Assembly (NCBI GenBank): GCA_963848635.1
Contig: CAWKEA010000005.1
Location: forward strand, 257,526-321,525
DNA from: an uncultured bacterium
Lineage (GTDB): Bacteria > Patescibacteriota > Minisyncoccia > Phycocordibacterales > PALSA-1337
Length of the DNA: 64,000 bases
Reading direction: 5' to 3'
Shown here: positions 1 through 64,000 of the stretch, piece by piece
How positions within the stretch are numbered: position 1 is the first letter of the stretch
Layout: each line of letters begins with the position of its first letter
Program-made: the position numbers and the translations under genes
Notes under the pieces: model-generated
The model's database searches: none
Told to the model about the DNA's origin: nothing
The model's input: only the letters and a program-made list of their open reading frames with translations

Positions 1-915
1 ATAAATAGTCACTGCGAGCACGTCTTTATTCAATTTTGAGAGCTCTTTCAGGGTAAGAGAAACAGTGGCAGGCTCGACCATATCTGTTTTGGTGAGTATG
101 ATCGTCTCGGCTTTCTCATCCAGTCCGTGGCCGTACTGTTTCAATTCCGCGCGGATGGTTTTGTAATTTTCCACGATAGAATCGACATGTTCGAGCGATA
201 TCAAATGAAATAATATCTTCGTCCTCCGCACATGCCGCAGAAACTTGTGCCCAAGGCCCTTGCCTTCCGATGCCCCTTCGATCAAGCCCGGTATGTCGGC
301 CAGGACAAAATTATAAAGTGCGCCGAGATTCGGCTCGAGGGTAGTGAAAGCGTAGTTGCCGACTTTGGCGTCCGCATTGGTGAGGACGTTCAAAAGGCTC
401 GATTTCCCGGCGTTCGGCAAGCCGATAAAGCCGGCATCGGCCACAAGCTCGAGCTCGACGGTAAAATCTCCCTCCTCGCCGTCATAGCCGTCGGTCGATT
501 CCATGGGCGTCGTATTGGTCGAGGCCTTGAAATATTCGTTGCCGAGACCGCCGGAACCGCCCTTGAGTATGCGCACGGTTTCGCCTTCATCCAAAAGCTG
601 GAATGTATGCCCTGTGCGGTGATCGGTGACGATCGAACCGATCGGCAGATCGATGATGAGCGTCTCGCCGTTTCGTCCATGCCTCGAGTCGTTCATGCCA
701 TTCTCGCCTTTTTCTGCATTGAATTCCTTTATATTCCGATATCTCTGCAGAATGCCGAGATCGCGTACGGCCCGCACGCGCACGTCGCCTCCGCGGCCGC
801 CATTGCCGCCAGCCGCGCCTGACCACTCCTTTGCGTATTCATGCCGCCAACGCACCACGCCGACGCCTCCGCGCCCCGCATGTGCATGAAATTTCATTTC
901 GTCTACGAATGCCAT
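1..915 (-). CDS. obg: GTPase Obg (partial, C-terminus runs off window start)
   Basis: Minus-strand translation from ATG at 913-915 gives MAFVDEMKFHAHAGRGGVGVVRWRHEYAKEWSGAAGGNGGRGG... (Obg N-terminal glycine-rich fold). It is followed by GTPase motifs GLPNAGKSSLL (G1), DIPGLIEGA (G3) and TKTD (G4). No stop occurs inside the window, so the ORF track missed it. Confidence 0.9.
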   Translation of the reverse strand, partial: MAFVDEMKFHAHAGRGGVGVVRWRHEYAKEWSGAAGGNGGRGGDVRVRAVRDLGILQRYRNIKEFNAEKGENGMNDSRHGRNGETLIIDLPIGSIVTDHRTGHTFQLLDEGETVRILKGGSGGLGNEYFKASTNTTPMESTDGYDGEEGDFTVELELVADAGFIGLPNAGKSSLLNVLTNADAKVGNYAFTTLEPNLGALYNFVLADIPGLIEGASEGKGLGHKFLRHVRRTKILFHLISLEHVDSIVENYKTIRAELKQYGHGLDEKAETIILTKTDMVEPATVSLTLKELSKLNKDVLAVTIY

Positions 916-1038
916 GATGGTTTATTAGTATGCAGTATTCTGATCCGATCTCCAGCGCGAAAAAATTGATGCTGTACGAAAACGAGATAGTGCAGTGAGA
1001 ACATCCTACCAAAGAAACCATGCAAAGTCAATTTTCCT

Positions 1039-1866
1039 TTATTTTGCGGATGACGTCACATCCACAGCCCTCGCGCTCCGGGCAAAGAGATCATCCAGAT
1101 ATTCGGCCAGATCGAACATGGCCTGTAACTGCTCTCTAACCAAAATAAGCTTCGTCGCATAGATATAGAGCTTGTTCCCGTTGAATTCAAAGTTGAGGTC
1201 TTTGGCGCGGTCGATAAGATCAGCCATGACGTTCGGTGGAAATATCTGGTAAGCCTCAGTTTCGTAGCCTTTCGGGACTTTTAAAGTAAAGTATTTGTTG
1301 AAGTCCCCTTCCAATTGGATATGCTCACTGCCGTCAAAAAGATCGAATTGAGGCAAGCTTCCAAAGAATACGCTTGCCTTTGTCGTAAGGACGATATCCG
1401 GCATATTGTTGGAAAAGGCTGTCTCAAAGACGGTGCAATAATACGTGTGAGAATTTTTGCCACTGCCTACGGTAAATTGATACGAGAAGAGCCTCGAGTT
1501 CCTGCCATTCATAGTTCCTGACAAAACGTCATATATTCTCTGGCTATGGCCGATCTTGAATAGCTTGCCGGCAACGCTCGACATATCTGCACTTGATGAA
1601 TAGGCAAAGCCGATCGATGCACCGAATTGCTGTGTGAACTCGCGTTTGATCTTCGCTTTTACATGGCCGTAGCCGATGATGCCGATGATGGCCGGGATAT
1701 AGAGCAAGCGGATATCGAGCTGTGCATACATGATGCCGATAATGCTTCCAACTACAATCACAAGGTAAAAAAGGGCCAACATCTTGTCATTCTTCAAAAT
1801 ATAAGACTCCGTGCTCTTGTTGACGTTGTCGATGATAGGGTCTGTGGGGTTAGAAATATCTGGCAT
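1039..1866 (-). CDS. hypothetical membrane protein (2 N-terminal TM helices; DUF3137-like, tentative)
   Basis: 275-aa ORF with a hydrophobic N-terminal segment LALFYLVIVVGSIIGIMYAQL...IPAIIGIIGYG. No recognizable catalytic motif. Confidence 0.55.
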   Translation of the reverse strand: MPDISNPTDPIIDNVNKSTESYILKNDKMLALFYLVIVVGSIIGIMYAQLDIRLLYIPAIIGIIGYGHVKAKIKREFTQQFGASIGFAYSSSADMSSVAGKLFKIGHSQRIYDVLSGTMNGRNSRLFSYQFTVGSGKNSHTYYCTVFETAFSNNMPDIVLTTKASVFFGSLPQFDLFDGSEHIQLEGDFNKYFTLKVPKGYETEAYQIFPPNVMADLIDRAKDLNFEFNGNKLYIYATKLILVREQLQAMFDLAEYLDDLFARSARAVDVTSSAK

Positions 1867-1874
1867 GGTTCGGT

Positions 1875-3300
1875 TTAATAATAAACTTCAATGTTGAGAT
1901 CAACCTCATTACTGCTTCCCCTTCCGCCGGTATCGACGATGATCTTGTAATTTCCAGGCGTAGTAGCGGTTTGTTCATTCGACGGACATACAGCATTTGA
2001 AGTTAGGGGTATCAGACACAACTTGGAAGGCAAGACGAATGATATCTGGCTATTTCCTTGCGCGCTCGAAGGAATGCCTACCCATAGTACAGCCGAGTAA
2101 TTTCCGTTTGTTAGCCTGACTTCGGTCAAGTCAGTGGTGCTCGACATTCCCAAAGGGACAAAGTTATAGCCTGTGATCGTTATCGTATTGCCAACTTCAG
2201 CAATCGCAGGATATATCGAATTTATAACAGGAAATCCAGGATTTGAGAAGGAATTTGCTGCGGTTGTGTCAGCTGAATTCGTCTGTACGTTCATAGAATT
2301 CTGTTCATTGATCTGCTTATAGAAGCTAAATTTATCTATAGAGCTTGTCCCGAGAATCTGCGACTGAATTTTCCAAAGGAACGGCATGACCATAAAGATC
2401 AAAGCACCTATGATCATGAATACGACTAATATCGTCTTTCTGCTCTTGTGCTTGCTTGTGTCAGCGGCATTCGATACTATCCGACTCTCCTTTGCATTAA
2501 AGTAAAGCTCGAAATACACCAACATAAGCAGAGGATACACGAGTACCACCAATGCTCCGATGAGCGCAATCCCAAAGAGCACTCCGAATATGATCAGCAA
2601 GACTTCCAAATGCAGGATCGTCGCCAGGCCAAATGCTATAACAAAGAAAATCACTGATACGATCTCCGCTATCATAGCGACGAGACCACACAAGAGGCCG
2701 ATGAGCAGGATTTTACCGAATATGCTCCACCAGCGGTCCTTTACCAGAGACCAACTGCCGATAAGAGCATCGAAACCGCGCTTGCCATCAACCATAAACT
2801 CAAACTGACTGAAAAGAAGATATATAAGGAAGGCAATGGCCGGAATGATGAGGAGATATTCTCCGGCATAAAATATGAGAGTGGTTGCGACAGTCAATAC
2901 GAGAAATGGCCAAAATATCCTGATTCCTTGAATATGCGACTCCGATGCCTTGAAAGTCGCTTTTGTAGAGATCAGTGACGCCTCGAAGAAAAATGGCCAG
3001 GAAAAGAACGATGACCAGAAAAACACATCCGAGAGTAACCAGATAGAGCGGGCCTACGGCAGAAGCTGGAAAATTTCCTTGCTGGCCAGAGAATATCGTG
3101 TAAAAGAATCCTGCATACAGAAGAATGACTCCAATGGCACCGACACCGATAGTCGCCAGAGAGAGCGGCCACAATCTTTTGAAGAATAATTTATAGGAGG
3201 TCCATGCTTTTTCTACGATGATGACGGTCGGCAAGAGAGGTTTAAGAGGGATCGCTTGCAAAGCGGGAGCAACAGTATTCGATATATCCTGTGGGTTCAT
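1875..3300 (-). CDS. polytopic membrane protein with C-terminal IPT/TIG-like beta domain; apparent frameshift near 2925-2945
   Basis: Two overlapping minus ORFs (2800..3300 and 1875..3026) both look protein-like on either side of ~2930 (TM-rich segments). Joined they give a ~475-aa protein ending in an IPT/TIG-like segment (NPGFPVINSIYPAIAEVGNTITITGYNF...GNYKIIVDTGGRGSSNEVDLNIEVYY). Confidence 0.5.
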
Positions 3301-3504
3301 CGTTTTATTGGTTTTGAATAAGCGGTAATTGATTCACGTTGTTACCGCTCTTGATTTGTGCCTTGAGCTAAATGTGATTTTATATAGTCGAGTAATTGCT
3401 GGTTCATTTTGGTGTATTATTATTAATTTTCGTCGTTAATGACTTGACGATATAGTACAACGTATTGTTCTCTTAATCAATGCCCCTATTTTGCAAAAGT
3501 GGAC

Positions 3505-3540
3505 AAGAAAAAACCGCCGGACCCTCGTCCGAGCGGCTTT
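3505..3540 (-). terminator. rho-independent terminator-like hairpin (CCGCtCGGAC-GAGG-GTCCGGCGG + U-run on minus strand)
   Basis: Plus strand reads aaaaaaccgccggaccctcgtccgagcggcttttcc, a GC stem flanked by an A-run and a T-run, about 230 nt downstream of the 16S 3' region. Confidence 0.5.
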
Positions 3541-3911
3541 TCCTAGTGCTTGTATGCCTTTCTTTCTTTATACATTTATATTTTAACCGACGTCCTCTCT
3601 TTTGTTCCGTTCATCCATGAGCTTTTCTATAGAGAAAGCCCATGTATGCCATTCACCTTCTCATGGCTGAGGCTATAGTTCGAGTCTACAGCTAGACATT
3701 CATACTTCGAAGTCAAAGACTTCTCAGCATGATCGACACGTTAAGTCATCGTTCACCGAAGCGAACGAAAACGTTTTTCACCTTGAAAATTTCCACGAGC
3801 AGCTTCCGCTACCCGTGCCTTGTTACGACTTACTCCCTGTCATTGAGCTTACCTTAGGCCGCCATACGGCGGACTTCGGGTATTCCCAACTCCCTTGAGT
3901 TGACGGGCGGT

Positions 3912-4788
3912 ATTGTGTTTCGATAAATTTTCGAATATGCTCGTTCCCACGTAGCGAGCGGATTTCCCGCACTACGCGAGTCCAAAGTTTGCAAATTCAT
4001 AGTCTCTCGAACTGTCAACATCTTTTGTAATACCTTTTTCGTCAGATGCTCTTTGCTTTCACCAAGCGATCAATCTGGCAGAAAATCTCGCAAATTCTTT
4101 TGCTTTGAAGCAATTGAAAAGGATTTTTCTTGAAGAAAGGATGATTATTTTACCAAGATATCCTATTGAGAACTTACCGAGTAGCAATAACATTGGCAAT
4201 GATTGGCGCGTTCTTCTTTTTGAAAGTAACACTTCGCCGCATTTCAATGATAATTCTGTCACATCGTTCCAAAGATCTCCTTGTCCCTTTCCTGCATCTT
4301 CATAGTGGAGTCATTTGGACACTCGACTCCTCATGCGTTATAAAGAAGACTTCCGATATTGACATAGAAGCAACCTTCACCATCGATAAGTCCGACAACA
4401 TAATCTGTTTGACACCTTTGGATTTGTGTCCTTCCCATGCGCTTATTATATCAAATTAAGTTGACGCATAGTACTACGACTCAGCTGACTTCTACATAAA
4501 TTTAATTATACTTTATCATTTTTGATAACAACGCATCAGATCTCCCGGGTCATTCATTTTTCTGTTCCAACCATCCTAATCAAGGTTTTCAACGGAAATT
4601 TCCCCTGACTCACCGCCCTTAGTTGGAGTCGTCATCGCCTTCTTTCTATCGGGCTGCCCTTTGCATCCCGGATCCTCCGAACATCCCCTCGCGGAAGATG
4701 TACTATCCTTTCGCTACTACCGCACTCATAAATCACGGAATGGATTTTAACAGCTAGATGACACGACTGCCAAGCGCATTGCATTCTG
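3912..4788 (-). mobile_element. intron-like insertion in 16S rRNA (between the 1392 block GACGGGCGGT and GTACAAG...GAACGTATTCACCG), probably a group I intron with a degenerate LAGLIDADG homing endonuclease ORF
   Basis: The conserved 16S sequence stops after gacgggcggt(attgtg) at ~3912 and resumes at ~4788 with tgagtacaagacttgagaacgtattcaccg. The ~875 nt between have no 16S homology. A minus-strand mini-ORF in them encodes MGRTQIQRCQTDYVVGLIDGEGCFYVNIGSLLYNA*, which carries a LAGLIDADG motif. Confidence 0.7.
4330..4438 (-). pseudogene. degenerate LAGLIDADG homing endonuclease remnant (first LAGLIDADG motif, premature stop)
   Basis: Minus-strand translation gives ...DYVVGLIDGEGCFYVNIG...; VGLIDGEGCF matches the LAGLIDADG/LAGFIDGEG consensus. 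The ORF is only 35 aa before its stop. Confidence 0.55.
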
Positions 4789-5874
4789 AGTACAAGACTT
4801 GAGAACGTATTCACCGCAGCGTGCTGATCTGCGATTACTAGCGATTCCGGCTTCATGAGGTCGAGTTGCAGACCTCAATCCGAACTGGCGCATCCTTTAG
4901 AGGGTTGGCTCCGCCTTTTATCGGCTTGGCGTCCTTTTGTAGATGCGATTGTAACACGTGTGTAGCCCAGGGTATCAGAGGGCCATGCTGACTTGGCGTC
5001 ATCCTCGCCTTCCTCCCACGATTCTGCTCGATCAAGTCCAATCCTAAGTCATAAAGTCTTAAGTTCGCATTCTTGATTTACTTTATGAACTTCCGATTGA
5101 ATGCAATCAAAATCGTGGGCAGTCTCGCCTGACATATATAACAGGCAACGAGGGTTGCGTTCGTTACCCCACTTAAGGGAACAATTCAAACCACGAACTG
5201 ACGACAGCCATGCAGCACCTGTCTAACTGCCTTGCGGCGACCAAAGTTTCCTCTGGTCTTCAGCTAGATTTCTAACCCTGGTAAGGTTTTTCGTTTGTCG
5301 TCGAATTGAACCACATGTTCCACCGCTTGTGCAAGTCCCCGTCTATTTCTTTGAGTTTTAACCTTGCGGTCGTACTACCCAGGCGGATCTCTTAACGCGT
5401 TAGCTACGGCTCGAGGAGGGTCGATACTCCTCAAACCAAGAGATCATCGTTTAGGGCGTGGACTACTGGGGTATCTAATCCCATTCGCTACCCACGCTTT
5501 CGTGTTTCAGCGTCAAGAATGCTCCAGTCTCCTGCCTTCGCTTTTGGTGTTCCCCATGATATCAACGCATTTCACCGCTACACCATGAGTTCCAGAGACC
5601 CCTCGCATCTTCTAGCTATGCCGTTTCCCGCGCAGGTCCCCGGTTGAGCCGAAGAATTTAACGCGAGACTAACACAGCCGCCTACACACCCTTTACGCCC
5701 AATAATTCCGGATAACGCTTGAGGCACTCGTATTACCGCTGCTGCTGGCACGAGTTTAGCAACCTCTTATTCATGAGCTCTTCAATAAACTTAGTCGCTC
5801 ATAAAAGGTTTTTACGTACCGAAGTACTTCATCAACCACGCGGCGTCGCTCCGTCAGGCTTTCGCCCATTGCGG

Positions 5875-5905
<31 letters not shown>

Positions 5906-6457
5906 ATGGACCGTGTCTCAGTTCCATCGGTGGGGGTCAGCCTCTCAGCTCCCCTAGACGTCATAGCCTTGGTAGGCCGTTACCCTACCAACTAGCTGAT
6001 ATCGAAAAGGCCGTTCCAAGGGCGAAAAAACTTTACCCTTCAGCCTTGCGGCTTCAGGGACTATCGGGAATTATCTAACCTTTCGGCTAGTTATGCCCGA
6101 CCCTTGGGGACGTACCTGATTATTACTACCTCGTCTGCCGGTGACCCTTGCGGATCCCCTAGACTTGCATGCCTTATCCACGCCGCCAGCGTTCATCCTG
6201 AGCTAGAATCAAACTCTATCAATAAATGAACGGAACAAAAGAGAAAACGCAAATTCGGCTTGTCTGCCGTGAGGCAGACCTGTGCCGACTTTCATAATCG
6301 CCAATGATCACTGTTTATTGATATCGTCCCATCCAGCTCGTAAATTATCGTTTATTATTTGGACTTGCTTTTATCTCAATCTTTTTTCAAGATTGTGTGT
6401 GAATTTCAATTTTCTAAATTTTCAAAGGGCCCAGCCCCCGTTTGGGACATGGGATGT

Positions 6458-6486
6458 ATTCTATTCTAAGCAAGAAATAAAGTCAA
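6458..6486 (-). promoter_or_regulatory. sigma70-like promoter candidate for the 16S rRNA gene (TTGACT-N17-TAGAAT)
   Basis: On the minus strand, the reverse complement of 6481-6486 is TTGACT and the reverse complement of 6458-6463 is TAGAAT, separated by a 17-nt spacer, ~230 nt upstream of the 16S 5' end. Hairpin GTCTGCC-GTGA-GGCAGAC at 6261-6278 lies in the leader. Confidence 0.4.
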
Positions 6487-6626
6487 GCGGTGAATGGCGC
6501 CGTCCAATCTCTCGGGATATGGCCAGAATAATGAATGCATTGACCTGCTGGGCCACCTGCCAAGATAAAGGTTTCTTTAGAAAAAATTTAACTATTCATA
6601 ATGACTGACCCTGTATAATTCGACCC

Positions 6627-7055
6627 ATGAACGAGAAGTACAGGAAAAATTTTGACGAATGGAATGGGCGTAAGAAATATATCGATCAAAACATCTTGCC
6701 GGATGATTTCTTTTTCCTGGAAGGAGAAGTCTGGTGGGCTTCGCTTGGTGTAAATGTCGGACAGGAAATGGACGGCAAGAATGCATCGTACGAAAGACCG
6801 GTCCTCATTTTAAAGAAATTCAGCGATGAACTGTTATGGGCAATCCCTTTATCGAGCACAAAAAAGACTCGTGAATATTTTTATCCGATCATATATCAAG
6901 GCAAGCCCAGAACCCTTCTTATATTGCACATGAAAACAATAAGCAGCAAAAGACTCCTGCGCCTTGTTTTTAGAATGGAAGAGAAGGAATTTGCTCTGAT
7001 AAAGATGAGAGTCAATGATATTATATCTTCTATAAATGAAATTCCCTCCGATTAA
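6627..7055 (+). CDS. PemK/MazF-family endoribonuclease toxin-like protein (orphan, N-terminal extension)
   Basis: GEVWWASLGVNVGQEMDGKNASYERPVLILKK...LWAIPLSSTKK matches the MazF/EndoA pattern (G-[DE]-V-[YW]-[FW]-A-x-L...G-x-E-x-x-G...RP-V-L-[VI] ... [AV]-I-P-[IL]-[ST]-S). There is a TATAAT box at 6614-6619. Confidence 0.55.
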   Translation: MNEKYRKNFDEWNGRKKYIDQNILPDDFFFLEGEVWWASLGVNVGQEMDGKNASYERPVLILKKFSDELLWAIPLSSTKKTREYFYPIIYQGKPRTLLILHMKTISSKRLLRLVFRMEEKEFALIKMRVNDIISSINEIPSD

Positions 7056-7140
7056 GGAGGGAATTTCTGGGTGCCATGTCTGTAACGTGCTAGAAGTATA
7101 GCACGATTCAAATCACAGTGCAAATCTATTTTGTACTATT

Positions 7141-7215
7141 CCTATATCACTGATTCAACAGCCGATCCAGTAGGATCGTGCCTGGCTTCCTCGTGGAGGG
7201 ACCGACCACGCCGAC
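7141..7215 (-). repeat. degenerate remnant of the PG-binding-domain gene 3' end carrying a 25-nt hairpin insertion (CCGATCCAGTAGGATCGTGCCTGGC)
   Basis: tatatcactgattcaacag[ccgatccagtaggatcgtgcctggc]ttcctcgtggagggaccgaccacgccgac aligns to the 3' ends at 7625-7690 and 9112-9175 (tatatcccctgattcaacagattcctcgtggcaggaccacaacgccgag), apart from the bracketed insertion. Confidence 0.5.
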
Positions 7216-7362
7216 AATTTTATTTATAATGATTCGTTATTTTGAACACTTCAACAATGTCTTCTTTGATAAAAAGAAAAGCGCGCGATGTCTTCTTCCA
7301 TTTCAAAACAAGCCCTCTTTGGGCGAGATAGTCTAGAAGATCTTGCCGAATCGGCTCTAGTT

Positions 7363-7584
7363 TCATGCCATCCGACGGCTCGTATAAGATGATTTTTTCA
7401 AGCCGTCTTCAAGGTCATCAATAAATTCCTTTGAATAGAGACCGGAAGCACGAAAATCGTCAACGACTGCTTTGACAGGATCCTTTATAAGAATCTCGAA
7501 CAAGCGCGAAGCCACTGCCCGGTATGCTTTTGACTCTTTCTTGAGTTTTTTATATTCAGTTTTTGAAATAGTTATTCTGCTCAT
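7363..7584 (-). CDS. hypothetical small protein (73 aa)
   Basis: ORF encoding MSRITISKTEYKKLKKESKAYRAVASRLFEILIKDPVKAVVDDFRASGLYSK... with no diagnostic motif. A possible antitoxin-like role is speculative. Confidence 0.3.
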   Translation of the reverse strand: MSRITISKTEYKKLKKESKAYRAVASRLFEILIKDPVKAVVDDFRASGLYSKEFIDDLEDGLKKSSYTSRRMA

Positions 7585-7628
7585 AGCACAAGCATATCAA
7601 ACGAACGAGATGAATGTCAATTACTCAC

Positions 7629-7832
7629 TTATATCCCCTGATTCAAGAGATTCCTCGTAGACGGCCCGATCACGCCGAGAGGGCTCAATCCGTGCTTTGT
7701 CTGATATGCCATGACTGCGGCTTTTGTGGCGGGGCCAAAGTAACCGGTTGCAGAACCTTTGAGGAAACCGTCTTTTATGAGCCGCTTTTGCAAGGCGACG
7801 ACGTCAGGATTCGATTGGCCGATCTTGTTCAT
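7629..7832 (-). pseudogene. stand-alone fragment duplicating the C-terminal peptidoglycan-binding domain of the 591-aa surface protein
   Basis: MNKIGQSNPDVVALQKRLIKDGFLKGSATGYFGPATKAAVMAYQTKHGLSPLGVIGPSTRNLLNQGI is near-identical to the last 67 aa of ORF 9114..10889 (MNKIGQSDPDVVALQQRLIKDGYL...NLLNQGI). The PF01471-like pattern is present (DV..LQ..L...GY......G.FG..T..AV..FQ). Confidence 0.55.
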
Positions 7833-7903
7833 GTTGACATAGAGATAGCTGTTGAAATGTTGCTGCAGGCATGCATACGAGGCTGTATGGACAAAGTAAT
7901 ATT

Positions 7904-9026
7904 TTATAGCACAAATTTCAAATAATTTTCTCGATTGACGATTTCAAATGATGAACCCGGATAACTTTCCAAGAATTTTTGTGGCCTTGGTGCTTTGCCA
8001 CTCCACTTGAATTCATACGCCTTGAAAGCGCCGTCTTTTTCTTCCACCAAATCTATTTCCTTTTGCTCGTACGTTCTCCAAAAATATCGATTAGCAAATA
8101 TGTTCTGGCATGAATTTTTCTTGAGTCGCTCTATGAACATGAAATTTTCCCATAGTGCGCCGATATCATTTCTATTTTCCATGTCGCTAAATTGCGCCAA
8201 CAAAGCGTTACGTACGCCGTTATCATAAAAATAGTATTTCTTTTTTCCTCGTATCTCGTTTCTAAGGTTCCTTTTCAAGGCAGACAACGATACGATGATA
8301 AAACCTTTTTCCAAGACATCTACGTATTTTTCGATCGTCCTGACGTTGGTATTCAAATTCGTCGCAAGTTCTGTCAGCGATACTTCAGACCCTACTTGAA
8401 GTGCAAGCAATTTAACCAGATCAACGAGGGTCTTTGATTTTTTGATATTGTCGAGTGCAAGAACATCTTTGAGAAGATACGAATCCACGATTTCATTCAG
8501 CATTGTTATTTTCTTTTGATTATCTTCAGTCAAAAATACGTCCGGATAAGAACCGTACACGAGAAATTGGCCAAGTTTTTGCCGTATATCAAACTCGCTA
8601 TAGTCCTCTACCAATTCCATCTGCGCAAAAGGATAAATAATGATGGTATTTTTTCTGCCAGTTAACGGCTCTCCGATCTGATTTGACAGGTCAAAGCTCG
8701 AGGAACCGGTTACAATAACTTTGATTCCTGGAATTTGATCCACTATTATTTTCAATCCTTGCCCTACGTTGGGTATGTGTTGGGCTTCGTCTATTGCGAT
8801 AAGATCAAGGCCTGCCGCATATTGTTTTATCTTTTCGAAATCATTTGATCCTAATACTCTCTTGGACTCTTATATTTTCCCCGGAATCTAGCCTGTATTT
8901 AAGCTTTGTTTCTTGCAAAAAAGAGTTAAGAATCGTGGTCTTTCCCACCCTCCTTGGGCCGTACATAACCAGAACTTTGTTGGGCAACAATAATGGCTCT
9001 ATTGAGCTGTAAAAACGTTTAATCAT
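7904..9026 (-). pseudogene. COG1373-type AAA+ ATPase (AAA_14 + DUF4143), disrupted by a frameshift near 8845-8870
   Basis: The N-terminal piece 8841..9026 carries Walker A (LVMYGPRRVGKTT). The C-terminal piece 7904..8755 (VIVTGSSSFDL...) continues in another frame. The alternate frame across 8756-8840 reads GSNDFEKIKQYAAGLDLIAIDEAQHIPNVGQGLKIIVDQIPG, bridging the two pieces. Confidence 0.6.
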
Positions 9027-9113
9027 GAATTTGTGTATTTACAATACATATATTAGTATTAATATGTGTATTTATACTACACGAAATTGATAAAATAAGC
9101 AACAGTTACACAC

Positions 9114-10889
9114 TTATATCCCCTGATTCAACAGATTCCTCGTGGCAGGACCACAACGCCGAGCGGGTGAAAGACCGTTCGCTGTTTGATACTCTTCAAC
9201 AGCGGCCTTTGTAGCAGGCCCGAAATAGCCAGTCGCAGAGCTCGTGAGGTATCCGTCCTTTATCAAACGCTGTTGGAGAGCAACTACATCTGGATCAGAC
9301 TGACCAATCTTATTCATGCCTTCATAAAGATAATTATTAAAGGTATATGAAGTAGATGAAGTATTAACTATGCCTTGAGACGGCACAGGCGTCGCTGTGG
9401 GCATGCAGACAAGGCCGGCGGGACAATTGGAGGCGACTGTGGATGAAGAAGCCCCCAACGAGGCCGATGAAAAATTGCCTGTCCAAAAGTACTGCTTTAT
9501 AGAAGAGCCAGCAGAGTTCGAGAACGAGATAATGACAGGCAATGGCATGCTTTCGGAGCCTGTCATCGTGTATACCGCCGTGTAAGGACCACTGCCGGAC
9601 CCATTGACCGATACTGTCGAATTGTTGACCGACACTGAAGGATTGATAATGCTCTGGTTCGCATTGAATCCGATCGTCAGAGAATTACTACCGACAAGGA
9701 AGCTGTTGCTCTGATTTCCCGAAGAAATGGAAAAAGAAGAAAGCGCGAGAGGAATCGAAAGCGTCGAGGAGACGTTTGAAGAAACGCTCACATACAGAAC
9801 ATTGCATTGATTGTTTGTACTGCAGACATTTATGTCCGAGCTACCGACACCGATAGCATTCAACGTCAAGATGTTTCCATTTAGGTTCGGTTTCACGACG
9901 CTCGGATTCGAATTGTTCGAGACATAATATTGCCCTGTATTGCTTCCGGAAAGCGAAACCACCTGATTCTGCCCTGGTGCCAGATTGACGTTGCTCGGAT
10001 TAAACGTAATCAATGAAGAAACAGATGTATTGGATACCGACCCTCCTGCTGGATTCGAATAAGAATTTATCGTGCCGCATTCTCCATCCGACTGGCATAC
10101 TGTTATAGTAGAGCCGCCAGCAGAAAGTCCGGTAACGATCACGTTGTCTCCGCTGACTGTTACCGATACTGAAGATGGATTCGTATTTTGCGAGATAGAA
10201 AATGGGCCAAGGCCAGATATTGTTATGGTTTGACTCTGACCAACCGTCAAGTTTGCGACACTTGAACTTAAAGAAAAAGATGAAACCGGCGACGACAAGA
10301 CACTTATGTTTATGGGCTGACAGTCATTGTTCGCATCACAGACAGTTATTGTGACTGTACCTAAGTTATCATTAGCCGTTATTACAACCGTATTCCCAAA
10401 TATGGTCCCGATAGCTACGGCTGGATTCGTATCGCCTGAAATATGTAATGCTCCAACAGCGTTGTTTGCGGTCACACTTCCGCTCTGCCCCGCACCCATG
10501 TTCAATACAATTTGGCTTAAAGACAGACTGCCTGATGAGCCCGAATTCACTGGCCAATACGAAGAAGAAGATTGCGCCCCGTCAACAACCGCATATACTG
10601 GAGCGCTTCCAGGAATACCGTACGTTCCGGCATTGATCGTACTAGATAGATAGCCGCTTGAATTCGTCAGTCCCAGGCTGACGTACCCTGTCGAAGACGT
10701 AGCAGAAGTATAATAAAGCGTTACTGCGGCTTCTGGGTCAGCGCCATACACAGTGACTTGCACGGAATTGCCAGCAATAGCGGACAAAGTGAGAGAAGGA
10801 GTCGATGCGGCAGATACCTTTAAAAAACCAACAAACAAAAACAATACGATCATCAAAGAAGACAGGATTATATGTTTACTTTTTCTCAT
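9114..10889 (-). CDS. secreted S/T/N-rich surface protein with Ig-like repeats and C-terminal peptidoglycan-binding domain
   Basis: N-terminal signal/TM MRKSKHIILSSLMIVLFLFVGFLKVSAAST, long low-complexity S/T/N/G-rich beta-repeat region, and a C-terminal PG_binding_1-like domain (...SDPDVVALQQRLIKDGYLTSSATGYFGPATKAAVEEYQ...). Confidence 0.75.
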   Translation of the reverse strand: MRKSKHIILSSLMIVLFLFVGFLKVSAASTPSLTLSAIAGNSVQVTVYGADPEAAVTLYYTSATSSTGYVSLGLTNSSGYLSSTINAGTYGIPGSAPVYAVVDGAQSSSSYWPVNSGSSGSLSLSQIVLNMGAGQSGSVTANNAVGALHISGDTNPAVAIGTIFGNTVVITANDNLGTVTITVCDANNDCQPINISVLSSPVSSFSLSSSVANLTVGQSQTITISGLGPFSISQNTNPSSVSVTVSGDNVIVTGLSAGGSTITVCQSDGECGTINSYSNPAGGSVSNTSVSSLITFNPSNVNLAPGQNQVVSLSGSNTGQYYVSNNSNPSVVKPNLNGNILTLNAIGVGSSDINVCSTNNQCNVLYVSVSSNVSSTLSIPLALSSFSISSGNQSNSFLVGSNSLTIGFNANQSIINPSVSVNNSTVSVNGSGSGPYTAVYTMTGSESMPLPVIISFSNSAGSSIKQYFWTGNFSSASLGASSSTVASNCPAGLVCMPTATPVPSQGIVNTSSTSYTFNNYLYEGMNKIGQSDPDVVALQQRLIKDGYLTSSATGYFGPATKAAVEEYQTANGLSPARRCGPATRNLLNQGI

Positions 10890-10903
10890 CTGTGTAGATA
10901 TGT

Positions 10904-11881
10904 TTATTGGCTAGTAATATTGAACGGCAGCTCGTTTGAAGACTGATTCGATGAATTCGATGAGGATACATAGACAGACTGTGAACCCGCGAGGGTGTTT
11001 GCCGGGATAGAGAACACCAATACCCTGCCGTCTGGCGACGCATAGAGTATCTGTCCTTGGCCGTTTGATCCGCTGAAATTGATCCTATCGTACGAATTAA
11101 AATCAGATCCATAGAGAACGACTGCTGTGTTCCCATCAGATGGGGCTGACGTCGGGAATACATATGAAAGATTAAGTGTGGCTGCCGATATAGTAAAAGG
11201 ATCGCTTATTGGGTCAGTCGGTTCAGCGCCCGTAGTGGCGTTTTCCATGCGTATCTGATATGAACCAGCCGGAACGACTATGTTCGACTGCGTCTGGGAC
11301 GAGAAGACGTTGCCGACCGTCCAAAGATACTGGCTCTCATTTGCCAGGGACGAGGCTATGAATCCTGCGCCTGCCCCGCTCGAGGAGATGAGGACGAGAT
11401 TATAACGCGAGTATGGCTGAGAATTCCACGTAATGTTGAAAGCATGACCTGTGATCAAAGTTTGTCCTCCTGACGGACCAGTGATTACGGACGAGGAAAC
11501 CGTTGAGTTCACCGGCACTACTGTTGATGGAGCCTGAGCACCAACAGCGCTAGCATTACCCGAGCAACTCAAACTATTGATAGCTGCACGCGTCGCCGGG
11601 CCGACATAGCCCGTGTTCGAGATGCCTCTCGCGACCTGAAAGCTCTTCACAGCAGAGAGCGTCGCTGCGCCGAAATATCCGGTCGACGTGGCTGACAGAT
11701 AGCCTGCCCCAGAAAGATATCTCTGCAAGAGCATGACCGTTCCGTTCGCGGAGCCGTCCATCATCCCATAGCTCACGTCAGACGGAAGTGACGTGCATTG
11801 GACCTGGGCTGATGCGACCGAAATGCCTGAGACAAACAAGACTGCGAACAATGCCATGAGTGAAAAGATGGTTTTGAGCAT
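10904..11881 (-). CDS. secreted surface protein with N-terminal peptidoglycan-binding domain and C-terminal IPT/TIG-like domain
   Basis: Signal peptide MLKTIFSLMALFAVLFVSGISVASA, then GTVMLLQRYLSGAGYLSATSTGYFGAATLSAVKSFQ (PG-binding), an S-rich linker, and a beta-rich C-terminus. Confidence 0.7.
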   Translation of the reverse strand: MLKTIFSLMALFAVLFVSGISVASAQVQCTSLPSDVSYGMMDGSANGTVMLLQRYLSGAGYLSATSTGYFGAATLSAVKSFQVARGISNTGYVGPATRAAINSLSCSGNASAVGAQAPSTVVPVNSTVSSSVITGPSGGQTLITGHAFNITWNSQPYSRYNLVLISSSGAGAGFIASSLANESQYLWTVGNVFSSQTQSNIVVPAGSYQIRMENATTGAEPTDPISDPFTISAATLNLSYVFPTSAPSDGNTAVVLYGSDFNSYDRINFSGSNGQGQILYASPDGRVLVFSIPANTLAGSQSVYVSSSNSSNQSSNELPFNITSQ

Positions 11882-11934
11882 ACCTCTATAATACTACATA
11901 CGCAGCTGTTTTGGTGCCCTGAATATCCACCAAT

Positions 11935-11965
11935 ACAAAAACCGCCCGAAGGCGGTTTTTGTATG
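11935..11965 (-). terminator. bidirectional rho-independent terminator (ACCGCC-CGAA-GGCGGT with flanking A/T runs)
   Basis: acaaaaaccgcccgaaggcggtttttgtatg lies between two minus-strand surface-protein genes. Confidence 0.7.
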
Positions 11966-12019
11966 TTCGTCAAGTACGAATGTACTCGATTAGAACCCTA
12001 GATCACATCACTTAACCAA

Positions 12020-13957
12020 TTAAAGGCTGGTGAGTGAAACTGATGGGCTCTGAACCTGGCTAGGCAATGTGTACAGAGACTGTGAAGTCGAAGTAGCACC
12101 CGATGCTGTTGCCACTGAGCTGTAATAGATACCTGTGAGAGCAGTGATTGCACCGCTGTCAGGAGCATTACCAGAGTTGTTCTCCAAGACATTGATCGTG
12201 AAGGTTCTGGCCTGATTGGACGGAACGTAGAACGAACCTGTTGCGGCTGTTCCAAGACCATTGTTGGTGTCGCCTGTGACAGTTGTCGCAGATGTGATAC
12301 CTGTTGCCTTTGACGATGAAGCTGCATTGCCTGTCAAATCAAAGATATACGTTGCGGCGAGCTTAGGCGTAGCCGAGATGTAGATCGGCGATGTCCCAGC
12401 TTGCACTGTGAAGGTGAACGGCCATTGAACTGCTACGTTACCATTACCATTCGGTACGGTTGTAGGAGTATAGCTAGGAACAGAAGGAGCGACTCCCGGA
12501 ACAACCGAGAAGGCTGCTGTGGTCGAGAATGTCGTGACTGCGCTGACTATCGTGCCGGCGTTGTTGACGGTCGGCGTGTTGTAGTTAGCGTCGACACCTA
12601 CGAAGTTAGAGGTAGATGCTGTGTTGAGCGAAGTGGTTGCAGTAACTCCTGTAACACCCTGGTTGACGTTAGCAACGATCTTCAAAGGAACAGTGACTCC
12701 GAGCGGAAGCGGTATGCTTACGCTGCTGTTGAATACAACTGTGTTTCCTGAGAGAGTTCCGTAGTAAGTCATACCATTAGCTTGGAGCTGAATGGTATTG
12801 AAGACAGAGGCTGGCGTATAGCTACCACCAGAGACTCCGACGTTCAAAGTCAAACCTTGCAGTGTTGCTGCATTGTTCTGAGCTTGGATGTCATAGATAG
12901 CCAACGGTACATTGTTCGTGACTGAACCTGATTGTGTCTGGATGATTTGCGTCTGAGGCGAAGAACCATCGATAGAAACAATAAGGTTTGCAGTCTGATT
13001 ACCGCTGTAAAGCACACTAGCGTAAGGCGAAGTCGTGTTCGGGTAAGGAAGGTTCAAGAGAGGAAGATTCTCTGTATCGACGACTCCTGTTCCATCTACT
13101 GAACGGACCGAAGCAGCGATGACGTCGAGATAGGCACCAGTGTTCTGGCTTATACCAGAAAGTGCTGTACCGGACAAGACGACATTGACTGTCTGACCCT
13201 TAGGAACGACGAAGTTGAGACCACTGATCGTCAAACGATAATCCTCGCTCGCTGTGAGCTCTGTAAAGCTTGAAGCGTTAAGAGGGATAGAAGGTACGAG
13301 AACCTGTCCTGTTGTCTGGTTGACGAGAGAGAAAGTTCCGAAGTACAACCATGGGCGGACATTGAAGTCGGCTGTTATTGTATTGACCTGCATATCAGAA
13401 GGACCAGCTTGGAGCTTGAAGCCTGCGATGTTCACAGTCTGACCTGTGTTGAATGTAGCACCGTTAGCAACTGATCCGCTGTTTGATATCGTCAATGTAC
13501 CTGATATTCCTGGAGTCGTTATACCTGTTGGAGCTGCGACAGTTCCTGTCGTCGTTACTGTCGTACCGACGATCGGTGTGCATGTGAAGCCTGCTGGGCA
13601 AGCCATCGAGACTGAGCCTGTGCCTGTGCCTGTGCCTGTAACAGCTGTGCCACCCTTATTCAAGGAAGCGACTGTCAAAGGACCGACGAAGCCAGTGTTA
13701 GGAATGCTGTTTGCAGCTTGGTAAGCCTTGACTGCAGATTGTGTCTGCGTGCCAAAGTAACCAGGTTGAGCGGCACCGGAAGAGATTGACGGGATGCTGT
13801 AACCATTAGCGATGAGGAAATTCTGGAGAGCCGTAACATCGGCGCCAGTAGATCCAACGCTCAAATAATTTGAGAACGTGTAGCTCGCAGCTGAAGCGAC
13901 GAGGGCAAAGCCCAAGACGATTGCAGCAGCTGAGGCTACGATTGATTTTGCTTTCAT
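12020..13957 (-). CDS. large secreted T/S/G-rich surface protein with N-terminal peptidoglycan-binding domain
   Basis: Signal peptide MKAKSIVASAAAIVLGFALVASAAS, then GADVTALQNFLIANGYSIPSISSGAAQPGYFGTQTQSAVKAYQ (PG-binding), followed by ~550 aa of T/S/G/N-rich repeats. Confidence 0.75.
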   Translation of the reverse strand: MKAKSIVASAAAIVLGFALVASAASYTFSNYLSVGSTGADVTALQNFLIANGYSIPSISSGAAQPGYFGTQTQSAVKAYQAANSIPNTGFVGPLTVASLNKGGTAVTGTGTGTGSVSMACPAGFTCTPIVGTTVTTTGTVAAPTGITTPGISGTLTISNSGSVANGATFNTGQTVNIAGFKLQAGPSDMQVNTITADFNVRPWLYFGTFSLVNQTTGQVLVPSIPLNASSFTELTASEDYRLTISGLNFVVPKGQTVNVVLSGTALSGISQNTGAYLDVIAASVRSVDGTGVVDTENLPLLNLPYPNTTSPYASVLYSGNQTANLIVSIDGSSPQTQIIQTQSGSVTNNVPLAIYDIQAQNNAATLQGLTLNVGVSGGSYTPASVFNTIQLQANGMTYYGTLSGNTVVFNSSVSIPLPLGVTVPLKIVANVNQGVTGVTATTSLNTASTSNFVGVDANYNTPTVNNAGTIVSAVTTFSTTAAFSVVPGVAPSVPSYTPTTVPNGNGNVAVQWPFTFTVQAGTSPIYISATPKLAATYIFDLTGNAASSSKATGITSATTVTGDTNNGLGTAATGSFYVPSNQARTFTINVLENNSGNAPDSGAITALTGIYYSSVATASGATSTSQSLYTLPSQVQSPSVSLTSL

Positions 13958-14049
13958 TTTTGTAATGTTGAGACAGCGTCGATCCGATTATTTATAAAGC
14001 TGATAAGGTTCGGATGAACACTGCCGCTTAGACTAATAAAGAATACCTG

Positions 14050-14400
14050 AACAATTTTCAGCGCGCGAAACTGATGTTCGACATCGCGCGCTATCGTCCG
14101 CCATAGCTCCGTGAGGAGCGACGGCGGACTATCACTATACCCTCCCCGATATCGACTGCGCCGGAGGGATAGTTGGCAAGAAGGGATGAGTCGTTTCGAT
14201 CGTACAGCGGTGATGACGGGACAAACGGGATTATCTTTCGTTTTTGTTGTTGACTATTGTCTATTGTATTGTCAACGAACTGACCCAAGATTCATAGGCA
14301 TAAAAACGGATAGTATCCTGGGACGCAGGCACATAAGGACTACGGAGCCTCATACACCTGCGTTGCAAGACATTATACTGGAAATAGCTTAACGTTAAAA
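14050..14400. ncRNA. candidate structured RNA / long structured leader (identity unknown)
   Basis: Dense nested GC-rich hairpins in non-coding DNA: AGCGCGCGA-N15-TCGCGCGCT (14059-14091), GTCCGCC-ATA-GCTCC-GTGAG-GAGC-GAC-GGCGGAC (14097-14130), CTAT(A)CCCTCC...GGAGGGATAG (14131-14173), and GTTGAC-(TATTGT)3-GTCAAC (14255-14277). The overlapping ORFs translate to non-protein-like sequence. Confidence 0.35.
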
Positions 14401-14434
14401 TGGCTCAATGTGGATAACTCACCTAAAAATACCG

Positions 14435-14458
14435 AAAATCCCCTTTTGGGGCTGTTTT
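14435..14458 (-). terminator. rho-independent terminator (CCCC-TTTT-GGGG with flanking A/T runs) downstream of the 255-aa gene
   Basis: aaaatccccttttggggctgtttt. Confidence 0.55.
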
Positions 14459-14589
14459 AAGGCTATTTTGGGTAGCAGATATTCACAGGGCTATATTACA
14501 CCTATATACAAGTAGAGTCAAGCATAGTCTAAAAGTCGAAGTCCCGAGTGGAACGTCTGAAAAACAACTGTCTACGCATCCACTTTTGA

Positions 14590-15357
14590 CTACTTTAGCG
14601 AATATCTGCTCCAACGCCTATCCCCTTCTTTTTTGACTATACCAGTATGGACAAGATCCGATAGTTCCCGCTGGACTGTCTTTGCGCTGAAACCCGGCAT
14701 GACTTTGAGTATGTCCTTTATCGTCAGATTTGATCGTACTTTCAAGAGCTCGATAATCGAGTTCTTTCGACTGTCCTTTGGAATAGGCATATTTTGCGGC
14801 TGTTTTTTAAAGGACACACCTGATTTTTGTTTTTCGGAAGAAGCAGTATCCGATGTTCGCGCATTTGATGTATCATGTCCTTGATCATCTGTCTTTGATG
14901 GCGGTTCAGCGGCAAAAAAAGATTTCGACAAAACATAGCCCGCACGGACGGCATCATCGATCGCATGATCCTTTATATGGATAACAAGCGCGTCTATCTC
15001 GTCGATTATCATTTCAGCGTTCATTTTCGAGATGATATGAGAGCCGAAAGAGATAGTCACGAAAGCCCTCGTCTCATAGATAGACGCAAGAAAAAAGCGC
15101 ATATAGGAATTTTTCTCCTGAGAATCGATGCCAGCCAAAGCTATGGTCGACGATATCAAAGACATGCAACGCTCACGGATTTCCCATTTGAGAGGGTCAT
15201 TGTCCTTTATCAAGTTCGTAACTAAATACAGAGCAGTGACTATTTTTTCAGTTTTCTTAAAAACATAAAAAAGGCTATCGTCGCCTGATATAAGGCCGAT
15301 AGTTCTCCAAAAACTTTGGTCTGTAGGTATGCTTTTTTGTCCTTTATTATCTTGCAT
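14590..15357 (-). CDS. hypothetical protein with C-terminal winged-helix DNA-binding domain
   Basis: 255-aa ORF. C-terminal NSIIELLKVRSNLTIKDILKVMPGFSAKTVQRELSDLVHTGIVKKEGDRRWSRYSLK has an HTH-wing-like pattern. The central region is acidic and S/T-rich. Confidence 0.55.
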   Translation of the reverse strand: MQDNKGQKSIPTDQSFWRTIGLISGDDSLFYVFKKTEKIVTALYLVTNLIKDNDPLKWEIRERCMSLISSTIALAGIDSQEKNSYMRFFLASIYETRAFVTISFGSHIISKMNAEMIIDEIDALVIHIKDHAIDDAVRAGYVLSKSFFAAEPPSKTDDQGHDTSNARTSDTASSEKQKSGVSFKKQPQNMPIPKDSRKNSIIELLKVRSNLTIKDILKVMPGFSAKTVQRELSDLVHTGIVKKEGDRRWSRYSLK

Positions 15358-15425
15358 GTCCTTTATATTTGTCCTTTATAACTCAATCTATGTCCTTTAG
15401 ATTTTTCGACAAATTATTAAGGACA
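15338..15425. promoter_or_regulatory. array of 4 direct + 1 inverted copies of TGTCCTTTAKA in the divergent 255-aa-gene/ftsK promoter region
   Basis: tgtcctttatt (15338-15348), tgtcctttata (15357-15367), tgtcctttata (15370-15380), tgtcctttag (15391-15400), and inverted taaggaca (15418-15425). The first copies overlap the start codon of the winged-helix protein gene. Confidence 0.45.
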
Positions 15426-15518
15426 TTATATAAGACATCAGGCACAAAAAGCAAGGGCAAAAATAGCAAATCCGAAATGACAAGCATAGGTTCATGTGTG
15501 TGATATAATCCTCTTATC

Positions 15519-17798
15519 ATGGCAAAAAAGAAAAACGGCAAGGACAAAAAAGAGAACGGATCATCGTTCGTCAACGAGCTCAAGACAGAAACACTGCAGG
15601 CAGTACTATCGATCATATTTCTAGTGGCAGGCATACTGACTGCTCTGGCCAAATTCGACAAAGCAGGCTGGGTCGGAAACGTCTTTTACCACTATGCTCA
15701 TACCTTGTTCGGTGTGGGCTATTTTCTCCTTCCGCTCATATGCATCATCCTCGCTACAGCGTTCTTGCGGGGCATACGGCAAAGATTCACCTTCTGGAAA
15801 CTGATCGGCGGATTGCTATTCTTGCTCTCCGGCCTCGGCCTGGTTGACCTTGTCTTCAAGGACGAGGGCGGCATCATCGGCCACTATGTGTCGAGCCCTC
15901 TCATATCGCTCGTCGACGTATACGCCTCCGCGGCGATCCTCATCGCGTTAGTCGCCATCTCTCTTCTCATCACATTCGAGACAGGCGTCACATTTGGAAC
16001 CTTAGCATTTTGGAAGCAAAAGGACGGCGATGAAAAGAAGAAGATGAAAAAAGAGCCAGCCTCGGATGACTCGGACGTAGACGAGATGGTGGAGGAAGCC
16101 GAAAAAAAGCTCGATGGCGACAAGCAAAAAGACGACGACAAAGAGGAAAGAGCAACGCCGATTCCGCCACAGCCAAAAAAAGCGGAAAAAAAGAAGGCGG
16201 ACGATGAAGAGGATTTTGCCATGGCCGCAAACACGAGGAGCATGAAGCCGTTCACTCCCCCGCCGCTCTCGCTCCTTGAAAAAGACAGCGGCCGGCCGGA
16301 GACCGGCGACATCAAGGCGAATGCGAATATCATAAAGAGGACGTTGCAGAATTTCGGCATAAGCGTGGAGATGGACGAGATATCGATCGGACCTTCGGTG
16401 ACGCGATATGCTTTGAAACCTGCTGAAGGCGTCAAGCTGTCGCGCATAACCGCGCTCAGCAACGACTTGTCTCTGTCCTTGGCGGCACATCCGATACGCA
16501 TCGAGGCGCCTATACCAGGAAAGAGCCTCGTCGGCATAGAGATACCGAATACTTCAAAGACGACTGTCGGCCTTGCCACGATTCTCGGTTCCGAAGAATT
16601 CCAGCGGTCTGAAAAGCCCCTGCTCATCTCTCTCGGAAAATCGATCACGGGAGCTTCTCATTTCACCAACCTGGCCAAAGCGCCGCATATGCTCGTAGCC
16701 GGCACCACCGGCTCGGGCAAATCAGTCATGATACACGCTGTCATCACTTCCCTGCTCTACCGCAATTCGCCCGAGGATCTGAAGTTCATCATGATAGACC
16801 CAAAACGCGTCGAATTGACGCTCTATAACAAAATTCCCCATCTTTTGACGCCGGTCATAACAGATGCGAAAAAAGCTATTTTGGCCTTGAAATGGGCTGG
16901 CAAAGAGATGAGCCGAAGATACGATATACTCGAAAAATCCTCGGCCCGAGACATCGAGTCATATCATAAAAACGTCCTCGACCCGGCGATCGAAAAAGCC
17001 ATAGCCAAAGTCAAAAGCCAAAAGGCAAAAGGCACAAGCGAAGATGGGAACGGGGATGAAGGGAAATTCCCCGAAACGATGCCGTATATCGTCATCGTGA
17101 TCGATGAATTGGCTGATATCATGCAGGCGTATCCGAGAGAGCTGGAAAGCGCCATAGTCCGTCTGGCCCAGATGAGCCGCGCCGTGGGCATCCATCTGGT
17201 CCTATCGACCCAAAGGCCCTCGGTCAACGTCATAACAGGCCTCATAAAAGCGAATATCCCGACGCGTGTGGCGTTACAGGTCGCTTCGCAGATAGATTCG
17301 CGCACTATCCTCGACCAGCCTGGAGCGGAAAAACTGCTCGGTGCCGGCGATATGCTCTATCTCGGCGCGGATATGTCAAAACCAGTGCGCCTACAATCGG
17401 CGTATATATCAGAAAGCGAAGTGAAGAAAGTGACCAAGTATCTCGCTGATACATACAAAGACGAGATCATGGGCGAAATAAACCTCTCAGGGCCGCAGAG
17501 CGAGCCGGGTCAGGACGCCGTTTTCTCGGCCAATCTCGATGATGAGACGCTCGAAGACGACGATATGTATGAGGACGCACGCCTCGCCGTAGTTTCCGCC
17601 GGCAAAGCTTCGACATCGTACCTCCAGCGCAAGCTCGGCGTCGGCTATTCGCGCGCGGCAAAATTGATGGACATGCTCGAGGAACGCGGCGTCATCGGAG
17701 CGGCGAACGGATCAAAACCGAGAGAGGTGATGGGTGCGGCTGTGGCGAGCGAAGATTCCTTGATCGACACAACAGAACCGAACGATGAGGCAATTTAA
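15519..17798 (+). CDS. ftsK: DNA translocase FtsK/SpoIIIE
   Basis: N-terminal TM helices, Walker A GTTGSGKSVMIHAVITSL, the characteristic IVIDELADIM and LVLSTQRPSVNVITGLIKANIPTRVALQVAS segments, and a C-terminal gamma domain (YLQRKLGVGYSRAAKLMDMLEERGVIG). Confidence 0.92.
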   Translation: MAKKKNGKDKKENGSSFVNELKTETLQAVLSIIFLVAGILTALAKFDKAGWVGNVFYHYAHTLFGVGYFLLPLICIILATAFLRGIRQRFTFWKLIGGLLFLLSGLGLVDLVFKDEGGIIGHYVSSPLISLVDVYASAAILIALVAISLLITFETGVTFGTLAFWKQKDGDEKKKMKKEPASDDSDVDEMVEEAEKKLDGDKQKDDDKEERATPIPPQPKKAEKKKADDEEDFAMAANTRSMKPFTPPPLSLLEKDSGRPETGDIKANANIIKRTLQNFGISVEMDEISIGPSVTRYALKPAEGVKLSRITALSNDLSLSLAAHPIRIEAPIPGKSLVGIEIPNTSKTTVGLATILGSEEFQRSEKPLLISLGKSITGASHFTNLAKAPHMLVAGTTGSGKSVMIHAVITSLLYRNSPEDLKFIMIDPKRVELTLYNKIPHLLTPVITDAKKAILALKWAGKEMSRRYDILEKSSARDIESYHKNVLDPAIEKAIAKVKSQKAKGTSEDGNGDEGKFPETMPYIVIVIDELADIMQAYPRELESAIVRLAQMSRAVGIHLVLSTQRPSVNVITGLIKANIPTRVALQVASQIDSRTILDQPGAEKLLGAGDMLYLGADMSKPVRLQSAYISESEVKKVTKYLADTYKDEIMGEINLSGPQSEPGQDAVFSANLDDETLEDDDMYEDARLAVVSAGKASTSYLQRKLGVGYSRAAKLMDMLEERGVIGAANGSKPREVMGAAVASEDSLIDTTEPNDEAI

Positions 17799-17869
17799 AA
17801 ATTAATGACGCTATACTATTCCCTTATTTAATTTAAATTAATGCCTTTCATCTCCATCTTTAACCTATT

Positions 17870-18271
17870 ATGAACCGGGGCACCAATCAGAAATTATTCA
17901 CAGCGATCATCGTTGCAGTCATCGCCGGTGGTCTGCTTTATTTTATCTATAAGACTTTCCAGGCTTATTTTTCAGGGCCAAACATAACTGTCACTGAACC
18001 TGCCGATTACAGCGCATTTTCGACTTCGACTGCTACCATCGTCGGTACAGCACAGAGGGTCCAAGACATCACACTCGATGGACGCTCTATCATCATCGAC
18101 AATAAGGGAAATTTTTCGGAAATTATCCTGCTTGTACCCGGTTACAATATAGAAACGCTCGCCGCGCACGATCAGTTCGGTCATATGACGCAAAAGCGCC
18201 TCGAATTGGTCTATACAGCGCCTAAACCAGGGCTCAATACCGCTTCAACGAGCGTTGCGACTTCGACATAA
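17870..18271 (+). CDS. hypothetical membrane-anchored protein
   Basis: 133-aa ORF with a single N-terminal TM (LFTAIIVAVIAGGLLYFIY) followed by a beta-rich ectodomain. Confidence 0.45.
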   Translation: MNRGTNQKLFTAIIVAVIAGGLLYFIYKTFQAYFSGPNITVTEPADYSAFSTSTATIVGTAQRVQDITLDGRSIIIDNKGNFSEIILLVPGYNIETLAAHDQFGHMTQKRLELVYTAPKPGLNTASTSVATST

Positions 18272-18383
18272 ATCAAAAGTTATTTTCTAATAGTCTTCTT
18301 AAGATTCCTTTATAAAAAATTTAACTTTTCTTAATGAGAGTTGTGTATAATATGTGCTATTATACGCTAAATAGAGCACAACT

Positions 18384-18902
18384 ATGTCTACTAAAATCAC
18401 AAAAACAAAGAAAAAAGAGGCCTCGATCGATGACGGATTTTCTACAAAAGCCGATGTCAAAGAGATCGTTAGAAATGCCATCAACGAACTGACAATGATT
18501 ATCGGGGATTCTTTTGGAAAGATGGAGAAATCGATGAATGCTCGATTCGATGAAGCTGATGAGAGATTTGACGAAATGGATTCGAAGTTCAAACTGATTG
18601 ACGAGAGGTTCGATCGGATCGATGAGAAGTTCGTTCTGATTGATGAGAAGTTCGTTCTGATTGATGAGAGATTCGAGCGGATCGATGAGAGATTCGAGCG
18701 GATCGATGAGAAGTTCGTTCTGATTGACGAGAGATTCGACGAGATAGATAGACGGTTCGAAGAAGTCGACTTGAAATTCGACGGTGTAACAAATCGAATC
18801 CAGGGGCTTTGGAATGCTTTTGATTCTCACACCCTCGACTGTGTCAAACGCGACGAGCACGATAGATTAGAAAAGAGAGTGCGGGTATTGGAAACAGCTT
18901 AA
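18384..18902 (+). CDS. coiled-coil protein built from 11 tandem heptads (DE[KR]FxxI), N-terminus resembling RecA N-terminus
   Basis: Protein is ...DERFDEM DSKFKLI DERFDRI DEKFVLI DEKFVLI DERFERI DERFERI DEKFVLI DERFDEI DRRFEEV DLKFDGV... The DNA at 18558-18788 is 11 consecutive 21-bp units, several identical (gatgagaagttcgttctgatt). The N-terminus MSTKITKTKKKEASIDDGF parallels the RecA N-terminus [18 protein letters not shown]. Confidence 0.6.
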   Translation: MSTKITKTKKKEASIDDGFSTKADVKEIVRNAINELTMIIGDSFGKMEKSMNARFDEADERFDEMDSKFKLIDERFDRIDEKFVLIDEKFVLIDERFERIDERFERIDEKFVLIDERFDEIDRRFEEVDLKFDGVTNRIQGLWNAFDSHTLDCVKRDEHDRLEKRVRVLETA

Positions 18903-18930
18903 ATTACAAATTTATATTTAAAATAAAATC

Positions 18931-20034
18931 ATGTCAAAGAAAATCAAGGAAACAAAGGAAAAATCAGCCTCGATCGAAAGCCATCGCGACCCGACCGACA
19001 ATATAAGGGAGACCCTGAATGCTATCCGCGGAAAATTCGGCGATGACGCCATCATGAAGCTCGGCGACAAGCCGCATGTCAATGTTGACGCCATCTCGAC
19101 TGGCTCCATAGGCCTTGATGCCGCTCTTGGCGTGGGTGGAATGCCGCGCGGACGCATCATTGAGGTATTTGGCCCGGAATCATCCGGAAAGACCACCCTT
19201 ACCCTGCATGTGATTGCAGAGGCTCAAAAGAAGGGCGGCATTTGCGCGTTTATCGACGCAGAGCATGCCATGGACCCGGAATATGCGGCCAGGCTTGGCG
19301 TCAAAACAGATGAATTGCTCATTTCCCAACCAGATACAGGCGAACAGGCTCTCGAGATCGTCGATTCGCTCGTCCGTTCCGGCAAGCTCGACGTCATCGT
19401 CATAGACTCGGTGGCCGCTCTCACGCCAAAAGACGAGATCGAGGGCGACATGGGAGCGTATCACGTCGGCAAGCAGGCCCGCCTCATGTCTCAGGCATTG
19501 CGCAAGCTCACCGCCATAGTGGCCAGGTCAAAGACGATCGTCATATTCATCAACCAGATCCGCATGCAGATAGGCGTCATGTTCGGCAATCCCGAGACGA
19601 CGCCTGGCGGCAAAGCGCTCAAGTTCTATACGTCTGTGCGTCTCGATATACGCCGCATAGCACAGATAAAGAAAGGCGACGAGGTCATGGGCGGACGCGT
19701 CAGGGTCAAGGTAGTCAAGAACAAAGTCGCCGCTCCCTTCCGTCAAACAGAATTCGATCTCATGTATAACGAAGGCATCTCAAAGGAGGGCGAGATCATT
19801 GCTCTTGGCGAAAAGATGGAGATATTGGCAAAATCTGGCAATTCGTATAAATATGGCGAGCTCACTCTCGGCCGCGGCTATGATGCTACCCGCCAGTTTT
19901 TAAAGGAAAACAAGGAAGTTCGAGAAGAATTACTGACAAAGATCCGTGCTCGATTGAATGAAGGCATCACTGTCGGAAAGAATGATGCGAATAGCAAATC
20001 AGGCGGAGAAAGCACGTCATCGAGCGAGGAATGA
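18931..20034 (+). CDS. recA: recombinase RecA
   Basis: [20 protein letters not shown] (Walker A), [78 protein letters not shown]. Confidence 0.95.
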
Positions 20035-20248
20035 TTCATCAAAACAATCTTGATGTGATATATACAGGATATACTGTTTTTATCGTGAAAAAACAAAAGA
20101 TATATTTAACAAAGAATCGTCTTGGCCTCGAAATCATCGATCCTGATCTCGCTGAAAGATTGGAAGATATCGCTCATGAAGGTTTATGAGCAAGCTTGCT
20201 TTTATGAATGTTAATTGATAGCTTGAGGTTAGAAAAAGAAAGGATACT

Positions 20249-20554
20249 ATGACAACAGAAAAGATTCTGCAAGTTACGGATGTGTATCGTGCCCGATTCG
20301 AAGCAGAAAAGATACCAAAACAAAGGATAGACCCTCGGAAATTCTTCGGCTGGCTGGAAATCTTTGGGTTCATCGTAGTGCCGAAAAAACGCCTTTTGGC
20401 CCATGCGCATTATTTGCTCGATGGCGTTGAACAATACGCTCGAGATCCTGAGAAAGTCGGCAAAACAGGAAGGCATCTCGGCTCGCTCCAGACTCTCTTG
20501 TGCACCGCCAAGTGGTATACGCTCGAAGAACTTATGGAACATAACCGGCCGTAA
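20249..20554 (+). CDS. hypothetical protein (101 aa)
   Basis: Plus-strand ORF with plausible composition. It overlaps a less protein-like minus ORF (20174..20587). Confidence 0.3.
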   Translation: MTTEKILQVTDVYRARFEAEKIPKQRIDPRKFFGWLEIFGFIVVPKKRLLAHAHYLLDGVEQYARDPEKVGKTGRHLGSLQTLLCTAKWYTLEELMEHNRP

Positions 20555-20679
20555 ATACCGACATAACCGCTGATAGAGACAACACAACCGCCTTGAAATA
20601 CGAGGCGGTTTTGCTTTTTATAGGAAAATCATATAGACTGCTTCAATTCCTCAATTATCAACTTCAATCATCAATTCCT

Positions 20680-21249
20680 ATGTCAATGCTTGAATACAGC
20701 GAGATAACCGAACACAAATACATCATCCTGGACGGCCAGCCCTACGAAGTGCTGACGTCGCACGTCTTTAGGAAGCAACAGAGAAAGCCGGTCAACGCGA
20801 CCAAGCTCAAGAACCTCGTCACAGGAAAAGTGACCGAGTATTCCTTTCACCAGTCAGAAAAAGCAGAAGAAGCAGAGATAGATTCTCGCGAATCGAAATT
20901 CCTGTATGCAAATCGCGGACAATATTGGTTCATCGACCCGACCGACCCGTCAAAACGCTGGAGCGTCAGCGATGAGATCGTCGGCCCTCGCGGCAAATAT
21001 CTGAAGCCGAATAGCATCCTCGAACAGCTCCTTTTTGGCGAGCAGAGCGTCGGCTTCAAATTTCCTATAACAGTCGACCTCAAGGTCACCGAAGCGCCGC
21101 CGAATGTCAAAGGAGACACAGCTACCGGCGGAAATAAAACCGTCACCCTCGAAACCGGCGCGACCGCCAACGTTCCCCTTTTCGTAACCGAAGGCGACGT
21201 CATCCGAGTGAACACTGAGACGGGAGAATATCGAGAAAGGGTCAAATAG
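20680..21249 (+). CDS. efp: elongation factor P
   Basis: C-terminal KVTEAPPNVKGDTATGGNKTVTLETGATANVPLFVTEGDVIRVNTETGEY matches EF-P ([27 protein letters not shown]...VPLFI.EGD.I.V.T.TGEY). Start chosen at MSMLEYSEITEHKYIILDGQPYEV (ATG 20680), not the upstream extension of the ORF-track entry. Confidence 0.85.
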   Translation: MSMLEYSEITEHKYIILDGQPYEVLTSHVFRKQQRKPVNATKLKNLVTGKVTEYSFHQSEKAEEAEIDSRESKFLYANRGQYWFIDPTDPSKRWSVSDEIVGPRGKYLKPNSILEQLLFGEQSVGFKFPITVDLKVTEAPPNVKGDTATGGNKTVTLETGATANVPLFVTEGDVIRVNTETGEYRERVK

Positions 21250-21259
21250 CTGATGATTC

Positions 21260-21290
21260 AAAAAAAGACCGGTCTCCCGGTCTTTTTTCT
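21260..21290. terminator. bidirectional terminator between efp and rpsR (GACCGG-TCTC-CCGGTC flanked by A7/T6)
   Basis: aaaaaaagaccggtctcccggtctttttt. Confidence 0.7.
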
Positions 21291-21303
21291 TCTTTGCTTG
21301 CTT

Positions 21304-21525
21304 TTATCTGACCACGTATGGCAATAAACCCATGAATCGCGAGCGTTTGACCGCGACTGCGAGCTGTCGCTGGCTCTTTGCTGATACGCCAGTGCGCTTG
21401 CGGGATATGAGGCGGCCATACGGATTGATGAATTTTTTGAGGATCTCTGTATCCTTGTAATCGATGAACCGTATATGGTTTTTAGTGAAGTAGCATTCTT
21501 TGTTCATGGTTTTGAGTAGATTCAA
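21304..21525 (-). CDS. rpsR: 30S ribosomal protein S18
   Basis: [50 protein letters not shown] matches the S18 signature. Confidence 0.9.
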
Positions 21526-21627
21526 GATGTAAGATTTATGATTTGAGAAATATCGTTTCAGTATTCTTCTTGAATCTTAAATCATGAGTCTTGTGTCTTG
21601 ATTATTTGTTTCGGTTAATTGATTAAA

Positions 21628-22095
21628 TTAAAATGGTATATCGTCCGGATTTATCTCTTCTTCCGGATATTCTATCGTTTCGCTCGGCACTGGTGGATTA
21701 TCCGAAGAAGGGGCCGCTTCCGGCGCGCCAGCCTCGGTCTTTGCGCCTCCTGACAGAGGAGCGTTTCCCGCTCGCGGGCCGAATTGTATGCGATCGGCTA
21801 CGATCTCGGTTCGGTATTTCTTTTGACCGTCAGTGCCGTCCCACGATCGCGTCTGCATACGGCCCTCTATCAGAGCTGACGATCCCTTCTTCAGATATTG
21901 TGAGACCGTTTCAGCCTGTCGTCCGAAGACGACGACATTGTGATAATCGACTGCCTCTTGGCGAGCGCCTGCCTTGTCCTTCCAAATACGATTCGTGGCT
22001 ACAGAAAAACTGGCGACTTTTGAGCCGGATGGTATAGCGCGAAGCTCCGGATCGCGAGTAAGGTTCCCGTAGACGATGGCTTTATTGAGATACAT
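21628..22095 (-). CDS. ssb: single-stranded DNA-binding protein
   Basis: OB-fold N-terminus MYLNKAIVYGNLTRDPELRAIPSGSKVASFSVATNRIWKDKAG, and an acidic C-terminal tail ending DDIPF. Confidence 0.9.
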   Translation of the reverse strand: MYLNKAIVYGNLTRDPELRAIPSGSKVASFSVATNRIWKDKAGARQEAVDYHNVVVFGRQAETVSQYLKKGSSALIEGRMQTRSWDGTDGQKKYRTEIVADRIQFGPRAGNAPLSGGAKTEAGAPEAAPSSDNPPVPSETIEYPEEEINPDDIPF

Positions 22096-22123
22096 AGTGG
22101 TTGTTATGTTTAGTGTAGCGCTG

Positions 22124-22636
22124 TTAAGCTGCTTTGACTATCTCATCAAGTTTTTGATCTACTGCGGCTATTTCATCAACCGTCAAAGGCGCGACCGCGG
22201 GAGCCGCAGCCGGTTCAATGGCCGGTTCATCTACGACTGGTTTCAGCGGCTTTTCTTCTGATCTATTTTCCGATTTCGCCCTTTTGCCGAGATACGTCTT
22301 TTCTTTGACGGTAGCTACGGCCAACGTGCGCAAGATGCTCTGATTTTGATCGAAAGATTTTTTTATCTCTTCGATGGCAGATGGAGAGCAGGAAAACTTT
22401 ATCCAGCCGAAATATCCCTGGTCAAAGCGCTGATGGGCGCCGCCGCCGGTGCTCTTGTCCATTTCATAGGCAAGAGAAATGAGCGACGGAGATTCTTCGT
22501 CGATGACCTCAGCGGAATTCTTTGCCAAGAGGGCGGCAAACCCCGACGTCTGTTCGGCGACTTTTTCCTGTGGGATGGACGGGACGAGAAGATAACCGAT
22601 TTCGTAGACTTTTGAGTCAGATGTGGATTCGTTCAT
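22124..22636 (-). CDS. rpsF: 30S ribosomal protein S6 (with extended acidic/Ala-rich C-terminus)
   Basis: N-terminal YEIGYLLVPSIPQEKVAEQT...LISLAYEM fits S6. Classic rpsF-ssb-rpsR gene order. Confidence 0.85.
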   Translation of the reverse strand: MNESTSDSKVYEIGYLLVPSIPQEKVAEQTSGFAALLAKNSAEVIDEESPSLISLAYEMDKSTGGGAHQRFDQGYFGWIKFSCSPSAIEEIKKSFDQNQSILRTLAVATVKEKTYLGKRAKSENRSEEKPLKPVVDEPAIEPAAAPAVAPLTVDEIAAVDQKLDEIVKAA

Positions 22637-22980
22637 GGTATTCTCAAGTATGCGGCAATTCGTCTTTTGGACGAAGCATGATCGTGCTTGTTATTCACAA
22701 ATCAGGGCCTCACACGTATTAGCTGATAAAGAGTACTTTCTTCCGTCTTCGCTCGGACGTCATGTCCGCAAGCGGCCACGCCGCTCCTCACTAGCCGGAA
22801 TAGATCCGCCTGTCGCAGGTTTTCTGGCCTGTTTTGGCCATTTTAGCCGCGAGCAAAAAGCGTATGATGAGACTATCACAATGGCATCCCTTGCGCAAGA
22901 TGATGCGACATATAGTATAGCGGAGTGTTATTAAGAAAAGTTAAAATAATTATAAAGAAACCTTAATAAAATAAGGGCGG

Positions 22981-23805
22981 CTACAAAGAGAAAAACTTCC
23001 TCGTATTTTCAAGAAGAGCCGAGCGAACATTTTCATCGTCCTCGCCACGGATACGGGCGATCGCCTTGACCACCTCGATCACATTTGCCGGCTCGTTTCG
23101 CTTGCCGCGATGCGGAACTGGCGCCACATATGGACAATCGGTCTCGGACATGATCTGGTTGAGTGGGACTGCCTTGATGAACTCGTCATAGTCATGGGTA
23201 AAGGTAAGAACGCCGGTGAACGAGACTGCGCCGCCTGATCCAACGATTGTCTGCATATCTTCCATGCTTCCGGCAAAAAAATGAAAGTTGAACGGCACTT
23301 TGGCAGATTTCTTCAATATGCTCAGTGCGTCCTTGTAGGCATCACCAGCGACCGTGCCCGCGTCGCCTTTTCTTTTGCCATTCCTCACATGGAGCATGAG
23401 CGGCTTCCCTGCTTCGTTCGCAAGGGCGATATGTTTTTCGAATGCTTCTATCTGTGCTGGGATATCGGATTCTTGCGTATGAAAGTAATCGAGCCCGCAT
23501 TCTCCTATCGCGACGACTTTTGGGTGCAAGGCGAGACGGCGAAGCTCCTGGAAATCGCTTTCGTCCTGGTCGAGCCCGACATCTGCCGTTTTCACTTCTG
23601 TCGGATGAATGCCGACGGCTGCCCAGATATTCTCGTGAGTCTCGGTGAGCTCGATGGCCAATTTCGAGGTTTTGACATCGGTGCCGATCGTTATCATGCC
23701 GACGCCGGCTTTTTCAGCGCGAACGATTGTCTCCTCCCTGTCAGAATCATATTCAGGAAAGTTGATGTGGCCGTGGATGTCGATGTATCGGATTGCTTTT
23801 TTCAT
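22981..23805 (-). CDS. tatD: TatD-family metal-dependent hydrolase (DNase)
   Basis: YIDIHGHINFPEY...GECGLDY...LMLHVRN...FHFFAGS...SETDCPYVAP is the TatD signature set. Confidence 0.9.
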   Translation of the reverse strand: MKKAIRYIDIHGHINFPEYDSDREETIVRAEKAGVGMITIGTDVKTSKLAIELTETHENIWAAVGIHPTEVKTADVGLDQDESDFQELRRLALHPKVVAIGECGLDYFHTQESDIPAQIEAFEKHIALANEAGKPLMLHVRNGKRKGDAGTVAGDAYKDALSILKKSAKVPFNFHFFAGSMEDMQTIVGSGGAVSFTGVLTFTHDYDEFIKAVPLNQIMSETDCPYVAPVPHRGKRNEPANVIEVVKAIARIRGEDDENVRSALLENTRKFFSL

Positions 23806-23866
23806 TACTATAGTCTAACGTATTTACAGTAACAGGACGAATGGACTATCGAACAAAAGGAGAATT

Positions 23867-24178
23867 ATGTGGTTGTTGATCATTTTACTGGCGCTTGGCT
23901 TTGCAGTTCAAATATATGTCAGAGCTTATCTCGAATGCAAAGATTCTAAGCGAAGTTTACTCATCAAAAGATGGAAACTTGCTCGGGAAGAAAGAATCGA
24001 GTGGAGAGAGAGCTACGGATGGATGGATTTCAACCATCCTGAATACCAGAGGCTCTGGGAAATCGAGATTGGGGCTGAAGATTTATATCTCCTCTACAAC
24101 AAAGGAATAAGCTATGGGATCAGCTGGTCAGATTATTGCTTTGAGAAAAGACTAGCAGAACAAGAAACTGAAGAGTAG
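23867..24178 (+). CDS. hypothetical small membrane protein
   Basis: RBS aaaggag 8 nt upstream; an N-terminal TM (WLLIILLALGFAVQIYV); its own terminator at 24183-24215. Confidence 0.5.
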   Translation: MWLLIILLALGFAVQIYVRAYLECKDSKRSLLIKRWKLAREERIEWRESYGWMDFNHPEYQRLWEIEIGAEDLYLLYNKGISYGISWSDYCFEKRLAEQETEE

Positions 24179-24182
24179 AAAT

Positions 24183-24215
24183 CACGGCCGCCCTCGCAAG
24201 AGTGCGGCTTTTTTG
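24183..24215 (+). terminator. rho-independent terminator (GCCGC-N-GCGGC + T6)
   Basis: cacggccgccctcgcaagagtgcggcttttttg. Confidence 0.6.
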
Positions 24216-24300
24216 TGTTTGCAATATTGGATTCAATTTGAATCCAATATTTTCATGTGCAAAAATGATAGGGACCGTCTCGACCATTTGTATTCTAACC

Positions 24301-25824
24301 TTATTTCCTCATGAAAAGCGGCGCGTCCGGCATCTTGTTTTCCTTTACCAAAGAGATTATTTTTTCTGCAGTCTGCGGCAAAAATGGCTTCAGCATGGTG
24401 CCGATCATATCCAGACGCGCCAACAATTCCTGTATATCCTTTTTAGCTTCGGCCTTGTCGACTTTTATCTTTTTGAACGGCTCGCGCTCTTGGATGATCT
24501 TGTCGGTGGCCGCGATAAAGTCCCAGATCGCCTTTGAAGACCTTTGTAAGTCGTATGAGTCGAGGCCTGCCATCTGCTCTTTGTATGTCTTGTCCATCTC
24601 CTCCGAAGCGGCAATATCCTTGGCTATCTTTTCATCAAAGACGATGCCGTTCGACGTCGCCATTTTCATGACGCGCGAGACGAGGTTGCCAAGACCGTTA
24701 GCCAAACCTGCATTGTAGGCGTCTTTGAACTTTTCTGGCGTGAATGGGCTGTCTTCGAAAGGATGGAGCTCACGCAACGCAAAATAGCGCAAAGCATCGG
24801 TACCGTATTCTTTGACCAATTCGAATGGATCGACGGTATTGCCGAGGGATTTCGACATTTTGATGCCGCCATCGCCCGTGACGAAGCCGTCGATGACGAT
24901 GGTCTTTGAGGGAGGCAGGCCAGCCGCCATGAGCATTGACTGCCACATCGCGGATTGCTGGCGGAGATTGTCTTTGCCGCAATATTGGACGACGCCGCCG
25001 GAATCGATCCACCATTTTTTGAAGGAATTGTCATTTACCGCATTCCCGTCTTCACTTTTGAACTTTGAGTTTTGAGTTTTGAGTTTGTTATCCGGCCATC
25101 CAATGCACGAGACATAATTGACGAGAGCGTCAAACCACACATACATGACCTGATCGGGATCGCCGGGAACATCTATCCCCCACGACATCTTTGACTTGAG
25201 CCGCGATATGCTGAAATCCTCGAGGCCGCGACCGACAAAGGCTTTTATCTCATTGAAACGAAAATCAGGGATAACCAAAGAAGGATTTGACGTGTATAAG
25301 TCGAGGAGTCTCTGCTGGAACGCGCTGAATTTGAAAAAATAGTTCTCTTCTTTTATCATCTCGATCTCCTGTAGCGGATGGAGCGGGCAACGGCCGTCGA
25401 CGAGCTCTGAATCTGTCTTTTCGAGCTCACAGCCGACGCAATATTTTATCGAGTAGTTTTTCTTGTATATAAAGCCGTTCTTTTGGACGATGCGCCAAAA
25501 TTCCTGGGCGGCAAAGACGTGATATGCATCAGTCGTCCGAACGAAATTCGCGTCTGGAAGGACACCAAGCACAGACAGCAATTCCCGAAATTTCTTTGAC
25601 TTTTCATCGACATACGCCTGTGGCGTCAGATTCTGCGCCGCCGCAGTCTTGTCTATCTTTGCCCCATGCTCGTCGGTGCCGGTATTCAGAAAGACCTCAC
25701 AGCCAGCGAGCTTTTTAGCACGCGCGACGGCGTCGGCCCGGATGAGCTCGACGGCAAAGCCGACATGGGGATCGGCGTTCACGTACGGCAAGGTGGTTGT
25801 TATGTAGAATGGAGGTTTTTTCAT
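24301..25824 (-). CDS. metG: methionyl-tRNA synthetase
   Basis: Class I aaRS. TLPYVNADPHVGFA (HIGH-region variant), CVGCELEKT zinc knuckle, KMSKSLGN, and anticodon-binding helical C-terminus. Confidence 0.9.
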   Translation of the reverse strand: MKKPPFYITTTLPYVNADPHVGFAVELIRADAVARAKKLAGCEVFLNTGTDEHGAKIDKTAAAQNLTPQAYVDEKSKKFRELLSVLGVLPDANFVRTTDAYHVFAAQEFWRIVQKNGFIYKKNYSIKYCVGCELEKTDSELVDGRCPLHPLQEIEMIKEENYFFKFSAFQQRLLDLYTSNPSLVIPDFRFNEIKAFVGRGLEDFSISRLKSKMSWGIDVPGDPDQVMYVWFDALVNYVSCIGWPDNKLKTQNSKFKSEDGNAVNDNSFKKWWIDSGGVVQYCGKDNLRQQSAMWQSMLMAAGLPPSKTIVIDGFVTGDGGIKMSKSLGNTVDPFELVKEYGTDALRYFALRELHPFEDSPFTPEKFKDAYNAGLANGLGNLVSRVMKMATSNGIVFDEKIAKDIAASEEMDKTYKEQMAGLDSYDLQRSSKAIWDFIAATDKIIQEREPFKKIKVDKAEAKKDIQELLARLDMIGTMLKPFLPQTAEKIISLVKENKMPDAPLFMRK

Positions 25825-26867
25825 GAGCTCTTCATCGTCCCCTCCCCCAGATGCTTCTTTTTCTCGACATCGCCGACGAATTCCATGAAAGCGGCGGAAA
25901 GCGGCACAGCAAGAACGGCGCCGAGAACGCCTGCTAACTCAGCGCCGATGACAAGAGCGAGGATGACGATGATGGGAGATATGCCGACGATCTTGCGCAC
26001 GACGAGAGGATAGATGAGATTGCTCTCGAACTGGTAGATTATGACATAGAGCCCGAGGACGAGAAGGAGCTCAGTGACGCCGCTCGTGGCATACGCGGTG
26101 ATGAGGGCCGGTATCGATGACATGATCGGACCAAATACAGGGATGAGCTCGAACAAGGCGGCCAATGAGGCAAGGAGGAGCGCATGCGGGATGCCGAGGA
26201 TGAGAAGGCCGAGATACACGAGCACACCAATGATGGCGCAAAGGAGCAATTGGCCTTGGAGCCAGAGACCGATCTTCCTGCGGCTACGGCGCCAAAGGCC
26301 GACGATATATTCATGGCTCTTGACCGGAGTGACGATGCGCAAGAAATTAACGACGCCGTCCTCCTGGACCGAGAGATAGAACGAGAGTATGACAGTCAAA
26401 AGGAAAGAAAGGGCGCCGCCGAATATGACGGTAGCTGTGCGGAAAGCATTGCCGGTTGTGCCAGAGATATTGTTCTGCAAAGCGGCGGCGAGGTCATGGA
26501 GGGAAATTGACTGGCCGGAGAGCGGAATGAAGCTCTGAACCGAAGGCCACAGATCGCTGACGTTTATAGTGTCTGGAATGGTCGAGAGATAGCTGACTGC
26601 TTCATTCAAAAGCTGGGGCACAAAGAAGACGAGGAGCGCGGCAAAACAAAGGCCAATAACGATGTACATGGCGACGACGGCGGCGATCCGATGTATCCTA
26701 TGGCGGATGCACCACTGGGTAGCTGGCTCAAGAGCAGAGGCAATGATAATGGCGGCCGCTACCACAAGGACGATATCGCGCAGATACCAGAGCACATAGA
26801 CGAGGATAAGTATGAGTATCCCCTTAAAAATCGTGCCTGTCGAGATAGTGATAGTGCGGTCGTTCAT
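25821..26867 (-). CDS. AI-2E family transporter (PerM/YdiK-like permease)
   Basis: 348-aa polytopic membrane protein with the characteristic pattern ...FLLTVILSFYL...LLASLAALFELIPVFGPIMSSIPALI.... Overlaps metG start by 4 nt. Confidence 0.8.
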   Translation of the reverse strand: MNDRTITISTGTIFKGILILILVYVLWYLRDIVLVVAAAIIIASALEPATQWCIRHRIHRIAAVVAMYIVIGLCFAALLVFFVPQLLNEAVSYLSTIPDTINVSDLWPSVQSFIPLSGQSISLHDLAAALQNNISGTTGNAFRTATVIFGGALSFLLTVILSFYLSVQEDGVVNFLRIVTPVKSHEYIVGLWRRSRRKIGLWLQGQLLLCAIIGVLVYLGLLILGIPHALLLASLAALFELIPVFGPIMSSIPALITAYATSGVTELLLVLGLYVIIYQFESNLIYPLVVRKIVGISPIIVILALVIGAELAGVLGAVLAVPLSAAFMEFVGDVEKKKHLGEGTMKSS

Positions 26868-26965
26868 GGGGTTATGATAGCATAAAAACTGGTAGAGTCG
26901 AAAACTTGTAAAGGTAAATTTGTGAGATATAATCTGAATAGAAAACGATTCCGAACATTATTGAT

Positions 26966-27121
26966 ATGAAGAAAAAGAAAATTCAAGCAAGCTCAAGCAG
27001 CAACTTAGAGCCTTGCGCCCATTGCCAGATCAAGCCTCGGAAGCCAAAAAGAAAATTCAAGGAGTACCCTTTTTGTTCCAAAGGTTGCGAGCAAGCCGAA
27101 CATCGCTTTGATTGTGAGTAA
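26966..27121 (+). CDS. small TRASH/FCS-like zinc-ribbon protein (51 aa; not in ORF track)
   Basis: MKKKKIQASSSSNLEPCAHCQIKPRKPKRKFKEYPFCSKGCEQAEHRFDCE carries C-x2-C ... C-x3-C. Upstream promoter TTGTAA-N16-TATAAT (26918-26948); strong terminator follows. Confidence 0.45.
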   Translation: MKKKKIQASSSSNLEPCAHCQIKPRKPKRKFKEYPFCSKGCEQAEHRFDCE

Positions 27122-27135
27122 AATTGAAACATTGC

Positions 27136-27167
27136 AAAGACCGCCTCACTGGCGGTCTCTTTTTTAT
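27136..27167 (+). terminator. rho-independent terminator (AGACCGCC-tcac-tGGCGGTCT + T6)
   Basis: aaagaccgcctcactggcggtctctttttt. Confidence 0.8.
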
Positions 27168-27289
27168 AAAGCTAAAAAGTTGGCAACTTTCTTGTCAACT
27201 TTTTAAAGTAGCAGGAAGTAACATCTGTACACTTTTTCAAAAGCTTCCGCACATTTCTACCTACATACCAAATACTTATATACTTTCAT

Positions 27290-28567
27290 TTATGAGTTCT
27301 TAAATGTTAAGATTTTTTTAAACCTCTCCTCATCCTTGTAGTTTCCAACGATAGCCAGGTTGAGATTTTTGTCAACAAATATCTTTTTGGCGACTTCGAG
27401 GACGTCGTCGGCAGTGACCGCGCGGATCTTGGCGATGGTCTCTTCGGGTGTCTTCACTTTTCCTTCCAACACTTCCCTGCCGCCGGCGTAGTTCGCCAAT
27501 GCATCAGACGTCTCGAGCGAGAGCATGATGTTGCCTGCGATGAAGTCCTTGATCTTGACGAGCTCGGCATCCGTGACTTTTTCACGCGTGGTGCGGGCGA
27601 GCTCGGCCAGGATGACTTTGATCGCCTCGTCGACGCGGGAATTGTCGACGCCGGCATCGACAGCAAAGATTCCATGATCAGTGTAGAGGTCGCTGTCGGC
27701 GCTCACGTAATAGCAGATGCCCATCTCGTTGCGCAGTTTGTCAAAGAGGCGCGAGCTCATGCCTTTGCCGAGAATGGCGGCGAGGACAGACAAGGCCGCA
27801 CGATACGGGCTATCGATCGGGAACGAGCGCACGCCGATGATGAGGTGCGACTGGTCGGTCTCCTTTAGACCGATCTGGACGCGAGGTCCATCCTGCTCTT
27901 CTTTTACTTTGACCTTCTCTTTCTTTTTCAAGGAAGAAATGCCTGCAAAGGATTTTTCGACGTCAGCCACTATCTTCTTCTCGTCGAAATGGCCTGAGAC
28001 GACCACCGTCGTTGCCTCTGCGACGTAGTGCGCGCTACGATATGCAACGACTGCGTCGCGAGTGAAGCTACGAACGTTCCCTTCGGTACCGGCGATATCC
28101 CAACCGACTGGCTGGTCGCCGTAGACAAGCTCAAAGAAGATGCGAGCCACCTTTGCCTGCGGCATGTCTTCGTACATACGGATCTCTTCGACAATGACGC
28201 CCTTCTCCTTTTCCATTTCAGCCGCATCGAGCAACGGATTGTTATAGAGGTCGGCCACGATGTCGAGCGCGAGGGCCGCGTGACGAGAGTCTACTTTTGC
28301 GTAATAACCGGTATATTCCTGGCTCGTAAACGCATTGTGCTGTGCGCCGATCGAATCGAACTCGCGCGATATGTCGGCAGACTTTGGCCTCCGCGGCGTG
28401 CCTTTGAAGACCATATGTTCAAGGAAATGCGAGATGCCGTTCTCTGCCTTGGTCTCATATTTCGAGCCAGCCGCAACCATGACGAGCACGGTGACTGACG
28501 GATTGTCGTTCATTGGGATCGTAATGACGCGGAGACCGTTTGAAAGAATAGTCTTATTAAACTTCAT
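27290..28567 (-). CDS. M16-family zinc peptidase (insulinase-like)
   Basis: The inverted zinc-binding motif GISHFLEHMVFKGT (HxxEH) sits near the N-terminus. 425 aa with the two-domain M16 architecture. Confidence 0.88.
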   Translation of the reverse strand: MKFNKTILSNGLRVITIPMNDNPSVTVLVMVAAGSKYETKAENGISHFLEHMVFKGTPRRPKSADISREFDSIGAQHNAFTSQEYTGYYAKVDSRHAALALDIVADLYNNPLLDAAEMEKEKGVIVEEIRMYEDMPQAKVARIFFELVYGDQPVGWDIAGTEGNVRSFTRDAVVAYRSAHYVAEATTVVVSGHFDEKKIVADVEKSFAGISSLKKKEKVKVKEEQDGPRVQIGLKETDQSHLIIGVRSFPIDSPYRAALSVLAAILGKGMSSRLFDKLRNEMGICYYVSADSDLYTDHGIFAVDAGVDNSRVDEAIKVILAELARTTREKVTDAELVKIKDFIAGNIMLSLETSDALANYAGGREVLEGKVKTPEETIAKIRAVTADDVLEVAKKIFVDKNLNLAIVGNYKDEERFKKILTFKNS

Positions 28568-28583
28568 TCAAACATTTTATCAA

Positions 28584-28616
28584 ATAATTTCTAATTGACC
28601 TAATTTCTAATTGACC
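28584..28616. repeat. left 28-bp inverted repeat (tandem TAATTTCTAATTGACC units) flanking the four-helix-bundle gene
   Basis: aatttctaattgacctaatttctaattgacc matches the reverse complement of 28969-28998 at 27 of 28 positions. Confidence 0.75.
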
Positions 28617-28622
28617 TAAAAA

Positions 28623-28967
28623 TTACTTCATTTTCTTGAATATGGCATTGAAGATTAGGTTCAACTCTTTTGCTTCAATCCACAATAATCTAGCCTTATC
28701 TCTCGTGCTTGGTGCCGCAGTGACAATCATTCTTAAAAAATGCTTTACTTCCCTTGATTCTTTTTTACATATACCGATCTTATGCTTGAAATCCGCTCTG
28801 CTCTCAGCATCATCAGCCTCACAATAATTTGCCCCAACAGAGGTGCCGCATTTCACCAACTGCCTTATAAGCGGCCTTGTTACGTCATCTTTATCCAATT
28901 TTCTACAAAAATTTATTATTGATTCACCGAACTTTGCAGTTCTTTCCTCAAGATCAAACTTTTTCAT
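28623..28967 (-). CDS. four-helix-bundle protein (TIGR02436 / '23S rRNA intervening-sequence protein' family)
   Basis: 114 aa. LIRQLVKCGTSVGANYCEADDAESRADFKHKIGICKKESREVKHFLRMI fits the family pattern (L..Q.......N..E......S...F.....I...E..E....L). The gene lies in the loop between the two IRs. Confidence 0.65.
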   Translation of the reverse strand: MKKFDLEERTAKFGESIINFCRKLDKDDVTRPLIRQLVKCGTSVGANYCEADDAESRADFKHKIGICKKESREVKHFLRMIVTAAPSTRDKARLLWIEAKELNLIFNAIFKKMK

Positions 28968-28968
28968 T

Positions 28969-28998
28969 AGTAATTAGAAATTAGGTCAATTAGAAATT
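28969..28998. repeat. right inverted repeat; overlaps the glyQS stop codon (encodes ...KISN*)
   Basis: taattagaaattaggtcaattagaaatt. The GlyRS terminal codons AAA ATT TCT AAT TGA are the reverse complement of 28986-29000. Confidence 0.75.
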
Positions 28999-30342
28999 TT
29001 ATCTGAAATATATTTAACTAAATCCTTTTCACTTATCCTCTCCTGCTTGCCAGAGTCCCTGTCGCGGACGGTCACACCTGCGTTCTTTTCGATGGTATCG
29101 AAATCGATCGTGACGCAGAACGGCGTGCCGATCTCGTCTTGGCGGCGATAGCGCTTGCCGATGTTGCCGTTGTCGTCGAATTCGACGGCTTTGAATTCTT
29201 TTTTGAGCGCTGCAGTAAACCTCCTTGGCCTTTTTGACCAATTCAGGTTTGTTTTTGAGCAAAGGAAATACGGCGACTTTGACCGGAGCCACTGACGGTG
29301 CGAGTCTGAGATATACCCTCTTCTCGCCGCCCATCTCGTCTTCGACATATGCCGAAGTGAGGACCGCCAAGACTGCCCTGTCTACGCCGACTGACGGCTC
29401 GATGACATGAGGGATGAAGCGTTGCTTGGTCTCTTCGTCGAAATATGAGAGATCGACGCCAGAGGTAGCGCTATGCGCTTTGAGGTCGAAGTCAGTGCGG
29501 TATGCAAGGCCATATAATTCCTTTTGACCAAAAGGATAGTCGAATTCTATATCAGTCGTCTTCTTTGAATAGTGCGAAAGCTCTTCTTTTGCATGATCGC
29601 GGAGATGGATCTTTTCCTTGGGCAAGCCGATCTCAAGGCACCAATCCATGCGGATCTTTTCCCAGATGTCGAATTGTTTCTCCCAGTCTTTCGGATCTAT
29701 GAAGTACTCGACTTCCATTTGCTCGAATTCGCGCGCACGAAAGAGATAATCGCGCGGAGCGATCTCGTTTCGGAATGCTTTGCCTATTTGTGCCAGGCCG
29801 AACGGTAGCTTTGGATGGAAGGAATCCATGATGTTCTTGAAATTGACGAACATGCCCTGCGCCGTTTCAGGACGGAGGTACGAGATGGAGTCTTCGCTCT
29901 CGACCGCGCCGACGGTCGTCTTGAACATCATGTTGAATTGACGCGCTTCACCGAGGGCGCCGCCACAATCCGGGCATTTCTTTGCGGCCAAAAGAGCAGG
30001 ATCGATCTGATCCTCACGAAAACGATGCTTGCATTTCTTGCACTCAACGAGCGGATCAGAAAATCCCCCGACGTGGCCAGAGGCGACCCATGCCTTGGAG
30101 TTCATCAGAATCGCCGCATCCATGCCAAACATATCGTCGCGATCCTCGACAAAGCGCTTCCACCAGGTGGCTTTTATATTATTTTTAAGAGCGACTCCAT
30201 ACGGCCCATAATCCCAAGTACCAGCTAAACCTCCATATATCTCCGAGCCTTGATAAATGAAGCCCCGGCGCTTGCAGAGAGAAATGATCGCTTCCATGAT
30301 GTCTGCCCCGTTGTTCTCCTTTTCTTTTTTCATAAACAGCAT
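28986..30342 (-). CDS. glyQS: glycyl-tRNA synthetase (alpha2 type), with an apparent single-base frameshift at ~29205-29225
   Basis: [49 protein letters not shown] (GlyRS N-terminus). The 437-aa ORF turns to nonsense after ...KAKEVY. The alternate frame continues [43 protein letters not shown]...[15 protein letters not shown], the conserved GlyRS anticodon-binding C-terminus (ORF 28986..29348). Confidence 0.85.
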
Positions 30343-30758
30343 TCTACACCATTTGACCGTTTTTGCATAAAAGCGCGTCTGTCATCCTGACAAAATAAAA
30401 ACCCCCTGTCGGCGTCGTCTGCCTCGGAGGAGAAGCAATCGAACGTCGACAGGAGGCCCCATAACAGCCCCTATGGCGGCTGAAAAATAAAGCGGGCGTC
30501 ACTCCCCCTTTTTTAGGAGGGGAAGTGAGGGAGACAAGGATCATCAGGTTTTGGCTAGTGATGGTCGAACGCTTGACAAACAGCAGGTTGACAAGACCTA
30601 TCTGCCGTTCATCCCTATCTCATCGAGAAAAAAATTTCTGTTTAAAGAGAACTGTATGGACATAATCTAGCAAATGTCATACCCGGTGTCAAGGAGCAAA
30701 AAAACAGGAGCAAAAAACATCGACATCCAAGAGTGATCCGGGAGACATCGATGCTTTT

Positions 30759-32699
30759 TTACTGGGTCACGAGATCGTCTCCACTCTGGAAACCAGGATC
30801 AGTGCTCACGCGCGTAGTCAAAGCTCCCCAGGAGCTATAGACGGTGGCACCGGTAAAATTATCTGTGGCCGAGAGGGCGGAAGGATTGAGGAGAGTCGGC
30901 GCCTGGTTGACGTCAGTGACGCTCGGATGCAGGGCGACTTGGAAAGAAACTTGTCGAGGCGTCTGCCCATTCTGGCCTAAATACGCCGCGAGAGTGCCGG
31001 CATTCCATGTGACAGTGCGGCTGCCGGTATCGTATTGTACATTTTCCGATTGCGGACTGACGAAACCGAGCCATGTGACGTTTTCCGGCAATGTTGACGA
31101 TATGCTGGCGCCCGAAACAGTGTTCGATGAATTGCCGATAGTCCAGACGATGGTATAAGTCGTGGTAGCTTCTGCTTTTGGCGGGAACGGACCAGAATTA
31201 GAGAAAGGGCCGTCGGTATATAAAGCTTCAGCGGAAAGAGCGACGCTCGAAGAGATCTTGACTGACCGCGAGACGCTCTCAGTCAAGGACTGCGGGACAT
31301 TGCTCTCCGAAGTCCTCTGTCCATCGATCGAGATCGAGAGACCTACGCTTGGGTCGGATACGGGCACAGCCGGCGTACCGGTATCCTGCGGAGTGAAGCT
31401 GAAGACGACAGATCCCGACCCTCCAGCGGGAATCGATTCGAGGGCCGGCGTGTTTGTCTTGTCCCACGTGATCTCATCGTTCGACGAATCATAAAAGCCT
31501 CCATTCGCCAAGACCGAGCCCTTGTCATACGCATTTCCGGAAAAGACAAGATGAATCTCGGCATCGGAAACAGCGTCAGGCAGATTGTTGAACCACGAGA
31601 TAGTTGCTGTTATAGGCTTACCGAACTGGCTGATGTAATCTCCCGATCCAGAGACGTCGCCTTGGCCGAATGAAAGGGCCGCAGTGATAAAAGGCTTCTG
31701 CAAAGTAACCGCCTCCGAAGCATCGGTATATTCCGTGCCGATGACGGACGGACTGCCGGATTCTGACGCCCCGGCGATAAAATGAAAAATCCTGCTGTCT
31801 TGATCTTGCCCCTGCAAAATCCCGCTCATGGTGATCGTTTTCGATTGCCCCGGCTGGATATCACCTACATTCCATGTGGCTTTATCGGCGAGCGGCGCCT
31901 GATCGGAAGAGACAAATGAATAGCCGAACGGATAAACGACATTGAGCAGGACATCCTTTATCGTGGACTGGGAATTAGAAGTCAGATTGACCGTCATATC
32001 GAACTTCTGTCCGGCCGTCACCTGGCTGAACGAGGTGACCGACAAGTTCAGAGGCGACGAGCTGATGAGCACGTCATAGGCCTTGTCCTTTTCAAAAGTG
32101 GCATTCGATCCTGGGACCTGATAAAAGACTTTGACGACGATCTCCTTCGTGGAATTCTCCTGTCCATACAGGTCGGCGTTGACGGTACGTTGCGTCACGC
32201 CTCCTGGATTTATATCGTCCATGAGCGTCTCATACGTCTTTTGTTCGCTGGTTGTATTCGTCGGATCGACTGAACCCGTCGGGAAATCGACTTCGAGGTC
32301 GACCGTGGTCAGTTTAACGTTGTTTCCGTTCGTGACCGCAACGCCAAACGAGAACGGGGTGCCGCCGGCGATCGATATCGGCCCGTTCACTGCTATGTCG
32401 AGATTATTGGCCGAGATAAGATTCGACCCATTGAAAAACAGATACGCCCCGATGCCGAGGCACAGAAGAAAAAAAACAGCTGAACCGATGAGTATTTTTG
32501 TGAAGAAAGACATTGAGTGGTCGCGGTATGCGGTGGTGAGCTTTTCTGCATCGGCATCTTCCGGGGCATGCGCCCAGTCTTTTGGCACATCAGTCTCCTC
32601 GGGGCTCGCGCGAAAACGGCGGCGCGTGCGGATGTCGGAAGTGGCGCGTGAATAGAGCGATTTTTTCAGATCTTCTATTGAATCTGAATCAGAGGGCAT
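30759..32699 (-). CDS. large membrane-anchored extracellular protein with repeated beta (CARDB/DUF11-like) domains
   Basis: 646 aa. Basic cytoplasmic N-terminus, a single TM (FFTKILIGSAVFFLLCLGIGAYLFF), then ~550 aa of T/S/N/G-rich beta repeats. Confidence 0.7.
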   Translation of the reverse strand: MPSDSDSIEDLKKSLYSRATSDIRTRRRFRASPEETDVPKDWAHAPEDADAEKLTTAYRDHSMSFFTKILIGSAVFFLLCLGIGAYLFFNGSNLISANNLDIAVNGPISIAGGTPFSFGVAVTNGNNVKLTTVDLEVDFPTGSVDPTNTTSEQKTYETLMDDINPGGVTQRTVNADLYGQENSTKEIVVKVFYQVPGSNATFEKDKAYDVLISSSPLNLSVTSFSQVTAGQKFDMTVNLTSNSQSTIKDVLLNVVYPFGYSFVSSDQAPLADKATWNVGDIQPGQSKTITMSGILQGQDQDSRIFHFIAGASESGSPSVIGTEYTDASEAVTLQKPFITAALSFGQGDVSGSGDYISQFGKPITATISWFNNLPDAVSDAEIHLVFSGNAYDKGSVLANGGFYDSSNDEITWDKTNTPALESIPAGGSGSVVFSFTPQDTGTPAVPVSDPSVGLSISIDGQRTSESNVPQSLTESVSRSVKISSSVALSAEALYTDGPFSNSGPFPPKAEATTTYTIVWTIGNSSNTVSGASISSTLPENVTWLGFVSPQSENVQYDTGSRTVTWNAGTLAAYLGQNGQTPRQVSFQVALHPSVTDVNQAPTLLNPSALSATDNFTGATVYSSWGALTTRVSTDPGFQSGDDLVTQ

Positions 32700-32734
32700 G
32701 ATGATGAATTATACCACATATGCTGCTTTCCCGA

Positions 32735-34555
32735 CTATTCCACTGTAACCGATTTTGCCAAGTTTCTCGGCCTGTCAACATTCACACTCCTTGCAACAGC
32801 AAGATAATATGCGAATAGCTGTAACGGCACGATCGAAAGGATAGGGGTCAGCATGTCAATTGTCTCGGGTATAAAAATGAGATCGTCGACATTTTTTGAT
32901 AGACTCTCATTGCCTTCAGTCGTTATAGCCAAGACTTTGCCTTTTCGTGCCTTTATTTCCTGTATATTAGAGACCACTTTTTCATACACGCTGTCTTTCG
33001 GAGCGATGACGACCGTTGGAAAATGCTCGTCAATCATGGCGAGCGGCCCATGTTTCATCTCGCCTGCGCTGTATCCTTCCGCATGTATATACGAGACTTC
33101 TTTGAGTTTGAGGGCGCCTTCGAGAGCTATCGGGTAGCTATACTTGCGTCCAATGTAGAGAAAATCTCGATAATCGGAATATTTCTTTGAAAGCGATCTG
33201 ATTTGCTCGCACTGATTGAATATGTTTTTGATCTTTTCCGGCAAGATCGCGAGTTCGTCTGTTATCTTCTTGCCCTCATCGGATGACATCTGCCTCTGTC
33301 TCCCTAAAAACACGGTCAGCAGAGCGAGAGCTGTCAGTTGGGACAAGAACGCCTTTGTGGAAGCAACGCTCACTTCCGGACCTGCATGATTGAAGATGCC
33401 AGCATCAGTGTCACGAGCGATGGTCGAACCGACAGTATTGACGATGCCGAGGGTTAATATGCCTTTCCGCTTTGCTTCGCGTATGGCTTCGAGGGTATCT
33501 GCGGTCTCGCCCGATTGCGAGATCGCAACAAGAGCAGTCTCGCTGTCCATGACCGGTTTGCGGTAGCGGAACTCGGACCCTACTTCGACCTCGACAGGTA
33601 TCCCAGCGTATTCCTCGATCATGTATTCCCCGACGAGCCCGGCGTAATAGGCAGTGCCACAACCGACGATGATCAACCTCTTTATCTTTTGCAATCTGTC
33701 CGCGACAGCTTCCAGACCGCCGAGCTTGACCAAGCCCTCTCCATGTACCAGACGTCCGCGTAGGGTGTTCTTGACGACATTCGGGCCCTCCATTATTTCT
33801 TTTAACATGAAATGCTCATATCCGTCTTTTTGCACCTGATCCATATCCCCTTCGATCAGCTCTGCCAGCCTATGTATAGGGTCATGTTTGAGGTCATAAA
33901 GCCTATAGGAATCGGAAGTTATGACTGCAATGTCGCCGTCGTTCAGATAAAGGATGTTCTTTGTGTGCCTCAATATCGGTGTGCGGTCAGAGGCGACGAA
34001 GTTCTCATGTTCACCAAGACCCAAAACGACTGGCGCGCCCATACGAGCGGCGATGATAGTCCCGGGTTCCTTCGCATATGAAAAAATGGCCCCGTACGTG
34101 CCGCGAACTTCATTCAAGGCGGCTATGATTGACTTTTCAAATGATCTTTCAGTCCGGAGATGCTCTTCCACGAGGTGAGCCAATACTTCAGTATCAGTCT
34201 CCGAGATGAATGTATGTCCCGAATCTTTCAGTCTATCTTTAATCTTCTGATGATTCTCGATTATGCCATTGTGAACAACCCAGATCTCACGGGAACAATC
34301 ATGATGGGGATGAGCATTGACCTCCGTCGGCTCGCCATGGGTGGCCCAGCGCAGATGAGCGATGCCGCTCGTGCCTTTCATTCCTTTCGGCAATTTAGCT
34401 TTTAGGTTATCGACTGCGCCGACTGATTTGACGGAACCGGATTCTGGGCAATATATACCAACAGAATCGTAGCCCCGGTACTCGAGTGACGTTAGCCCAT
34501 CGACGAGGATAGGCACTGCCTGTTTTTTCCCGACATATCCAAATATTCCGCACAT
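32735..34555 (-). CDS. glmS: glutamine--fructose-6-phosphate aminotransferase
   Basis: MCGIFGYVG (N-terminal nucleophile Cys), two SIS domains, C-terminal ...KSVTVE. Confidence 0.95.
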   Translation of the reverse strand: MCGIFGYVGKKQAVPILVDGLTSLEYRGYDSVGIYCPESGSVKSVGAVDNLKAKLPKGMKGTSGIAHLRWATHGEPTEVNAHPHHDCSREIWVVHNGIIENHQKIKDRLKDSGHTFISETDTEVLAHLVEEHLRTERSFEKSIIAALNEVRGTYGAIFSYAKEPGTIIAARMGAPVVLGLGEHENFVASDRTPILRHTKNILYLNDGDIAVITSDSYRLYDLKHDPIHRLAELIEGDMDQVQKDGYEHFMLKEIMEGPNVVKNTLRGRLVHGEGLVKLGGLEAVADRLQKIKRLIIVGCGTAYYAGLVGEYMIEEYAGIPVEVEVGSEFRYRKPVMDSETALVAISQSGETADTLEAIREAKRKGILTLGIVNTVGSTIARDTDAGIFNHAGPEVSVASTKAFLSQLTALALLTVFLGRQRQMSSDEGKKITDELAILPEKIKNIFNQCEQIRSLSKKYSDYRDFLYIGRKYSYPIALEGALKLKEVSYIHAEGYSAGEMKHGPLAMIDEHFPTVVIAPKDSVYEKVVSNIQEIKARKGKVLAITTEGNESLSKNVDDLIFIPETIDMLTPILSIVPLQLFAYYLAVARSVNVDRPRNLAKSVTVE

Positions 34556-34592
34556 AGTTAAAGGATACCATGCAGGCGAATATTGTGAAATT

Positions 34593-35189
34593 CTATAGAT
34601 GGCTCTCTGTCAGGCCTTTGTTTATGGCAAAGATAAGCTGCGGCACGAGCGGCTTTGCCGTGGCGACAAGATCGATATCCATCATCAAAGGAACGACCAA
34701 AGCCTCCGTCGTCGCGTCGGATTTTATGTAGCCGAGCGCGTAGAGGATGCGAAACACAGCCAACGTTTCGATCGCAGAGATGTCGATCTCTGATCTCTTT
34801 TCTTCGACGAGGAGGCGATGCAGACAAAAAAGCGTCATGAAGACCGGCTCGTTCTTTTCTTCGCCACGGACAAGACGGCGGATCAAGGACAGAACGCGCG
34901 CATATGCGGCCAAAGCTTCACCATTCGATTCTGCCGATTCGAGGGCCGTGATGCTTTCGATCTCTTCTGCTCCGACAAGCCTCCAAATATCTCTACCTTG
35001 CACAAGCGTAAAATCCCTCATAGAAAGATCCTGCGTATGATAGCGAAGCTTTGAGACAGAGTGGCGGACGCCCGCGGCCACTGCGGTGACCAAGCCAAAA
35101 TCTTCCGTATAGATGGACAATATCTTGTCCGCCTCGCGATAGGCCGAGGCGGAGACGATGAGCCCTCGGGTTGTGTATTTCTCGTGCAT
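34593..35189 (-). CDS. recO: DNA repair protein RecO (short form)
   Basis: TRGLIVSASAYREADKILSIYTEDFGLVTAVAAGVRHSVSKL matches the RecO N-terminal OB-fold pattern. Confidence 0.7.
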   Translation of the reverse strand: MHEKYTTRGLIVSASAYREADKILSIYTEDFGLVTAVAAGVRHSVSKLRYHTQDLSMRDFTLVQGRDIWRLVGAEEIESITALESAESNGEALAAYARVLSLIRRLVRGEEKNEPVFMTLFCLHRLLVEEKRSEIDISAIETLAVFRILYALGYIKSDATTEALVVPLMMDIDLVATAKPLVPQLIFAINKGLTESHL

Positions 35190-35197
35190 TGTTTGTC

Positions 35198-38100
35198 TTA
35201 TAAGACGAGGTCGAACTTGATGCCAGCTGTGGCATCAACTACTGCACCATTTACAACAATCTCAATATTCTTCAACAATACCGCCTTCACGAGCTCTTCC
35301 TTGTTCCTTTCGATGAAAGCCTCCCCCGCCTTGTCCGCGGCAAAGACCTTGAGGATCGGCCGATCCTGTATCGTGAGCTTTTGCTCCTTGCGCCTATCCT
35401 GGATGGCGCGCATGAGGTCGCGCAGTTCCCCTTCTTCTTTCAATTCAGGCGTTATGTTCAGATCAAGCTCAACTTCTGTGCTGATACTTCCATCAACAAC
35501 GACTTCCTTCACATTGACTTCTTCGTTGATCAAATCAAGCAAGTTTTTGTCTTCAATTTTGAACTTTGCATTTTGCACTTTCAATTTTGAGAGCGGCTGT
35601 CTGACGTTTATCTTTGCTTTTGAGCGAGCTTCGAGGCCAAGGGATGCTATGTCGCGGACAAGCTTCATATTCTCAATCAGATCTTTGTCGATTGCACTGA
35701 GAGCGGGCCAACTCTCGAGATGCACGCTTTCACGGCCGCCTTTCAGTCTCATGTAGACGTCTTCGGCAAGGAACGGCATGAACGGCGCTAGTAATTTTGA
35801 TACTTCAAGGAAAACGAGGCGCGTCGTTGCGAGAGCGGCCGACTTATCAGCTTCATCTTCCCCCTTGAACCTGTCTCGCGAGCGACGCAAATACCATGTA
35901 GAAAGGTCATCGATAAAATCTGCAAACGGCCTCGTCGCCTTGTCGAGCTCATATTTCTCCATTCCTTCAGTCACCTCCTTGTTCAATTCATTCAGGCGAG
36001 AGACGATCCATCGGTCAAGGATGTTTTTGCTTGCATCGCTTCGCGACGGAATGGTCTCGCTCACACGAAATTCTTCTGTTGAAGAATTTCTCCGTTCCGC
36101 GCCGTCGCGCTCCACGAGGTTCGCTCGACCCATTCCGGTCGCTTCGCCTGCATACAATTCATAGAACGTCACGACATTCAAAAGCCTGCCGATGTGCTTC
36201 TTGACCACTTCATCGACGCCCTTTTCTGAAAAACAGAATTCCTGGGCACGAACAGCAGGAGAAGACAAGAGATAGTAGCGCAAGGCATCGGCTCCATATT
36301 TCCGGACGACAGGCATGAGATCAGGGAAATTATTCTTTGATTTGGACATCTTTTGCCCGTCTTCAGCCAGAATGATGCCATTGACAACGACATTTTTATA
36401 TGGCGCTCGGCCAAAAAGCGCCGTACCGAGCACGATCATGCTATAGAACCATCCGCGCGTCTGATCGACACCTTCAGCAATGAAATCCGCAGGATATCCC
36501 CTACTTTTCCCCAACTTATCCCCAGTTATCTTTGCGAGGAATCCCCTCGCTGGATCGAATTCTTTTGTATCAAAAGGATAATGCGCCTCGCCGAACGGCA
36601 TCGAGCCTGATTCGAACCAGCAATCGAAGACTTCCTCGACGCGCTTTAGTTTTTCGCCGCCCGGCAGATGCAATTCGATATCATCGATGTATGGCCTGTG
36701 CAAATCGATCTCGAAATCGTCATTGTGCGGCAGTGGCACAAAATCGAGCTTTTCAGGAGCGGCGTTATCGAAATAATGGAGCTTGCGGTTTCTGAGATTG
36801 AGGGTCCCTTTGTCATCGAGCCCGAGCGAAACAGATGCCAGCATAAAAGCCGGCGCATCGTGAGTGACGATAAGGATGTTCTTGCCTACATACCTCCTCT
36901 CCATGTCATAGATAAAACTGCCGACCCGCTTTCGGATATCGGCGTAGTTCTCCCCCTTTGGAAGGCGAATAGAAAAGCGCTTCTCATGCGGGAAAGCTTC
37001 CATGAACTCATCGAATGGCTTGCCGTCATAGATGCCGGAATCCAATTCGTGAAGACGATCGTCGACGATGATATTTTTCTTCGGAAAATCCAGTCCAGCC
37101 GCAAGGATATCTGCAGTCTCTTTTGTGCGGACAAAAGGCGAGACAAAGATGATATCGATCTTCTTGTCGGCAAAGAATGCCGCCGCAGCCTTCACTTGCG
37201 CCTTTCCTTTCTCTGTCAGATGCTTTGGGTCGGTTGCTTTCGCGCTCATGACGCCGAGCGTGTTATTCTCCGCTTCGCCATGACGCATGATGTAGTAGGA
37301 GTTTTTGGCTTGCGAATGCTTCCTGAGGTCGTTGATCGAACCGAAGCAATGGATAGAGCCTGACTTTTCGCCGCGCCAGACCGGGATCGGAGCGCCCCAA
37401 AAACGCGAGCGGGAGATGGCCCAGTCGCGAGCTCCCGCGAGCCAGTTGCCGAAACGTCCTTCGCCGACTTCTGGCGGAGTCCAACTGACTTTGCCGTTCG
37501 CGGCAACGAGCTTGTCCTTGAAATCGCTGACGCGCACGAACCATGACGACGCGGCATAATTGAGGAGCGGCGTGTCGCAACGCCAACAATGCGGATACGA
37601 GTGCGTCATATTCTCCTTTGCAAAGAGAAGGCCTTTTTCTTGGAGCCACTGGATGACTTTTATATCCGTGCGCAAATGCGCGTCCTTGTCTTCCGGCGTA
37701 TCCTTTGGCTTTACTTTCAAACCTGAAAAATCAACGACTTCTTTTTTGAACGTGCCGTCGATATTGACGTGCTGAACGAACGGCAGATTTTCCTTTTGTC
37801 CGAGCGCATAGTCATCAGCGCCGAACGCAGGCGCGATATGGACGATGCCGGTGCCGTCGGTCGTCGTGACAAAATCGGCGGCATATACTTTCCAGCCGTT
37901 TTCGCGATTCTTGAGACTTGTGTCTTTTGAATAATAGTCAAAGAGGGGCACGTAGGATTTGCCGACGAGGTCGGAACCCTTCATCTCTGCGACGATTTCA
38001 TATGCTTCTTTTTTGAAAGTTGCCTCGAGCCTTTCTTTTGCACAAATATAAAAAACTTGATTCTCTCCGCCAACGACAACAGGAACACTTTTTCTACCCC

Positions 38101-39010
38101 CTTCGGTGGAGCGAAAAAGTTTCCTCTCGTCTTGTGTCGCGGCTGACGAAGCGTCCTGTGCCGGTGCATCATTTGAGCTTTCGATTTTTTGTTCAGGCCC
38201 TCCGACTTTCACTTTCACATAATCAATATCCTTGCCTACAGCCAATGCGACATTGCCGGGCAATGTCCACGGCGTCGTCGTCCATGCCAAGAGATACGTA
38301 CCTTCATCGTCCCCGTCTGCATCTTTGAGTTTTGAGTTTTGAGTTTTGAGCTCGAACTTCACATACACTGAAATGTCCTTTATGTCTTTATACCCCTGCG
38401 CGACCTCAAAATTCGATAGCGTCGTCTCGCAGTGCGGACAGATCTGCATCGGCTTGAAGCCCTCATAGACGAGCCCTTTTTCATGCAATTGCTTGAAAGC
38501 CCACCAGACGCTCTCGGTGTAGCTCGAGTTCATGGTCTCGTAATCGTTCTCCATGTCCGCCCAGCGGCCGAGTCGCGGGATGATCTCCTTCCAATCGTTG
38601 ACGTATCGGTGCACCGCTCTTCGAGCGGCAGAATTGAAATTTTTGATGCCAAAATCGATGATGTCTTTCTTGCTCTTGAGCCCGAGTTCCTTTTCAATCA
38701 GATTCTCGACCGGCAAGCCGTGACAATCCCAACCCCAGCGACGGCGCACGCTGTAGCCTTGCATCGTCTTGTAGCGAGGAACTGCGTCTTTTATCGAAGT
38801 CGGCAAAACGTGGCCAAAATGCGGCAATCCCGTAGCGAATGGCGGCCCGTCATAAAAGACGAACTTGCCGCGCGGAGCTTCCCTATCGACGCTTTTCTTA
38901 AAAATATCGTTCTCCTTCCAATATTTTAAAATGCGCTCTTCGCGCTCTTGTGCTGGCGTTTTTGCGACCACCTTGTCGCCAGTTTGGCCTGCATTCTGAT
39001 TTGTTGTCAT
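35198..39010 (-). CDS. ileS: isoleucyl-tRNA synthetase with a ~200-aa histidine-phosphatase (PGAM-like) domain inserted in place of the zinc-knuckle segment
   Basis: FYDGPPFATGLPHFGHVL (HIGH), GWDCHGLPVE, KMSKSKNN, and a C-terminal anticodon-binding domain. Residues ~565-765 read YYIMRHGEAENN...LTEKGKAQV...IIFVSPFVRTKETADIL...DDRLHELDSG...ILIVTHDA, matching histidine phosphatase branch-1 motifs. They lie between WRGEKSGSIHCFGSINDLRKHS and DLHRPYIDD...EVFDCWFESGSMP. Confidence 0.9.
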   Translation of the reverse strand: MTTNQNAGQTGDKVVAKTPAQEREERILKYWKENDIFKKSVDREAPRGKFVFYDGPPFATGLPHFGHVLPTSIKDAVPRYKTMQGYSVRRRWGWDCHGLPVENLIEKELGLKSKKDIIDFGIKNFNSAARRAVHRYVNDWKEIIPRLGRWADMENDYETMNSSYTESVWWAFKQLHEKGLVYEGFKPMQICPHCETTLSNFEVAQGYKDIKDISVYVKFELKTQNSKLKDADGDDEGTYLLAWTTTPWTLPGNVALAVGKDIDYVKVKVGGPEQKIESSNDAPAQDASSAATQDERKLFRSTEGGRKSVPVVVGGENQVFYICAKERLEATFKKEAYEIVAEMKGSDLVGKSYVPLFDYYSKDTSLKNRENGWKVYAADFVTTTDGTGIVHIAPAFGADDYALGQKENLPFVQHVNIDGTFKKEVVDFSGLKVKPKDTPEDKDAHLRTDIKVIQWLQEKGLLFAKENMTHSYPHCWRCDTPLLNYAASSWFVRVSDFKDKLVAANGKVSWTPPEVGEGRFGNWLAGARDWAISRSRFWGAPIPVWRGEKSGSIHCFGSINDLRKHSQAKNSYYIMRHGEAENNTLGVMSAKATDPKHLTEKGKAQVKAAAAFFADKKIDIIFVSPFVRTKETADILAAGLDFPKKNIIVDDRLHELDSGIYDGKPFDEFMEAFPHEKRFSIRLPKGENYADIRKRVGSFIYDMERRYVGKNILIVTHDAPAFMLASVSLGLDDKGTLNLRNRKLHYFDNAAPEKLDFVPLPHNDDFEIDLHRPYIDDIELHLPGGEKLKRVEEVFDCWFESGSMPFGEAHYPFDTKEFDPARGFLAKITGDKLGKSRGYPADFIAEGVDQTRGWFYSMIVLGTALFGRAPYKNVVVNGIILAEDGQKMSKSKNNFPDLMPVVRKYGADALRYYLLSSPAVRAQEFCFSEKGVDEVVKKHIGRLLNVVTFYELYAGEATGMGRANLVERDGAERRNSSTEEFRVSETIPSRSDASKNILDRWIVSRLNELNKEVTEGMEKYELDKATRPFADFIDDLSTWYLRRSRDRFKGEDEADKSAALATTRLVFLEVSKLLAPFMPFLAEDVYMRLKGGRESVHLESWPALSAIDKDLIENMKLVRDIASLGLEARSKAKINVRQPLSKLKVQNAKFKIEDKNLLDLINEEVNVKEVVVDGSISTEVELDLNITPELKEEGELRDLMRAIQDRRKEQKLTIQDRPILKVFAADKAGEAFIERNKEELVKAVLLKNIEIVVNGAVVDATAGIKFDLVL

Positions 39011-39119
39011 GATAGTAGGCCAATTCTATCACTTTTTTGAGCTTGTGAATAATCTCTATGAACAAGCTCACCGTTTTTAAAAGAAAAAGGGCGGCCATTG
39101 AAATAGAGATGCATACCAT

Positions 39120-40910
39120 TTACATCCTCTCCGGCACTTGGATGCCGAGGAGGGTGAGACCGTTTGTCATAACGATAGAAAAGGCCTCGGTTAAAGCGAT
39201 CTTGTAGGGAGAATACGTGTCATCGGCCGAAATGATCTGATTGTTCGCATAATAGCTGTTGAATATGCCGGCGAGTTCAGTGAGGTATGTCGTGATGTAA
39301 TGCGGTTCGTATTCGCTCGCCGCGCGTTCGACTATCTCTGGAAGACGACAGAGCATCTTTTCGAGCTCATGGGCGGATTCGGTCGGCTTCTTGAATGATC
39401 CGATGACGCCTGCTTCCTCTGCTTTTCTCAAGATAGATTTCGCCCGCACAGCCGAATATTGCAGGTATGGGCCAGAGTCGCCTTCAAAGGAGATCGACTT
39501 GTCGAGATCGAATATGATGTCGTCTCCGCTCGATTGCCGGAGGATCGAATATTTTATGGCGCCTATCGCTATCTCTTCGCTTATTTTTGGCGCAAGGCTG
39601 ATGGCTCCGGCGTCTTTCTTGCCGAATCTCTCATCTATCGAATCTGTGACTTTTCCTATGAGAGACAGCGCCGTAACTACGTCTCCTGTACGAGATGACA
39701 TCTTGCCGGAAGGCAATCGAAGCATCCCGTGCGGGAGATGCCGGATGTTCGTCCCTTTTGAATCGCCTGCGACAAAGACTTTTCCGATAGCATCCAAAAG
39801 CACCTTGTAATAATCTTTTATCTCGTTTCCCGTGACGACCAACGACAGATCATAGGGATATTTTTTCCTCTTCATCTCGACCAGGCCGAGCTCTTTCGCT
39901 TCATAGGTCGGCAAGCCCTCCGAACTGATGAAAACGCGCGTATGCAGGCCTTTTTCCTCGTCGCCTTTGAAGACGACTGCTCCATCGCTCTTTTCGAATA
40001 TGCCGTTCTTTAGATTGTCTTCGACGATCTTCTTGCCGATAGGGCCCGCTTCGCTTTCAAAGAAAAAGAAGTCGTAGCTCGTGCCGAGCTTTTGATACAT
40101 CGCCGCGAAATATTCGAGCGAGACCTTCCTTCCGAACTCATATATGCTCTGGATTTCCGGATCCTCTTTCGAATATATCTTTTTATTTATCTCGATTATC
40201 TCTTTTTTTGATCTTTCGTCATTCTCGTAAGCACTGGCGCCTTTCGCATAATAACCGCCGAGCTCGGCGGCTGTGGCCTTTTTTTGCAGAGCTCCATTCT
40301 CGGTTTCAGCATGCGTCCATCCCCAGATCGCTTTCGCCACGTGCAGTCCGACATCTCCCTGATAGCACGCACGCATGACCTCCGCTCCGGAAAAAGCGAT
40401 GATACGCGCGACAGATTCGCCGATGGTGTCGCTCATAAGATGCCCGATATGGAATTCCTTGAACGGATTCGGGTCGGTATACTCGATCATGATCTTTTCA
40501 AGCTTAGCCCTCTTGAAAAAATCGTTCGAACCGAATTTTTCCTTTTCTTTCAAGACTTTGCCGACCTGTCCAGCAAAGAATCCCCTTTTGAGATGGAAGT
40601 TGATGAAACCCGGGCCAGCGATGTCTATCTTTTCGACTTCGTCGGGCTTTTTTTTATCGAGCTCTGCAACGAGCTTTTCCGCCAATTCGCGCGGCTTCAT
40701 CTTTACTATTTTTGAAAAGACGAGCGCGGCGTTCGTCGAATAATCGCCATGAGACAGATCATCTGGATGTTCAACGGCAAAATCGCCCTTCGCTATCTCA
40801 AGGCCCGAAAGTGCATCATCGACGGCTTTCTTCAAAATAGCTGATATCATGGCCATAGTGTAGCTTTTTTTTGCAAAAGATTCCACGAGATATCGGACAG
40901 CGTTTTCCAC
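39120..40910 (-). CDS. argS: arginyl-tRNA synthetase
   Basis: YTDPNPFKEFHIGHLMSDTIGESVARI (HIGH region), the ArgRS anticodon-binding DALR domain, and the typical ...RM C-terminus. Confidence 0.9.
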   Translation of the reverse strand: MENAVRYLVESFAKKSYTMAMISAILKKAVDDALSGLEIAKGDFAVEHPDDLSHGDYSTNAALVFSKIVKMKPRELAEKLVAELDKKKPDEVEKIDIAGPGFINFHLKRGFFAGQVGKVLKEKEKFGSNDFFKRAKLEKIMIEYTDPNPFKEFHIGHLMSDTIGESVARIIAFSGAEVMRACYQGDVGLHVAKAIWGWTHAETENGALQKKATAAELGGYYAKGASAYENDERSKKEIIEINKKIYSKEDPEIQSIYEFGRKVSLEYFAAMYQKLGTSYDFFFFESEAGPIGKKIVEDNLKNGIFEKSDGAVVFKGDEEKGLHTRVFISSEGLPTYEAKELGLVEMKRKKYPYDLSLVVTGNEIKDYYKVLLDAIGKVFVAGDSKGTNIRHLPHGMLRLPSGKMSSRTGDVVTALSLIGKVTDSIDERFGKKDAGAISLAPKISEEIAIGAIKYSILRQSSGDDIIFDLDKSISFEGDSGPYLQYSAVRAKSILRKAEEAGVIGSFKKPTESAHELEKMLCRLPEIVERAASEYEPHYITTYLTELAGIFNSYYANNQIISADDTYSPYKIALTEAFSIVMTNGLTLLGIQVPERM

Positions 40911-40920
40911 GAATCAGGTC

Positions 40921-41190
40921 TTGACAAATTTACATTCTTTGCTATGCTCTCATATAGAGATGGCACCTCCAAAGGCTGTGGACGGGTCCGTAAGCACGGA
41001 TTGCCTTAGGCACCTCGTCCTCGGACGGGCTTGTCTGAAGACACTAACAGCAGGATCTGGACTGCAGAAGCTGCCTTCTCGATGGAGTTCAGCGGATTGC
41101 CCCGCCGCTTCATTTTGAAAAAGCTTCCAATAGATCATCCGTCCCGTCTTATTCTGCTAACCCTCTCGCCTCGAGCGAGGGGGCTTTTTA
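40921..41190 (+). ncRNA. candidate ~240-nt small RNA bounded by a sigma70-like promoter and a rho-independent terminator (identity unknown; weak SRP-RNA-like motif)
   Basis: TTGACA (40921-40926)-N16-TATGCT (40943-40948), then a transcript ending at CCCTCTCGC-CTCGA-GCGAGGGGG + TTTTTATT (41161-41190). The 5' GGACGGG can pair with the 3' CCGUCCCGUC. The internal AGCAGGAUCUGGACUGCAGAAGCUGCC loosely resembles SRP domain IV (CAGGUCAGGUCCGGAAGGAAGCAGCC). There is no protein-like ORF. Confidence 0.35.
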
Positions 41191-41304
41191 TTGGAAGCAC
41201 AAACCAACAAGCACGACGAACGAGGGGCTCTCACATCGCTCTGATGTCATGCCTGGTCAGGCGCGCAAAATTCCATCGATCCTTTCCGCGATCTTCTTGA
41301 AATC

Positions 41305-41427
41305 CTACTCTTTCCTTGCCGCGAGTACATCGCGGGATACGAAATTTTCGGAGGCGATGAGATTGATAGTGATTTTCTGACGCTTTTTTTCCGCCGATAT
41401 CAATTTTTGTATTTGGATGTCTTTCAT
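41305..41427 (-). pseudogene. glyA: serine hydroxymethyltransferase (glyA) 5' fragment, only first 40 codons
   Basis: MKDIQIQKLISAEKKRQKITINLIASENFVSRDVLAARKE* matches the SHMT N-terminus (..IELIASENYTSPRVMQA..) and then terminates. Confidence 0.6.
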
Positions 41428-41509
41428 AGAGCAAGTGTAGGATAAAATATTTAAAGTTGGAAGACGGAAGACACAGACGCAAGACACAGAAAAGAGAAAC
41501 TGCACTGAT

Positions 41510-41540
41510 AAAAAAAGCCCGCCACACTCGTGACGGGCCA
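41510..41540 (-). terminator. rho-independent terminator on minus strand (GCCCGCCACactcGTGaCGGGC + U7)
   Basis: Plus strand reads aaaaaaagcccgccacactcgtgacgggc. Confidence 0.65.
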
Positions 41541-41545
41541 GACTA

Positions 41546-41910
41546 GATAACAACAACCAACAATGCTACGTAGTGCCGTACGGAAATCGGCCGAGCTGGG
41601 TCTTGGCGACGCAGGGTTGTAAGTCCTCTCGTCACGGTAGCAGCCGGCGCTTTTGTTCGGAAGGAATCGATCAAGAAGTGTACCGCAATAGTATTCCCCA
41701 AAGGAGAACCTTTATCCGTCCACAACTCCGACCGAGAGCATTCCTGGGAGACAAATATGTCGCCCTTTTACCCAGTAAACGCCTGGGTTTCGCGACCAGG
41801 CTTATTAGGTCCATGCCTAATGCTTCATTCAACAACTGCTTTTGTACCTGAGCGGATCCCCTTTATCAGAGGTCCGTATGAGATAGTATACCTTTTGTTA
41901 TTTATGTCAA
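41546..41910 (-). ncRNA. candidate ~360-nt minus-strand structured RNA with its own promoter (TTGACA-N16-TACTAT, reverse complement of 41883-41910), ending at the 41510-41540 terminator (identity unresolved)
   Basis: No protein-like ORF (the track ORFs translate to nonsense). Many GC hairpins such as GCCUGG-UCGCGAAAC-CCAGGC and a GGGUAAAAGGGCG segment. Length fits RNase P RNA or tmRNA, but P4 and T-arm signatures were not found. Confidence 0.3.
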
Positions 41911-41991
41911 GAAATCCCACAAAAAGTTATCCACATACAGAGGTCGGACCTATATGCCGTATTCTCGTAAAAATAATGATGAATGAGGGAG

Positions 41992-42663
41992 TCACAACAA
42001 CAATTGCCTGACATCGAGAAGCGTCGGCAGTTGCGGAGAGCCAATCTTTGGATCGGCTTGCTTTTGATTCACGAGGATCGTATTGATGCCGAGCTCTTGC
42101 GGGATGTAATGATCCGTCTTTGGCCTGTCTCCGATATATATAAATTCTGTCGCGGCAAGATCAGGATATTTTTTCAGCCACATCCTATAGGCATCGCTGT
42201 TTGATTTTGAAAAATGGTCGTCAGTGATGATGTGATTGAATATCTTTGGATCTATACCGAGATGCCCCAATTTTTCGCTCGTGATCTTCATATTGGATCC
42301 AGTGATAAGGTCGATGGCATAATATCTTTCTTTGATATCAAGAAGAAGCCGACGTATCTCTTCATTTGGCTTTAAAAATCTGCCGATATCAGCTTGCTCG
42401 AGCGCCTCTTGGACTGAATTCGTTGAATCGGGAATATCGAGCGCCTTAAGAGCCTGACTGCCGCTCAAACCGCTCCCCTCACGGTAGAGATCCTTGAATC
42501 TCTTTTCGGCCTCGTTCAAAGGAATATGCAGATGATCTGCTATCTTATGGTAAAGATAGACCTGTATAGCGCTATCGATCTCCGGCGACTTCGGATAAAG
42601 GGTCTGATCGAGATCAAAACCGATGACCTTGATATATTCTTTATAATTAAATATATCAGTCAT
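41992..42663 (-). CDS. HAD-superfamily hydrolase (phosphatase)
   Basis: Motif I VIGFDLDQTL (DxDxT), and motif IV ...FIYIGDRPKTD. Confidence 0.8.
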   Translation of the reverse strand: MTDIFNYKEYIKVIGFDLDQTLYPKSPEIDSAIQVYLYHKIADHLHIPLNEAEKRFKDLYREGSGLSGSQALKALDIPDSTNSVQEALEQADIGRFLKPNEEIRRLLLDIKERYYAIDLITGSNMKITSEKLGHLGIDPKIFNHIITDDHFSKSNSDAYRMWLKKYPDLAATEFIYIGDRPKTDHYIPQELGINTILVNQKQADPKIGSPQLPTLLDVRQLLL

Positions 42664-45079
42664 CGTTAAAATTTATGTAAAGAACGAATATATCGCCGAG
42701 CGATGCCTTGAGAGCTTGTGCATAGCGTGTCATGAGGTAATCGCACATCTCCTGATCACGTTTCTTGTTCTGGAGCGAGCGATTCATGAACACCGCTGTT
42801 GCATATACTTTTTTGCCATAGACGTTTGCCTGGAAATAGGCCAGCATATCATCCTGTGAATTCTTGTTCTTTGCGTAAAATTCAGTCAAGAGAGGATTAT
42901 TGTGCATTCCTCCTTTTGCTTTTAGATAGTCGATAGCTTTAGAGACCGTATCGACGCCTTCGTAGTTCTCAAGCCTGTCCAATATCTCGTGCCGAGGCCG
43001 TCGATCCACACGGCCGGCTTTAACGGTGAAATACGCTACGCCGCCTTTCAATGAAGGCCTCTTGATCCCGTCACCCAAGAGATACGGCCCCGAAACAGTG
43101 TCTAGGTCTCCAGGGGGCTTTGATGGCTCAGCCAGAATTTTTTTTGTGCGCTGTTCTTCTGTTATGAGCAGTATATTCGCGCGATTGGACAACATATACA
43201 TATCGCCGGCATGGAACCGGAGGCTCTGCCGTATTTTAGTCACATACGCATCATAAAGGCCGAAGATATTCTCTGGATACGCATTGACCGCGTTATGCGC
43301 GCGAGCGATATGGAATGAGTGTAATTTTTTTCCGAGAGTGAAATAGATATCGTGGGTCAAACAAGGATCATGAGTGTATTTGGTTTTCTTTGCCACAGGA
43401 TCGACATGAGAGGTCATGTCATTGATAGGATCGAAACGCTGGACAATGACCGCGCGAGACGGGTCATTCTTGAGGGTTTTTATGGCGTGCTCCAATTGGT
43501 CATAGCCGAAATACGATCGAGTCCTTTCGCCGTAGGTATACGTGCCGTCATGATCCTTTCGCAACAACTCTCTCTTATAGAGCTTGCGCATCGTCTCGGT
43601 ATCCGATGAGCTTTGCTTGTAGATAATCGGCAACGCGCGGAGCGACTTGTTGGTCTTGCGGTATATGGCGAGAACCGCGGCCGTGCGCGCAAGGCCCTTT
43701 TGCTTGTCGCCATGCTCATCAGTTATACCTTCGGTGTATATCTTTCGAAGGACTGTCTTGTGAACATCGAGAAAGCTATCGCCGTCAGCGACGACGAACG
43801 GCAGAGCTTTCTTATTGATCTTGAAAATGGTGCTGAAGTCCTGGATAAAAGAATAGCCGAGCTTGGCGGCGATGCCAGCGGCAGCGATCTGTGTGCCGAT
43901 GTCGAAACGATGGAGGATATCCATCTCGTAGTCTTGGAAACGATCCTCTCTAGCTATCCTCTCCGCGATGAGAATGGGGCTTTTGGAGACAAGCTCGAAG
44001 AATTCCTCGCATTCATCGAACGCCATGCAGAGGACGCTGACATTCTTCCCTTGCGTCCGAATCCGATAGTAGAATTCTTTGTCCACTTTCAACTGCATGT
44101 TTGACTCGAGCGGAACCTCTATCTTTCCTTGAACGCCGTCCGATTTGACGAATGACGGATATTTCAAGCCATTCGCGATTTCGACGGAGACGCGGCCGAC
44201 CTCCATGCCGAGAAGAATCTGCTCCTGCGGCGACAGCTTTTTTTTCTTCGAGCCGATAAGCTTCATAAGCGAGTAACCGAGAAGGAACGCGTTTCCCGAG
44301 CGTATGACATAGCTCTCATCACCGAGCCGTACGTCTGCACGTATCGCGCCCTTTTCCTGTCTGACAGAGAACGGGCATTTTATGGCATGTTCAATGCCCG
44401 TAAGGACGATTTTCGGCGGCTGAAGCTGTTGGAACTGCTTTGGATCAAGTTTGACTTCCCTCTTATCTCGCTTCGGCATCTTGGCGATAGCCTCGATGAG
44501 CTTGTTGAGCGAGTCATAGTAGATCTTGTCCTTCGTCGAAAGCGATTTAAGCAGGCTGTGGACTTCCGATGACACCATTGGCTTTAACCATTCCAGATAC
44601 CTTGAGATGATGGCCCTACTCTGTTTGTTCGTCGGCATGAAGATCGGCAAAACCATTATCTCCTCCCTGAATGCAGAAAGGATGTCATTGTTGAGGTTCG
44701 GATAATGCGGCGAAGCGGCGACGCCTCCTTTTATAAAGTTCCCTTTCTTGACTATATCGAGCCCTTGAAGGATAGCTTGCAATAGGTTCGTGCTCGGCGC
44801 GAAAGTGAGGCTCTCTTCTGAGAAGAGGATGAGGTACTTGAGCGTCGGATGTACCAGAGAATTGATGATCATCCTTTCGACGCCGTCGCGGCTGACGATG
44901 CATGGACCGAGAACGCAGACTTTGTCTCTATTCTCCTCGCTGATCTCGTTATAGACCTGGCCGGGCGCGGACGTATTCGTACAGATGGCGATCTGCGAAT
45001 GTTCCCCTTCTTTTGGGGTAAAGAGGATCGCTTCGACAAGGGGGAATTTGATGTTTGTCTTCATTTTTTGTTGGTCCAT
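42656..45079 (-). CDS. 807-aa protein with C-terminal thymidylate synthase / dNMP-hydroxymethylase fold fused to a ~500-aa uncharacterized N-terminal region
   Basis: C-terminal DQLEHAIKTLKNDPSRAVIVQRFDPINDM...HDPCLTHDIYFTLGKKLHSFHIARAHNAVNAYPENIFGLYDAYV...GDMYMLSNRANILL aligns to ThyA (DQI..V...LKNDP.SRRIIVSAWN...[42 protein letters not shown]...GD..W.GGD.H.Y), including the catalytic Pro-Cys. The N-terminal 500 aa have no motif I can name. Confidence 0.7.
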   Translation of the reverse strand: MDQQKMKTNIKFPLVEAILFTPKEGEHSQIAICTNTSAPGQVYNEISEENRDKVCVLGPCIVSRDGVERMIINSLVHPTLKYLILFSEESLTFAPSTNLLQAILQGLDIVKKGNFIKGGVAASPHYPNLNNDILSAFREEIMVLPIFMPTNKQSRAIISRYLEWLKPMVSSEVHSLLKSLSTKDKIYYDSLNKLIEAIAKMPKRDKREVKLDPKQFQQLQPPKIVLTGIEHAIKCPFSVRQEKGAIRADVRLGDESYVIRSGNAFLLGYSLMKLIGSKKKKLSPQEQILLGMEVGRVSVEIANGLKYPSFVKSDGVQGKIEVPLESNMQLKVDKEFYYRIRTQGKNVSVLCMAFDECEEFFELVSKSPILIAERIAREDRFQDYEMDILHRFDIGTQIAAAGIAAKLGYSFIQDFSTIFKINKKALPFVVADGDSFLDVHKTVLRKIYTEGITDEHGDKQKGLARTAAVLAIYRKTNKSLRALPIIYKQSSSDTETMRKLYKRELLRKDHDGTYTYGERTRSYFGYDQLEHAIKTLKNDPSRAVIVQRFDPINDMTSHVDPVAKKTKYTHDPCLTHDIYFTLGKKLHSFHIARAHNAVNAYPENIFGLYDAYVTKIRQSLRFHAGDMYMLSNRANILLITEEQRTKKILAEPSKPPGDLDTVSGPYLLGDGIKRPSLKGGVAYFTVKAGRVDRRPRHEILDRLENYEGVDTVSKAIDYLKAKGGMHNNPLLTEFYAKNKNSQDDMLAYFQANVYGKKVYATAVFMNRSLQNKKRDQEMCDYLMTRYAQALKASLGDIFVLYINFNDD

Positions 45080-45951
45080 TGAGCCGGAAGATAATCATCG
45101 ATGCGGACGATGCTCTCTGAATCGGGAATGTCATTATACGCAAAGCAATGGATCTCCATAGCCAAGCCTCTTTTAGCCGAGATCTCCGCGATGAATTGGC
45201 GGCAGACGCCGCAACAGTTGCATGCCTTGCCGACATGCTTCGATGACACGACGCCGAGATGCGTTATCTGGTCGTCGCCACTCATGAGAGCCAGCATGAT
45301 AGCCGACATCTCTGAATGCAGTCCGAGCCTGCGGTCGAACGAAGCATATTGCCCTGCAAAATATATATTGTTCTTTTTAGTGAGAACCGCTGTTCCATAT
45401 CCAGAGGCACCCTCATACATCGGAAAATTTCTCATAATCCCCTCTTTAGCGTATTTTTTCAGTGACGCCGAAAGGTTTTCCTTGGGGTCAAATTTAGCGA
45501 CAGGCAAAGAAACCTTTGCGGCCTTGATCTTCTCGAGCAAGGGAAAAACCGGATTATAGAACGGCATCGATTGGCATACATCATCGATGGAAAAAATATT
45601 TTTGCCTTCCACATCGTAGATCTCATACGACATCGGGGTTCTTGTGCGGAGAGAATGATCGATGAGAAATTTAAGCACGAGCGGCGAAACATCCCTGCCA
45701 GATTGCTCCTCTTCGACTACGCTTATGATCTTGTCAAGAGAATAATCCCGGGCCATCGCGGCCTCGACGAGCGCGCCCTGCTCGGAAGTTATCTTTATGA
45801 GCCCGGTATCCGCATCGATCTGGCCTGATGCATATCGCGCGCCGCTTCTCGAAAAAGCGATACTGCCCGATCTCAGATTTTCAGATACAGATAGTCCGAG
45901 AGCTGATTTGAGTTGTTGCAGTTCTTCTTTTTTCATTTGTATATTGCTCAA
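45061..45951 (-). CDS. cdd: two-domain cytidine/deoxycytidine deaminase (zinc motifs in the C-terminal half)
   Basis: HSEMSAIMLAL...GKACNCCGVCRQFI gives the H-x-E and C-x-x-C-R-Q-F cytidine deaminase signature. The 296-aa length is similar to dimeric E. coli Cdd. Confidence 0.7.
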   Translation of the reverse strand: MSNIQMKKEELQQLKSALGLSVSENLRSGSIAFSRSGARYASGQIDADTGLIKITSEQGALVEAAMARDYSLDKIISVVEEEQSGRDVSPLVLKFLIDHSLRTRTPMSYEIYDVEGKNIFSIDDVCQSMPFYNPVFPLLEKIKAAKVSLPVAKFDPKENLSASLKKYAKEGIMRNFPMYEGASGYGTAVLTKKNNIYFAGQYASFDRRLGLHSEMSAIMLALMSGDDQITHLGVVSSKHVGKACNCCGVCRQFIAEISAKRGLAMEIHCFAYNDIPDSESIVRIDDYLPAQWTNKK

Positions 45952-45967
45952 TATGAGCCGACTGTTG

Positions 45968-46879
45968 TTATATGTTGCTTCGGAGTCTGCTCACGTTGAG
46001 CTCGGCTTTCGTCCAATCATAATGCAGCGTCTTTTTCAGAAAATCATTGAATAGATGTATCTTGTCCCGTTCCAGCCTCGGGTACATCTTTTCCGCTTGC
46101 TTGCTGGAAAGGCGGATGGTCGGATAGAACGGCACAGGAAAGGCATAATAAGGGACGAGGTCATATTTGCCGGGCTTGACGACAATGACATTGATCGGCT
46201 CATTGAGCTTTTCGAGCGAGTAATCTATGCGATGGCTGCCGTCGCAGACGATATAGAAGTCGACCTTGCCGCTGAATCTTGATCCGTAGTTTAAAAGATG
46301 GGAATTATGATGCAAGGCGTCCATCTCGCGCACGGCGCTCACCTCATCTATATAGAACGATTCGAGATACCTTTCCGATATCTTGTGCATAGTATCCTTT
46401 GAATCCTTCACGTACAGGTCACCGAATTTTTTGAGAAGCTTCTTGAAATCTATATAGCCATTCTCCATATCATATGTATGCATCTCTATGATGGGCGGCA
46501 ACATATGGAAATCTCCCCTTCCTTCCCAATTATATTGGACAGCGCCCTTCAATTTGTTGACCCGCATATGATTCTTCTTGAGAAAAGAATCCACAGTCTC
46601 GATGATTTCGAGCTGGTTCAAATAAATAGTCGGCTGAGGTGAAAAGAGAGGATGCTTTCCTTTGCCGCTAATCTCGATTGAAGGAGACTCGCCGAGTATG
46701 CGAGAAGGATAAACTTTAGCCAAGGAAAACGTCGCGTATTTATACGGCAATGCGGCGCATCCTTTCTTGTTATAGATACCTCTGAACTCGATCTTCTTGA
46801 GGCGTTCGGCCAATTCTTCGAGATCCATGGTGTCGATAAGGGTGATTTTTTCCTTTATGATCGCGTTCATAACTCTCAT
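45968..46879 (-). CDS. hypothetical protein with ParB/Srx-like motif (IVCDGSHRIDYS)
   Basis: Start placed at MRVMNAIIKEK (RBS AAAGAGG upstream). The upstream extension in the ORF track overlaps dut and is not protein-like. The DGSHR motif resembles the ParB/sulfiredoxin nucleotide-binding fold. Confidence 0.5.
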   Translation of the reverse strand: MRVMNAIIKEKITLIDTMDLEELAERLKKIEFRGIYNKKGCAALPYKYATFSLAKVYPSRILGESPSIEISGKGKHPLFSPQPTIYLNQLEIIETVDSFLKKNHMRVNKLKGAVQYNWEGRGDFHMLPPIIEMHTYDMENGYIDFKKLLKKFGDLYVKDSKDTMHKISERYLESFYIDEVSAVREMDALHHNSHLLNYGSRFSGKVDFYIVCDGSHRIDYSLEKLNEPINVIVVKPGKYDLVPYYAFPVPFYPTIRLSSKQAEKMYPRLERDKIHLFNDFLKKTLHYDWTKAELNVSRLRSNI

Positions 46880-47010
46880 CTTACCTCTTTGGGAAAAGAA
46901 AACAAAACTGACACAACAATGATTATATTGTTTAGTTTTTAGGCGATAAGGCAAAAAACCGAGCATTACCGCACAAATTCCATTTGCTGTATAAAAAGCG
47001 TATGATACAG

Positions 47011-47433
47011 TCACCTCCCCGAGCTTCCGAGCCATTTGTCCCCTCTCGGCGAATCCGAGAGCGCATCGACTTCTTCGAATTCGGCTTCCTCGACTCTTTG
47101 GATCAAAAGTTGTGCGACTTTGTCGCCTTTTTCGAACTTGAATTCTTTATCAGAAAGGTTCATGACGCCCACGTGATATTCTCCACGATAACACGAATCG
47201 ATGACGCCTCCGAATTGCTTCAGCCCGTGCTTATGTGACAGGCCGCTCTTGTCCCAAACAAGAGCAACATACCCTGGAGGCAGTTCAATAGCAATGCCGA
47301 GCGGGATCGACTTGCGCTCGCCGGGGGCTAGCACGACCGTCTCGATGGTGTAGAGATCCATACCGGCATCTCCAGGATGCGCATATTTCGGGATGATCGC
47401 ATCTGGATGAAGCCTCTTTATCTTTAGTTTCAT
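47011..47433 (-). CDS. dut: dUTP diphosphatase
   Basis: AIIPKYAHPGDAGMDLY (motif 1-2), ...IPLGIAIELPPGYVALVWDKSGLS...GVIDSCYRGEYHVGVMN (motif 3-4 with the RGE). Confidence 0.9.
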   Translation of the reverse strand: MKLKIKRLHPDAIIPKYAHPGDAGMDLYTIETVVLAPGERKSIPLGIAIELPPGYVALVWDKSGLSHKHGLKQFGGVIDSCYRGEYHVGVMNLSDKEFKFEKGDKVAQLLIQRVEEAEFEEVDALSDSPRGDKWLGSSGR

Positions 47434-47439
47434 GGTTCA

Positions 47440-47466
47440 AGTATAACAAAAAACCGCTTCGAGCGG
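47440..47466. terminator. bidirectional terminator (ACCGC-TTCGA-GCGGT flanked by A6/T5) between rplK and dut
   Basis: aaaaaaccgcttcgagcggtcttttt. Confidence 0.7.
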
Positions 47467-47546
47467 TCTTTTTACATAAGCGATTCAGCAAATGATCCAG
47501 CAGGATCATCCTCGGGGCTCGTGCCTGGCTCGGACATACCTATGTA

Positions 47547-47972
47547 TCAGCCTTTTATATCGATGCCGAGCGACTTTGCCGCTCCGCCCATGATAGCCAT
47601 AGCGCCCTCGATGTCATTCGCGTTGAGGTCGGGCATCTTGCGTTCAGCGAGCTCTTTTAATTTTGCTTTGGTGATCGAACCGGCCTTCTTTTCGACATGC
47701 TTTCCTGCCCCCTTTTCGACGCCAGCGGCTTTCAAAAGCAAGTTCGTAGCTGAAGGCTGACGAAGGACGAACGTGTAAGAACGATCGTCATATACAGTGA
47801 TGAGAACCGGAACGACTTCGCCCATCATCGTCTTGGTGGCTTCATTGAATTTCTTCGTGAAATCACCTATGTTGATACCGGCCTGTCCGAGAGCCGGACC
47901 TATCGGCGGCGCAGGCGTAGCCTTGCCTCCCGGAATCTGCAATTTGACTTTTTTTACTATTTTTTTTGCCAT
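47547..47972 (-). CDS. rplK: 50S ribosomal protein L11
   Basis: [46 protein letters not shown] matches L11. Confidence 0.93.
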
Positions 47973-47996
47973 GATGTTTGTGGGGTTTAATCTACT

Positions 47997-48542
47997 CTAA
48001 ATCTTCTTTACTTGCAAGAAATCGAGCTCGACAGGCGTTTCGCGACCGAACATGGAGACGAGGACTTTTATCTTGCCTCGGCTGTCATCGACTTCGGCTA
48101 CCTTGCCTTCAAACTCCTTGAACGGCCCATCGACTATCTTGACCATATCGTCAGCGGTCAGGTCGATGGCATGCTTGGTCTCTGTAGTGCTCATGCGCGC
48201 GAACAAGGCATCGACTTCAGTCTTGTCCAACGGGACCGGTACGACACCCGCTCCGACGAAGCCCGTCACGCGCGGAGTGTTGCGCACGACGTACCAGGAG
48301 TCGTCAGTGACGACCATATCCACGAGCACATAGCCGGGGTATATCTTTTCCTCCTCTTCGACGCGCTTGCCTGCTTTTATCTTTATCTTCTTTTCGACCG
48401 GAACGACCACGGCAAAGATCCTGTCCTCCATGCCGAGAGATTCGATGCGCTGTTTGAGGTTTCGGGCAACGGCATTCTCATAGCCTGCATAGGTATGGAT
48501 GGCGTACCAGTTGCGTTGTCCGTCAGTTGTTTGTTTTGCCAT
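47997..48542 (-). CDS. nusG: transcription termination/antitermination factor NusG
   Basis: WYAIHTYAGYENAVARNL (NGN domain) and a C-terminal KOW (DMVKIVDGPFKEFEGKVAEVD). Confidence 0.92.
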   Translation of the reverse strand: MAKQTTDGQRNWYAIHTYAGYENAVARNLKQRIESLGMEDRIFAVVVPVEKKIKIKAGKRVEEEEKIYPGYVLVDMVVTDDSWYVVRNTPRVTGFVGAGVVPVPLDKTEVDALFARMSTTETKHAIDLTADDMVKIVDGPFKEFEGKVAEVDDSRGKIKVLVSMFGRETPVELDFLQVKKI

Positions 48543-48642
48543 AGTGGTTTTAGTCGAAAGTCATAAGCCCCTAGCCGAAAGTCGGGAAAAAGACTTTCGA
48601 CTCGGAACTCGGTACTTTTGGCTTCAGTTAAATTTCATTCTT

Positions 48643-48819
48643 TTAAAAAAGTAACGTAAGGAGACGCGAGAAGATGAAGTCGAAGGCCCCGAGCAGTGCC
48701 GCGACGACCAGAGAGATGCCGATGACGAGCGCTGAATACGCCAGCGTCTGCTGTCGGGACGGCCATGTGACATGGCTCATTTCCGTGCGCGTTTCCTTGA
48801 GATAATCAGTCAATTTCAT
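48643..48819 (-). CDS. secE: preprotein translocase subunit SecE (59 aa; below ORF-track cutoff)
   Basis: Minus-strand MKLTDYLKETRTEMSHVTWPSRQQTLAYSALVIGISLVVAALLGAFDFIFSRLLTLLF matches the SecE pattern (E..KV.WP.......T..V) plus a single TM. Immediately upstream of nusG, as in the conserved secE-nusG-rplK cluster. Confidence 0.75.
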   Translation of the reverse strand: MKLTDYLKETRTEMSHVTWPSRQQTLAYSALVIGISLVVAALLGAFDFIFSRLLTLLF

Positions 48820-49030
48820 TGTATTCTTGTAATTTAAAACCCCTTCCCGGGGTTGATAGGGCTCATAGTACTCCTTTATAAAAATAAGTCAAATGACTGT
48901 TCGCGATATGATGGCATTCTATGAAAAGATGTGCTTTAATGGCTGAAAAGAAAGGAGCTCTTTATGATACGACATGTCGAAGGAAACATCCCAGACGTTC
49001 TTTCCTTAAAGAAGACAAATTCTGGGCGGC

Positions 49031-49267
49031 TTGCATTATCTGGTGCCTCAGGAGCTCGCGATCGCTATCCTTGAAAAACACGATATCGATGCGGCGCATT
49101 GGTGGAGGAACCAAGGCTTTCTGCTTCCAGGGTGCGACTTCTCGATCCAACTGGATGAAGCCAAGGTGGTTGGCAGATTGAAAAACATCGTTCTGAAAGA
49201 AGTCAGGCAATTTGTCGGTTTATTGGAAGTCGGCGTCGGCGCGCACGACTATCCAGCAAATAATTGA
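49031..49267 (+). CDS. hypothetical small protein (78 aa) with its own terminator (49286-49315)
   Basis: Protein-like composition. Followed by GACCAGGGG-CGA-CCCGGGTC + T7. Confidence 0.35.
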   Translation: MHYLVPQELAIAILEKHDIDAAHWWRNQGFLLPGCDFSIQLDEAKVVGRLKNIVLKEVRQFVGLLEVGVGAHDYPANN

Positions 49268-49311
49268 ATCGAGAGCACTCAACAGAGACCAGGGGCGACC
49301 CGGGTCTTTTT

Positions 49312-50187
49312 TTATCGTATCTCGTACGTGATCGATACGTTGTCAGTCACTTGTTGTTGGCCAGCAGGCACTTCTGGCGTTGGCGCAGATTTCGAGACAG
49401 ACCCACTGGCCGCCATCGCATACATGACAGGCTGGATATAGCCGTTATTGTCGTCAGAAAAACTAGTGACGCGGACGATCGAGACGCCGAGCTCCTTGGC
49501 CAATTCCTGTGCTTTTGATGTGGCGTCTGTGATGGCTTTTGAGCGAGCTGAGGCCTGCACTGAATCAGGATTGTCGACAGTGAATGATGGTCCGTTCAAA
49601 TCGCTGACGCCAGCTGAACCGAGTGCGGCGAGCAATGAGCCGGCCTTTGTCAGATCGCGGAGCTTGACGGACACGCTCTCGGAGACCTGGTAGCCTGTCA
49701 GAGTCTGTTTGCCCGGCGGACAGTAGACCACGGAAGTCGGCACAGGAGCGATAGAAGGGATCGCAACGCCGTTTACGGCTGATCCGGATGAGACGCTCGA
49801 ATCATAGATAGATGGAGAAGGACAAACGGCATTCTGATATTCATATTGCGGGCTTATCGAATATGACGTGGTCTGGATGTCCTTGTCCGCTACCCCAGCC
49901 GAACGCACGACCGCGAGAGCGCTATTGCCTTCTGCTGTCACCTTTGTCTGAGCATCGACAACAGCCTTTTCAGTGTCGCTCACGGTAAATGAAAACGTGG
50001 CGACGTCAGGAATGGCATATGCATCACCAGTACCGGTGACGCTGATGGTATTCACCGGCGAGGCGTCTCCGACATGCGAGATCGAAGCGAGCTCCTTGAT
50101 CGATATGACGAGGAGGAACAATATGAGCAAGCCGCCGACGCCGCAACCGATCTTCCAAGCTTTTATTTTGAGTTGTTGTTCGTTCAT
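49312..50187 (-). CDS. SIMPL-domain (DUF541/YggE-like) periplasmic protein
   Basis: N-terminal TM, then ISVTGTGDAYAIPDVATFSFTVSDTEKAVVDAQTKVTAEGNSALAVVRSAGVADKDIQTTSYSISPQY fits the SIMPL pattern. Confidence 0.7.
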   Translation of the reverse strand: MNEQQLKIKAWKIGCGVGGLLILFLLVISIKELASISHVGDASPVNTISVTGTGDAYAIPDVATFSFTVSDTEKAVVDAQTKVTAEGNSALAVVRSAGVADKDIQTTSYSISPQYEYQNAVCPSPSIYDSSVSSGSAVNGVAIPSIAPVPTSVVYCPPGKQTLTGYQVSESVSVKLRDLTKAGSLLAALGSAGVSDLNGPSFTVDNPDSVQASARSKAITDATSKAQELAKELGVSIVRVTSFSDDNNGYIQPVMYAMAASGSVSKSAPTPEVPAGQQQVTDNVSITYEIR

Positions 50188-50205
50188 GATTTTAAAATTA
50201 AGATA

Positions 50206-50391
50206 TTATTTCCATTTATAAAGATGCACTGCTATGTACATCGCGAGCATGCCGAGCGCAAATCCGCCGCAAACCGAAGAGAACGTTTTAAAGCTTGCGG
50301 TGCCGCCCGAAAACCATGCGACACCAAGGATAACTGCCCATACGATGGCGACAGCGATCACATAAATATATAAAGGCCTTTTATTTTGCAT
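50206..50391 (-). CDS. hypothetical small membrane protein (61 aa, two TM)
   Basis: YIYVIAVAIVWAVILGVAWF ... GGFALGMLAMYIAVHLY. Confidence 0.4.
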   Translation of the reverse strand: MQNKRPLYIYVIAVAIVWAVILGVAWFSGGTASFKTFSSVCGGFALGMLAMYIAVHLYKWK

Positions 50392-50461
50392 AGTTTTTTA
50401 AAGTCATTTTAAAGTCATTAAAACTATAGATCCTGTAAAATGAACGCAACCATTCATGGAT

Positions 50462-51334
50462 TTAGTTTAGAGACTTCAGTAGCTTTTGACTTTCTGGGCT
50501 CATTATAGCGCAATCGACAAGATTCTCAAAGAGAGCGAGAACCGTCATAGGACCGACGCCGCCGGGAACCGGCGTGATAGCGCCCTTTTCTCCCAAGACT
50601 GCCGTCACCTTTTCAAAATCGACGTCCCCGACAAGTTTGCGGCGGCCAATCTCTTTATTCAGACTATCACCGCACACCTCATTGATTCCCACATCGATCA
50701 CCACCTGGCCAGCCTTGACATGCTCCGCGCCGACAAGGCCCGGCTTGCCCACTGCGGATATGATGACGTCGGCAGAGCGCGTTTCTTTCACGAGGTCTGT
50801 GGTCTTGGAATGACAGACCGTGACAAAAGCTCCGCGAGCACGACAAAGGACGGCGATCGGCGTCCCGACGAGCGCGGAGCGGCCGATGACGCAGACTTTT
50901 TTCCCCATGAGAGGGATCTCGTAAAAATCGAGAAGCTCGCCGATGCCGCGAGCAGTCGCCGGATACAAGACTGCGTCAGCATCCTTTGATGGAACGACAG
51001 TGTCGAGTATGATCTGCTCGTCCATATCTTTTGGCAAAGGCAATTGCACGATTATCCCCGCAATCCCCTTGTCCTGATTCAATGCCTTTATCTCATCGAT
51101 GATTTCTTTTTGGCCTATGCTTTCTCCGAAGGGAACGAGCTTTACAAGCACGCCTATCTCTGAGGCGAACCTTTTCTTTGCATTGACATACGCTGTCGAA
51201 TCGGCCCTATCGCCGACTTGGATTATGGCTAAAACTAGAGACACGCCTCGCTCGTCTCGCAAGGATCTTATTTTCGCGACGAGCGATTTCTTTAATTCGT
51301 CCCGCGCGATCTTACCTGAGAGAATGATCGACAT
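50462..51334 (-). CDS. folD: bifunctional methylenetetrahydrofolate dehydrogenase/cyclohydrolase
   Basis: GIIVQLPLP, VIGRSALVGTPIAVLL-type Rossmann, PVPGGVGPMT. Confidence 0.92.
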   Translation of the reverse strand: MSIILSGKIARDELKKSLVAKIRSLRDERGVSLVLAIIQVGDRADSTAYVNAKKRFASEIGVLVKLVPFGESIGQKEIIDEIKALNQDKGIAGIIVQLPLPKDMDEQIILDTVVPSKDADAVLYPATARGIGELLDFYEIPLMGKKVCVIGRSALVGTPIAVLCRARGAFVTVCHSKTTDLVKETRSADVIISAVGKPGLVGAEHVKAGQVVIDVGINEVCGDSLNKEIGRRKLVGDVDFEKVTAVLGEKGAITPVPGGVGPMTVLALFENLVDCAIMSPESQKLLKSLN

Positions 51335-51393
51335 ACATGCAGAGTATCATTATTAAAAGAGAATTCCTACGCCGGGTCCTACGCCAGGCAGAT

Positions 51394-52377
51394 TCATCTC
51401 GCCGACCACCTCGCGAAGATGCCGCACGGCAGTAGCCTGGCGGTCGCGCTTTGTCCTAGTTTCGCCGGACCTTTTTGGGTCTCTTCTATCGTCAACTCGC
51501 CTGCCTCGATCGTACCGCCGAACTTATCCTGCAAAATTTTCAAATTATTCGCATAAGCGATTGGTGAATATCCTGCCGCGTATCCGTTTATCAAAAAGAA
51601 AAGCGGCTTGGCTGAGAGAAGCTTCACGCAATCATTGAAAAGCGGCACGAAATCTTCTTCTATCTTCCAAACCTGTCCTTTGTCGCCACGGCCAAATGAC
51701 GGCGGATCCATGATGATGGCATCGTATCGGCGCTCACGGCGCAATTCCCTTTTCACGAAATCGCGCGCATCGTCGAGCATCCAGCGGATCGGTTTTTCTG
51801 CGAGACCGGAAAGCTCCGCGTTCTCCTTTGCGCGAGTGATGGCGACTTTCGACCCATCAATGTGGACAACAGACGCGCCCTCAGCTGTACACGCGAGCGA
51901 TGCGCCGCCGGTGTAGCCAAAAAGATTAAGCACCTCTAGCTTTGAAGCTTGACCCCCAATTTTGGGCTTTGAGTTTTGAGTTTTGAGTTTTTCCTTCATC
52001 CATTCCCAATTCGCTTTTTGTTCAGGAAAAAGGCCGACATGCTTGAATGGCGTCGGCTCGACAAAGAATTTGAGACCGGCAAAACTGATAGGCCATTTTT
52101 CAGGCGTGCCTGCCTTCAACTTCCATCTGCCTTTCGAGCTTGCCTTGCCCTTTACATCTTCACCATCGCTTTCACTGGCGACACGGCTAAAAGTCCCGTC
52201 TGCCTTTGCCCATTCATCGGGCGATAGCTTCTTTTGCCACAAAGCCTGCGGATCGGGGCGCGACAAGACATATTTACCGAACCTCTCCAGCTTTTCCCCG
52301 TCGCCGGAATCGAGCAGTTCGTAGTCTTTTTCGGCGGACGTCGCAAGAATTTCGTTTTGCTTCCAAGATTGATTCAT
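51394..52377 (-). CDS. class I SAM-dependent rRNA methyltransferase (RlmI/RlmK-like)
   Basis: VLNLFGYTGGASLA (motif I), IIMDPPSFG (motif IV DPP). N-terminal PUA-like region. Confidence 0.75.
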   Translation of the reverse strand: MNQSWKQNEILATSAEKDYELLDSGDGEKLERFGKYVLSRPDPQALWQKKLSPDEWAKADGTFSRVASESDGEDVKGKASSKGRWKLKAGTPEKWPISFAGLKFFVEPTPFKHVGLFPEQKANWEWMKEKLKTQNSKPKIGGQASKLEVLNLFGYTGGASLACTAEGASVVHIDGSKVAITRAKENAELSGLAEKPIRWMLDDARDFVKRELRRERRYDAIIMDPPSFGRGDKGQVWKIEEDFVPLFNDCVKLLSAKPLFFLINGYAAGYSPIAYANNLKILQDKFGGTIEAGELTIEETQKGPAKLGQSATARLLPCGIFARWSAR

Positions 52378-52494
52378 GGAGCGATGATAGCAAACCTTGG
52401 CTCTATTAACAAATAAATCATCTCGATCACATGCGCACCTTTTTTCTCGACTAGCGAGCTTGCCACGTGGGTGGTTGTATACAATTTATATGCA

Positions 52495-52522
52495 TGTTTA
52501 CAATGTATATACATTGTAAACA
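52495..52522. promoter_or_regulatory. 28-bp perfect palindrome TGTTTACAATGTATA/TACATTGTAAACA (candidate operator), preceded by the palindrome TTGTATACAA (52475-52484)
   Basis: Read directly from sequence. The reverse complement is identical over 28 bp. Confidence 0.45.
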
Positions 52523-52751
52523 CAGACAAAAATAAGGGACACCCCCCCTACAGAGAATGATTAGTCTTGAATGATTTCAATCGCTCGATTGATTATTCTT
52601 TCGCCGATTTTCCCCCAATCAAAGTATTTTTTGTATTCTTTTGGATCGATGAGCTTTATCTCTGTCACGCTCCCAGCGGGATCGGAGACGAACGGCCCGA
52701 AAGGCTCGACGATGCAAGCGTACCGAATATGACTAAACCGCCGTCACAGTT

Positions 52752-53228
52752 TTATTCTTCCAACTTTATCTTCGGACTCCCAAACAGCGACCAATAGGAC
52801 AAGAAGAAGATCGTCATCGACAGCGCGGCGGACAGGAGACAATACTGGCACCACGCATGGATGATAAAAGCCTGGGCCGAAATGAACCAAATATCAAAGA
52901 GAACGCCAAAAACCGAAAAATGGAGCGCAGTGTTGAGGGCACGCACGTCCTTTGCTTCAAAATACAAAAAATACATCACGAGGAGGGCGAAATAAAAGAG
53001 AGCGCCGAGAAGCGCGACGGGCACGCCGAAGAGAGCCGAATACGCGCTTGTCAAAACAGTCTCGCAACCGTGAATGGTGCAAGGAGGTATCGCGTTGGCA
53101 AAATGCTCAACAGTGAGGTATGCCGCATCGGCAAAACCGGCCACAGCCAGGACAAGAAGGACCGGAACGAGCCACTTATGGTGTGGTCGAACTGGCGGCT
53201 GTTTGAATAGCTTGAATAAATTCATCAT
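52752..53228 (-). CDS. vitamin K epoxide reductase (VKOR)-family thiol oxidoreductase
   Basis: 4-TM protein with loop cysteines (PPCTIHGC) and the TM CxxC AWCQYCLLSA. Confidence 0.75.
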   Translation of the reverse strand: MMNLFKLFKQPPVRPHHKWLVPVLLVLAVAGFADAAYLTVEHFANAIPPCTIHGCETVLTSAYSALFGVPVALLGALFYFALLVMYFLYFEAKDVRALNTALHFSVFGVLFDIWFISAQAFIIHAWCQYCLLSAALSMTIFFLSYWSLFGSPKIKLEE

Positions 53229-53832
53229 ATGATTCTGGATTCTGGATGCGATAGCCGTTTATAAAGAACGTCGGCGTAGCATCGATGCCGGCCGCAGTCC
53301 CGACAGTGGCGCTGTCAGTTATCTTTTGCGCCGTCGTCGTCGAATTCATGTCCAAGGCAAATTGCGTCATATTGAGGCCGAGCTTTTGGGCATAGCCATT
53401 GAAGACAGTCGTTGGATCTGCCAAAGTATCCCAATCGCTACCGTTCGGATAGAGGAGCGCGTACATCTGCCAGAACTTGCCTTGATCGCCGGCGGCTTCG
53501 GCGGCTTTTGCCGCGGGAATAGCATCAGCATGTTGAGGCAGTGGGAATTCGCGGAAGACCATGCGCACCGTAGAAGAAGCGGCGGCAAAGACTTGCTCGA
53601 CGACAGGATAATAAGCCTGGCAGGCCGGACATTGGAAATCGCCATACTCAACGAGCGTGACCGGAGCATTCGGATTGCCGCGCATCCAATCAGCCGAAGT
53701 GACCGGTGCGGGCAGAGGTATGGCTGATTCGCTCGTCGTCGGATGTTTTTTCGACGCGACGACAAGCCCCACGATAATGAGAGCGACGATGACGATGAAG
53801 GCGAGCCATGTAAGGATTCTTTTTATGTTCAT
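53176..53832 (-). CDS. DsbA-like thiol:disulfide oxidoreductase (thioredoxin fold)
   Basis: N-terminal TM anchor and active site LVEYGDFQCPACQAY. Overlaps the VKOR gene, the usual VKOR-DsbA pairing. Confidence 0.85.
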   Translation of the reverse strand: MNIKRILTWLAFIVIVALIIVGLVVASKKHPTTSESAIPLPAPVTSADWMRGNPNAPVTLVEYGDFQCPACQAYYPVVEQVFAAASSTVRMVFREFPLPQHADAIPAAKAAEAAGDQGKFWQMYALLYPNGSDWDTLADPTTVFNGYAQKLGLNMTQFALDMNSTTTAQKITDSATVGTAAGIDATPTFFINGYRIQNPESYDEFIQAIQTAASSTTP

Positions 53833-53896
53833 ATGTTTGTTGTCGCAATTATACTTGAACTCGTCTGCTTCTGTCTAGCTCTCTTCCCTTCTTGGC

Positions 53897-54373
53897 CTAT
53901 GCATGATGATATTTTCCGCCCCGAATGATCTCTGCCGCGCGATAGATCTGTTCGACGAGAAAAAGCCTGACGATCGCATGCGGCAAGGTCATCGCAGAGA
54001 GGGAGACGATCTTTTGCGCTCGCAGGCGCACGCTATCCGTGACGCCATACGCTCCGCCTACGACAAAGACGATCCTCTTGGCGCCATCCGTGACTGCTTT
54101 GCTCAGCGTTTGCGAGAACTGCACAGATGTCTGTGCGATGCCATTTTCATCGAGCAAGATGACGAGATCGCCGTCGACGATCGACTTTAAAATCGTCATG
54201 CTCTCGTCTTTTTTATCGCCCGCAGAGATGAACCTCCACGACAGATCAAATCGCCCGCGGAGCCGTTTTTCGTATTCGCCGATCATGACAGCCATTTCCG
54301 GCGAATGCTTCTTGCCGGGAGATACGATGAGAATGTTCATATAAGATATAAAGGAGTATATCAGACGGAACAC
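53897..54373 (-). CDS. rlmH: 23S rRNA (pseudouridine1915-N3)-methyltransferase RlmH (SPOUT)
   Basis: MNILIVSPGKK...ILLDENG...IVFVVGGAYG...SLSAMTLPHAIVRLFLVEQIYRA matches RlmH. Confidence 0.88.
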   Translation of the reverse strand: MFRLIYSFISYMNILIVSPGKKHSPEMAVMIGEYEKRLRGRFDLSWRFISAGDKKDESMTILKSIVDGDLVILLDENGIAQTSVQFSQTLSKAVTDGAKRIVFVVGGAYGVTDSVRLRAQKIVSLSAMTLPHAIVRLFLVEQIYRAAEIIRGGKYHHA

Positions 54374-54464
54374 CCAAACATCGTTTTAATATGCTTTTGC
54401 CATAGGGCTCATAGTCGCCACGTCGTCCTTTGACCGATATTGGTGTGCAGACGCTTGCATTTAT

Positions 54465-55760
54465 TCATACACCGCTATAGGCCATAATAAAAGGTTACCG
54501 TAATTGAGTTCCAGATTTTGCCGATTTTTACGACATTTGGCTTCCGTGTTTCCTCTGCACATCATACAGAACTGTTCGTAGCCGTACAATTTCTTTTAAC
54601 AATACTGCTGGATTCAATTTGTCATGTTCCATGCGAAGCTTCTCTTTTACATCGTTGGATATTTTAGGATGTGCCAACACTCTCTGATAGGGCGTGAATG
54701 CTTTTTCAAACGTGCGTTTGTATGTAGCTCCGATTCTCACATTCTCGATCGTCCTCCTTGATGGAATGAAATGGTTTGTGTACGTATTCAAGACTTTGAA
54801 AAGATCGTTGAGCGCTTCGACAGCTTTGATGCAGTCGAGCCTCACGTATCCGACATATTTTCGAACGATATGGCCGTTCCTTTCCTCGACGTAAGCGTTG
54901 TCATTTTTCTTGTTCGGCCTGCTCCGCGTCAGCTTCACATTCGTCTCATCATTCCACCTCACCGTGTTCCAGTTGATGAACTCGCTGCCGGTATCAGAAT
55001 GATCGTGGATATGGGGAAAAGGTAGTAATCCCCTCAACTTTTTTCGGTTCTCGATCGTGGCCTGCTCGCCCTTGTTCCATTGCGCCCCAAGAAGGTTCCA
55101 ATACGTCGCCACGTCCGTAGAATTGAGCGTATACACCATATCTCCTCTCAAGGTGGATCCACAATGGACGACGGTATCGATTTGCTCATGGCCGGGATCC
55201 AGATCTTTCCATGGACCCATGAATACAGGAATGATGGTCTTTACGTTTGATGGCGATGTCGAAGAGAATCCCTGGCTTTTTCTTCTCGTCTTTTCAAACT
55301 CATGAACACGTCTCTTGACTGTACGTTCGCTCATAGAGAAGAGCTTGCCGGTAGCTTCATCGGAATGATTCCACGTGTCATCGCGCTTGAAGATATTCAC
55401 GTACTCGGAAATGACGGGGTGGAGCAATTCTCCGCAGAGTCCGTTCGAAGCATCAGAGACGTCTTTCAAGGCCGCAGTGACATCGGCGGTGTAGTACACA
55501 GCGCGACCGCGTTTTTCCTCCTCGCATGGGTCTTTGGTTTGCAGACGTCTGAACTTTCGGATGGCCGACTTTCTCGACATCTTGGAGACGTCGCAGACGA
55601 TATCTAAAATCTCTCCGCATCTTCTTCGGCCCCCGTTCTTTTGAATCCTTACCTTAAAGTATTCGTTTTTGTATCGCTCAAATATTTCTTTTTTTGTTTC
55701 CATGGTCATATGGAAACTACGGTAACCCTTTTATGGCCTATCCGTGTCCATTAGGGTATC
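54465..55760 (-). mobile_element. insertion sequence: DDE transposase flanked by ~35-bp imperfect inverted repeats
   Basis: Left IR (54466-54512) acaccgctATAGGCCATAATAAAAGGTTACCGTAATTGAGTTCC. The reverse complement of the right IR (55717-55760) is GGACACGGATAGGCCATAAAAGGGTTACCGTAGTTTCC. An extra IR-like copy TTTTCAATGGCCTATAACGTACAC lies at 55775-55800. Confidence 0.75.
54528..55709 (-). CDS. DDE-type transposase (integrase core domain; IS481/IS30-like)
   Basis: N-terminal HTH, then GHEQIDTVVHCG...(D)...HSDTGSEFIN (D)...VEERNGHI (E), the DDE triad pattern of retroviral-integrase-type transposases. Confidence 0.8.
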   Translation of the reverse strand: MTMETKKEIFERYKNEYFKVRIQKNGGRRRCGEILDIVCDVSKMSRKSAIRKFRRLQTKDPCEEEKRGRAVYYTADVTAALKDVSDASNGLCGELLHPVISEYVNIFKRDDTWNHSDEATGKLFSMSERTVKRRVHEFEKTRRKSQGFSSTSPSNVKTIIPVFMGPWKDLDPGHEQIDTVVHCGSTLRGDMVYTLNSTDVATYWNLLGAQWNKGEQATIENRKKLRGLLPFPHIHDHSDTGSEFINWNTVRWNDETNVKLTRSRPNKKNDNAYVEERNGHIVRKYVGYVRLDCIKAVEALNDLFKVLNTYTNHFIPSRRTIENVRIGATYKRTFEKAFTPYQRVLAHPKISNDVKEKLRMEHDKLNPAVLLKEIVRLRTVLYDVQRKHGSQMS

Positions 55761-55941
55761 TTTTTCAATGGCCTATAACGTACACTTGCATTCCTAGAAG
55801 AATTGTTGTACACTCTCATCAGTCTGCACTTTCGCTGTCCCTTAGGGTTGGGCACAGTAGGCTTGCCTTGCGACACAACTTGGACAGCGACCCCCGGTTG
55901 TGCCGCCCTTCTGAGCGTTGCCGGTGACCGCGTATAAGCCT

Positions 55942-55985
55942 ATATCACTGAAGAGCCGGGACATCTCTGTCTCGGCTCTTTTTAT
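55942..55985 (+). terminator. rho-independent terminator (GAGCCGGGACA-TCTC-TGTCTCGGCTC + T5)
   Basis: gagccgggacatctctgtctcggctcttttt. A GC-rich structured segment lies upstream (55860-55940). Confidence 0.6.
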
Positions 55986-56270
55986 TGTCGCTCAAAAAGG
56001 GCATAATACCCAAATATCGTGGCATGAAACCAGACTTCTGTAGCTTGGTTAAGGTGTAGAAGTGTGATAGCTACAAGAAAATGCTTCAAATAAATGATCT
56101 CTGATTGCTTGAGAGGTTCAATATTCTCCGCCATATAATGCCCTTTGTATGGTGTGGATATGCACGATTGACAAGACGTAGTTATCCATGCTATGATAGC
56201 GCCAGACGCTCCGATACTGATCGACAGCGCAATAACAAACAAAAAAACAACCAACGAAAGTGAGTTCTCT

Positions 56271-56561
56271 ATGATCGTGCTTGCACTTCTGTCTCCCACC
56301 ATCTATTTCATCGTGCGGAAGAAAATTGGCATGGCTGTGGTAACCTCTGTTCTATTTTGGGTCGGCCTCACACTTATGTTTTTTATCGTCCCCCTCGTGC
56401 TTTTCTGGATTGCCGCGAGGGTCTTGTCGGTAAAACATCTGATGAACGAACGCCGGCGCAAAGAGAGCGTTCGTCTGACTGAATATGGCGCAAAGTTGGT
56501 CGGCGAAGAAGTCGGCCGGCAACTTCGTCAGGCATCGGCCGGCAGTCATCCAATTGACTGA
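56271..56561 (+). CDS. hypothetical small membrane protein
   Basis: Promoter TTGACA (56169)-N18-TATGAT (56193) upstream. Start chosen at MIVLALLSPTIYF. Two TM helices. Strong terminator at 56588-56632 (CCCTCGAAGCC...GGCTTCGGGG + T7). Confidence 0.5.
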   Translation: MIVLALLSPTIYFIVRKKIGMAVVTSVLFWVGLTLMFFIVPLVLFWIAARVLSVKHLMNERRRKESVRLTEYGAKLVGEEVGRQLRQASAGSHPID

Positions 56562-57336
56562 TCCATATGCAGGATGAATGCACTCTACTAACCCCTCGAA
56601 GCCCGTCACAGCGGCTTCGGGGAGTTTTTTTATTTTCTGATTATAACAAGCACAGGGCCTTGTCCGCAGACCGACAGTTACCCCCAAATATAAGCAGTAC
56701 GCACCGGTTTGTGACGACGCCGTTTGAATAATCGGAAGCGATGGTTTGCAAAACTCCTTTTTCTCTATCGTGCAAGACGACGCGATTCCATTCGGCCGAT
56801 CCAATAGTGTCTGTTCCACTGGCAACTTTTTTTGACTCTGCCATACCTCGATTAAGAGACTCGGTGTTTTCAGTTATCCGCGGAGTCATGTTGGCCTCGA
56901 CTGCGAGAAATAGGCCATCGTTCATATCCATCACGTTTTCGCCGAAGCGAGACCGCACAGGAAAAGCTAGGAAGTGCTGATAGAACTGGATCATCCTCGC
57001 ACCGCTATTGGAGTTCCTGTTGTCGGGGTTGTTCCAGTTGAACCTGACCTTGCGGTTGTCCGGATTCCAATTGCCGTTCGCGACATTGCCGTCGGAGAGA
57101 CCGTGTTAATGCCTCACTTCGTCCATGTCACCGGTAATGGAGAACAACAATATGCTCAACATATTCCTGAGTTATCACGCGGTAAAGCGTGCATAGTATA
57201 AAATGAGGCACGCAATTTCTTTTTTCGCGGCAAATTGCTGTTGCGCTTTTACGCGGAACCAATTTCAGAGCCGTAGAAAAAATATATATGAAAGTGGCAC
57301 AGAGACAAGCTCTGCGCCACGGTGAGGGAACAAGGT

Positions 57337-58152
57337 TCAAGGTTTGAGGGAAACAGACATTGCCACACGGGCACCGCCATTGGAGCCCCTGTCGTCGGGG
57401 CCGTTCCAGTTGAACCTGACCTCGCGGTCGTCCGGACGCCAATGGCCGCCCGCGACGTAGCCGTCGGAGAGACGATCCTCGGGAAACCACGTGTAGGTCT
57501 CGGCATCAAGAAAGTCCTTTGAGACGAAGTGGCGGAGACCAAAGGCCAGTGCATAACCGCGTAATTTCAGGAACAACTTACCAGTTTTACGGAGCTGATT
57601 CGGTGAGAGACCCATCGTGTCGGCCGTAGGTCGCAGAGAATTTTCAATGAGATGAAGCGTCGGCTTGTCGGAGGCTTCCGAACCGCTGTAGTTCATAACA
57701 TCGACTCCTTCCCAGACTTTCAGGCCTTGATCTTGAAGGACATCTTTGATCACACTGCGGTTGGTCATCCTGCCGGGGATAAAGACTGGCAAGATGTTCT
57801 TCCATGGAAGTTCCTCAGGAAGCACGAACAGCTTCCGAAGATCAATCGTGGCACCAAAGACAGCTTTGGCATATTCCTCGGTCTTCCCCAACATGACATC
57901 AAGGTCGGTGTCCGATGCTTTGAAGAGCGTCGGCGGAACCGCGACAGGAGCTTCCTACACCGGGATGATGAAGCCGCGGCGGATGGCCGTCGGAAGTTCA
58001 TCAAGATGATGTTCGTAATATTCGATCAATTCCTCGGTAAGGACATCCGCGAAATTCGCGGCGGCCTTGCAACCGAGATTGCAGGCACGTTTGACTAAGG
58101 GTGTGTTCAACATATGAACGTTTCCTTTCTTTGTTTTATTTGTTGTTTTCAA
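57337..58152 (-). pseudogene. hypothetical protein split by an in-frame TAG (57955-57957); a C-terminal segment is duplicated at 56990-57100
   Basis: ORFs 57955..58152 and 57337..57894 are in the same frame, separated only by TAG (...RRGFIIPV*EAPVAVPPTLFKASDTDLDVMLGKTEEY...). The C-terminal ...DGYVAGGHWRPDDREVRFNWNGPDDRGSNGG has an ~85%-identical DNA copy upstream of ORF 56641..56994. Confidence 0.4.
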
Positions 58153-58624
58153 AAGCTTTGTGCTCTGCCAGTAGGCTGCACTCCGCTGTACTGTTTACCG
58201 TGGTATTATACCATACCTATATAATTAAAGTCAATAGCGACAGAAAACAGCCCCCGGATGTGCGTAGTGTGTCCGATTCGAAGAGATTTTCCGCTACCTG
58301 CGTATACCAGTCTTTCTTAGAAAATTACCCACTAGGGTGAAAGAAACTGCATAGACAACAAACAAGACTATTTTCAACGGATACCAAAAAGAACACGACC
58401 ATTGAGCAGGCGTCCGACACTTCAATGCACGAAGTTGTTAAGGATTTGATAAAACTTTCAGAACTACTGAAACACGGCTCTACATATTACGAATTGGCTA
58501 ATTCCAGAGAAAAAGAGGAAATTATGAGAATAATCTTTTCAGAACTTTCTGTTTCCGGAAATATCCTTACGTACAAATGTAAAAACGGCTTCAAGGCTCT
58601 AGAAAGTCGTTTTAATCATTCTTG

Positions 58625-58696
58625 TATCCCCACGTGGAATCGAACCACGATCTCGAGCTTCGGAGGCCCGCGCTCTATCCGTTGAGCTATGAGGAC
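58625..58696 (-). tRNA. tRNA-Arg (anticodon CCG)
   Basis: Reverse complement gives GTCCTCA-TA-GCTC-AACGGATA-GAGC-G-CGGGC-CTCCGAA-GCTCG-AGAT-CGTGG-TTCGATT-CCACG-TGGGGAT-A. The acceptor stem pairs 7 of 7 (2 GU), the T-loop is TTCGATT, the anticodon loop CT-CCG-AA. No encoded CCA. Confidence 0.85.
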
Positions 58697-58718
58697 GAAT
58701 CGGCTATACTTGTCCATT

Positions 58719-59369
58719 ATGCCACTAAAACAGGATACCACGAACGTCCCTCGGCCAGCGCATCTGCCCGACAAGGACGGCTATTGTTATCTCGGGCACA
58801 GCACTCTCTATTATCTGCTTTTAAAGTACGGCTTCCCCGCCATCATCCTTTTCCTTGTTGAATTGATCCTGCTCGCCGCGGCGGCTGGAGGAAATGTTCT
58901 GCCGCCATTCTCGGAATGGGTCTCTTCATCCGCGGGCTTTGCCGAGGCAGTCCATGTGGCCGCTGGCGTGATCCCTCTCGTCATCTTCGCGACTGTTGTC
59001 TTTGCTTTCGTCATGGCCTACGGATGGTACTGGTCGTTCCGCTACAAATTAGAGGACAATGACCTCTCTTTTGAACAGGGCCTCATCAGCAGACAGGAAA
59101 TCTCGATACCTTTCCGTCAAATTCAGAATGCCGATATCGAACAGAGCATTCTCTATAGGATATTTGGCCTTGCCGATCTTGTGATATTGAATTCAGGGCA
59201 CGAAGACCCGCAAAGCGCGACGAAAAACGAGAGCGAGATCATTATGCCAGCATTGAATATACAAGAGGCGCGCCGCCTCCAGGAATATCTGCTCGATAGA
59301 GCCAACGTGCAAAAAGTAGTCTCTGTCAGTCCCGACACCGAGCCGCCGGTTCCGCCGCCTTTCCAATGA
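58719..59369 (+). CDS. membrane protein with bacterial PH (bPH_2/YdbS-like) domain
   Basis: Start chosen at MPLKQDTT to avoid overlapping the tRNA. Two TM helices flank ...WYWSFRYKLEDNDLSFEQGLISRQEISIPFRQIQNADIEQSILYRIFGLADLVI (bPH_2-like). Confidence 0.6.
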   Translation: MPLKQDTTNVPRPAHLPDKDGYCYLGHSTLYYLLLKYGFPAIILFLVELILLAAAAGGNVLPPFSEWVSSSAGFAEAVHVAAGVIPLVIFATVVFAFVMAYGWYWSFRYKLEDNDLSFEQGLISRQEISIPFRQIQNADIEQSILYRIFGLADLVILNSGHEDPQSATKNESEIIMPALNIQEARRLQEYLLDRANVQKVVSVSPDTEPPVPPPFQ

Positions 59370-59767
59370 GAAAATTAAAAAAATCGAGCGAATTGTATGT
59401 TGTAAAGAAAAAATAATATTTTTTTTCAAGAAAAAAAGGAAAAATTACCGAAATAAACAAAAAAAATAGTTTGACGTCGTTCGCTTTTTGATTTTAATTT
59501 TAAAAAACCACGTCAAAGCGCGCCTGAACTGCTGTGTTTTTCCGCCTTGAACTTTTTTCATAAAAAAAAATCGAAAATCCCCCACTTATCCACAACGATT
59601 TTCGAACTCATCCCACTGTTCCTTGTTATACTGGGCTTCACAAATTATTATGACAAATGAGAAGCATGTGAGAACGTATTCATTATCACAATGTTCGATG
59701 ATTCAGTAGAATCACCTACTGGGTTGCAGTCATAAGAAAGTAAACTTTATCACTTAATTTAACACCC

Positions 59768-62086
59768 ATGACACCAAAAAAGAAGCCCTTGCTTGCAAAA
59801 CCAGCCGTAAAAAATATCCAAAAGAGAGACGGGACGATCGTTCCCTTCGATAAGAACAAGATCACATCGGCCGTCGAGAAGGCGATGAGAGCTGCGGGCG
59901 AAGGCAGTCATGGCGATGCGGAAAAAGTCGCCGGAAACGTCATGAAGGAGATCGCGAAGATCACTTCAAAGTATAGAAATTTCGTTCCAGCGGTCGAAGG
60001 CGTGCAGGATATCGTAGAAAAACAGCTCATTATGAGCGAACACGCGAAAACGGCCAAGCATTACATCCTTTACCGCGACGAGCGGTCTCGCATCAGGTCA
60101 AAAGGCTTGCAGGTCCCGCCAAAAGTCAGGAAATTGGCCGAGGATAGCAAGAATTATTTCCGCAATCCGCTCGGAGAGTTCGTCTACTATCGCACCTATT
60201 CAAAATGGATCGATAGCGAAGGCCGCCGTGAGACATGGATTGAGACAGTCGACCGTTATATATCGTTCATGAAAGAAAATCTCGGCGACAAATTGAGCGA
60301 AAAAGAGTACGCCGAAGTCCGCGAAGGGATACTGAAACAAGAAGCCATGCCTTCGATGAGGCTCCTGCAGTTTGCTGGAAAAGCGACGGCTTCGACGAAT
60401 GTCTGCGCGTACAATTGTTCGTTCACCGCTCCGGAAAAATTCCAGGACTTGGCCGAGATCATGTACATATCTATGTGCGGAGCCGGCGTCGGTTTCGCGG
60501 TCGAAAGCCGGAACGTGCAAAAATTCCCGCAGATCAAAACGCAGACGGGCAAAAAATTGCCGACTCATGTCATACCCGACAGCAAAGAAGGCTGGGCCGA
60601 CTCGCTTGTCATCGGCATGGAGGCCTGGGCCGAAGGCAGAGACATCGAGTTCGATTTCTCGCTGTTGCGCCCATCCGGCGCGCGCTTGAAGACGATGGGC
60701 GGAAAATCTTCGGGCCCAGACCCATTACGCCGTCTGCTTTCTTTCACCAGAAAAGTCATGCTATCCCGTCAGGGCAAACGCATGCGCAATATCGATCTTC
60801 ACGATATCATCTGCACGATCGCTGATTGCGTCGTAGCAGGAGGCGTGAGGCGGAGCGCCATGATATCTTTGTCCGATTTGGACGATGTAGATATCCGCGA
60901 TGCAAAAATGGGCGCTTTTTATACCACTGAACCACAAAGAATGTTGGCAAACAACTCGGCAGTATACATACAAAAGCCCTCAAACACTGAATTCATGGAA
61001 GAATGGATGGCCCTCATGAAATCTGGTTCGGGTGAGCGAGGCATATTCAACCGAGGTTCACTCGCAAATACTCTGCCTGAAAGGCGCGTCAAATTGCTCA
61101 GAGAAAAGCATCCTGATTATTTCGACGCGGATCAAAAGACCATTATCGGCTACATGGGCACGAATCCATGTGGCGAGATCATCCTCCAACCAAAGCAGTT
61201 CTGCAATCTTTCCGAAGTGGTGGCCCGTTCAGAAGACACTGTGGCGACGCTCACACGCAAGATCCGTCTGGCAACCATCATCGGTACATATCAATCGAGC
61301 TTGGTCCATTTCCCTTACCTTTCAAAGGAATGGAAGGAGCACTGCGAAGAAGAGCGCCTCCTCGGCGTCTCGATCACCGGTCAATGGGATTCGCCCGTAG
61401 TGCGTTCCCCGAAGATCTTGTCGAAATTGCGCGAAGAGGCTCTCAAGGTGAACCGCGAATATGCCAAAAAATTCGGCATAAACGCCTCTGCTTGCATCAC
61501 CTGCGTCAAGCCTTCTGGCACGCTCTCCCAAACCGTCGACTGTTCGTCAGGCATGCATCCGCGACATGCTCCATACTATATACGCCGCATCCGCATATCA
61601 GCTACCGATTCCCTCTTTAAAATGCTTCGTGATCAGGGCGTGCCATATCATCCAGAAGTCGGCCAGAGCGCGGAGAATGCGACGACGTATGTCCTCGAAT
61701 TCCCCATCGCCTCGCCTCCAGGCTCCATCTATCGCGACAGCATCACGGCGCTCGACCAGCTCGAGCATTGGAAGATCGTAAAGAACAACTATACGGATCA
61801 CAATCCGTCGGTGACCGTCTCTGTCAGCGAGAATGAATGGATCGCAGTCGCTGATTGGATCTACAGGAATTGGGATATCGCCGGCGGACTCTCGTTCCTT
61901 CCTCGCGACAACCATGTCTACCAGCTCGCTCCCTATGAAGCGATCGACGAAAAGACCTACCTCGAGCTCTCTCGCAGGCTCGCGCACATCGACTATTCAA
62001 AGATCATGACGTACGAAAAGACCGATGAGATCGATGTAAAAAAAGAATTAGCTTGCGTCGGTAATGTGTGCGAGATAGCGCTATAA
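59768..62086 (+). CDS. ribonucleotide reductase with N-terminal ATP-cone (class II/NrdJ-like active site NPCGEI)
   Basis: ATP-cone VKNIQKRDGTIVPFDKNKITSAVEKAM. Catalytic TNPCGEIILQP. C-terminal redox cysteines ...ELACVGNVCEIAL. Confidence 0.75.
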   Translation: MTPKKKPLLAKPAVKNIQKRDGTIVPFDKNKITSAVEKAMRAAGEGSHGDAEKVAGNVMKEIAKITSKYRNFVPAVEGVQDIVEKQLIMSEHAKTAKHYILYRDERSRIRSKGLQVPPKVRKLAEDSKNYFRNPLGEFVYYRTYSKWIDSEGRRETWIETVDRYISFMKENLGDKLSEKEYAEVREGILKQEAMPSMRLLQFAGKATASTNVCAYNCSFTAPEKFQDLAEIMYISMCGAGVGFAVESRNVQKFPQIKTQTGKKLPTHVIPDSKEGWADSLVIGMEAWAEGRDIEFDFSLLRPSGARLKTMGGKSSGPDPLRRLLSFTRKVMLSRQGKRMRNIDLHDIICTIADCVVAGGVRRSAMISLSDLDDVDIRDAKMGAFYTTEPQRMLANNSAVYIQKPSNTEFMEEWMALMKSGSGERGIFNRGSLANTLPERRVKLLREKHPDYFDADQKTIIGYMGTNPCGEIILQPKQFCNLSEVVARSEDTVATLTRKIRLATIIGTYQSSLVHFPYLSKEWKEHCEEERLLGVSITGQWDSPVVRSPKILSKLREEALKVNREYAKKFGINASACITCVKPSGTLSQTVDCSSGMHPRHAPYYIRRIRISATDSLFKMLRDQGVPYHPEVGQSAENATTYVLEFPIASPPGSIYRDSITALDQLEHWKIVKNNYTDHNPSVTVSVSENEWIAVADWIYRNWDIAGGLSFLPRDNHVYQLAPYEAIDEKTYLELSRRLAHIDYSKIMTYEKTDEIDVKKELACVGNVCEIAL

Positions 62087-62148
62087 AACTTGGTTTTAGA
62101 AAAATTTAATTAAAGAAAAAGCCGCACGAGAGATGATGGTGCGGTTTT

Positions 62149-62919
62149 TTAGTTCAAAATCGGAAGTTTTTTCTTCAAATCAAGAAGCTTCTTTTTTAAT
62201 TCCTGGTCAGCGAGCGTCACCGTACCATACTTCTCATCTGGTACACGAAACAATTTCCAGAAAAGCTCATAAATATCAGCTTCTTCTTGAGGTTTAAGTT
62301 TGAACTTTTCCTCCCTCCTGCGCGTCAGTTCGGTCTCAATATTGCCGCCATTATACTTTTGCCGTTCAAAAAATGCCTCTATATCAAGTGGCATCGGATT
62401 CTTGATGTCAATTCCATACTTTTCATAAATATCTGTGAGAATCTGGCTTTGATCTCCAAAAGGGGTTACCGCACCTTTGTCCAGCTCTCGTTTGAAGGTC
62501 TCTTGCCAATGCTCCATATCATATTCTCTGAATTTTTCGGCAATAAGGCATCCGAGAAGCGTATCGTCGAAGAGTTGATGGAAGAACTTTTTAAGATTTT
62601 CTTCTTGATTGTCAACTGATTTTAAAACTTCGTCCTCTGTTGAAATTGATTGTATCGGCTCTGAAGCCGGAACGACGGCATGATTTTGTGCTTCTAATTC
62701 AGGACGTGATACTGCTCGTAGATCTTGTTTCAACTCCCCTATTTTTTTATTGAGAGAATTTATTTCATCCGGCGATAATTTCTCGATATTTTCAGAGCTT
62801 AGGTCAAAAGAGCCAAGCTCTGAAATAAGCCGTTGTTGTTCTTTTAACCGTTCTCTTTCAGCTTCGTTGTTTTCTTCATTCTCTGGATTTACACCAAAAA
62901 ACTTCTCAAATATGCTCAT
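62149..62919 (-). CDS. hypothetical coiled-coil protein (256 aa)
   Basis: Long charged helical ORF with no diagnostic motif. Confidence 0.45.
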   Translation of the reverse strand: MSIFEKFFGVNPENEENNEAERERLKEQQRLISELGSFDLSSENIEKLSPDEINSLNKKIGELKQDLRAVSRPELEAQNHAVVPASEPIQSISTEDEVLKSVDNQEENLKKFFHQLFDDTLLGCLIAEKFREYDMEHWQETFKRELDKGAVTPFGDQSQILTDIYEKYGIDIKNPMPLDIEAFFERQKYNGGNIETELTRRREEKFKLKPQEEADIYELFWKLFRVPDEKYGTVTLADQELKKKLLDLKKKLPILN

Positions 62920-62958
62920 AAATAAATTATATCATAAGGCAGTTTCTACTTCCCGAGC

Positions 62959-64000
62959 TTATCCATTCAATTTCTCCTCGATCTCCATCAACCTGTTATA
63001 TTTGCACGATCTCTCACTACGGATGAGCGAGCCGGACTTTATGTATTCGCACGAGAGGCCGACTGCAAGGTCGGCGATGAATGTGTCAATCGTCTCCCCG
63101 GAGCGATGTGAGATGAACGGGATCCAGCCCTGCTTTTTTGTCAGCTGGATAGCCTCGATCGTCTCGGTCAATGAACCGATCTGATTCACCTTGATGAGGA
63201 CCGAGTTGATCGCTTTCTTTTCGACAGCTATCTGTATCCTCTTTACATTCGTCACAGTCAAATCATCGCCCACGATCGTCACTTTGTCGCCAAGCTGAGC
63301 TGTCAGGTTTGCAAAGCCATCCCAATCGTCTTCGGCAACGCCGTCTTCGATAGAGATGATAGGATATTTTTTAACGAGGCCTTCGTACCAGCCGACCATC
63401 TGCGCGCTCGTCATCTCTTTTTTCTTGCCCGCGATCCGCAAATGATACGCTCCTTCTTCAAAAAAACTCGACGCGGCGGCGTCTATGCCGATCTTGACGT
63501 TGTCCGTAGAGTATCCGGCGTCTTGTATCGCTTGAACGATCACATCAAGGCCTTCTTCGTTCGAACCGAGCTGTGGCGCGAAGCCTCCTTCGTCGCCGAC
63601 AGAGATGACGTCTCCTTTGCCCTTTAATATCTTTTTCAAGGAAGAGATGATTTCAGCGCCTGCGCGGACTTTTTCCTTGAATATGCTTATCCCTTCTGGT
63701 ATAAGCATGAATTCCTGGATATCGAGCCCGCTATCCGCATGCTTGCCGCCATTGATGATATTAAAAGCCGGATGAGGCAATTTGAAATCTTTATTGCCTG
63801 CGAGATCGCCGAGATGTTCATAGAGCTCGATGCCCTTTTCATGTGCATGTGCTTTGGCGAAGGCCAGAGAAACGCCAAGAATGGCGTTCGCCCCGAGCTT
63901 TGATTTGTTCGGCGTGCCATCGAGCTCGATCATGGCTTCATCGAGAGATTTTTGGTCGAATTCTTTGCCTTGCACGAGCCCGCTTATCTCAACGTTGACG
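62959..64000 (-). CDS. eno: enolase (partial; N-terminus beyond window end)
   Basis: ...IELDGTPNKSKLGANAILGVSLAFAKA...INGGKHAD...GDEGGFAP...IKVNQIGSLTETIEAI...SHRSGETIDTFIADLAV. The frame continues open to position 64000. Confidence 0.92.
   Translation of the reverse strand, partial: VNVEISGLVQGKEFDQKSLDEAMIELDGTPNKSKLGANAILGVSLAFAKAHAHEKGIELYEHLGDLAGNKDFKLPHPAFNIINGGKHADSGLDIQEFMLIPEGISIFKEKVRAGAEIISSLKKILKGKGDVISVGDEGGFAPQLGSNEEGLDVIVQAIQDAGYSTDNVKIGIDAAASSFFEEGAYHLRIAGKKKEMTSAQMVGWYEGLVKKYPIISIEDGVAEDDWDGFANLTAQLGDKVTIVGDDLTVTNVKRIQIAVEKKAINSVLIKVNQIGSLTETIEAIQLTKKQGWIPFISHRSGETIDTFIADLAVGLSCEYIKSGSLIRSERSCKYNRLMEIEEKLNG

Follow-up and report, generated by a model that had tools for sequence, protein, structure and literature searches.

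A conserved CPR/DPANN gene cassette around a remodelled thymidylate synthase-superfamily enzyme: a possible non-canonical route to dTMP

The locus and its genes

The 64,000-nucleotide stretch analysed here (the window) is cellular Patescibacteria (CPR) DNA, a chromosomal housekeeping locus that is inherited vertically. It holds 16S rRNA, argS, ileS, rplK, nusG, folD and a class II ribonucleotide reductase (RNR), and the 16S rRNA, L11, NusG and aminoacyl-tRNA synthetase genes around the cassette exclude a phage region as the identity of the locus. A PADLOC search of the locus gave zero matches, and the only PHROG matches were ThyA and dUTPase. No second ThyA, ThyX motif or FolA was found within the 64 kb.

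All five minus-strand open reading frames claimed by the sequence-only reading are present (Table 1), and its family names for them hold by profile matches and motifs. That reading also had the genes overlapping by 4-25 nt, which is true of the cytidine deaminase-like (CDA-like), 807-aa and HAD genes, and not of the rest. The CDA-like and 807-aa genes overlap by 4 nt (ATGA) or 19 nt, depending on where the latter is taken to start, and the NCBI copy of its protein (P0001, 802 aa) begins where the overlap is 4 nt; the 807-aa and HAD genes share 8 nt (ATGACTGA). The ParB-like and CDA-like genes are 16 nt apart. The supposed 25-nt overlap of dut with the ParB-like gene is a product of taking the first ATG of the longest open reading frame (45968-47035); homologue lengths argue otherwise, being 282-319 aa in 120 of 120 among the matches listed. 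Starting at the ATG of 46879, which AAAGAGGTAAG precedes, the protein has 303 aa, a length the earlier reading already had, and a 131-nt spacer remains to the co-directional dut upstream.

Table 1. Features of the cassette and its surroundings (window positions)
Feature	Position	Strand	Basis or remark
glyA (serine hydroxymethyltransferase, SHMT) remnant, 40 codons	41305..41427	-	translation contains 'INLIASENFVS'
HAD-superfamily phosphatase, 223 aa, last cassette gene	41992..42663	-	PF13419 6e-12, above cut-off
807-aa protein gene	42656-45079	-	ORF list
C-terminal domain, residues 656-807	42659..43114	-	hhalign, AF2 model
ThyA-fold catalytic domain, residues ~428-655	43115..43798	-	Pro572-Cys573
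Nucleophile Cys573	43361-43363		
Beta/helical insert, then DUF4346-like domain, residues ~205-425	43805..44467	-	
MtrA-like Rossmann-type domain, residues ~20-200	44480..45022	-	without the cobalt-ligand pair
Two-domain cytidine deaminase-like protein, 296 aa from TTG (alternative ATG 45936)	45061..45951	-	PF00383 2.7e-5
ParB-CE protein, 303 aa	45968..46879	-	PF24392 'ParB CE' 25.1 bits (cut-off 23)
dut, trimeric dUTPase, 140 aa	47011..47433	-	PF00692 6.6e-30; NCBIfam NF001862 3.5e-40, above cut-off
Terminator-like hairpin between dut and upstream rplK	47472-47448		
folD (methylene-THF dehydrogenase/cyclohydrolase)	50462..51334	-	PF02882 5e-52, PF00763 1e-28

The window folD lies 3 kb upstream of the cassette and is a neighbour whose product can provide the one-carbon donor or interconvert it. 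On the other side, the glyA remnant matches by blastn the 5' end of the intact glyA adjoining the cassette in L011, L018 and L023; an intact SHMT gene adjoins it in L003 and others as well. A rearrangement that inverted the cassette in the window genome left this remnant behind.

The CDA-like protein scores slightly below the PF00383 cut-off (24.4 bits against 25), matches the NCBIfam cytidine deaminase models at 1e-7 to 1e-5, and aligns with the Bacillus subtilis enzyme 1ux1 at 3e-4 across HxE and PCGxCRQ. Its zinc motifs, HSE...CNCCGVCRQ (HxE/CxxCRQ), occur only in the C-terminal half, as had been noticed. The HAD protein carries the DxDxT motif as 'FDLDQT', and its sequence lies nearest to the pyrimidine 5'-nucleotidase-type subfamilies (TIGR01993, 2.6e-15; TIGR02253, 2.8e-16; both below cut-off).

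The ParB-CE protein has a ParB/sulfiredoxin fold with a beta-rich N-terminal part and the motifs LPPIIE, CDGSHR (within 'IVCDGSHR') and PYYAFP. The fold matches the ATP-using Srx, SerK and SbnI, and the protein shares the DGxHR/GCHR-type phosphate-binding motif of sulfiredoxin and the free serine kinases SerK/SbnI. Since it lacks helix-turn-helix and dimerisation domains, it is more likely an enzyme that uses NTP, as which we predict it, than a DNA clamp. In contrast to sulfiredoxin, SerK and SbnI, it has an extra N-terminal beta domain and, in the CPR subfamily, a ~70-aa insert; similarity is undetectable beyond the motifs, and the sulfiredoxin catalytic Cys position is Ser, Leu or Met.

Architecture and active site of the 807-aa protein

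The first ~500 residues, for which no nameable match had been seen, resolve to MtrA-like and DUF4346 domains, and not to a folate-cycle enzyme such as DHFR, the identity set beforehand as the contrary outcome. The region of residues ~205-425 has confident AF2 secondary structure and no direct Pfam match in the window protein, and PterinBD-DUF4346 is matched at the corresponding position of P0244, P0268, P0272 and P0274. In MtrA, the corrinoid subunit of methyl-H4MPT:CoM methyltransferase (PDB 5laa, 5l8x), His84 and Glu54 ligate and tune cobalt; here invariant Phe and Arg stand in their place, so His-on corrinoid binding is unlikely.

ThyA kinship of the last ~270 residues, including Pro572-Cys573, was correctly recognised, except that the catalytic domain ends near residue 655 and residues 656-807 form a separate domain. 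Its helices and strands follow the same order as those of the catalytic domain in the AF2 model, and its catalytic Cys is replaced ('DDML'); hhalign relates the two over 138 columns at E 0.018 and an estimated probability of 2.5%. We tentatively propose that the domain may have arisen by duplication and decay of the second ThyA-fold half, and that it would serve as an in-chain substitute for the second ThyA subunit.

How far is the enzyme from ThyA (EC 2.1.1.45; PF00303)? Family members are named 'thymidylate synthase' by JGI pipelines, but the 807-aa protein misses the ThyA cut-offs of Pfam and NCBIfam and has about 430 more N-terminal and 150 more C-terminal residues. In E. coli ThyA numbering, the family keeps Cys146 with its Pro-Cys context, Arg166, Asn177 (Asn604) and the Tyr94-Gly...Arg99 motif. 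Of the 12 E. coli residues listed as lying no more than 6 A from dUMP C5, eight are altered, invariantly across bacteria and archaea. Asp169 to Asn, His207 to Asn and Tyr209 to Leu are invariant changes; Ser167 and Gln165 become Ala, Leu143 is His or Lys, and Arg127 is lost throughout (Ala, Pro or Thr). The Arg126 position is mostly a conserved Arg/Lys, and Arg548, Arg519 and Arg521 are new and invariant. The replacement of all the residues with which canonical ThyA holds the 5'-phosphate, 3'-OH and pterin, together with the extra domains and pseudo-subunit, probably means that nucleotide, cofactor or both are bound differently.

The closest sequence family is the archaeal 'methanogen-type' ThyA (TIGR03283, 1.2e-17), in which MtrA-like and DUF4346 domains are likewise fused to a short ThyA core. 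Such MtrA-ThyA(-DUF4346) fusions (e.g. P0306, P0280 and P0300 from a Thermoprotei archaeon) still have the Arg-Arg pair, Asp169 and His207/Tyr209, and P0280 and P0300 retain, as read by eye, the MtrA cobalt-ligand His that the window protein lacks; the latter is also ~300 aa longer, with its pseudo-ThyA C-terminal domain. The sequence-only reading thought the fusion undescribed. An MtrA+ThyA fusion as such is widespread, but no description of the ~800-aa cassette architecture was found within the literature that could be searched. The ~800-aa form stands apart by its remodelled active site and its obligate partners, ParB-CE and HAD.

Distribution of the cassette

Around fifty related organisms of very small size, CPR bacteria and DPANN archaea, share the cassette. 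Counting fully flanked loci only, 39 of 41 have the ParB-like, CDA-like, ~800-aa and HAD genes together, and all four are present in 9 of 10 archaeal loci; HAD is downstream in 49 of 50. The conserved order and the fusion proteins P0244 (CDA+800-aa) and P0247 (800-aa+HAD) mark a functional unit, bearing out the earlier view of one pyrimidine deoxynucleotide unit. ParB-CE, cytidine deaminase, the ~800-aa ThyA-superfamily enzyme and HAD form the core, inherited vertically in CPR/DPANN. The dut gene, counted earlier as part of the operon, is a facultative member, found no more than 6 kb away in 19 of the 41 related loci and usually divergent. Near the cassette are also glyA (12 of 41 loci), folD (the window and three other loci) and, in L029, a Pfam-confirmed thymidylate kinase gene (tmk) between glyA and dut. 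In genomes of ~0.5 Mb the cassette shares synteny with ribosomal and housekeeping genes; one copy (L022) is on a 606-kb assembled contig.

ThyA-like, HAD and ParB-CE genes also turn up as a shorter trio, seen in a Magnetococcales bacterium, in an archaeon and on a viral contig of 287 kb (IMG/VR). The trio is constant while its deaminase varies among CDA, dCTP deaminase and dCMP-deaminase types; those of L061 and L072 act on dCTP or dCMP, not nucleosides. The archaeal trio (L064) adjoins NrdR and class II RNR, and phage-like contigs carry ParB-CE by itself. The pairing with ParB-CE and HAD recurs in four unrelated lineages, with differing gene orders; both are absent from the one classical MtrA-ThyA locus examined (L066).

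What does the cassette make?

Gene content, conservation, domain architecture and the catalytic residues kept or changed are observed; from them we infer what the enzyme acts on, which one-carbon donor it uses, what it makes and what ParB-CE and HAD do. The best explanation, to which we give about an even chance, is a non-canonical line from deoxyuridine nucleotides to dTMP that is the host organisms' dTMP source. The CDA-like enzyme would deaminate cytosine (deoxy)nucleosides and Dut would hydrolyse dUTP to yield a deoxyuridine compound; Cys573 would attack C6 of the uracil ring, read by Asn604, and 5,10-methylene-THF from the linked SHMT/FolD would give the one-carbon unit placed at C5. How far substrate or product is phosphorylated would be controlled by ParB-CE, as an NTP-using phosphotransferase, together with the HAD phosphatase. 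For this reading speak the cellular housekeeping setting, cassette conservation, the fusions, the dut/glyA/folD/tmk linkage, NrdR-RNR in L064, the constant trio with its changing deaminase, the ParB-CE fold, the pipeline names and the want of another ThyA, ThyX or FolA in the window. Against it stand Asn for Asp169, His/Lys for Leu143, structural matches to hydroxylase and hydroxymethylase, the viral and Magnetococcales copies, and a kinase-like and phosphatase pair that looks futile and that a canonical dTMP synthase does not need.

An alternative that we consider rather unlikely is a modified-base pathway, in which the 807-aa enzyme would turn dUMP into a C5-substituted dUMP other than dTMP, either 5-hydroxymethyl-dUMP (methylene-THF plus water) or 5-hydroxy-dUMP (flavin). 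ParB-CE would be a modified-dNMP kinase, HAD would remove competing dTMP/dUMP, and deaminase and dUTPase would feed dUMP. Bacillus phages SPO1 and phi-e, with hmU-DNA, encode dUMP hydroxymethylase, dCMP deaminase, dUTPase/dTTPase, dTMP nucleotidase and hmdUMP kinase. These map one-to-one on the ThyA-like, deaminase, dut, HAD and ParB-CE proteins, and the phage scheme offers an equivalent for every conserved component; the kinase candidate, though, has a ParB/Srx fold, not a P-loop, and the host is a cell. The likeness to phage modified-pyrimidine gene sets, which the sequence-only reading had seen, is real, and the active-site changes and the module on a viral contig strengthen it. For a modified base speak also ParB-CE in phage-like contigs and the trio in Magnetococcales, a large-genome lineage that presumably has canonical ThyA or ThyX and ordinary dTMP synthesis.

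The best structural matches of the 807-aa enzyme are dCMP hydroxylase and CMP hydroxymethylase, not ThyA: the group of T4 dCMP hydroxymethylase, MilA and the flavin-dependent 5-hydroxy-dCMP synthases AfhB (phage HY126) and RB69 gp48 (PDB 9iqc/9iqu; PMC13326640). Among phage ThyA homologues, Asp169 to Asn marks the flavin-dependent 5-hydroxylases and a polar residue at 143 correlates with non-methyl products (PMC13326640); both signatures are found here, together with the loss of His207/Tyr209. By the title of PDB entry 1bjg, D169N in ThyA blocks opening of the methylene-THF imidazolidine ring. However, position 143 is His/Lys rather than Asp/Glu, and the uracil-type Asn177 is kept where those homologues have Asp, so the enzyme lacks the signature for cytosine that known hydroxylases and hydroxymethylases carry. 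The enzyme is also multidomain, cellular and housekeeping, and its SHMT/FolD linkage points to folate use, against a folate-independent hydroxylase.

Further points weigh against a modified base. The host lineages are mostly anaerobic, where an O2-dependent step would be odd. A canonical Tmk is encoded in the extended locus L029, and ~0.5-Mb genomes with the cassette among housekeeping genes need some dTTP source. If the 606-kb contig stems from long reads, heavy modification of its DNA would be less likely.

Might the enzyme instead methylate free deoxyuridine to thymidine? We think this improbable. HAD would dephosphorylate dUMP/dCMP, CDA would convert dC to dU, and ParB-CE would make dTMP from dT as a thymidine kinase analogue, which gives HAD and ParB-CE an obligatory place and accounts for the nucleoside-type CDA (PCGxCRQ-like motif); the Arg127, Ser167, His207 and Tyr209 equivalents, phosphate- and 3'-OH-binding residues among them, are all replaced, and the fusions suggest a complex. 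But one extra ATP would be spent for no obvious benefit, Arg166, the Arg/Lys at 126 and Arg548/Arg519/Arg521 still suggest an anionic (phosphate) ligand, and the L061 and L072 deaminases use dCTP or dCMP.

Equally improbable is an ordinary salvage operon, with the 807-aa protein as a canonical thymidylate synthase (methylene-THF/dUMP) that has added structural domains, beside independent salvage or house-cleaning enzymes (ParB-like, CDA, HAD) kept near by chance or co-regulation: the ThyA fold with its catalytic Cys/Arg/Asn, the dut, glyA, folD and tmk neighbours and the pipeline name agree with it, but not the invariantly changed site, the sub-threshold family scores, or the recurrent ParB-CE/HAD partnership with its fusions and its absence from L066.

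What would these readings mean for the organisms? If a modified base were the product, thymine in host DNA would be replaced, partly or wholly. If the non-canonical dTMP reading is true, the cassette would probably make dTMP, a DNA precursor, by an undescribed route.

Layout of the cassette and its surroundings

Profile searches upheld the family calls that the sequence-only reading had made for the five ORFs. The dUTPase scores 104 bits against PF00692 (6.6e-30, cut-off 22) and 137 bits against NF001862 (cut-off 103). The HAD hydrolase (PF13419, 46.4 bits, 6e-12, cut-off 23.8) carries motif I, DxDxT, as FDLDQT and lies nearest to pyrimidine 5'-nucleotidase-type subfamilies, with specific equivalogs scoring under their cut-offs. 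The zinc motifs of the cytidine-deaminase-like (CDA-like) protein had been placed in its C-terminal half, and they are found there and only there, the N-terminal half having none; HSE...CNCCGVCRQ aligns to B. subtilis CDA (1ux1, 3e-4) across HxE and CxxCRQ, and the PF00383 score of 24.4 is marginally below the cut-off of 25.

The genes had also been read as overlapping by 4-25 nt throughout. This holds for the CDA-like and 807-aa genes, which share ATGA (alternatively 19 nt), and for the 807-aa and HAD genes, which share 8 nt; it does not hold for dut and the ParB-like gene, or for the ParB-like and CDA-like genes. Of the ParB-like protein's homologues, 120/120 among the matches listed are 282-319 aa long, and an ATG at 46879, preceded by AAAGAGGTAAG, yields 303 aa, so that dut and the ParB-like gene lie 131 nt apart; a 16-nt spacer separates the latter from the CDA-like gene. 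The minus strand has no terminator-like site in the non-coding stretches from dut to HAD, and a strong one is found about 450 nt downstream of HAD.

Features of the window, with positions in nucleotides
Feature	Position	Strand	Remarks
dut	47011-47433	minus	140 aa
ParB-like ORF, longest form	45968-47035	minus	
Cytidine-deaminase-like ORF	45061-45951	minus	
807-aa ORF	42656-45079	minus	
HAD hydrolase	41992-42663	minus	
glyA 5' remnant, 40 codons	41305-41427	minus	ends ...INLIASENFVSRDVLAARKE, then stop; relatives have intact glyA adjoining the cassette
Sigma-70-like promoter	41910-41883	minus	TTGACA-16-TACTAT
Candidate unannotated structured RNA	~41510-41885	minus	~365 nt without ORF; fold z-score -1.9
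Strong terminator	41539-41516	minus	10-bp stem + T7; ends the ~365-nt stretch
TG-extended promoter-like site	40921-40948	plus	
Second candidate small RNA	~40950-41195	plus	~235 nt without ORF; antisense to region downstream of glyA stub
Terminator	41161-41183 + T run	plus	
Isoleucyl-tRNA synthetase	35198-39010	minus	1270 aa
Class II (B12-dependent) ribonucleotide reductase	59768-62086	plus	with ATP-cone
Three consecutive large ORFs	9114-13957	minus	591, 325, 645 aa; PG_binding_1 domain in each

The surroundings are cellular: bacterial 16S rRNA, ileS, argS, rplK, nusG, folD, recA, ftsK, metG and a B12-type ribonucleotide reductase are all in the window. A phage or defence island is ruled out by the 16S rRNA and housekeeping genes, by zero PADLOC matches, and by PHROG matches limited to ThyA and dUTPase. 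The identical 807-aa protein was found on a 516-kb contig, and its homologues carry labels such as Paceibacterota, Zambryski-, Kaiser- and Sungbacteria. Rfam searches (E <= 1) for RNA genes gave no match, either in the ORF-free gap of 1.08 kb or for the two candidate RNAs. Elsewhere in the window, the isoleucyl-tRNA synthetase has a full histidine-phosphatase domain (His_Phos_1, residues 573-737, Pfam 1.1e-33) that splits its catalytic domain, an unusual insertion for an aminoacyl-tRNA synthetase, and the three large ORFs with PG_binding_1 domains form a paralogous cell-wall-binding gene cluster.

How constant is the cassette? Scanning a single genome from each species gave 53 loci, in the CPR (Nomura-, Zambryski-, Kaiser-, Vogel-, Sungiibacteria, Parcubacteria) and in DPANN archaea (Woesearchaeota, Nanoarchaeota, Iainarchaeum; 42-44% identity). 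By jackhmmer on six-frame ORFs of the flanks, the ParB-like and CDA-like genes lie upstream in 43/44 loci whose flanks are long enough, HAD downstream in 49/50, and the complete four-gene set is present in 39/41 fully flanked loci (archaeal 9/10), the order nearly always being ParB, CDA, 800-aa, HAD. Fusions join CDA to the 800-aa protein (P0244, 1111 aa) and the 800-aa protein to HAD (P0247, 981 aa). Within 6 kb, dut is found in 19/41 loci and glyA in 12/41; folD is near the cassette in four loci, and in L029 a Pfam-confirmed thymidylate kinase gene stands between glyA and dut. Several cassette contigs (L024, L046, L043) are publicly labelled 'uncultured Gammaproteobacteria' or 'Methanosarcinales', and many more 'Saccharibacteria'; for CPR/DPANN DNA such labels seem to be errors of binning or taxonomy. 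Large contigs that bear the cassette, besides the 516-kb one, include CAWDSG010000002.1 (606 kb), CAZERA010000001.1 (617 kb) and the 960-kb contig of P0062. A conserved 183-aa ORF with no Pfam match occurs in Sung- and Kaiserbacteria loci (L001 9154-9705, L003 9108-9659), convergent, directly after HAD and before rplK; it is not in the window.

The window's cassette is inverted, and the inversion left the glyA stub; in L067, the nearest relative, dut and the cassette are divergently oriented. A Kaiserbacteria SHMT query finds no other glyA in the 64-kb window, so that SHMT may be lost from the genome or encoded elsewhere. The ThyX motif RHRx7S occurs in no real ORF of the window, phmmer queries with E. 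coli ThyA, FolA and Tmk have no window matches, and Pfam scans of about 35 longer window ORFs show no second thyA, thyX, folA or tmk; as the window covers only ~12% of the 516-kb contig, this in-window absence is not decisive.

Domains and active site of the 807-aa protein

With 30 homologues as input, AlphaFold2 gives a confident model (mean pLDDT 83.9, pTM 0.74). An N-terminal half belonging to DHFR or another folate-cycle enzyme, part of the outcome that the sequence-only reading had named as fatal to its proposal, is ruled out, this half being instead MtrA-like plus DUF4346-like. In MtrA, His84 is the cobalt ligand and Glu54 its hydrogen-bond partner (PMC4915002); opposite them in the alignment stand Phe93 and Arg64, each invariant in 50/51 sequences with one gap, and because of these replacements the MtrA-like domain is judged unlikely to serve corrinoid-dependent methyl transfer in the His-on form. 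The class II ribonucleotide reductase indicates that the organism uses cobalamin, although this domain lacks cobalt ligands. A beta/helical insert follows, and then the region that scores as PterinBD-DUF4346 in relatives: the profile (PF14251) has no match in the window protein itself, the full-length relative P0244 reaches 26.7 bits at the equivalent residues (cut-off 29.6), and the distant relatives P0272 and P0274 exceed the cut-off. Internal similarity between the MtrA and DUF4346 regions was unconvincing on comparison.

Residues ~428-655 have the ThyA alpha/beta fold, with family scores below the curated cut-offs (PF00303, 15.2 vs 24.3 bits; TIGR03283, 64.1 vs 174.55 bits, 1.2e-17). The best structural matches are a hydroxylase and a hydroxymethylase, the first by Foldseek being 9iqu, 'phage HY126 dCMP hydroxylase AfhB'. 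The C-terminal domain, residues 656-807, has helices and strands in the order of the second half of the catalytic domain, with the Cys replaced, and hhalign pairs the two over 138 columns at E 0.018 (estimated probability 2.5%). Given that E value, we infer, tentatively, a degenerate in-chain copy that replaces the second subunit of the ThyA dimer.

In canonical ThyA, Asp169 activates methylene-THF, Arg126'/Arg127' and Ser167 bind the 5'-phosphate, and His207/Tyr209 bind the 3'-OH; by these residues the 807-aa protein does not qualify as a ThyA. Bridging archaeal sequences were added to a MAFFT alignment with E. coli ThyA (numbering checked at R21, E58, C146, R166, N177 and H207), and a HMMER profile of the subfamily matches PDB ThyAs at 3.7e-5 in the same register. 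Across 40 bacterial and 11 archaeal members, Tyr94 (Y516), Cys146 (C573, after Pro), Arg166 (R593) and Asn177 (N604) are invariant and retained. Asp169 is invariantly Asn596, His207 Asn635 and Tyr209 Leu637; further invariant changes are Ser167 to Ala594, Cys168 to His, Gln165 to Ala, Gly173 to Ala and His147 to Leu. Arg127 is Ala543 (Pro/Thr in archaea), the Arg126 position is Arg or Lys in most sequences, though not all, and Leu143 is His (Lys in four archaea), followed by an invariant Asp571. Invariant arginines have been gained at R465, R519, R521 and R548. Judged from these alignments, the enzyme would have the ThyA nucleophile and uracil reader, without the canonical holders of pterin, 5'-phosphate and 3'-OH.

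What might such a site do? Lee et al. report that Asn177 versus Asp determines uracil versus cytosine specificity, that a methyl versus hydroxymethyl product correlates with residue 143, and that every tested flavin-dependent 5-hydroxy-dCMP synthase has Asp169 changed to Asn (PMC13326640); the PDB title of 1bjg says of a D221(169)N mutant that it fails to open the cofactor's imidazolidine ring. The Asp169 to Asn change is common to the 807-aa protein and the synthases AfhB and RB69 gp48. Those enzymes, however, have Asn177 changed to Asp and Leu143 to Glu or Asp, whereas the 807-aa protein keeps Asn604 and has His or Lys at position 143.

ParB-CE and the wider module

The ParB-like protein matches PF24392, 'ParB CE domain', at 25.1 bits (cut-off 23) and has the ParB/Srx core fold with a DGxHR motif; its model (pLDDT 79) matches ParB/Srx-fold chains. 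A Pfam search finds neither an HTH nor PF02195, the motif is DGSHR and not GERRxR, and there is no adjacent parA; it is therefore not a canonical chromosome-partition ParB, as recognised by an HTH, a C-terminal dimerisation domain, GERRxR and a parA partner. A Cys repair enzyme of the sulfiredoxin type was also rejected, the Srx Cys position being Ser, Leu or Met and the adjacent Cys212 being Asn in other subfamilies. Across the whole family a Gln, LPPxxE, DGxHR, PYYA and a Lys never vary, and we see in them a resemblance to the motifs by which Srx and ParB bind nucleotides. Known enzymes with this fold phosphorylate small substrates using ATP or ADP (PMC12704722), and ParB-CE is accordingly taken to be a predicted NTP-using phosphotransferase or NTPase.

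An exhaustive representative search finds full-length relatives of the 807-aa protein in only about eight clusters at 50% identity. Distant relatives of 811-877 aa have MtrA, DUF4346, ThyA and a C-terminal extension, and there are many MtrA-ThyA(-DUF4346) proteins of 390-520 aa and methanogen-type ThyAs of ~200 aa. ParB-CE genes occur beside ThyA variants without His207/Tyr209, as with the 877-aa relative in L006. ThyA-DUF4346 with D169N is followed by HAD, ParB-CE and dCTP deaminase in Magnetococcales (L061), and by HAD, ParB-CE, NrdR and class II RNR in an archaeon (L064); a 287-kb viral or virus-like sequence (L072, IMG/VR UViG_3300004151_000006, 5273-8678) has HAD, ParB-CE, a dCMP-deaminase type and ThyA-DUF4346, again with D169N. 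A classical MtrA-ThyA from a Thermoprotei archaeon, in contrast, keeps the Arg-Arg pair, Asp169 and His/Tyr, and has neither ParB-CE nor HAD alongside. The constant core is therefore ThyA-like protein, HAD and ParB-CE, and the usual fourth member is a cytosine deaminase, which may belong to any one of three types. L063 (3690-5432) has, after ParB-CE, a ThyA-like ORF of 267 aa (TIGR03283, 4e-15) with an inserted CxxC...CxxC zinc-ribbon-like segment.

ParB-CE also stands alone, at ~200 aa among small phage ORFs, in phage-like contigs (L062, L068-L071) with no ThyA-like gene within 6 kb, which suggests that the family has a ThyA-independent viral life as well. In L062 it is near terminase and portal genes.

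The product of the cassette and its meaning

What does the cassette make? The substrates of all its enzymes are ones that we infer. The housekeeping setting, the linkage to dut, glyA, folD, tmk and NrdR-RNR, the retained Cys, Arg and Asn, and the minimal genomes make dTMP the likeliest product. Non-canonical chemistry is argued by the change of Asp169 to Asn, the polar residue 143, the lost sugar-phosphate holders, the hydroxylase and hydroxymethylase structural matches, the obligate kinase-like and phosphatase partners, and the viral copy of the module. We give about an even chance to a housekeeping deoxypyrimidine route that is non-canonical and ends in dTMP, in which methylene-THF would be the one-carbon donor.

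It may be, however, that the route leads to a modified dUMP. Each enzyme known from the hmU-DNA phages has its counterpart, one for one, in the full gene set, which makes a modified-base pathway a real possibility; the glyA/folD linkage favors methylene-THF as one-carbon source and so speaks against a folate-free hydroxylase. On balance we think a modified-dUMP route rather unlikely. More speculative, and in our view unlikely, is the proposal that many CPR and DPANN organisms make a C5-modified deoxyuridylate (5-hydroxymethyl- or 5-hydroxy-dUMP) and not thymidylate, with a ParB/Srx-fold kinase to activate it for entry into DNA and HAD to remove dTMP, or, in milder form, that the 807-aa enzyme is a third kind of thymidylate synthase, new in mechanism and needing ParB-CE and HAD. 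If the C5-modified proposal were true, there would be cellular lineages with a partly or fully thymine-replaced genome. Methylation at the nucleoside level, with HAD acting before and ParB-CE after, we hold to be quite improbable. An ordinary ThyA with unrelated neighbours is just as hard to credit, as the defining residues are invariantly replaced and the partners obligate.

For a non-canonical route to dTMP, or for its modified counterpart, what would be new? Synthesis of dTMP is essential, and to our knowledge only two enzyme types, ThyA and ThyX, carry it out; we know of no role for ParB/sulfiredoxin-fold proteins or HAD phosphatases in it. The architecture had looked undescribed from sequence, and full-text literature searches bear this out, returning no paper on the fusion, none on the cassette and none on the ParB-CE family. 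A 2025 survey of ParB-CTPases covered PF02195 only, and a search of its text for PF24392, thymidylate, deaminase and Patescibacteria comes up empty; Filee et al. state that archaeal thymidylate synthases lack experimental characterisation. The architecture, the active-site signature and the obligate partners are new in the ThyA superfamily. A ThyA relative with systematically replaced cofactor and sugar-phosphate residues appears to serve much of the CPR and DPANN radiations, in organisms that cannot be grown alone. Among CPR genomes, about 80% have glyA and folD but only 55% have folA (PMC11974145), which makes the fate of oxidised folate a live question for the 807-aa enzyme.

Either outcome would be new, whether a new route to dTMP, possibly without dihydrofolate reductase, or a cellular modified-thymine pathway, and the ParB-CE family would gain its first functional context. 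'thyA present' scores in metabolic reconstructions of such genomes depend on an enzyme in which residues that define a ThyA are replaced.

Follow-up and report, generated by a model that had tools for sequence, protein, structure and literature searches.

In-frame heptanucleotide arrays in a 2IGT-type methyltransferase gene and other housekeeping genes of a patescibacterial genome

Microsatellites whose unit is not a triplet would be expected to disappear from essential genes, yet in the 64-kb stretch of DNA analyzed here (the window) several such genes retain an in-frame 7-nt repeat. One copy lies inside a methyltransferase gene. What kind of element is it, how did it come to stand there and in unrelated genes, and does it do anything for the protein that carries it?

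A fixed in-frame array in a methyltransferase gene

The array spans positions 51960-51994. On the plus strand its units are TTTTGGG (51960-66), CTTTGAG (51967-73), TTTTGAG (51974-80), TTTTGAG (51981-87) and TTTTTCC (51988-94). On the minus strand, which is the sense strand, they read GGAAAAA, CTCAAAA, CTCAAAA, CTCAAAG and CCCAAAA, that is, (CTCAAAR)3 flanked by two degenerate units, and the seven-base unit is present in three to five copies. TRF called positions 51960-51991 with a period of 7, 4.6 copies and the unit TTTTGAG. With a perfect core of 24 nt there are at least three head-to-tail 7-nt copies, as in prokaryotic heptanucleotide SSRs and STRR-like repeats. The array is in frame: the translation of the minus-strand ORF at 51394-52377 includes WMKEKLKTQNSKPKIGGQ at this point, and the array itself encodes (E)KLKTQNSKPK, codons 131-137 of the 327-aa product. 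The string reported in an earlier note on this DNA, caattttgggctttgagttttgagttttgagtttttcc, was recovered at 51957-51994, and its description as an in-frame copy of a (TTTTGAG)n repeat present in other genes of the window was borne out by the 21-mer found in MetRS and IleRS.

The host gene (51394-52377, minus strand) encodes a class I SAM-dependent methyltransferase of the 2IGT type (PF10672, RlmI superfamily), as judged from Pfam, sequence and a structure model. The protein matches PF10672 Methyltrans_SAM with an E of 3e-14 over an envelope of aa 90-232. Its closest relative with a structure is 2IGT (332 aa), with a full-length sequence match (E 1e-64) and a model TM of 0.82, whereas RlmI (3c0k) matches over the core only (E 7e-9) with a Foldseek TM of about 0.6. 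The label "RlmI-like" is therefore apt for the superfamily in the broad sense, while the protein itself stands nearer to the shorter 2IGT than to RlmI proper. RlmI is the 23S rRNA m5C1962 methyltransferase and carries an N-terminal PUA and EEHEE domain in a total of about 396 aa. The host protein has the class I SAM methyltransferase domain of the PF10672 type at its C-terminus, but it departs from the RlmI architecture in its length of 327 aa and in having no Pfam match to a PUA domain. Methylation of C1962 in 23S rRNA is a putative activity, assigned to this protein only by automatic JGI names.

In the AlphaFold model, residues 131-137 lie at the end of a helix (118-135) that is followed by a loop (136-147) immediately before beta1 (148-152, VLNLF), with GYTGG directly after. 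The array thus extends the predicted helix end and loop at the junction into the Rossmann core. Its placement between a PUA-like and a methyltransferase domain, as had been proposed, is roughly correct in that it falls between the N-terminal beta domain and the core, but it sits inside the PF10672 envelope, at a helix-end/loop junction. The pLDDT of the segment drops to about 76-77 between blocks of 96 and 89, and the protein has 9 extra residues relative to 2IGT exactly at the array; both features, together with the helix-end/loop location, are those of the surface-exposed permissive sites used by elements of the Rickettsia palindromic element (RPE) kind. Loop length at the array sites varies among homologues, and the array is missing from many methyltransferase homologues and from the solved structure of 2IGT. 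What we have here is a fixed in-frame heptanucleotide SSR, located at a permissive helix end and loop in a methyltransferase gene of the 2IGT/RlmI superfamily. The array adds a small lysine-rich spacer and looks more like tolerated "selfish" repeat DNA than like a functional domain; most likely it would have no function of its own beyond that of a short flexible or helical spacer.

Sister arrays in the window and elements in related genomes

The methyltransferase array is not alone. In MetRS (ORF 24301-25824, minus strand), a sister array at 25056-25090 reads on the sense strand as AAA, two CTCAAAA units, CTCAAAG, TTCAAAA and GTGAAGAC, and encodes NKLKTQNSKFKSED. It is located in a GWPD-xxx-FKKWW insertion hot spot where relatives carry unrelated inserts. 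The TTCAAAA heptamer flanks a 32-nt segment in this gene, and an origin of the pair as 7-bp target-site duplications left by insertion and excision of a transposon is unlikely. In IleRS (ORF 35198-39010, minus strand), the first site (38323-38350) is (CTCAAAA)3 CTCAAAG; compared with orthologues, which have FELKDE here, it is an insertion of exactly 21 nt beside ELKD. The copies in MetRS and at IleRS site 1 are both recent and restricted to this genome. The second IleRS array, in the C-terminal region (35555-35590, minus strand), is degenerate and older; it encodes LSKLKVQNAKFKIED, has AAAGTTCAAAAKTGAAGAC in common with the MetRS copy, and is carried by close orthologues as well (KLKIQSTKFKIED, KFKVQSSKFKVED). 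Finally, FtsK (ORF 15519-17798, plus strand) contains a degenerate (NCAAAAG)4 array at 17004-17038 that encodes AKVKSQKAKGTSEDGN, and the relative L128 has a perfect (GAAAGTC)5 at the corresponding site.

These loci form a small dispersed family in this genome, comprising the methyltransferase, MetRS, IleRS (two sites) and FtsK, with three perfect and two degenerate arrays in a census whose copy number and distribution refer to 64 kb of the genome only. One repeat thus stands in frame in several unrelated genes, as RPE-like elements do, and all five arrays are inside ORFs with none intergenic, unlike the predominantly intergenic STRR, GGGNATC and TAACTGA repeats. An identical 21-mer occurs in three unrelated genes (the methyltransferase, MetRS at 25063 and IleRS at 38323) in one codon frame throughout, and the five loci can be aligned over about 45 nt that include the common non-repeat flanks AAAGYYCAAAAKTG(AAGAC). 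All three perfect copies terminate in the CTCAAAG variant and two of them have downstream flanks in common, which points to copying from a common template by a putative mechanism.

Chance does not account for the family. Allowing at most one mismatch, TTTTGAGTTTTGAG has 7 matches at three loci (25063, 38323 and 51967, minus strand), compared with 0.04 expected from dinucleotide-preserving shuffles; several dispersed arrays of one unit far above chance are what is seen with heptanucleotide SSRs. In 149 kb drawn from this genome and from five relatives there are 13 exact period-7 arrays, compared with 0 in shuffles; the counts are 6 (1.8 in shuffles) for period 6, 1 for period 9, and 0 for periods 8 and 10-12. 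Given the codon usage of the window, the probability of writing LKTQNS with exactly these codons is 0.0015 per locus. The loci therefore match one another as DNA, and not as a by-product of encoding a common peptide.

The unit itself is widespread. A genome contig scan found (CTCAAAA)n across bacteria in at least 120 contigs from many phyla, and long arrays of the unit occur in cyanobacterial contigs. In other phyla the same exact array stands in frame in Pfam-verified YebC, TatD, TopA, LigA, GluRS, a histidine kinase, RibH, ThrC and GlyS, and in an L4 gene just past the Pfam domain. In viral contigs, stop-free control heptamers of equal composition reach similar frequencies (33, 46 and 17 contigs), and the unit is accordingly not universally special; we rejected it as a universal motif across bacteria on this ground. 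A large family of identical elements was likewise rejected, because the 24-mer that includes the common flank was found in just two contigs of the JGI metagenome collection, one with the same gene and the other with a GlyS gene.

Related genomes carry other heptamer or palindromic mini-elements, each specific to its genome and in frame in several essential genes. The units change from one closely related genome to the next: CTCAAAA, GAAAGTC/GGGACTC, GGAACTC/GGTACTA and CAAGTGA. The sister genome L226 carries another array, (CAAGTGA)2.7, at IleRS site 1. Nearly identical in-frame elements of about 57-58 nt occur in FtsK and MetRS of L128 and, with palindromic arms, in MetRS, UvrC (twice) and Ddl of L127, so that 2-3 essential genes are affected over 21 kb. 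Between genomes, the elements found at a given site are unlike; those of one genome are alike. Peptides of a similar type, QNSK[FV]KSED for example, come back in various genes and genomes.

Age, origin and competing explanations

Six orthologues of the methyltransferase (60-81% aa identity) retain a 7-nt-periodic NNCAAAR array in the same register with 4-5 units. Nucleotide identity within the array is 22-25/30, compared with 0.58-0.78 over the whole gene. Three further assemblies of near-identical strains have the array unchanged: L001, in which the gene is identical, and L129 and L227, the two strains with slight divergence. In L129 the array is identical in spite of 14 nt differences in the gene (1.4% nucleotide divergence). 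From the register in the orthologues and the identity in the three assemblies it follows that the methyltransferase copy is old, length-stable and not phase-variable. It predates the divergence of orthologues now 60-81% identical, and it is decaying slowly through point mutation at stable length. Mutagenesis of adenines of the DGR type was rejected, as the orthologous arrays vary at the first one or two positions of the unit and not at the A's.

We consider it probable, though by no means certain, that the array is a fixed coding heptanucleotide microsatellite of a dispersed family, spread by slippage or ectopic copying and then tolerated. Polymerase slippage on 7-nt units would let arrays arise or spread, and ectopic copying, through gene conversion or template switching, may have acted with it or in its place between loci that share a Leu-Lys seed (CTC-AAA/G). 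Heptanucleotide units are the most abundant class of long SSR in prokaryotes and slippage has been proposed as their cause (Mrazek 2007, as summarized in PMC4679880 and PMC4692102). The window encodes recA and recO. Selection would act afterwards, as a filter only. The sense strand is free of stops in any frame, while the antisense TTTTGAG contains TGA; the frame would be kept only by three-unit steps, whose 21 nt encode LKTQNSK whatever the frame permutation; this peptide is polar and rich in lysine; and the sites appear to be surface loops of variable length among homologues. It is for these reasons that the array would be tolerated. Three points stand against this explanation. Simple slippage cannot add three units to a single seed in one in-frame event, and intermediates of 7 or 14 nt would be lethal in essential genes. 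The CTCAAAG ending of all three perfect copies, and the flanks that two of them share, point instead to a common template. Moreover, that register and unit number were kept over deep divergence, with conservation at least that of the rest of the gene, hints at constraint, since a passive repeat in a linker of hypervariable length should erode or disappear.

A first rival would be a selected protein motif, K-L-K-x-Q-N-S-K-x-K, often followed by S-E-D-G, acquired and kept as an aid to enzymes that act on nucleic acids. It could, for example, tether RNA or DNA electrostatically, in the manner of the lysine-rich extensions of eukaryotic aaRSs. The host proteins of the window (an rRNA-type methyltransferase, MetRS, IleRS and FtsK) all have nucleic acids as substrate, the Lys positions of the array are retained in the six orthologues, its conservation is at least that of the gene, and peptides of the QNSK type recur as described above. 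However, we find a selected motif unlikely. The identical codons at three loci, each improbable, and the strict 7-nt register speak for copying of DNA; the array also occurs in enzymes of other phyla without a nucleic-acid substrate (RibH, ThrC); many homologues and 2IGT do without it; and the bias among hosts is expected by chance in a reduced genome rich in information-processing genes.

Equally doubtful is an RPE-like mobile mini-element, tiny selfish copies of which would be actively inserted in frame by dedicated machinery encoded elsewhere in the genome; a transposase, an integrase or a reverse transcriptase could be envisaged. The nearly identical elements in essential genes of L128 and L127, the resemblance within genomes combined with difference at one site between them, and the common flanks beyond the repeat all agree with such an origin, as does a DGR-type bAvd+RT pair in the syntenic relative L226. 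Against this, no inverted repeat, terminal inverted repeat or hairpin was found at the window arrays, and arms of palindromic form occur solely in the elements of a relative. Pfam detected neither a transposase nor a reverse transcriptase among about 45 window ORFs (those of at least 140 aa). The search of the JGI metagenomes with the 24-mer and its flank yielded the two contigs only, and neither the position nor the length of the methyltransferase copy has changed since a deep divergence.

A cis-acting signal, with 7-nt-periodic (CUCAAAA)n or (TTTTGAG)n conserved as RNA or DNA sequence, is quite improbable. Such a signal might be a site for a cold-shock or S1-type protein, or one for DNA uptake or recombination. 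Orthologues retain the register and the codons TCA, CAA and AAA while third positions elsewhere have diverged, and binding of CSP, S1 or Csr has been proposed for heptamer direct repeats of Beggiatoaceae (PMC4679880). But the unit differs between closely related genomes, every window copy is in an ORF at a permissive loop with zero intergenic, the density is low at 3-5 copies per 64 kb, and around the array there was neither significant RNA structure (z = 0.36) nor an Rfam family.

A contingency locus, at which fast copy-number change would switch the gene on or off by frameshift, shares with the phase-variable loci of pathogens the classical architecture of a non-triplet SSR inside an ORF (background in PMC4692102), but it is largely refuted and has next to no chance of being correct: phase variation was rejected because the arrays of L001, L129 and L227 are identical with no length variation between strains, orthologues have equal unit numbers, there are 3-4 units only, and the hosts (MetRS, IleRS, FtsK and a conserved methyltransferase) are housekeeping or essential rather than dispensable or surface-related.

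Relation to known repeats and meaning for Patescibacteria

We rate the array as akin to known kinds, namely heptamer SSRs/STRR and RPE-like in-frame elements. Long heptanucleotide SSRs of prokaryotes (Mrazek et al. 2007, as summarized in PMC4679880 and PMC4692102) resemble it in the tandem repetition of a 7-nt unit, in the scatter of several arrays over one genome, in units preferred by particular genomes and in an excess of period 7 over other non-triplet periods. Those SSRs are described as mainly intergenic, and non-triplet units as under-represented in ORFs, whereas the window copies are all in frame in essential or housekeeping genes; also unlike the described SSRs, one window copy is preserved in different genera at the orthologous site. 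Cyanobacterial STRR and the GGGNATC and TAACTGA repeats of Xanthomonas, Nostoc and Beggiatoaceae are heptamer direct repeats too, with 2-26 copies and lineage-specific units (PMC4692102, PMC4679880). Most of them stand outside ORFs, on the upstream or the downstream side, and a role in regulation or in G-quadruplex formation has been proposed for them (PMC4692102, PMC4679880), while the window arrays are coding, short (3-5 units) and without G-tracts on the sense strand. CGGGACT, a unit of one relative, is a single base from GGGGACT, a form of the Nostoc GGGGA(C/T)T repeat (PMC4692102).

RPEs (Ogata et al. 2000, reviewed in PMC10969869) are likewise dispersed in-frame copies in unrelated housekeeping genes of a reduced genome, compatible with the protein fold through their location in surface loops, and the palindromic in-frame elements of the relatives here are comparable. 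RPEs are palindromes of about 100-150 bp that are able to form a hairpin; the window copies are 21-45 nt, non-palindromic and built of heptamers. Within the limited collection of literature searched, nothing relevant was found on in-frame repeat elements in CPR/Patescibacteria.

There is a small but real chance that Paceibacteria-type Patescibacteria host an undescribed class of very small in-frame elements (21-60 nt, heptamer-built) that colonize permissive loops of essential genes. The hosts would then include aaRSs, FtsK, UvrC, Ddl and an rRNA methyltransferase. If so, elements would be replaced or homogenized genome by genome, leaving copies within one genome more alike than copies at the same site in sisters. 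Such a pattern would imply active copy-and-paste or templated repair, possibly driven by a retroelement or by recombination, and not passive slippage. The methyltransferase array would then be one of the oldest copies still present, and the younger ones in MetRS and IleRS might have been templated on it.

Together with the genome-specific mini-elements of relatives, the methyltransferase array suggests that part of the unexplained protein insertions of Patescibacteria are repeat DNA and not functional innovation. This matters for the annotation of CPR proteins, for alignments and phylogenies built from aaRSs and ribosome-related genes, and for the question of why prokaryotes favor heptamer repeats and how such repeats spread. 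If the copying is active, these arrays would represent a selfish element of a new kind, one that alters essential proteins yet does not kill them.

The heptamer array and its host protein

The string quoted in the earlier note is found at 51957-51994, and Tandem Repeats Finder calls a period-7 array there (51960-51991, unit TTTTGAG, 4.6 copies), which in heptamer register reads TTTTGGG CTTTGAG TTTTGAG TTTTGAG TTTTTCC on the + strand. The array lies inside a - strand ORF of 327 aa (51394-52377), where its sense strand, GGAAAAA CTCAAAA CTCAAAA CTCAAAG CCCAAAA, is translated as ..WMKEKLKTQNSKPKIGGQ.., and TTTTGAGTTTTGAG (at most one mismatch) has 7 matches at three loci in the window as compared to 0.04 expected. 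The sequence, the repeat call, the translation and this count confirm the claim of an in-frame repeat in a methyltransferase gene. As the sequence itself shows, every reading frame of CTCAAAA is free of stop codons, while the complementary TTTTGAG includes a TGA, and three units make 21 nt that always encode a circular permutation of LKTQNSK; therefore, such an array is survivable in genes only in the CTCAAAA orientation and in three-unit steps. No RNA structure was found around the methyltransferase array (z = 0.36), and no Rfam family matches it.

The description of the host as RlmI-like holds at the superfamily level, with PF10672 (Methyltrans_SAM) at aa 90-232 in Pfam and a match to RlmI (3c0k) limited to the catalytic core (E 7e-9), but it does not hold for RlmI proper, as the best solved relative is 2IGT, a SAM-dependent methyltransferase of 332 aa (E 1e-64). 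The AlphaFold model of the protein (mean pLDDT 85) has a TM of 0.82 to 2IGT and ~0.6 to RlmI-type structures. The PUA-like domain that had been proposed is unsupported, with Pfam finding no PUA domain in the protein. Precisely where the repeat lies, the host carries 9 residues that 2IGT lacks. The model places residues 131-137 (LKTQNSK) at the end of helix 118-135, followed by a loop (136-147) that directly precedes beta1 (148-152, VLNLF) and then GYTGG, and pLDDT is ~76-77 at the repeat segment, between blocks of 96 and 89. The array is thereby modeled where a helix end passes into the loop before the Rossmann core, and the site is structurally permissive.

The best homologues of the methyltransferase are from Patescibacteria (labeled Paceibacteria, Pacebacteria or Parcubacteria at source), and the gene order VKOR-methyltransferase-FolD-SIMPL is kept in every relative sampled at the locus, with SecE, NusG and L11 downstream in longer loci. 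Between the VKOR gene and the methyltransferase start, the window has an imperfect palindrome with 40-nt arms (52469-52548), which may be a terminator or regulatory hairpin. When 40 homologues are aligned, the stretch from ..NWEW.. to ..VLNLF.. ranges from ~11 to >80 residues, and many relatives carry K[LI]KxQ[NS]xKxK at the repeat point. DNA was compared for five orthologues (60-81% aa identity), all of which have 4-5 NNCAAAR units in the 7-nt register of the window: CTCAAAA ATCAAAA TTCAAAA CTCAAAA (P0004), CTTAAAA CTCAAAG CGCAAAG CTCAAAG (P0002), CTCAAGA CTCAAAG CACAAAG TTCAAAA (P0021), ATCAAAA CCCAAAA CTCAAAA ATCAAAA (P0023) and ATAAAAA TTCAAAA TTCAAAA TCTAAAA (P0025). These arrays match the window at 22-25/30 nucleotides, as compared to an identity of 0.58-0.78 for the rest of the gene and of only 0.42-0.62 at third positions of conserved codons. 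Since register and unit number are kept, the methyltransferase copy is old, with its length unchanged and point substitutions as the differences between species. The array is identical in three further assemblies of near-identical strains (L001, with an identical gene; L129, whose gene differs at 14 nt; and L227), and it is not a hypervariable locus. Its conservation hints at some constraint.

Sister copies within the window

Two further - strand genes carry the 21-mer CTTTGAGTTTTGAGTTTTGAG: MetRS (at 25063, ORF 24301-25824), where it encodes ..NKLKTQNSKFKSED.., and IleRS (site 1, at 38323, ORF 35198-39010), where it encodes ..FELKTQNSKLKDAD.. Degenerate copies are found at the C-terminus of IleRS (35555-35590, -; ..LSKLKVQNAKFKIED..), also in degenerate form in close orthologues, and in FtsK (17004-17038, +; ..AKVKSQKAKGTSEDGN..). 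In all three perfect copies, including that of the methyltransferase, CTC is a Leu codon in one common frame, and the five loci align to a ~45-nt consensus, AAACTCAAAACTCAAAACTCAAAGnTCAAAAnTGAAGACGGGAAC, in which some flanks outside the perfect repeat are common to several copies. With the codon usage of the window, the probability that LKTQNS would be written in precisely these codons is P = 0.0015 per locus; therefore, the identity between loci is one of DNA.

Most orthologues have ..VKFELKDEPGTF.. at IleRS site 1, and FE[LKTQNSK]LKD in the window is an exact 21-nt insertion beside a Leu-Lys pair, private to this genome; the syntenic sister genome L226 has another heptamer array here, (CAAGTGA)2.7. 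In MetRS, most homologues have three residues at the insertion site (GWPD-xxx-FKKWW), as opposed to unrelated inserts of 20-90 residues in the window's lineage and its relatives. The MetRS and IleRS site 1 copies are younger than the methyltransferase copy.

IleRS also has a histidine-phosphatase (His_Phos_1) domain in mid-enzyme (aa 573-737), present in 120/120 best homologues and therefore a clade-wide domain insertion. Elsewhere in the window, eight tandem 21-nt units (18536-18766; a 7-aa repeat, roughly IDERFDR) lie within a 172-aa ORF (18384-18902, +) that has no Pfam match and is directly upstream of recA. The spacer that separates an M16 peptidase gene from a class II aaRS gene contains a perfect 27-nt inverted repeat (28586-28612 / 28972-28998, arms 359 nt apart), both arms of which consist of a 16-nt direct repeat. 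A full-length 16S rRNA gene (4739-6224, -) adjoins a MazF/PemK-like toxin ORF (6627-7055, +), and no 23S rRNA is found anywhere in the window.

Heptamer arrays in other genomes

An exact 20-mer of (CTCAAAA)n occurs in at least 120 contigs from very diverse bacteria, with long cyanobacterial arrays among the matches listed. Arrays of at least 2.9 exact units are in frame in Pfam-verified genes of other phyla (YebC, ThrC, TatD, TopA, LigA, GluRS, histidine kinase, RibH, GlyS) and just past the Pfam domain of a ribosomal protein L4 of another phylum; the contigs with an exact array in or beside housekeeping genes are L017, L025, L039, L043, L053, L059, L060, L077, L094 and L228. Two stop-free control heptamers of equal composition were about as frequent in viral contigs (33, 46 and 17 contigs), which makes CTCAAAA one among many heptamers that are tolerated; a universal signal is rejected. 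That the unit occurs three times in 64 kb is particular to this genome.

In 149 kb made up of the window and loci of five relatives, there are 13 exact period-7 arrays vs 0 in shuffles, with 6 vs 1.8 for period 6, one for period 9 and none for periods 8 and 10-12. Relatives have units of their own, GAAAGTC and GGGACTC in L128 and GGAACTC and GGTACTA in L127, and also longer in-frame elements that recur in several essential genes of one genome. In L128, ~58 nt are common to FtsK and MetRS with equal internal variant order (..SKVE[NS]QEK[KR]DSGLGTFDSGL..). In L127, a ~57-nt element with palindromic arms (VPSSEYLVPSQENRNSVLGTRNSEL) is in frame in MetRS, UvrC (twice) and Ddl, all within 4 kb (10732-10806, 12626-12680, 13424-13480, 14521-14553). 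The window and L128 have their FtsK arrays at one site in 82%-identical proteins, but the sequences of the arrays differ. By these comparisons, copies are more alike within one genome than at one site between genomes, which is the strongest hint of inter-locus copying in addition to slippage.

Other features were also seen in the window and its relatives. An insertion in IleRS (window ~38080-38200, -; aa ~270-315), 'GGPEQKIESSNDAPAQDASSAATQDERKLFRSTEGGRK', resembles an insert in the MetRS of another genome (P0129), 'NNAPARDASSAETQDE', and suggests another family of in-frame elements. REP-like peptides ('VIPAKAGI...FRRNDK', '..RRVSEEGGE..') in frame in MetRS, IleRS and methyltransferase of different relatives (P0009, P0127, P0247, P0248, P0250) look like translated palindromic repeat elements. 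Inverted heptamer arrays (AAGTCNA.. / GACTTTC..) at 8504-8536 and 8890-8916 flank an Avd-like gene of L128 (8580-8891; PF05635, 23S_rRNA_IVP), and L226 has a DGR-type pair (bAvd and reverse transcriptase RVT_1) between NusG and L11 (1354-2733), which is absent from the corresponding place in the window.

Origin of the arrays

Slippage has been proposed as the cause of a general heptanucleotide SSR excess in prokaryotes (Mrazek 2007, as summarized in PMC4679880 and PMC4692102). Here, the arrays would be produced by slippage on 7-nt units and also by ectopic copying at Leu-Lys (CTCAAAR) seeds, with selection acting as a filter only, for orientation, 21-nt steps, a polar peptide and surface loops; the consequence for the protein would be a short lysine-rich spacer. 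This account has two weak points: it leaves unexplained how three units could arise in a single step, and the conserved methyltransferase array hints at some constraint. The window contains recA and recO, and no transposase or reverse transcriptase among its scanned ORFs.

That selection instead maintains a lysine-rich RNA-binding motif would fit hosts that are nucleic-acid enzymes and Lys positions that are conserved, but codon identity, and the array's presence elsewhere in RibH and ThrC, argue for an origin at the DNA level. A mobile element with its own machinery, like the Rickettsia palindromic elements (RPE), is supported by the 57-58-nt elements of relatives; against this, the window copies form no hairpin, no enzyme for it was found among the scanned ORFs, and there are just 2 metagenome matches. 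A cis-acting signal is opposed by the different units of sister genomes and by the position of every window copy in ORF loops. Phase variation is refuted by the identity of the array between strains and by the essential host genes.

Among known repeats, the nearest to these arrays are long heptanucleotide SSRs (including cyanobacterial STRR, GGGNATC and TAACTGA; PMC4692102, PMC4679880) and Rickettsia palindromic elements, known for in-frame insertion in housekeeping genes (PMC10969869). With the former, the window arrays share tandem heptamers in a dispersed family, although they are not intergenic; with the latter, they share in-frame placement at permissive sites, although they differ in size and have no palindromic structure. 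In the literature searched, we found no description of in-frame heptamer elements in Patescibacteria. While the single methyltransferase copy is likely ordinary in its effect, the behavior of the family, in frame, in essential genes and homogenized in a genome-specific manner, is unusual and testable.
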